This document shows positions 1-20,000 of a DNA stretch of 20,000 nt, in pieces (position 1 is the first letter of the stretch; every line of letters begins with the position of its first letter). A program made the translations under genes and the position numbers. The DNA comes from an uncultured virus (IMG/VR IMGVR_UViG_3300016476_001224). Taxonomy: Duplodnaviria > Heunggongvirae > Uroviricota > Caudoviricetes. Under the pieces are notes generated by a model. The model made no database searches, was not told the DNA's origin, and was given only the letters and a program-made list of their open reading frames with translations. The stretch lies in IMG/VR virus record IMGVR_UViG_3300016476_001224, one strand, 5' to 3'.

Positions 1-2
1 AT

Positions 3-3000
3 TTTGATTACCTAAAACAAGAACTTGTATCAACAAGATACTACTCAAAGTGTCTTAGTGGTGCTACTTATCTACCAATTAACAATGTAGATAATATCTA
101 TGATATTTTAGGTGAATATGAAACAAGAAACTGGTACATAGATAGTTCAGGTTCTCAATATTCATATACTGCAATTCCACAAAATGCAAGTCCTATCAAT
201 GGAATAACTTCAAATAATTACTATACTAAGTATTTATCTGAATATGGTTTGACATTGAAAAACTTATTTACCCCAGATAGACTAATAAAGGATTCTATTA
301 ATTATTTATATGTTGATGTTGCAACAATAGAAGAAATAAATTTAAGTTCTAAATATACTAATCTTATTATTGATGGTGTTAAATTACTTAATGGTCATAG
401 AGTTTTAGTAAAAGATCAAATTTCAACTGAAACTTTACCATTTGATACTGATCCAAATACTTACTTTAAGGGTAATTATACTTTAGTACAAGACTATGGT
501 GCTACAATAGAATATAGTTACTACAATTCTGAGAATGGTATTTATGTATTTAACAATGGTTACTTAACAAAGACTGATGATTTGTCTTTATATGAAGATT
601 GTATAAGATATAGTGTTTCAGTTAAATTAGGAACTATAAATACACAAAAACAATTTCATTTAAGTAGATTATTAAATGGATATTATCCTACATCATCTTT
701 GAATGAACCTGTTGAGTTTAAAGAAAAACATAATTGGTTATTAAGAAATAGAGTAGATTATAACAATTTATTTGAGATTAACTATTATGATGTTTTAAAA
801 CATGGTTCACAAACTTATACTATTAATTCAACTACTTATAGTATTCCTGAAAGAACTATTGCAGTTGGTGAATTTGGTGTTATATTAAATACACAAGGTG
901 GTATTTCAAATATAATTCCTAATAAATATAAAGTTAATTTAAGAAGTATTACTCAAACAGAACTATACTACTGGATTTGTGGAGATGATGGAACTTTATT
1001 AAAAGTTAGAAAACATGATTTTACTATAGAAAAGATTGAACTTAATATTATAAAGAATTTAAAATCTGTATCATTCTTTAATAACTTAAAAGGTGTTGTA
1101 GTTGGTGAATTAAATACAATATTAATAACAAATGATGGTGGTTTAAATTGGAATAGTATAATTGTAGATGATTTTGAATCTTATTACTATAATAAAGTTC
1201 TTTTCCTTACACAAGATAAAATCTATATTATTGGTAATACTGGAGTATTTATTGAATTAGAGGAAGATATTTCTGGATGGTCAGCATATAAAAGAAGAAT
1301 ATCTAAATTTATAGATGATTATGAAGAGTATTTATTAGTTGATAATATCAATGATATTATTTATACTAATATTAATTGGCATCTTTCATATAACTATGGT
1401 ACACAATCTATTACTGACCAAAAAGAACTACTATTATTAGTAACTGATAATGGTAAAGTAATTGCAAATGACTTAAATTCTACAACTAAGTTTGATTTCC
1501 TTTATTTAGAATTTCAAACACAATATGGTAATATTAATAATATTATACAGCAAGGGACATCAAGTATTTTTTACTTTTCTGGAGATAATGGAATATTAAA
1601 ATTTGATATTACTAATTTTAACACAATTGGAGATAATATTTATTCTAATAAAATATCAGGCCCTGATGCAGCAAATTTAAGTGAATTGTCTGTAAATAGA
1701 TTATTTGATTACAATTCTAATGATTTATTAATATGTGGTAATACATCTCTATTACAAACATCTACTTATAGTACTCCTTTAAACTTTAATATATTAGATT
1801 CTACTTTTGAATCAAGATTAAAATCTAAGATGTTATTTGTTGATTATGATGTTGCAAGTAAGTTAAACTTTTTTACTGATGCAGGTGATTATAGACTACC
1901 AAGTTCAACATCATTTAATTTAGTAACTTCATCAGATGATATTACTTATTCAAATAATCATTATTATCTTATGAATCCTAATATTAGTGGAAACTTAATA
2001 TCAACTATAAATGTTGATAGTCAAAGTGTTAATCCTAACAATATTGAGGTTACAATTAATCTATCTAATCCAGTAGGGATAAGTCATTTATTGGTTAATT
2101 TAAGATCACCAAATGGTAATGTAATAAATTTGAAAAGAGTAAATTCAGGAACAGGAACAACACTTGCAAATGTAACATTTTCAACATCAACAGAGTATAA
2201 TTACTTTAGAAATTCTTTAGCTCCTTATACTAGTCATACTTATCAAATGGATAAGATATTATCATTTAATCAATTTGCAAGATTTGCAATTTTAGAAAAT
2301 GTTGAACCTGAATTTTTTAATTTTGGTTACAATGCAAATACAAATAACTTAGTAGATTTATTAGATGAGAATGGTGGATTTTATGGTAATTGGGAATTAT
2401 ATATTGAATGGACTTCTATTAGTATATTTAGTAGGCCTAGTTTACCAATTACTTATCCAAATGGTACACTAATGGGTTGGGATTTAACATTTGTTTATTC
2501 AAGACCAAATGAAATAGATTTGAATTGTTTATCATTTGAACCTTTAGTTTATGGTCCAACTGCACCAAGTTTTATGACACAATCAGAAACTAACTGGTTA
2601 ACATATTGGAAAGATAGACAAAAGACATTTGAATATTATTCTGTTAATCCAGCAGATAAAAATAGTAAAGTTGAAATATCAACAGACTTTTGTAAAGCAG
2701 TTTCTTCTACAAGATATATCTATTCAATAACTAATCAATTGTCAGACATATCAAGATTAGCACCTTCTTTAGTAGATTTAACATCTAATAGATTTATTGG
2801 TGGTTCAGTTAGTATTTCATCACCTAATCAATTATATGATATTTATTTCTATGGTTACTTAATGATAGTTAGAGTTGATAGAAATTATCCTGTTAAAGTA
2901 GGTGATGTAATTAGCTTAACAAGTTCAGTTGTTGATAGTCAGTTTGTAGTTAATAGAGTTGAAACATTGCGTAACCCAACACATTTAGGACCTATTTTAA

Positions 3001-5657
3001 GACAAATAAATCTTGTAAGTAAGTATTTATATATGTATATGGATTTTAATGATAATATCATTACTGAATTGATGAGAACTCAGGATCCTATTACTATTAC
3101 AAACCTAAATAAGTTTACTGATTTAGATGAATTAAGTAATAAATTTAATACACATCCAATATCACATGGTTATGAATTAACATATGTAGATAATACAATT
3201 ACTATAGATAGTAAATTCAACAACATAACATCTTATTATAATTTAGCAACTCAAGTAATTGCCAATGGTGTTGATAATGCTGGTTTACCTTTAACAATAA
3301 CAAATGAAATGGTATATACTGATGGATTTTTAAAATTTGGATATACACCAACTTATAATCTATTAGATTATTTAGAAGGACTAAATGATACTACAAACCT
3401 AGCAACTGCTAAATTTAGAGCAGATAAAGAGTATTATGCAATGCCACATTACAAAGCTATTCCTTTAGAAGGTTCATTAAGTGGCAACTCATCTGGTCTT
3501 TACTTTAATTATAATGGTATTTTTGGTACAAATAGTTCAAATCAAAAACCAAGTAATATATTACAATTTGGTTCAGATTTAAAATTAGAATGGGAAAGTA
3601 TATTCTTAAATACATTTGTTGATATAGTAATGTATTCTGATTCTGATTACTATAATCCTACCAATGGTTCAACATTTAGCACTGAAAGGTTGTTAGTAAC
3701 AAAGAAATACTATAATAGTACATATGATACTTATGATATTGAGTTTGGAAAAAGTATAAATTTCCCTATTGGTAGTCAACCTAGATTTATTGATATTTTA
3801 TCAAGAAGAACATTATTACAAATAAGTGAGGATTTACAAGAATTAAATAATATTCAAAGACCAAGATTTGTAAATAAATCAATTATTGATAATAATGATA
3901 ACAACTTCTATAATTATGATAGAACTACAAGTTATAAAATATCTACTGATTCATACACTAAGATTTTATTATCAGATGTTGATACAATTAAAGAATTAAC
4001 TGCAGTTATTTATACTGATTATAAGAATGAATTAGCAATGAATATAACAAGACTTGCTAGAGAATATAATATTAAGATAGCTGATACAGATTCATATAAT
4101 GGTAATTTACTTATTATATGTGGTGAAAAACATGAATTGAAAAATGGAGATGGTGTTGTATTAGAATTTAATGGTGGTACTTATTCTTCACAAGTATTAA
4201 ATCAACAATACTTTGGTTATCATACTGTCAATGTTGTTGATGACTATAAAGTATGGATAGATATTGATTATGTTAATAACACTATTGTTAATGATACAGG
4301 ATATTTGAAATACACTAAGAGTGATCCTTTCTTTAATTATCAACCAGTTGATATAATTGATGTAGGTGTTAATAAAAAAGGTAAAATTGCAATAGAATTG
4401 AATATTGACAATTTAAAATTAACTAATGATGTTTATAGTTTAGTTAATGTAGATTACAACAAATATAGATTTAGATTAATTGATGGATTAAACATTGAAA
4501 CATTATCACTTAAATATCCTTGGATATTAGAAGCAGAGGTTTCTGGTGCCTTATTAGGACTTGACACAAATGGTTTAGTTTGGTATAAAGGTTATTGGGA
4601 ATGTGGTAGATGGTTTGGTGGTACTTGGATATCAGGTACTTGGAAGTCAGGAGACTGGTATGCTGGTATATGGAATTCTAAAAAGATAACAGATAATTTA
4701 ATATCAGTTGAAGTAGATAATAGTGTATCAGATACTATACAATCAACTTGGTTTGGTGGTAGATGGTATGATGGTACTTGGAATAATGGTACTTGGGTAG
4801 ATGGTAGATGGTATGGTGGTACTTGGAATGCAGGTGACTGGTATAAAGGTATATGGAATGATGGTACTTGGAATAATGGTATTTTCTCAGGTGGTGTTTG
4901 GGTACTTGGTACCTGGAATGGTGGTGTATTTAATTGTGATAATGAACCTTCTTACTGGATTGATGGTAAGTGGAATGGTGGTGACTTTGAAAATGGTATT
5001 TGGTATAATGGTATTTTTGAAGAGAAAAATTCACTTTCAAGATTTGGAACAAAAGCTTACAATAGTAGAACTGCAAATTGGAAATCTGGTAAATGGTTAA
5101 GTGGTAGTTTCTATTCAAGATTAATTACAGATAATAGTGGAGTTCCAGTAACTTCAATATCTCATAAATATTCAATTTGGAAAACAGGTATTTGGTATAC
5201 AGGTGATTGGTATGGTGGTATTTCATATAATATGGATTTTCAATCAGGAAACTGGTATGGTGGTATATTAGAAGATATACAAATTATTGGCATTTCCTAT
5301 AATACTTCTAATCCTGTGGATAGTTATATTACACTAAATGGTGAGTTTGAGTTTAATATTAGTGATGATATACATATTTTAAATACATTTGGAACTACAA
5401 GTAGTATTGAAGGTAAATATGAACTTATAAAATGTAAAACAGATACTATAAATAAGAAAACTAAACTTTATATTAGTATTCCTGATGGCTATAATACATC
5501 TAATGATGATAATGAAACAGGATTAAGAGTAGTTAGTAGATTTAGAAGTGCCAATTGGAAATCAGGTATTTGGACTAATGGTATCTATGAAACTGGACTT
5601 TGGGAAGGTGGTATTTGGTATAATGGTTTATTCAAAGATGGTGCAAATTGGATGTAA
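3..5657 (+). CDS. Very large mosaic virion structural protein (putative tail/baseplate/fibre-associated), 5'-truncated by the window
   Basis: The frame is open from position 3 (FDYLKQELVSTRYYSKCLSG...), so the TTG at 249 is not the true start. Contains a phage tail-fibre-type motif (VDVAT...IIDGVKLLNGHRVLVKDQ...SENGIY), BNR/Ycf48-like propeller repeats (WICGDDGTLLK, GVVVGELNTILITNDGGLNW), a proprotein-convertase P-domain-like segment (IEVTINLSN...LLVNLRSPNGNVINL...GNWELYI) and a C-terminal WxxGx repeat. Confidence 0.7.
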   Translation, partial: FDYLKQELVSTRYYSKCLSGATYLPINNVDNIYDILGEYETRNWYIDSSGSQYSYTAIPQNASPINGITSNNYYTKYLSEYGLTLKNLFTPDRLIKDSINYLYVDVATIEEINLSSKYTNLIIDGVKLLNGHRVLVKDQISTETLPFDTDPNTYFKGNYTLVQDYGATIEYSYYNSENGIYVFNNGYLTKTDDLSLYEDCIRYSVSVKLGTINTQKQFHLSRLLNGYYPTSSLNEPVEFKEKHNWLLRNRVDYNNLFEINYYDVLKHGSQTYTINSTTYSIPERTIAVGEFGVILNTQGGISNIIPNKYKVNLRSITQTELYYWICGDDGTLLKVRKHDFTIEKIELNIIKNLKSVSFFNNLKGVVVGELNTILITNDGGLNWNSIIVDDFESYYYNKVLFLTQDKIYIIGNTGVFIELEEDISGWSAYKRRISKFIDDYEEYLLVDNINDIIYTNINWHLSYNYGTQSITDQKELLLLVTDNGKVIANDLNSTTKFDFLYLEFQTQYGNINNIIQQGTSSIFYFSGDNGILKFDITNFNTIGDNIYSNKISGPDAANLSELSVNRLFDYNSNDLLICGNTSLLQTSTYSTPLNFNILDSTFESRLKSKMLFVDYDVASKLNFFTDAGDYRLPSSTSFNLVTSSDDITYSNNHYYLMNPNISGNLISTINVDSQSVNPNNIEVTINLSNPVGISHLLVNLRSPNGNVINLKRVNSGTGTTLANVTFSTSTEYNYFRNSLAPYTSHTYQMDKILSFNQFARFAILENVEPEFFNFGYNANTNNLVDLLDENGGFYGNWELYIEWTSISIFSRPSLPITYPNGTLMGWDLTFVYSRPNEIDLNCLSFEPLVYGPTAPSFMTQSETNWLTYWKDRQKTFEYYSVNPADKNSKVEISTDFCKAVSSTRYIYSITNQLSDISRLAPSLVDLTSNRFIGGSVSISSPNQLYDIYFYGYLMIVRVDRNYPVKVGDVISLTSSVVDSQFVVNRVETLRNPTHLGPILRQINLVSKYLYMYMDFNDNIITELMRTQDPITITNLNKFTDLDELSNKFNTHPISHGYELTYVDNTITIDSKFNNITSYYNLATQVIANGVDNAGLPLTITNEMVYTDGFLKFGYTPTYNLLDYLEGLNDTTNLATAKFRADKEYYAMPHYKAIPLEGSLSGNSSGLYFNYNGIFGTNSSNQKPSNILQFGSDLKLEWESIFLNTFVDIVMYSDSDYYNPTNGSTFSTERLLVTKKYYNSTYDTYDIEFGKSINFPIGSQPRFIDILSRRTLLQISEDLQELNNIQRPRFVNKSIIDNNDNNFYNYDRTTSYKISTDSYTKILLSDVDTIKELTAVIYTDYKNELAMNITRLAREYNIKIADTDSYNGNLLIICGEKHELKNGDGVVLEFNGGTYSSQVLNQQYFGYHTVNVVDDYKVWIDIDYVNNTIVNDTGYLKYTKSDPFFNYQPVDIIDVGVNKKGKIAIELNIDNLKLTNDVYSLVNVDYNKYRFRLIDGLNIETLSLKYPWILEAEVSGALLGLDTNGLVWYKGYWECGRWFGGTWISGTWKSGDWYAGIWNSKKITDNLISVEVDNSVSDTIQSTWFGGRWYDGTWNNGTWVDGRWYGGTWNAGDWYKGIWNDGTWNNGIFSGGVWVLGTWNGGVFNCDNEPSYWIDGKWNGGDFENGIWYNGIFEEKNSLSRFGTKAYNSRTANWKSGKWLSGSFYSRLITDNSGVPVTSISHKYSIWKTGIWYTGDWYGGISYNMDFQSGNWYGGILEDIQIIGISYNTSNPVDSYITLNGEFEFNISDDIHILNTFGTTSSIEGKYELIKCKTDTINKKTKLYISIPDGYNTSNDDNETGLRVVSRFRSANWKSGIWTNGIYETGLWEGGIWYNGLFKDGANWM
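4581..5654 (+). repeat. Coding W-x-x-G-x pentapeptide repeat (15-bp period) in several blocks
   Basis: WYKGY WECGR WFGGT WISGT WKSGD WYAGI ... WFGGR WYDGT WNNGT WVDGR WYGGT WNAGD WYKGI WNDGT WNNGI ... WKSGI WTNGI YETGL WEGGI WYNGL; DNA units such as tggaataatggtact. Confidence 0.9.
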
Positions 5658-5662
5658 AAAGT

Positions 5663-5671
5663 TAATATATA
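5663..5671 (+). promoter_or_regulatory. Putative phage late promoter TAATATATA, 4 nt before ATG 5676
   Basis: The same 9-mer recurs at 10073, 13175, 16058 (+) and 7375-7383 (-), always just upstream of a start codon; it resembles the T4 late promoter TATAAATA. Confidence 0.6.
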
Positions 5672-5675
5672 GATT

Positions 5676-6071
5676 ATGATAAAAAGATATACACAATTTG
5701 TAAATGAGGCTGGTGAGACCAGTATTGATGAGACACCAGGTGTTAAATCATTAGATTCTAATAAATTTTCTGAACTTAAAGAAGAGGTTAAGAAAATGAT
5801 TGATAATACTATCTCTAAGAGTGGTGGTGAGTTTGCTTCTTTTGTTGAATCATTAAAGAAGAATCCAGAAGATGTTAAAGTTGAAGGATTTATAAATGAT
5901 GCTGATATATATGATTTTTATCTTAAATATAGAAATGATATAGATGAATTACTTAATGGTGTTAAGTTTTATGATGAAGCACCTACAAGTGTTAATGCAT
6001 ATGGTTTATATGAATACACAATAAAGGGAACTGAAAAGGCCTTTAGTGAAATAGTTAAAATGTTACAATAA
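5676..6071 (+). CDS. Hypothetical protein with T4 internal-protein-like N-terminus (putative head-internal protein)
   Basis: 131-aa ORF beginning MIKRYTQFVNE-A, compare T4 IPII/IPIII MKTYQEFIAE; preceded by TAATATATA. Confidence 0.6.
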   Translation: MIKRYTQFVNEAGETSIDETPGVKSLDSNKFSELKEEVKKMIDNTISKSGGEFASFVESLKKNPEDVKVEGFINDADIYDFYLKYRNDIDELLNGVKFYDEAPTSVNAYGLYEYTIKGTEKAFSEIVKMLQ

Positions 6072-6073
6072 TT

Positions 6074-6331
6074 ATGAGATACTTAGAGGGTTATAAAAGT
6101 TTTTTTTATACTGATGATGATTTACCTAATCAAGAAATGCTTGATTGGGTAGAAGAGTATAAATATAATAATTCACATATTGAATTATCATCAAAGTTTA
6201 CACACATGAGTGATGATAATTACTATAGTGATATAAATACTATGAGAGATGAATTTTTGAAAAAATTCCATGATGAATTATTAGGTCTATCATATACTCA
6301 AACTATTGATGTATTTAACTCTTGTTTATAA
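6074..6331 (+). CDS. Hypothetical acidic protein (85 aa)
   Basis: Starts 2 nt after the previous stop; N-terminus MRYLEGYKSF is a weak variant of the MKYLKxFE motif; 3' end overlaps the convergent HNH gene by 17 nt. Confidence 0.6.
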   Translation: MRYLEGYKSFFYTDDDLPNQEMLDWVEEYKYNNSHIELSSKFTHMSDDNYYSDINTMRDEFLKKFHDELLGLSYTQTIDVFNSCL

Positions 6332-7340
6332 AATCATATTCATTTAATTGACTTTTCTTACTATTTATAATTCTTTTAGTTATACATAAATTGGATATAT
6401 CTGAAATAACACTAGTATCTAAATTATTTATAAATCCATAAAAACAAGAAATTTTATGGTCTATTGATGGATAATTATTATCATTTTTATTTAGATTGAA
6501 ATTATCTTTAATATATTCATTATCATAATAATCATAACCATTCCATTCACTAAATAACTTTTCTCTTAAAAGGTCTGTTTCATACCTAACTTTCCTTCTA
6601 TAAATTCTAAATAAATCTAATTTATATTTATCTCCATTAAAACTCCATTCTTTTTCTAAACTTTTATAAATTATGTTATTCTTTATACCAACTTGTATTT
6701 CTTTATTACCAAATGGTGATATATGACCATATTTCTCTAAATTACTTTCTTGTATCTTCTTTTTAATTTCTGGTATATGAAATGAATATGATGCCCCATA
6801 TTTATTAAACATACCTTTCTTTTTCAATTCATTATTATCAATAGTTGATAAGAAAGTAAAATATTCACCACTTTCTTTCTTATTTTTAATATTTTCTTTT
6901 ATTTTAATTGAATTATTTTTCTTAAAACCATCAGTTTGTGTAAATAAACTACCATATTTATCTATTTGTGTTTTATTTGATTTATCTCTAAATTTCTTTG
7001 ATGACATCCAATTACTTTGTCTTTCTTTTAACTCTGGAAGTTGTGTTATATATTCAACACCATATTTTTCAGAGTTTGTTTTTTTCCTTTTAATACTGGA
7101 ACATTTTTTACAAGAGTAGAAACCACCTCTATCAAAATTTTTATTATACTTATCAAATGATAAATTATTTTCACATTTACATATCTCACATATAGCAATT
7201 ACTATATTTTTAGATCTTTTAGGCATTGTTGATACATCTACTAATATAATATCACCTACATTACAATTATAATTTTTATCATTATAGTATTTTTTATTTC
7301 TTGTAGTTATTTCAACTTTAGACACATTATTTTTAACCAT
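6315..7340 (-). CDS. Free-standing HNH-type homing endonuclease-like protein with zinc ribbon and (E/D/N)KYG repeats
   Basis: N-terminal CEIC...CKKC; four KYG repeats (TNSEKYGVEY, TQIDKYGSLF, MFNKYGASY, SNLEKYGHIS); C-terminal YPSIDHKIS...ISNLCITKRIINSKK matching the HNH DH...NL...N pattern; Lys-rich; the only credible minus-strand gene. Confidence 0.7.
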   Translation of the reverse strand: MVKNNVSKVEITTRNKKYYNDKNYNCNVGDIILVDVSTMPKRSKNIVIAICEICKCENNLSFDKYNKNFDRGGFYSCKKCSSIKRKKTNSEKYGVEYITQLPELKERQSNWMSSKKFRDKSNKTQIDKYGSLFTQTDGFKKNNSIKIKENIKNKKESGEYFTFLSTIDNNELKKKGMFNKYGASYSFHIPEIKKKIQESNLEKYGHISPFGNKEIQVGIKNNIIYKSLEKEWSFNGDKYKLDLFRIYRRKVRYETDLLREKLFSEWNGYDYYDNEYIKDNFNLNKNDNNYPSIDHKISCFYGFINNLDTSVISDISNLCITKRIINSKKSQLNEYDFINKS

Positions 7341-7357
7341 TTGAAGAATAATTATTT

Positions 7358-7383
7358 TTATATATACATTAAAATATATATTA
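7358..7383. promoter_or_regulatory. Divergent promoter region: TTATATATAC (+, 7358-7367) and TAATATATA (-, 7375-7383)
   Basis: The 47-bp gap between divergent genes carries an exact motif copy on the minus strand and a one-mismatch copy on the plus strand. Confidence 0.45.
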
Positions 7384-7387
7384 AATT

Positions 7388-10054
7388 ATGTCTTGTCCCT
7401 TGTATAAGAAATTAAAAACTAATGGAACATCTTTCTATGCATTTCCAAGTGCAGCAGAAGACATTTCAGCAGCATATCAAAACTCAAATTATAAAATGTA
7501 TTTCTCTAAATATGTTTTACTTAATTTACCTAAGCAAAACTTAAATCCAGGTTCAGGAACTGCATCAAAACCAGTTTATTTTGACTTTGATAATGCTTTC
7601 AAAAAGTCAGTTACTGCAACATTACCAGCAGATTTTAAAGACCAAATAATTGAATCTTTAAGAAATTATGTTGCCAATCAAGAAGTTGTTATAAGAGAAT
7701 CTAGATTAAACAATACTAATTATTATTATGATAATAATGCACTTGAAACTACAACAGAAAAGATTTTCTACAAATGGGCTAAGAAGTTAAATCTTATTGA
7801 TTTTGAACCAGCTATACCAGATGATGAGTATTTCAGTTCATTTGCAGAGTTTCAATCTGCTAATATTACTGACCCTGAATATTTCCCTGAATACTTATGG
7901 AAAGAAAGAGAATTAACAGAATGGAGTACATCTACATTTAGAAATGATGGTAATAACTTATTACAAATAGAATTTAATGGAACTACAAACTTTAGAGTTG
8001 GTGATATTGTTAATATTTATAACATAAGTAATTCAACTATTAGTGGTGAAATAGGTGGGAATACAAGTACAGGAATTAATGTAAAAGTAACAAGTATTAT
8101 TCCACCAGATGGAATATTAGGACAATTAGTTACATTCAATATAAATTATTTTTCAGATACTCAAACTGAAATTACAGGTAAAGCAAAATTAGTTTATAAT
8201 AGATTAGTACAATATATTGGTGAAGTAAATGGTATATCTAATGTACAAGAAGCTAATCGTTCTTATACAGAAGTTTATGCACATATTCCTGACCATACTG
8301 GACAAACTCCAGATATTCTTTTTAGAACAATGCAAGATGTAAATTATAAACCTAATTTATCATTTCCTATAGTTGCTTCTCAATATCAAGCAGAGATTAT
8401 GGGGGCTGGTGAAACACAAGGTTTTAGTTCACCAATTGTTAATTCACCTTTAAATTACCCTGGATCTTACTTAGGTCAATTTGATACTTTAGATTGGACT
8501 TATGATACTGCACCTGGTGATTCAATAAGAAGAAGTGGTGCTTATTATGGTGTTTCTGGTGATACAAATACACCAGTTGTAAATGGTAATACTATTGATG
8601 GTATTACAATGGATTTCAATACTGCTCACTATGTTAAAATGAATATCTTAGGTAGAAACTTAACTAACTTTGATCAATTTAATGCTCTTTCAGTTAATAA
8701 TTTACCACCATCTGATTTTGAATTTAATGCAATATTATGGTATTATACAGTTGAGGATTCAGCTGGTAATCAAAGAACTAATTTATATGGTATTTCTTTC
8801 TTAGACAATCCAGATAATAATGTAATTGAAGATGAAAGAGGATTAAGATTTCCAGTTTATAAAAAGTTTGTAACTAATGGTAGTCAAGATGGTACATCAT
8901 ATGCATTTAGTTTAAACTTAAACTTTAATATAATCAATGAGAATCCTGTTGATAGTTATAATCCTGAGGCAATCAATTCAATGTTTAGTATGAACTTATT
9001 TAATCAGTCAATGAGTAGATTATCTTCAACTAATGATAGTTTCTTGAATCTAATTGCAGAACAAGGAACTATAAGAGATGAAGTAAATGCTTTAAAAGGA
9101 TTAATATACACTCAAACAGATTTAGCCACAATAAATTCAAAAATACAAAACTTAGAAAATCTATTAAGATTATATTCTACAAATCAACTTGTTTCAACTG
9201 ATACAATTGAGGTTAGTACTGTAACTGGTACACCTCCAACAATTAGATTGAATACTGTAAATACTTCATATGAAAGAGTTTATGTTTATAATGCAACTGA
9301 TATGTATAATACTCAAGGTGTTATAGCTACAAATTTATCAGTACCTAATAATAGAGATTTCTTAGTTAATTTTACTAATAATGATGAGGTTGAACTTTCA
9401 TTTACTGCAAGTAATTTAACATTTGTATTAGATAGAGATTTATATTACAGACAGTCAGTTGACTTTATGATTGAAGGTGGTCAATATGCATCACAAAATA
9501 AGAAATTAGATATTTATATGAATAGTGATATTTCAAATACTACTACACAAAATACTCAAGTTCTTATTGTTGGTGGAATAGATTTACCTGTTTATTATAA
9601 TACTATATCACAAAACCCTAACTCTGCTTATTTATGGAAAGACTTCAAGTTTAATATTGATTTCACAAAAGAAATAACTTTAGAATATGGTAATAAACTT
9701 AGAGTTTACTTTGATATGAATTCCAACATTGTATCAAACTCTATAAAAGTAGGAGATGTATTGACATTAAACAATTTATTTGTAGGTACTGCATCTGTTT
9801 ATGATTACTCTGGACAATATAATGTTATTGCCAATAATTCTTATGTTGAATTTGATATTTCATCTAATACAAGTTTAGTTAATTATGCAAATAGTATTAA
9901 TGTATATCCAATAGTATTACATGGAACACAATCATCTTTACTATCTAATATTCCTTATTTTTCTTTAAATAAAGGTAAGAAAATTAGATTAACAAGAGTT
10001 TCAGATTCAACAATTCTTAAAGAAAGATATTCTGTAAATGTTCTTGATTTGTAA
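7388..10054 (+). CDS. Large putative virion structural protein (888 aa)
   Basis: Long N/T/S-rich, beta-strand-like ORF inside the structural block; short coiled-coil segment (IRDEVNALKGLI...INSKIQNLENLL); small-barrel-like motifs FRVGDIVNI and IKVGDVLTL. Exact function not recognisable. Confidence 0.55.
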   Translation: MSCPLYKKLKTNGTSFYAFPSAAEDISAAYQNSNYKMYFSKYVLLNLPKQNLNPGSGTASKPVYFDFDNAFKKSVTATLPADFKDQIIESLRNYVANQEVVIRESRLNNTNYYYDNNALETTTEKIFYKWAKKLNLIDFEPAIPDDEYFSSFAEFQSANITDPEYFPEYLWKERELTEWSTSTFRNDGNNLLQIEFNGTTNFRVGDIVNIYNISNSTISGEIGGNTSTGINVKVTSIIPPDGILGQLVTFNINYFSDTQTEITGKAKLVYNRLVQYIGEVNGISNVQEANRSYTEVYAHIPDHTGQTPDILFRTMQDVNYKPNLSFPIVASQYQAEIMGAGETQGFSSPIVNSPLNYPGSYLGQFDTLDWTYDTAPGDSIRRSGAYYGVSGDTNTPVVNGNTIDGITMDFNTAHYVKMNILGRNLTNFDQFNALSVNNLPPSDFEFNAILWYYTVEDSAGNQRTNLYGISFLDNPDNNVIEDERGLRFPVYKKFVTNGSQDGTSYAFSLNLNFNIINENPVDSYNPEAINSMFSMNLFNQSMSRLSSTNDSFLNLIAEQGTIRDEVNALKGLIYTQTDLATINSKIQNLENLLRLYSTNQLVSTDTIEVSTVTGTPPTIRLNTVNTSYERVYVYNATDMYNTQGVIATNLSVPNNRDFLVNFTNNDEVELSFTASNLTFVLDRDLYYRQSVDFMIEGGQYASQNKKLDIYMNSDISNTTTQNTQVLIVGGIDLPVYYNTISQNPNSAYLWKDFKFNIDFTKEITLEYGNKLRVYFDMNSNIVSNSIKVGDVLTLNNLFVGTASVYDYSGQYNVIANNSYVEFDISSNTSLVNYANSINVYPIVLHGTQSSLLSNIPYFSLNKGKKIRLTRVSDSTILKERYSVNVLDL

Positions 10055-10099
10055 TTATTAGTTTTTAGTTTTTAATATATACATAAAAACTAATAATTA
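10052..10099 (+). promoter_or_regulatory. Perfect 16-bp inverted repeat with TAATATATAC in its loop, ending 3 nt before ATG 10103
   Basis: taattattagttttta (10052-10067) pairs with taaaaactaataatta (10084-10099); the loop gtttttaatatataca contains the motif at 10073-10082. Confidence 0.7.
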
Positions 10100-10102
10100 A
10101 TT

Positions 10103-11233
10103 ATGGGATGTGGAACAACAATATTTGGTGGTGGAGCACAATATATTAAAGTAAATGGTGGTGACTTCATTGCAATTGATGGTGCCAATATAGTAGATAG
10201 ACTTACTGTATCAGATTTAAGAATGCCCTACAAACAACTTCTTAAAAGTAGAATTATACTTAAAGCTGGTCAATCAAATTATTTATTAAATCATTTAGGT
10301 TTAGGAGATAATGCAACATTTTTAGCAATTAAAGCACTTTATAATTCTGCTTCTGTTATAGAAGAAGATAATTATATTACTTGGAGTTTTTATGATGACA
10401 TAACAAAAAGTCATCCTATGGCACAAATGATGTGTTTAACTGGTAATTCTACAAATAGAATTAAACAATTATATTTAACTAATCCAAATACTAAATATGC
10501 AGTAACACTAGAAGTAATGGTTGGTGTTATTGATGACTCATATACATTCTTTAATGATAGTTTAAATCAATCAGGAACCACATTTACTGGATTAGAATGC
10601 ACTGATATAAAAACACATATACAAGGTGAGTCTATTAAAATAATGGATAAAGGAACACCTTCAAGACCTTTAATTTACCTACAAATATCAAATATTCAAA
10701 CTATTGAAAAGTCTGGTAATATTTTAATATTAGATGACACAAGTTATGGTCAAATATTTTTACATTTCTTAACAGAGTTTGATACCTATCAGGCAAACTC
10801 TCTGCTCAATTATATTATTAATAATATTGATATAGATATAAATAATGAAAATTTAGATTCTGAGAAACCTATAATTTATTTTTATAATAAAGTTTCAAAT
10901 ACAGGTGATTACATATCATTAAATGGTGCCACTGCTGGTCCTTACTCAACTATAGATGGATTAACATTCTCAACATCTATATCAATTACAGATTATGGTA
11001 CTGCTAGTGGTATAATTAACAAACCACAATTAATTAATTTACTAGTGGATAATATTAATGATAATAGAGATGGTTTAATGATAATACAACCTTCTAATTT
11101 AACAATTTACTCTAATACTTTCAGTAGTATTGACACAATTAGTGACATAGGAAACTATTCAGTTAAAATTAATATGTCTGATATAGCACATAATGTATTA
11201 GATGTAAATATATATTTAACAATAAATCCTTAA
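10103..11233 (+). CDS. Putative structural protein with C-terminal Ig-like domain (376 aa)
   Basis: C-terminal DSEKPIIYF...GNYSVKINMSDIAHN...IYLTI resembles the D-x-x-x-P-x-I ... G-x-Y-x-V...D-x-A-G-N pattern of bacterial Ig-like/HYR-type modules; preceded by the putative late promoter. Confidence 0.5.
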   Translation: MGCGTTIFGGGAQYIKVNGGDFIAIDGANIVDRLTVSDLRMPYKQLLKSRIILKAGQSNYLLNHLGLGDNATFLAIKALYNSASVIEEDNYITWSFYDDITKSHPMAQMMCLTGNSTNRIKQLYLTNPNTKYAVTLEVMVGVIDDSYTFFNDSLNQSGTTFTGLECTDIKTHIQGESIKIMDKGTPSRPLIYLQISNIQTIEKSGNILILDDTSYGQIFLHFLTEFDTYQANSLLNYIINNIDIDINNENLDSEKPIIYFYNKVSNTGDYISLNGATAGPYSTIDGLTFSTSISITDYGTASGIINKPQLINLLVDNINDNRDGLMIIQPSNLTIYSNTFSSIDTISDIGNYSVKINMSDIAHNVLDVNIYLTINP

Positions 11234-11249
11234 AAATAATTACTTTATA

Positions 11250-12854
11250 ATGTATAGATATGATAGTTTTTTAAGACCCTTAACAGTCTCAGATAAGAAT
11301 ATTAAAATATTAGACAATTCTAATATAATTAAATATACCATTGATCCATTTTCAATAATTAATATTTCTGATGATAATAACCTAATAAAAATAAGTTTAA
11401 AATCCTTAAAAACCATAAAAATTGATTTTAGTACAAAAAATGAGGCACTAATTGCTTTAGAAAAACTACAAGAACAAATAGACTATTTGACCAATAAAAT
11501 TCCAACACAGGTAGATAAAGAAATAAAAAAATATGTACAAAATATTTTTGAACAAGTTTCTATTATTGTTGGTCCAACAGGTCCTACTGGGGNNNNNNNN
11601 NNNNNNNNNNNNNNNNNNNNNNNNNNNNNNNNNNNNNNNNNNNNNNNNNNNNNNNNNNNNNNNNNNNNNNNNNNNNNNNNNNNNNNNNATGGTTTAATAG
11701 GTCCAACAGGACCAATTGGTCCAACAGGACCAATTGGTCCAACAGGATTAGGAATAGAAGGAACACAATATATTTTAGTTTCTGCAAATGGTACTGATTT
11801 AGAGAATGCTTTACGGTTACAAGCTGCATATGATCAAGCAAAAACAATGTCACCTACTGCAAGTAATAGAATAACTATAATTGCAGCACCTGGTAGCTAT
11901 AATTTTGAAATACAACCATTTATTTTGGATACTGAATATATTGACTTAGTATCTTTAGATGGTAACAGAAGTGTTATATTAAATTCTACACAATCAGGTA
12001 ATATTTACATAGTTTCTAACAATGTTTTTGTAAAAGGAATTGAAACTAAAACATTACCATTTATTATAGAAAATGATTTAGATAAAATAAAGATTGTAAA
12101 TTGTAAGGGAGGTGATTATTCTTTTAATTGCTCTATTTTATCTGGTACATTTATAGATTGTGAAGGTGGTAATTATTCATTTTATGGTAATGATGTATCT
12201 GGTACATTTGTTAAATGTAAGGGAGGTAATTATTCATTTGGATATAATGCATCTGGTGATTTCATTGAATGTGAAGGAGAAAGTTACTCTTTTGGAGGAG
12301 GTGATTTCTATCTAAGTATAAATGGTATAGCATCTGGTAATTTTACCAATTGTATAGGTGGAGTACATTCCTTTGGTGGTTATTCAAGTATTGCATCAGG
12401 TGTATTTAATAATTGTAAAGGTGCATATGGTTCTTTTGGTGGTGGTGAAGGTGAGGCATCAGGTACATTTAATAATTGTCAAGGTAATGACTCATCATTT
12501 GGTGGATATGGTATAGCATCAGGTATATTTAATAATTGCACCGGTGATTGGTATTCCTTTGGTGGTGGTGCTGGTAATTATGGTATAGCATCTGGTAATT
12601 TTACCAATTGTATAGGTGGATTAAGTTCCTTTGGTGGTTATATTTCATCTGGTATTTTTACTAATTGTATTGGTGGTGCTAGTTCATTTTTTTCTACAAA
12701 TAGTGATATAGGGATATATAATTATTGTATAGCTGATGGTGGATTTGATAATAGTGGAATTAAATACTTTTGTAAACTAACATATGGTACTTTTCCAAAT
12801 AGAGGAAGAAGAATTTATTGTATAGATGGTAATAATAATACTAATAATAATTAA
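11250..12854 (+). CDS. Collagen-repeat tail fibre/spike-like protein with C-terminal Cys-ladder beta-helix repeats (contains assembly gap)
   Basis: GPT/GPI triplets on both sides of the N gap, in the same frame; about ten copies of SGxFxxCxGxxxSF in the C-terminal half. True length is uncertain because of the gap. Confidence 0.7.
   Translation: MYRYDSFLRPLTVSDKNIKILDNSNIIKYTIDPFSIINISDDNNLIKISLKSLKTIKIDFSTKNEALIALEKLQEQIDYLTNKIPTQVDKEIKKYVQNIFEQVSIIVGPTGPTGXXXXXXXXXXXXXXXXXXXXXXXXXXXXXXXXXGLIGPTGPIGPTGPIGPTGLGIEGTQYILVSANGTDLENALRLQAAYDQAKTMSPTASNRITIIAAPGSYNFEIQPFILDTEYIDLVSLDGNRSVILNSTQSGNIYIVSNNVFVKGIETKTLPFIIENDLDKIKIVNCKGGDYSFNCSILSGTFIDCEGGNYSFYGNDVSGTFVKCKGGNYSFGYNASGDFIECEGESYSFGGGDFYLSINGIASGNFTNCIGGVHSFGGYSSIASGVFNNCKGAYGSFGGGEGEASGTFNNCQGNDSSFGGYGIASGIFNNCTGDWYSFGGGAGNYGIASGNFTNCIGGLSSFGGYISSGIFTNCIGGASSFFSTNSDIGIYNYCIADGGFDNSGIKYFCKLTYGTFPNRGRRIYCIDGNNNTNNN
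11571..11747 (+). repeat. Collagen-coding tandem repeat (18-bp unit ggtccaacaggaccaatt) flanking an assembly gap
   Basis: Units at 11700-11717 and 11718-11735, partial unit at 11736-11747; ggtccaacaggtcctactgg precedes the gap. Confidence 0.85.
11593..11688. other. Scaffold gap (96 N)
   Basis: Run of N inside the collagen repeat, consistent with a repeat-induced assembly break. Confidence 0.98.
12322..12641 (+). repeat. 62-bp intragenic direct repeat (12322-12383 and 12580-12641)
   Basis: atggtatagcatctggtaattttaccaattgtataggtgga-[gtacat or ttaagt]-tcctttggtggttat; 59/62 identical; offset 258 nt (in frame). Confidence 0.9.
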
Positions 12855-12868
12855 AAATAAATGTAAAA

Positions 12869-13177
12869 ATGAAAATATATAGATCAATAATAGAAAACTA
12901 TTGGGTAGAAATATTACCTTTAGAACTAACACTAGAACAAATAAACTTAATAAAATCAAATACAAAACATATATCAGAAACACTAGGAATAAATAGAGAG
13001 AAAATAGTAGAAGAACCTAAATTATCAGAATTAATCAATTTCTATAACTCAATTTTACCAGAGTTAAATGAGACTGATAGTTATAAGCTATTATCAATTA
13101 GTATTAATGAAAATAGTAAATTTAGTGGTATTCTAAATTGTAGAGTAAATGGAGAACATAAACAAATAAAATTCTAA
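12869..13177 (+). CDS. Hypothetical protein (102 aa), possibly fibre-associated
   Basis: ORF directly downstream of the fibre gene with an A-rich leader; no recognisable motif. Confidence 0.6.
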   Translation: MKIYRSIIENYWVEILPLELTLEQINLIKSNTKHISETLGINREKIVEEPKLSELINFYNSILPELNETDSYKLLSISINENSKFSGILNCRVNGEHKQIKF

Positions 13178-13184
13178 TATATAC
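13175..13184 (+). promoter_or_regulatory. Putative late promoter TAATATATAC overlapping the upstream stop codon
   Basis: TAATATATA-catt-ATG (13188); same geometry as at 5663 and 16058. Confidence 0.6.
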
Positions 13185-13187
13185 ATT

Positions 13188-14147
13188 ATGATAAAGAAAT
13201 ATTTAGAATTTATTAAAGAAAATAAAGAAGACTTTAATTCACTTGGAGAGTGGGTTGAGTCTTTATATTCTGATGAGTATATTAAAAACATAGTAAATAG
13301 ATTTTTAGGTGAAGTAAAACCTGATATTAAACTATCAAATGCCATTAATCTTTTAGAAACAAGAGAACAAGCTGATATTAAAAAACAGATTGAAGATTAT
13401 CAACAAAATGGTTTACAAGAACACCCAGAAGCCAAAGTATCTGCCTCTACTGATGTAGAAGACCTTTTAGAATCTGAAATTACAATGGCAGGTAAAGGTA
13501 TATTCAATTCATTTTTGAAAGCATTAACAGCTTTAGGACAGAAGAATGGACAGCCAACATTAGATAAGTCACCAGATGAGTTTTTATTGTTCTATCACTA
13601 TCCAAAATTGATTTCTGATGATGTTAAAGCTATATTCAGTAGATTCAAATCTCTTTCTAAATATGTAGAGATGATTGATTATGCAAAAAATGAAGTTGAT
13701 TTATACTTTGGTATTAAATGTGATGGTAAGTTTGAATATGGTATTTCTTATGAAGAATCACTTCCTATTGGTCAATTCAAATTATCACAATCAGTTATTA
13801 AATGGATTGTTCAATTAGACTTAAAATCTGCAGCTTCTTTGAAAAAAGAATTAGTTAATTTATCATATCAAGATATTGTTTTATTAGGTAAAATTAAAAC
13901 TGATATGAAAGAGTTTACACCAGGTTATCATGAACAAAGAACTAAACCTACTTTAGTAGATAAGGTTTTATCATTTGGATATTATGGTATTGGTAAATGG
14001 GATAATGGAAAATTAGATGAAGGTGAGTTAGTTAATATTAAAGGTAATTTTAATAACTGGATATTAAGTAAAAAATGGTCTGATAAAGTTCTAATCAGTG
14101 TTAAACCTCAATCTTTTTGGTTGAATATTTATATAAAATTAAAATAA
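13188..14147 (+). CDS. Hypothetical protein (319 aa) with T4 internal-protein-like N-terminus
   Basis: Begins MIKKYLEFIKE-N; an internal LLE-S after an acidic linker could be a second prohead-protease site. Confidence 0.65.
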   Translation: MIKKYLEFIKENKEDFNSLGEWVESLYSDEYIKNIVNRFLGEVKPDIKLSNAINLLETREQADIKKQIEDYQQNGLQEHPEAKVSASTDVEDLLESEITMAGKGIFNSFLKALTALGQKNGQPTLDKSPDEFLLFYHYPKLISDDVKAIFSRFKSLSKYVEMIDYAKNEVDLYFGIKCDGKFEYGISYEESLPIGQFKLSQSVIKWIVQLDLKSAASLKKELVNLSYQDIVLLGKIKTDMKEFTPGYHEQRTKPTLVDKVLSFGYYGIGKWDNGKLDEGELVNIKGNFNNWILSKKWSDKVLISVKPQSFWLNIYIKLK

Positions 14148-14608
14148 TGAGAATGAGAAAATTTACAGAGAGTTTATCATCAAATGATATATTTGGAGAT
14201 GTAGAAAATCTAAAACTATTATTAGTTGAATTTGGTGATTATAACCTTACTTATAGTATAAACTATCATTTACAAAAGTATCATGAAGATAACCTGTTTG
14301 CACTTAGAACATCTGATAAAGGTTTTGAAGATTTAGATATTTTATATAAATTTTCAACAGCTAACTATGACAATAATAATACTTATATTAGAGCATATGT
14401 TCTAAGATTTCAGGAAACATATGAGATATTAACATCTGACCAACAAAGAAGTGGTAGAGCATTTGGAATACCTACAGAAAAAACATATCACTTTATGGAG
14501 GTTGCACAAGATGTTCAACATAAAGTAGAACAATTAGGACATACATTTACACTTGCTATGAGAGATAGTGAGTTTGATATAATGATATTAGAAGGAAAAC
14601 ATAAATAA
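14147..14608 (+). CDS. Hypothetical protein (153 aa) with N-terminal MRMRKFTE motif
   Basis: ATG at 14147 overlaps the previous stop (TAATG) and is a better start than the GTG/TTG-type start at 14117 in the ORF track. Confidence 0.65.
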   Translation: MRMRKFTESLSSNDIFGDVENLKLLLVEFGDYNLTYSINYHLQKYHEDNLFALRTSDKGFEDLDILYKFSTANYDNNNTYIRAYVLRFQETYEILTSDQQRSGRAFGIPTEKTYHFMEVAQDVQHKVEQLGHTFTLAMRDSEFDIMILEGKHK

Positions 14609-14612
14609 AAAC

Positions 14613-15008
14613 ATGATGAAATATTTAAAAACTTTTGAAAACATCAGTGATGATGAAAACTTTAACCCAGTATTAGGATTTGATAAAGATGATACTGAAC
14701 AAGAAAAATCAACAGGTCAATTTGACTTAGATTTAGCAATCACAAGAATTAAAGAAGAATTTTCTGATAATGAAGTTTCTGCTAGATATGATAATGAAAT
14801 TATGGAATGGGTGGATTCTGACTGGGAAGAGGATGGAAATTATGAATCTGAATATGATTGGTATATGGATCACAATAATGGAGAAGCACAAGATGTTGTT
14901 ATAGGTGAAATGATAAATTGGTATAAAAAAACCTATGATAAAGATATTAGTGATGAAGATTATTCTGAATTATTTGATGAAATAAAATCTGAATATGGTT
15001 TAAATTAA
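14613..15008 (+). CDS. Highly acidic hypothetical protein (131 aa) with N-terminal MKYLKTFE motif
   Basis: MMKYLKTFENISDDE...; D/E-rich throughout. Confidence 0.7.
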   Translation: MMKYLKTFENISDDENFNPVLGFDKDDTEQEKSTGQFDLDLAITRIKEEFSDNEVSARYDNEIMEWVDSDWEEDGNYESEYDWYMDHNNGEAQDVVIGEMINWYKKTYDKDISDEDYSELFDEIKSEYGLN

Positions 15009-15014
15009 ACATAT

Positions 15015-15049
15015 AAAAAGTTTTCTAATATAAATAGAAAACTTTTTTT
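15015..15049 (+). terminator. 13-bp hairpin ending in a T-run (possible intrinsic terminator) with TATAAATA across its loop
   Basis: aaaaagttttcta (15015-15027) pairs with tagaaaacttttt (15035-15047); loop atataaa; T7 at 15043-15049 directly before ATG 15050; TATAAATA at 15029-15036. Confidence 0.55.
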
Positions 15050-15499
15050 ATGAAGCAAACAAACAAAGAAGAAATACTAAAGAAATGGGATTCTGTACTT
15101 AATAATATGGGTATCTCAGAAGAAAAAAAAGAGTGGATGTCTCAGTATGCAGAAATGTATAAAGCAAATGAAATAGTTTCAGCACCTGATGAGATAATAA
15201 CTTCACAACCTGATGTTCTTTTACCAATTGCAATGAAAATTGCTGCACAAACAATAGGACATGATTTAGTATCAGTACAACCTTTAGGTGGTGGTAATTC
15301 TGGTGATGAAATGAATAAAATTAAACAAGAAGTTAAGAAAGAAAATCGTGATAGAAAAATTGATGCACTTGTTGAAGGTAAAGAGTTCAATGAGATGAAA
15401 CCTGAGGACCACCCAGATTATATCAAACCAACTGGCCCAAGTGGAAAATTATTCTATTTAGATTATGTATATGGTTCAACTAATTCAACTACAATATAA
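15050..15499 (+). CDS. Short major-capsid-protein (gp23-like) N-terminal fragment paralogue with an internal insertion
   Basis: ILKKWDSVL resembles the gp23-family N-terminal L-x-x-KW-x-x-x-L. LLPIAMKIAAQTIGHDLVSVQPL-[about 48 aa]-GPSGKLFYLDYVYG aligns by eye with T4 gp23 VMGMVRRAIPNLIAFDICGVQPMNSPTGQVFALRAVYG. Only 149 aa long. Confidence 0.65.
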   Translation: MKQTNKEEILKKWDSVLNNMGISEEKKEWMSQYAEMYKANEIVSAPDEIITSQPDVLLPIAMKIAAQTIGHDLVSVQPLGGGNSGDEMNKIKQEVKKENRDRKIDALVEGKEFNEMKPEDHPDYIKPTGPSGKLFYLDYVYGSTNSTTI

Positions 15500-15669
15500 T
15501 GAGTGTTTATAAGAAACCTGGTGTATATACAACATATACCAATAAGACATATATCAGAACACCTAAGAATTTTTTACGTAAAATTAAGATTAGAAGAATA
15601 TTAGGTTTACCACCTAAGAATGAACCTATATTTATAAGTCCTGGAATTTATACCTCAGAATATGATTAG
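15499..15669 (+). CDS. 56-aa mini-protein with two tail-sheath N-terminus-like motifs (not in the ORF track)
   Basis: TAATG-coupled start; translates MSVYKKPGVYTTYTNKTYIRTPKNFLRKIKIRRILGLPPKNEPIFISPGIYTSEYD*; fills the gap between neighbours exactly and overlaps the next ATG. Confidence 0.65.
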   Translation: MSVYKKPGVYTTYTNKTYIRTPKNFLRKIKIRRILGLPPKNEPIFISPGIYTSEYD

Positions 15670-16057
15670 AATAATATTTTTATTGATAACAACATTTGTT
15701 TACTCTCAACAGAAAGTTGTTTATTATAACTATGGATATGATGGTATGGAAAGTATAAGTAGAGTTAGGGGTTCTGATTCAATGGTGGTTTATTCTAATT
15801 ATAAATCAAGACCTTTGATAAGAAGAGAAGTTTGTGATAGTGTTTTAAAAGATTATAAAAGATTAAAAAGTGGTCCTTATGTAGTTTGTATAAAAGAAGC
15901 TAAAGTAATTGGTAAGTTAGAAATAATAAGAAAATATAATTTAGTATCAATTAATTATTATTATGAAAGAGTAGAATATTCTGATGGTATAATAGAAGTA
16001 TATAAAAGTCCTGTAATAAAACCTAAAAAGAAAAGTAAAAAGAGGGTCATGAGGTAG
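15662..16057 (+). CDS. Putative exported protein with Sec signal peptide and basic C-terminus
   Basis: MIRIIFLLITTFVYS-QQKV: short basic/hydrophobic leader with a V-x-S cleavage site followed by Gln; ends KPKKKSKKRVMR. Confidence 0.6.
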   Translation: MIRIIFLLITTFVYSQQKVVYYNYGYDGMESISRVRGSDSMVVYSNYKSRPLIRREVCDSVLKDYKRLKSGPYVVCIKEAKVIGKLEIIRKYNLVSINYYYERVEYSDGIIEVYKSPVIKPKKKSKKRVMR

Positions 16058-16067
16058 TAATATATAC
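16058..16067 (+). promoter_or_regulatory. Putative late promoter TAATATATAC
   Basis: TAATATATA-cctt-ATG (16071). Confidence 0.6.
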
Positions 16068-16070
16068 CTT

Positions 16071-16403
16071 ATGATAAATATTTACTTAGTTTGTGCTGAA
16101 ATAAATGGTGAGAAATTACATAAGATAGGATATACAAAAAGAACCATAGAAGAAAGAATTAGAGAGTTTAAAACAGGCAATGCATCTGATTTTTATATTA
16201 TAGATTCTTTCAGATCACAATGGGGTACAAAAATTGAAGCTCTTCTTCATAAGACTTTTAAAGATAAAAAAGTAAGAGGTGAGTGGTTTAATTTAACTGA
16301 TGAAGATTTATTATCTTTTCAGGAAAGATGTCAAATATTACATGACAACTTTGAAATAATTTCAAAAAATAATACATACTACTTAGATAGAGGTAGTTTT
16401 TAA
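16071..16403 (+). CDS. T5orf172/MUG113-type GIY-YIG nuclease domain protein
   Basis: IYLV...KIGYTKRTIEERIREFKTGN...IEALLHKTFKDKKVRGEWFNL is the characteristic pattern of this family. Confidence 0.85.
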   Translation: MINIYLVCAEINGEKLHKIGYTKRTIEERIREFKTGNASDFYIIDSFRSQWGTKIEALLHKTFKDKKVRGEWFNLTDEDLLSFQERCQILHDNFEIISKNNTYYLDRGSF

Positions 16404-16419
16404 AAAATAAAATAAAAAT

Positions 16420-16689
16420 ATGGATTTAAAAGAACATTCAATTAGACAATATATGTCTAATATAGATTTCAAAAATGATGATTGGAAAGTATCAAAAATT
16501 TTAGAAGATATGCGTAGATTCTTAGGTGAAGAACCATCAATAGATGTAGTCTATAAAAAAGATGTTATGATTAATGAAGTAACTGGTACTGCAAAAGAAT
16601 TTGTTGATGTAGATAAAATTCAAATTGTTTTTACTGGAACTGACAATAGATTTCATAAAATTGAATTTATAGTTGGAGAAAAAATATAA
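16420..16689 (+). CDS. Hypothetical protein (89 aa)
   Basis: Clean ORF in the gene string with an A-rich leader; no recognisable motif. Confidence 0.7.
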   Translation: MDLKEHSIRQYMSNIDFKNDDWKVSKILEDMRRFLGEEPSIDVVYKKDVMINEVTGTAKEFVDVDKIQIVFTGTDNRFHKIEFIVGEKI

Positions 16690-16698
16690 TTATAAAAA

Positions 16699-16923
16699 AT
16701 GAAATTAGAAGATTATTATTTAGATCTTGATAAAGTAACTTTACTTAAAACAGAAGATGAAAGACAAAACATACACAACTATTATAGAGATATGATGTAT
16801 GCAGTTGCTGAGAATGCACCTGATAGAGCTAAAAGTATTATGTTTACTTTATTAAAAGCAGGTTACTTAAAAAATGTAACACAAGAAGATAGAGATGAAA
16901 AAATTGAATATATTTTAGGATAA
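16699..16923 (+). CDS. Hypothetical protein (74 aa) ending in RDEKIEYILG
   Basis: Clean ORF; C-terminal RxxKIxxIL motif at 16891-16917. Confidence 0.7.
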   Translation: MKLEDYYLDLDKVTLLKTEDERQNIHNYYRDMMYAVAENAPDRAKSIMFTLLKAGYLKNVTQEDRDEKIEYILG

Positions 16924-17222
16924 TGAAGTTTGATATAATTGAATATTTAGGTAAAATTGAAGATGGTGTTTTAGTAATTATAACATTAAACTATGAAGAT
17001 GAATACTATGAGTCAACATTTTACTATAAAAATCAATTTGTAACTTTAACAGTTGATGAGAAACTTGAAGAAATTCTTGGTTGTGAAATTGAAAGGTGGA
17101 AAGGTTATAATAAATTGGTTTTAGAAATAGTGGAAAAAACAGTACCTTACAATGAGATTATAAATACATTAGATGAAATAGATTTAGATTATTACTTTGG
17201 TGAAGCAGAGGAAGAAGAATAA
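16923..17222 (+). CDS. Acidic hypothetical protein (99 aa)
   Basis: TAATG-coupled to the previous gene; followed by a terminator. Confidence 0.7.
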   Translation: MKFDIIEYLGKIEDGVLVIITLNYEDEYYESTFYYKNQFVTLTVDEKLEEILGCEIERWKGYNKLVLEIVEKTVPYNEIINTLDEIDLDYYFGEAEEEE

Positions 17223-17246
17223 AGTCAACTTAGGTTGACTTTTTTT
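17221..17246 (+). terminator. Rho-independent terminator
   Basis: aaagtcaac-ttag-gttgacttt stem-loop with T7 (17240-17246) immediately after the stop codon. Confidence 0.8.
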
Positions 17247-17275
17247 ATATAAAAAAGAAAATGTTAAACTAATAA

Positions 17276-18973
17276 ATGTTAATAAGTGAAATAGGAATTA
17301 GAGGTTACAAATCTTTTGGAAACAATGAACAAGTATTAAAATTAAATACTGAAAAAGGAGAATTAGTTCTTCTTGTAGGAAACAATGGTAATGGTAAATC
17401 ATCATTACTTGAATCCTTTGAATACTCACTTTATGGAAAAGTAAAGTCAGGTAAAGCAAAAAAATGGCATAAATTATCTTCCTTGCCAAACAGAATCAAT
17501 GGTGAATTATTGAACAGAATTAAATTTGTTTCAAATGGAACAGATGTAGAAGTACAAAGAGGTATAGGTCCAAGTGTACTAAACTTAATTGAAAATGGAA
17601 TACCTAATGAAAGAGCAGGTAAAGCCAATATTGATGATAAAATTGAAAAGTATATTGGATTGGATATTGAAACATTCAAATCATTTATATCAATGTCTAT
17701 TAATGACTTTAAAAACTTTATATCATTAACTAATGAAGAAAAACAATTACTTTTAGATAAGTTATTTAACTTAGAAGTAATCAACATATTAAATGGTATT
17801 CTTAAAGATATTAATAAGAATAACAAAATAAGATTAACCTCCTTAGAAACTGAGATAAGAACTTTAGAGGAATCAATTGATTCAATTAAAAGATCCATTG
17901 AAAAAGCAATTGAAAAAGAGAAAGAAAATCTACAACAAGAAATTGATACTCTTACTGATGAAATGAACTCTAAAAAGGATGAGTATAAACTTCTTAAAGA
18001 GAAAGTTGATAAAATCAAAGAAAAAGAAACTATACTTTCTGATGAGTTAGATATTGAGAAAAGACAATTAAGTTCTACTCAAAATGATATTAGAAATGTA
18101 CAAAGAGAGATTGACCTTTATGATTCAGGTAAATGTCCAACTTGTTCTACAGATTTCTTATCTGAACATTTTGTTACTTTAAGAAATTCTTTAGTTGAGA
18201 AGAAAAAATCACATGAAGATATATTAGAAGAAATACAAAATAATATAAATTCTATAAGAGCAAAACAAACTAAATTAAAAGAGATTGCAGATGGAACTAC
18301 AAAATCATTTAATGACTTGAACTATTTGCTTAAAAACTATAAAACTCAAATTGATACACTGACTAGAAAGAAAGGTTCTCAAATAAATGAATCTGTAAAT
18401 ACTCAAGAGTTTCAAAATACTATTGATGATTTAGAAGAGAAAAAATCATTAAGTCATGATAGTGCAGGAGTTTGTAAAGAAAAAGAATTATTCTATAAAG
18501 AGCTTAATAGAGTTTTAAGTGAAGATGGTGCAAAGAAATCAATTATTGCTGGTATTATTAAACCTATTAACCACTTCATAGCTGAAAACATTAAGAAAAT
18601 GGGATTACCGTTTGAGGTTAAGTTAGATGAGACATTTAGTTCAGAGATTAAAAGTTTAGGAAATGTAGTTGAACATGATTCTTTAAGTACTGGTGAATCT
18701 AAAAAAGTAAATATTGCTATTTTGATTGCTTACTTAAAACTAATCAGAACTAAAAAACACATCAATATTTTGTTCTTGGATGAAGTATTTTCATCTATTG
18801 ACATAGAAGGTATAGATTCTATATTATTGCTTCTTAAATCATTTGCAAATGACTATAACATCAATATATTTGTTGTTCACCATGCAATTTTAAATCAAGA
18901 AATGTTTGATAGAATAATTAAAATAAACAAAGAAGTATTCTCTTATATTGAAGAAGTAGAATATGAACACTAA
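17276..18973 (+). CDS. sbcC: SbcC/Rad50/T4 gp46-like recombination nuclease ATPase subunit
   Basis: GYKSFG N-terminus, Walker A GNNGNGKSS, long coiled coils around the zinc hook CPTC, signature LSTGE, Walker B/D-loop LFLDEVFSSID, H-loop VVHH. Confidence 0.95.
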   Translation: MLISEIGIRGYKSFGNNEQVLKLNTEKGELVLLVGNNGNGKSSLLESFEYSLYGKVKSGKAKKWHKLSSLPNRINGELLNRIKFVSNGTDVEVQRGIGPSVLNLIENGIPNERAGKANIDDKIEKYIGLDIETFKSFISMSINDFKNFISLTNEEKQLLLDKLFNLEVINILNGILKDINKNNKIRLTSLETEIRTLEESIDSIKRSIEKAIEKEKENLQQEIDTLTDEMNSKKDEYKLLKEKVDKIKEKETILSDELDIEKRQLSSTQNDIRNVQREIDLYDSGKCPTCSTDFLSEHFVTLRNSLVEKKKSHEDILEEIQNNINSIRAKQTKLKEIADGTTKSFNDLNYLLKNYKTQIDTLTRKKGSQINESVNTQEFQNTIDDLEEKKSLSHDSAGVCKEKELFYKELNRVLSEDGAKKSIIAGIIKPINHFIAENIKKMGLPFEVKLDETFSSEIKSLGNVVEHDSLSTGESKKVNIAILIAYLKLIRTKKHINILFLDEVFSSIDIEGIDSILLLLKSFANDYNINIFVVHHAILNQEMFDRIIKINKEVFSYIEEVEYEH

Positions 18974-18987
18974 ACTTTTTTAAAATT

Positions 18988-19215
18988 ATGAATAATAGTA
19001 TAACATCAGGTCCAACAGGTATAAGTGGTGGACCTGGTTTAGTTGGAATAAAAGGAATAGTACCAGGTTATTATAACAATGCCATTGGTCTTACTGGACC
19101 AATAGGTAATAATGGACATGTAGGCATAGCAGGAGTTCCTGGTATACCAGATAAGATATGGAAAAGAATAATTAGAATAGAGAAAATGTTTAAAAAATGG
19201 GATTTAGAACTTTAG
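18988..19215 (+). CDS. 75-aa collagen-like mini-protein with basic amphipathic C-terminus
   Basis: Two G-X-Y runs (GPT GIS GGP GLV GIK GIV; GLT GPI GNN GHV GIA GVP GIP) followed by KIWKRIIRIEKMFKK. Confidence 0.65.
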   Translation: MNNSITSGPTGISGGPGLVGIKGIVPGYYNNAIGLTGPIGNNGHVGIAGVPGIPDKIWKRIIRIEKMFKKWDLEL

Positions 19216-19442
19216 ATATACCTTGGTATGATAGAACATTGAATAATTGTCCAGAATGTGGATCAGATAAAATATCACATTCTTTTTTTATTCCAATTAA
19301 ACCAACAAATGAACCACCAAGAAAACCAGAAGAAAAATGTAATAGTTGTGGTTTTGCATCAGAATATAAATTTGAATTACTAAATAAAATAAATAGAAGA
19401 AACAATAAAATAGATAAAATTTTAGACAAATATGGGATTTAA
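19197..19442 (+). CDS. Zinc-ribbon mini-protein ending in RNNKIDKIL
   Basis: CPECGS...CNSCGF; C-terminal RxxKIxxIL motif at 19398-19424. Confidence 0.7.
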   Translation: MGFRTLDIPWYDRTLNNCPECGSDKISHSFFIPIKPTNEPPRKPEEKCNSCGFASEYKFELLNKINRRNNKIDKILDKYGI

Positions 19443-19638
19443 CAAACGTTATTTAAACAAAGAAAACATTATGAATGTTTATAGTCAAGGACTACCAAAA
19501 CTAATTCAATTTATTGAGAATACAGATTGTTTAATATTTGAAGATGAATTTTCAGAAGAAGTTTCTGATATTGTATTAAACTATGATTTTCCAATACTTG
19601 AAGAAAAAATAAATGAATTAATAGATGAATCTAAATAA
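19432..19638 (+). CDS. Hypothetical protein (68 aa)
   Basis: Overlaps both neighbours by a few codons, as in an operon; basic N-terminus and acidic C-terminus. Confidence 0.65.
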   Translation: MGFNKRYLNKENIMNVYSQGLPKLIQFIENTDCLIFEDEFSEEVSDIVLNYDFPILEEKINELIDESK

Positions 19639-20000
19639 AAACTATTATGCTTTACTTGGAGTTATAAATACTTCTACTGAAAATGAAATTAAGAAAGCTT
19701 ACTACAAACTTTCTTTTACACACCATCCTGATAAGGGTGGGGATCCAATAGTATTTGGTGATTTAACAGAAGCATATGATATTCTTTGTGGAGAGCAAAG
19801 AGAATCCTATGATATGAAAAGTAGATTTGGAAATAACTACAATGAGTATTATGAGTTATTAGAAACAGATTTTAATTTTAGTTTTGATGATACTAAAGAT
19901 AAATTAGAGAAATTCAAAAAGAATGATGTATTTAATATTTACATTAAGGTAGATGATACTTTTGATGGAAAGATTGAATATGAAAGATGGGTAATGTGTA
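19625..20000 (+). CDS. dnaJ: DnaJ/J-domain co-chaperone, 3'-truncated (not in the ORF track)
   Basis: Translates MNLNKNYYALLGV...EIKKAYYKLSFTHHPDKGGDP..F..LTEAYDIL...RESYD with an intact HPD motif; open to the window end at ...EYERWVMC, where a DnaJ zinc finger would begin. Confidence 0.92.
   Translation, partial: MNLNKNYYALLGVINTSTENEIKKAYYKLSFTHHPDKGGDPIVFGDLTEAYDILCGEQRESYDMKSRFGNNYNEYYELLETDFNFSFDDTKDKLEKFKKNDVFNIYIKVDDTFDGKIEYERWVMC

What the first reader, a model, noticed from the sequence alone, without database searches (positions are those of the whole stretch)
15050..19442. Candidate new system: mini-proteins made of virion-protein fragments joined to a shared R-x-x-K-I-x-x-I-L tag (structural mimics/decoys)
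Seen: three small genes each pair a piece resembling a different virion protein with the same short amphipathic motif. These are a capsid N-terminal fragment + RDRKIDALV (15347-15373), sheath N-terminal motifs + RKIKIRRIL (15577-15603), and collagen fibre triplets + RIIRIEKMF (19165-19191). The first two genes are adjacent and translationally coupled. Known: structural proteins trigger several bacterial defences (T4 gp23 Gol peptide activates Lit; capsid protein activates CapRel; Avs proteins sense portal/terminase), and satellites use structural paralogues to disturb assembly. Inference (untested): these fragments act as decoys or sponges for host sensors, or as dominant-negative inhibitors of competing phages' assembly, with the tag docking them on a common partner. 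I know of no description of such a tagged-mimic family but could not search the literature.
Basis: partly seen in the sequence, partly recalled or inferred. Interest (0 to 1): 0.85.

Follow-up and report, generated by a model that had tools for sequence, protein, structure and literature searches.

The report
Megaphage mini-proteins sharing a helix tag
A giant bacteriophage encodes small conserved proteins built from pieces of its capsid and tail-sheath proteins, and they carry a short helical tag that this phage lineage attaches to more than a tenth of all its proteins, for a purpose still unknown.

Summary
The window is from a 26% G+C megaphage related to LR745206, LR756502 and LR756504 (Mahaphage clade).

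- **ORF A (15050-15499)** is a truncated paralogue of the gp23-type major capsid protein (MCP). It matches MCP residues 1 to about 125, with an inserted helix carrying RDRKIDALV.
- **ORF B (15499-15669)** has two copies of the sheath N-terminal PGVY motif flanking RKIKIRRIL.
- **ORF C (18988-19215)** has two short Gly-X-Y runs plus a weak tag. It is rare.
- **Conservation.** A has 153 homologues and B has 19. Both have dN/dS of 0.2-0.5.
- **The tag** (R-[DEK]-x-K-[IL]-x-x-[IL]-[LF]) is a protein-level motif near the C-terminus. It occurs on 123 of 1015 proteins in LR745206 and 115 of 1035 in LR756502; shuffles give about 0. It is absent from 100-kb samples of three other huge phages with 25-34% G+C.
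- **Tag carriers.** Their bodies are mutually unrelated proteins without Pfam matches. They lie mostly behind host-type promoter motifs.
- **Other fragment minis.** Relatives also encode minis from MCP, portal, a scaffold-like protein and a Clp ATPase.
- **No general link.** Tagged proteins are not enriched overall for being fragments of larger proteins.

Function is untested. My best guess is microProtein-like regulators of their parent assemblies, with the tag as a handle for one shared factor. The decoy idea is neither supported nor excluded.

The parts
15050..15499 (+). ORF A, 149 aa: truncated paralogue of the major capsid protein (MCP) with an inserted tag helix
   Evidence: blastp against the MCPs of two relatives, E 9e-19 and 5e-18. 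153 homologues of 141-162 aa. dN/dS 0.23-0.53.
15056..15283 (+). MCP-like N-terminal part of A (aa 3-78): propeptide-like helices and the LLPIAMKIAAQTIGxDLVSVQP segment
   Evidence: Alignment to MCP residues 5-109. phrog_138 major head protein, E 0.0014.
15347..15373 (+). Tag in A (RDRKIDALV), inside a predicted helix spanning aa 85-109
   Evidence: 17.3 bits, 0 of 2000 shuffles reach it. ENRxRKI is invariant in 47 aligned homologues. Helix pLDDT 72-85. The 3 differences in a diverged relative are all synonymous.
15434..15481 (+). GPSGKLFYLDYVYGST, resembling the MCP strand PGPKIDLLYIDFxYDD. A therefore looks like MCP 1 to about 125 with a roughly 45-aa insert.
   Evidence: The LR756502 orthologue aligns over aa 8-148 with MCP 8-129. 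For the window's own copy this match is by eye only.
15499..15669 (+). ORF B, 56 aa: sheath N-terminal motif, then tag, then sheath N-terminal motif. Its start overlaps A's stop (TAATG).
   Evidence: 19 homologues with PGVY, PKNxLRKIKIRRILGLPP and ISPG invariant. dN/dS 0.24-0.37.
15514..15531 (+). First sheath-like motif, KPGVYT
   Evidence: The sheath N-terminus (…KYKRPGIFIEEFDQS) ranks 1 of 967 and 1 of 985.
15577..15603 (+). Tag in B (RKIKIRRIL), inside a predicted helix spanning aa 23-35
   Evidence: 18.6 bits, 0 of 2000 shuffles reach it. Helix in the AlphaFold2 model.
15637..15666 (+). Second sheath-like motif, SPGIYTSEYD
   Evidence: Sheath ranks 1 of 967 and 2 of 985 for the last 14 residues.
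16699..16923 (+). 74-aa ORF with a canonical C-terminal tag, RDEKIEYIL (16891-16917), one residue from the end
   Evidence: 22.7 bits, 0 of 2000 shuffles reach it. Orthologues in 3 of the 4 related loci read.
18988..19215 (+). ORF C, 75 aa: Gly-X-Y runs (19009-19056 and 19087-19143) and a weak tag RIIRIEKMF (19165-19191), 7 residues from the end
   Evidence: Collagen E 0.0011, below cut-off. Tag 9.3 bits, shuffle P 0.0005. Cluster of 2 members. Present in contigs of two runs from another study. Absent from L003.
19197..19442 (+). 81-aa zinc-ribbon-like ORF with a canonical C-terminal tag, RNNKIDKIL (19398-19424)
   Evidence: 24.2 bits, 0 of 2000 shuffles reach it. The L003 orthologue keeps the tag.
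15014..15049 (+). Inverted repeat AAAAGTTTTCTA / TAGAAAACTTTT with loop ATATAAA, followed by a T-run that ends at A's ATG
   Evidence: Read directly. Kept in L003 and L004. Its function was not tested.

Best explanation
SHOWN. The window belongs to a Mahaphage-type megaphage. In this lineage a short amphipathic helix, consensus (K-Q/S-E-hydrophobic)-R-[D/E/K]-x-K-[I/L]-[N/D/K]-x-[I/L]-[L/F], sits within 0-12 residues of the C-terminus of about one protein in nine. It is attached to more than 100 mutually unrelated bodies, mostly 50-150 aa, only 2 of the 108 scanned matching Pfam. It is selected at the amino-acid level.

ORFs A, B and C carry this tag, as do two more ORFs in the flagged region. 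A is a truncated paralogue of the major capsid protein (MCP): the N-terminal propeptide-like helices, the N-arm segment and the first strand, with the tag helix inserted. B is two copies of the sheath N-terminal strand motif around the tag. C is a short collagen-like stretch plus a weak tag. A and B are conserved and under purifying selection.

INFERRED (about 0.3 for the whole mechanism). These are microProtein-like regulators. Each keeps one inter-subunit contact element of an oligomeric machine. It would therefore bind the full-length parent, or the parent's partner, as a cap, competitor or assembly chaperone.

The tag would be a common handle read by one shared factor. My first candidate is the Clp-type unfoldase and ClpP encoded by the tag-bearing phages, with the tag acting as a degron or delivery handle that removes or hands over tagged proteins on schedule. 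That the fragments bind their parents, and what reads the tag, are both untested.
For: Tag reality:
- A strict pattern gives 62 hits in 1015 LR745206 proteins, 52 of them within 12 aa of the C-end. 200 residue shuffles average 1.9 and 0.26; reversed sequences give 4 and 0; N-termini give 0.
- LR756502 gives 54 and 38, against 1.8 and 0.2 in 100 shuffles.
- Scoring matrix at 14 bits or more: 123 of 1015 and 115 of 1035 proteins. Cross-trained: 110 of 1035 and 133 of 1015, with shuffles at 0.

Protein level rather than DNA level:
- Of 119 DNA-matrix hits at 16 bits or more, 113 are in the sense coding frame, 2 are intergenic and 0 are antisense.
- Codon choice at the Arg, Lys and first Ile positions matches genome usage (Arg AGA 0.71 against 0.76; Ile identical); the last Ile and the Leu lean to ATA and TTA but still use several codons.
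- In a diverged relative the 3 differences inside A's 9 tag codons are all synonymous, including CGT to AGA.

Not a composition effect: 0 of 146, 0 of 127 and 0 of 210 genes carry the tag in 100-kb samples of LR756500, LR756501 and Lak-A1 (25-34% G+C). LR756504 has 21 of 219, in a variant form.

Modular: 112 of 114 tag-stripped bodies are singletons. Only 2 of 108 have Pfam hits.

Fragments:
- A against MCP.
- Further MCP-like minis in relatives.
- A portal fragment next to A and B in LR756502 (portal aa 277-335, E 5e-16).
- A mini made of scaffold-like repeats (E 1e-36).
- A mini holding a short stretch (aa 298-332) of the Clp ATPase.

Selection: dN/dS is 0.23-0.53 for A and 0.24-0.37 for B. 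153 and 19 length-conserved homologues have the tag invariant.

Structure: the tag is the most confident helix in the AlphaFold2 models of A and B, and the fragment parts have low confidence. Low confidence fits folding on a partner but does not show it.

Timing, by motif only: A orthologues and the MCP minis lie in units behind the AATATATA motif that also precedes the MCP, sheath and portal genes.

Clp: the ATPase and ClpP were both found only in the tag-bearing genomes among the five tested.
Against: - No binding, expression or stability data exist for any of these proteins.
- Tagged proteins as a class are not enriched for fragments, so tag and fragment may be unrelated features that merely co-occur.
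- Most tagged genes lie behind host-type TAnnTTTG motifs (52 early against 14 late; 48 against 6), whereas the structural minis lie in late-type units. One role for the tag in both sets is an assumption.
- In A and B the tag is internal, unlike the typical C-terminal position, which does not fit a simple C-terminal degron.
- The Clp correlation rests on 5 genomes, and the tag-bearing ones are close kin. LR756501 has the ATPase without tags in its sample. ClpP was not looked for in LR756502.
- Some 'tags' may be inherited from the parent protein. The helicase has an internal tag-like motif in the stretch that its mini matches, and the MCP spine helix ends in SKQIVAKIF, which resembles the F-type tag (by eye).
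Confidence: 0.3

Rival explanations
1. One reading: the fragments are decoys or sponges. They occupy host immune sensors that recognise conserved capsid, portal or sheath epitopes without triggering them. The tag would tether them to a common partner.
For: The fragments cover conserved MCP segments, each picked up by the Pfam Gp23 profile or by the phage's own MCP: the N-terminal LLPIAMKIAAQTIG region, profile positions 102-163 and 164-194 (by my recalled mapping the E-loop and spine helix), and C-terminal strands. They also cover a conserved portal segment. Sensors for the MCP and other core virion proteins are described in passages of 10.64898/2026.01.04.697583. The minis fall in late-type units, so they would be made when the real proteins are made.
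Against: No defence system or sensor was examined. Non-virion fragments (Clp ATPase, helicase) and more than 100 unrelated tagged proteins do not fit a sensor-decoy role. Searches found no published precedent for phage-encoded structural-fragment decoys. Very short pieces, such as 20 aa of sheath, are unlikely to reproduce a fold-level epitope.
Confidence: 0.12
2. Inter-phage weapons: dominant-negative fragments that poison capsid, portal or tail assembly of co-infecting or superinfecting related phages. The producer's own proteins would be diverged enough to escape.
For: The fragments retain inter-subunit contact elements (sheath N-terminal strand, MCP N-arm and C-terminal strands). At least 223 viral contigs carry MCPs 67-80% identical to that of LR745206, so close relatives that could co-infect are common. 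A GIY-YIG/T5orf172 gene, a type often involved in phage-phage competition (recalled), sits beside the minis in all 5 loci.
Against: The MCP N-terminus is nearly invariant across 32 relatives and A matches it well, so self-poisoning would be hard to avoid. A is a core, length-conserved gene in 153 relatives rather than a variable accessory gene.
Confidence: 0.12
3. The tag is a virion-targeting peptide, comparable to a scaffolding-protein C-terminal helix, the T4 capsid-targeting sequence or an encapsulin cargo-loading peptide. The minis would be minor head or tail assembly components or packaged proteins.
For: It is a short terminal peptide shared by many otherwise unrelated proteins, as for encapsulin cargo (recalled). 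The shell protein is of the gp23 family (HK97 fold, recalled). The structural minis lie in late-type units.
Against: Among tagged genes assigned to a promoter class, most lie behind host-type TAnnTTTG motifs rather than the motif that precedes virion genes (odds ratios 5.6 and 13, p 2e-9 and 2e-13). The 160-180 kb bin that holds the sheath gene has 0 tagged genes among 23, and the two bins around the MCP gene 2 each. More than 100 different packaged proteins would be unprecedented.
Confidence: 0.13
4. No special function for the fragments: they are relics of duplication or of recombination driven by homing endonucleases. The 'tag' would be only the conserved last helix of a very old, hugely expanded small-protein family.
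For: Homing-endonuclease-like genes are close by: 16071-16403 and 6315-7340 on the minus strand. C is rare and missing in relatives. There is no overall fragment enrichment among tagged proteins.
Against: dN/dS is well below 1 for A and B. A has 153 homologues of 141-162 aa, and its most conserved block is the tag region. B's tag is invariant in 20 sequences. Tag-stripped bodies show no detectable kinship, though extreme divergence cannot be excluded.
Confidence: 0.1
5. The motif is a nucleic-acid signal (promoter, terminator or coupling element) at gene ends that merely translates into a similar peptide.
For: It lies at gene 3' ends in tightly packed operons, and the sequence is A/T-rich.
Against: 113 of 119 DNA-matrix hits are in the sense coding frame, 2 are intergenic and 0 are antisense. 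Synonymous codons at the Arg, Lys and first Ile positions are used as in the rest of the genome. Flanking DNA is not conserved.
Confidence: 0.02

Closest known systems
microProteins (miPs) of plants and animals, such as LITTLE ZIPPER and Id proteins (recalled, not searched by name)
   Same: They are small proteins derived from part of a larger protein. They keep its interaction element and act by engaging the parent in non-productive complexes. A, B and the portal, MCP and Clp minis have that anatomy.
   Different: The known cases are eukaryotic transcription-factor regulators. Here the parents are viral capsid, portal, sheath and AAA+ machines. Binding is unproven, and the known cases have no shared extra tag.
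Encapsulin cargo-loading peptides, the T4 capsid-targeting sequence and the scaffolding-protein C-terminal coat-binding helix (recalled)
   Same: A short terminal peptide shared by unrelated proteins serves as an address. The shell in those systems has an HK97-type fold.
   Different: Most tagged genes here are in early-type units away from virion genes. The number of carriers exceeds 100. The T4 sequence is N-terminal and is cleaved off.
C-terminal recognition signals of AAA+ proteases and adaptor tethering peptides: ssrA, the MuA-type RRKKAI motif, the SspB XB peptide (recalled)
   Same: They are short basic-hydrophobic motifs close to the C-terminus that are read by one machine. The tag-bearing phages encode a Clp-type ATPase and ClpP.
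   Different: This tag is a longer helix with conserved Arg and Lys, followed by 0-12 variable residues. It is internal in A and B. No recognition has been shown.
Poxvirus ankyrin/PRANC (F-box-like) and similar viral multigene families (recalled)
   Same: Many proteins with variable bodies share one C-terminal docking module.
   Different: PRANC is a domain of about 40 aa that docks on host SCF ligase. This is a 9-13-aa helix in a bacteriophage, with an unknown partner.
T4 gp23 Gol peptide and Lit; capsid sensing by CapRel and Avs
   Same: A includes the homologue of the highly conserved N-terminal gp23 segment. That this is the segment holding the Gol peptide in T4 is recalled, not tested.
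   Different: Those are host sensors of full-length phage proteins. No phage-encoded fragment decoy of this kind turned up in searches, and nothing here links the minis to a sensor.

Membership tests
Gp23-type major capsid protein (Pfam PF07068 / phrog_138), tested on ORF A | Scores above the family's curated cut-off | tested here: not met
   14.3 bits against a cut-off of 24.4, E 0.026, profile positions 7-32 only. phrog_138 E 0.0014, positions 2-88 of 444.
Gp23-type major capsid protein, tested on ORF A | Homology to a bona fide MCP of the same lineage | tested here: met
   blastp E 9e-19 and 5e-18 to the MCPs of LR745206 and LR756502, which themselves score 88.7 and 95.9 bits on PF07068. 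The match covers only MCP residues 5 to about 125.
Gp23-type major capsid protein, tested on ORF A | Complete HK97-type fold (A and P domains, E-loop) | tested here: not met
   A has 149 aa and ends after the first strand. The AlphaFold2 model has four helices and no strands. A is a fragment paralogue, not a capsid protein.
Contractile-tail sheath (PF04984), tested on ORF B | Sheath domain present | tested here: not met
   B has no Pfam or PHROG hit. Only the N-terminal PGVY-type motif, about 12-20 aa long and present twice, resembles the sheath.
Collagen triple-helix repeat (PF01391), tested on ORF C | Scores above cut-off, with a long uninterrupted Gly-X-Y run | tested here: not met
   19.2 bits against 27.2. 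There are two runs of 6 and 7 in-phase glycines separated by a break (read).
microProtein-type regulator | Small protein homologous to part of a larger oligomeric protein of the same genome | tested here: met
   A against MCP. Relatives' minis against MCP, portal, a scaffold-like protein and the Clp ATPase. For B the similarity is only a short motif.
microProtein-type regulator | Binds the parent or its partner and changes its activity | not testable with these tools
   This needs binding and assembly assays.
C-terminal degron or unfoldase-recognition tag | Short motif at or near the C-terminus shared by many substrates | tested here: met
   Of 282 sites at 14 bits or more in 2050 proteins, 238 lie within 12 aa of the C-end. 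In A and B the motif is internal.
C-terminal degron or unfoldase-recognition tag | A cognate AAA+ protease is encoded or available | tested here: inconclusive
   The Clp-type ATPase (phrog_4871, E 4e-250) and ClpP are both present in LR745206 and LR756504. LR756501 has only the ATPase. LR756500 and Lak-A1 have only ClpP. This covers five genomes whose tag-bearing members are close kin.
C-terminal degron or unfoldase-recognition tag | The tag confers recognition or turnover | not testable with these tools
   This needs stability and binding assays.
Capsid cargo-targeting peptide | Carriers are co-expressed with, or encoded beside, the shell genes | tested here: not met
   Among tagged genes assigned to a class, 52 are early-type against 14 late-type, and 48 against 6. 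Bins covering 160-220 kb, which hold the sheath and MCP genes, have 0, 2 and 2 tagged genes. The structural-fragment minis are the exception.

The most novel reading that the evidence does not exclude
This megaphage lineage runs its own protein-addressing code. One short C-terminal helix marks more than 100 otherwise unrelated proteins, mostly early ones. It also marks a set of late mini-proteins that imitate contact elements of the capsid, portal, sheath and a Clp machine. A single phage-encoded reader would act on all of them, for example an unfoldase/protease that clears the early proteome and times or caps virion assembly. That would be a virus-encoded degron or sorting system combined with structural-mimic regulators or decoys, with no described counterpart in phages.
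Probability: 0.3. Interest if true: 0.9.

Novelty: new variant of a known kind. Interest (0 to 1): 0.78.

Why it matters
Megaphage genomes are mostly genes of unknown function. A single short motif that labels about one protein in nine gives a direct experimental handle on more than 100 of them at once. One can ask what binds the tag and what happens to a reporter that carries it.

If the tag is a degron or an address, it would show that a phage can run its own proteome-wide sorting or turnover code.

Conserved mini-genes made from contact elements of capsid, portal and sheath would be the first phage examples, to my knowledge, of microProtein-like control of virion assembly. Alternatively they could be mimicry aimed at host sensors or rival phages. 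Either role is testable by co-expression.

The tag could also serve as a marker for assigning metagenomic contigs to this lineage.

Tried and rejected
- **Complex prediction, MCP alignment A3 with ORF A alignment A1:** no answer. It gives neither support for nor evidence against binding.
- **The look-up of sequencing runs:** no RNA holder is listed, so expression could not be assessed. X9 is only guessed to be RNA and was used only as a diverged DNA-like relative.
- **The genome search 'own':** no genome is held for the window, so the window's own MCP and sheath could not be read. Relatives' proteins were used instead.
- **The search of earlier findings:** closed.
- **ESM Atlas on the tag-bearing tail of the 81-aa ORF:** best score 0.76, which is uninformative.
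- **Pfam on 9 tagged proteins, then on 108:** essentially no hits.
- **IMG/VR search for ORF C:** no relatives.
- **Derivation of C from the window's collagen-like gene or from relatives' proteins:** no significant match.
- **The idea that SINKIF-type tags hide a TATAAATA late promoter, or any DNA signal:** rejected.
- **The idea that A is the 5' exon of a split or intron-interrupted capsid gene:** rejected. No MCP remainder lies downstream, and in relatives a complete MCP lies about 90 kb away.
- **The idea that stop-codon recoding joins the small ORFs:** rejected. A and B are in different frames, and long ORFs are open under code 11.
- **WWxFW as a second tag:** only 2 instances.
- **Literature searches (passages):** nothing found on this tag or on such mini-proteins.
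- **Fold search of the A and B models:** not attempted, because mean pLDDT was 59 and 54.

Full report
**Where the window comes from.** The window has 22-31% G+C in 1-kb steps, about 26% overall. It encodes very large structural-looking proteins, a collagen-like fibre, a gp46/SbcC-like nuclease subunit (phrog_77, E 1.5e-72), a GIY-YIG/T5orf172 protein and a DnaJ-domain protein. ORF A finds full-length relatives in only two of 50,697 phage records: LR745206 (635 kb, 56% identity) and LR756502 (642 kb, 50%). Weaker N-terminal matches occur in LR756500, LR756501, LR756503 and LR756504. Passages of PMC7162821 place the 634, 636, 642 and 735-kb genomes in the 'Mahaphage' clade with predicted Bacteroidetes hosts. 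The region is syntenic in both records and in IMG/VR contigs L003 and L004, which are 74% and 79% identical to ORF A. No genome is held for the window. I therefore fetched the two complete relatives and called 1015 and 1035 ORFs with a simple longest-first rule. That rule can miss or miscall short genes.

**ORF A (15050-15499, 149 aa).**
- Pfam and PHROGs give only weak hits to the N-terminus of gp23-type capsid proteins.
- Against the real major capsid proteins (MCPs) of the relatives the match is clear. Those MCPs have 560 and 571 aa and score 88.7 and 95.9 bits on PF07068. A's residues 3-78 align with MCP 5-109 (41% identity, E 9e-19). All five A orthologues tested hit the MCP N-terminus.
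- The LR756502 orthologue aligns through to MCP residue 129. By eye, the window's GPSGKLFYLDYVYGST matches the MCP strand PGPKIDLLYIDFxYDD.
- A therefore looks like MCP residues 1 to about 125 with a roughly 45-residue insert that carries the motif.
- A has 153 homologues of 141-162 aa in the large protein collection. In 47 aligned sequences the most conserved block is E-N-R-x-R-K-I…K…E-M-K…H-P, which is the tag region.
- dN/dS is 0.23-0.53 against the two closest relatives, compared with 0.04 for gp46.
- AlphaFold2 gives a poor model overall (mean pLDDT 59), but its most confident element is a helix over residues 85-109 that contains the tag.

**ORF B (15499-15669, 56 aa).**
- A's TAA overlaps B's ATG as TAATG, and B overlaps the next ORF by 8 nt.
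- The sheath of the relatives (1295 and 1283 aa, PF04984) starts …KYKRPGIFIEEFDQS.
- Among the first 40 residues of all proteins, the sheath is the top match for B's first 22 residues: rank 1 of 967 and 1 of 985, for the window, L003 and L004 versions alike.
- The sheath ranks 1 and 2 for the window's last 14 residues. The LR756502 version ranks 6 and 4.
- PG[VI][YF] is rare (6 in 200,704 aa; 10 in 202,952 aa), yet B has it twice.
- In 20 sequences PGVY, PKNxLRKIKIRRILGLPP and ISPG are invariant. dN/dS is 0.24-0.37.
- The AlphaFold2 model shows the tag as a helix (residues 23-35) and little else with confidence.

**ORF C (18988-19215, 75 aa).**
- It has two in-phase glycine runs, at residues 8-23 and 34-52. 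Its Collagen hit is below threshold.
- It has no relatives in IMG/VR and belongs to a cluster of two sequences.
- It shows no significant similarity to proteins of the relatives or to the window's own collagen-like gene, and it is absent from L003.
- It is present almost unchanged in contigs of two runs from another study. In a more diverged relative the stretch holding C and most of the following 81-aa ORF (18955-19407) is replaced by 257 other letters.
- C is the weakest of the three ORFs.

- A strict pattern, R-[DKERN]-x-[KIS]-I-x-x-[ILMV]-[FL], occurs 62 times in the 1015 LR745206 proteins, 52 times within 12 residues of the C-terminus. Residue shuffles average 1.9 and 0.26 (200 shuffles, maxima 7 and 2). 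Reversed sequences give 4 and 0, and N-termini give 0.
- LR756502 gives 54 and 38, against 1.8 and 0.2 in shuffles.
- An iteratively trained 15-column scoring matrix finds 282 sites at 14 bits or more in the 2050 proteins, 238 of them C-terminal. Shuffled proteins give 1 and 0.
- Per genome this is 123 of 1015 and 115 of 1035 proteins. Matrices trained on one genome and tested on the other give 110 of 1035 and 133 of 1015, with shuffles at 0. Orthology between the two genomes means these two tests are not fully independent.
- The consensus is K-[QS]-E-hydrophobic-R-[DE]-x-K-[IL]-[ND]-x-[IL]-L. A basic variant, I-R-K-x-K-I-x-[NK]-I-F, occurs on very small proteins.

**The tag is a protein-level signal.**
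- Arg, Lys and the first Ile of the tag use synonymous codons in genome-typical proportions; the last Ile and the Leu lean to ATA and TTA but still use several codons.
- Of 119 DNA-matrix hits at 16 bits or more, 113 are in the sense coding frame, 101 of them at C-termini. Two are intergenic and none is antisense.
- Flanking DNA is not conserved.
- In a diverged relative (X9 contigs), the three differences within A's nine tag codons are all synonymous: CGT to AGA, and GCA to GCT.

**The tag is not a composition effect.** In 100-kb samples, 0 of 146 genes of LR756500, 0 of 127 of LR756501 and 0 of 210 of Lak-A1 carry it (G+C 25%, 34% and 26%). LR756504 has 21 of 219, in a variant form ending …R-K-x-I-I-x-E-L-L at the very C-terminus.

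**The window's own motifs, scored out of sample.** The matrix never saw the window. A's RDRKIDALV scores 17.3 bits and B's RKIKIRRIL scores 18.6; none of 2000 shuffles of either protein reaches these scores. C's RIIRIEKMF scores 9.3 (P 0.0005). Two more ORFs in the flagged interval carry textbook C-terminal tags: 16699-16923 (RDEKIEYIL, 22.7 bits) and 19197-19442 (RNNKIDKIL, 24.2 bits). The other 12 ORFs tested have none.

**What carries the tag.**
- Carriers are mostly 50-150 aa long.
- With the tag removed, 112 of 114 bodies are singletons at phmmer E below 1e-3.
- Only 2 of 108 have a Pfam hit at E below 0.001: DUF6011 and a Gp23 fragment.
- Among genes whose unit could be assigned a motif class, tagged genes lie preferentially in units headed by TAnnTTTG. 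I recall this as the Bacteroidetes housekeeping promoter box. The alternative motif, AATATATA(C), precedes the MCP, sheath, portal and the window's large structural genes.
- In LR745206, 52 tagged genes are early-type and 14 late-type, against 201 and 304 for untagged genes (odds ratio 5.6, p 2e-9). In LR756502 the figures are 48 and 6 against 197 and 322 (odds ratio 13, p 2e-13).
- About half of all genes could not be classified. The 'early' and 'late' labels are inferences from motifs, not from expression data.

**Fragments of larger proteins.** In LR745206, small ORFs match parts of the MCP as follows:

| Small ORF | MCP part matched | Evidence |
|---|---|---|
| A orthologue | residues 8-118 | |
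| Two untagged ORFs (84 and 166 aa) | residues 48-100 | |
| 61-aa ORF ending RKESINKIF | Gp23 profile positions 102-163 | E 4.4e-4, |
| 62-aa ORF ending RKNSINKIF | Gp23 profile positions 164-194 | E 1.7e-3, |
| 243-aa tagged ORF | residues 344-530 | E 5e-16, |
| 75-aa tagged ORF | residues 494-539 | E 9e-8, |
| Neighbouring 50-aa tagged ORF | resembles the same region | by eye only |

LR756502 has counterparts. Other fragment minis in the relatives:
- An 83-aa tagged ORF repeats the motif of the 707-aa protein encoded just upstream of the MCP (E 1e-36).
- In LR756502 a 153-aa ORF right beside A and B matches portal residues 277-335 (E 5e-16). The portal was identified by phrog_213, E 4e-59.
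- Minis that I read (from recall) as holding a UVR-type motif match a short stretch of a 701/707-aa Clp-type ATPase (phrog_4871). A tagged 90-aa ORF matches a helicase.

The claimed specificity is not. Tagged small proteins hit large proteins no more often than untagged ones: 7 of 150 against 21 of 651 (p 0.46), and 4 of 154 against 33 of 671 (p 0.28). For the MCP alone, 3 of 5 and 2 of 4 phmmer-level hits are tagged, against a background of about 19%. That is a modest excess on small numbers. Unlike most tagged genes, the A orthologues and the MCP minis fall in late-type units.

**Mechanism.**
- Shown: a modular, amino-acid-selected helix tag; conserved mini-genes built from contact elements of oligomeric machines; purifying selection on both.
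- Inferred: the minis act like microProteins, binding the parent or its partner through the retained element. The sheath N-terminal strand and the capsid N-arm take part in inter-subunit contacts in solved phage structures (recalled).
- Inferred: the tag is a handle for one shared reader. My first candidate is the phage Clp system. The ATPase and ClpP were found together only in the tag-bearing genomes among the five tested. This is a weak correlation, confounded by phylogeny, and ClpP was not looked for in LR756502.
- I put about 0.3 on this whole picture. The rivals are host-sensor decoys, anti-competitor poisons, virion-targeting peptides and functionless relics. Their evidence is set out in the rival explanations.
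- The DNA-signal idea is rejected.

**Novelty.** Four full-text searches and passages of two papers turned up no description of this tag or of such mini-proteins. The main text of PMC7162821 contains neither 'C-terminal' nor 'small proteins'; its supplements were not read. The closest concepts are microProteins, cargo-loading or capsid-targeting peptides, AAA+ protease recognition tags and viral families with a shared C-terminal docking module. All of these are recalled rather than tested.

Noticed in passing
window 15014-15049: An inverted repeat (AAAAGTTTTCTA … TAGAAAACTTTT) with the loop ATATAAA is followed by a T-run that ends at ORF A's ATG. It looks like a terminator for the upstream gene, and the stem-loop junction reads TATAAATA. 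It is kept in L003 and L004.
   Followed up: partly
window upstream of 5676, 7388, 10103, 13188, 16071; relatives upstream of MCP, sheath, portal: The motif AATATATA(C/G) lies 4-25 nt before the start codon of structural and large genes, and may be a late promoter. TAnnTTTG heads the units rich in tagged small genes.
   Followed up: partly
window 17394-17399, 15674-16047, 18955-19407 (contigs of run X9): A diverged relative has 1770 extra letters inside the gp46/SbcC-like gene. It lacks the 131-aa signal-peptide gene, and it replaces the stretch holding ORF C and most of the 81-aa ORF with 257 other letters.
   Followed up: no
window 16071-16403: The GIY-YIG/T5orf172 (MUG113) gene sits beside the mini-genes in all five loci and is strongly conserved (dN/dS about 0.09). 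That is unusual for a selfish homing endonuclease.
   Followed up: partly
window about 11550-11650, inside 11250-12854: A run of N (masked) lies within the collagen-like fibre gene. It was left unread.
   Followed up: no
LR745206 93266-93520 and 554784-555284; LR756502 80294-80539 and 542908-543423: Untagged ORFs of 81-171 aa share the segment SGMGAV..AQP..LAG…GSGD with MCP residues about 48-100. These may be further head proteins that use the same propeptide or processing region.
   Followed up: partly
LR756504 (L080, L081): A variant tag, E-[YH]-R-[KE]-x-I-I-x-[DE]-L-L, lies exactly at the C-terminus of 21 of 219 sampled genes.
   Followed up: partly
LR745206 482039-482179: A 46-aa ORF reads …RFITPGIWGYPDDFS…LRKSKIKKIFNVNKYSR. 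It may be a second sheath-N-terminus-like mini with a basic tag.
   Followed up: no
L001 11239-11433: A 64-aa ORF looks like ribosomal protein bS21. The name is recalled from its sequence pattern and was not tested.
   Followed up: no
LR745206 599388-599597 and LR756502 316849-317310: The motif KWWQFWK is shared by a tagged 69-aa ORF and the portal-fragment mini. Only two instances were found.
   Followed up: yes
window 3-5657; LR745206 175662-175955: The protein of more than 1880 aa has Gly-x-Trp-rich repeats near its C-terminus. A 97-aa ORF in the relative matches those repeats (E 5e-5), so it is another fragment-type mini, this one untagged.
   Followed up: no
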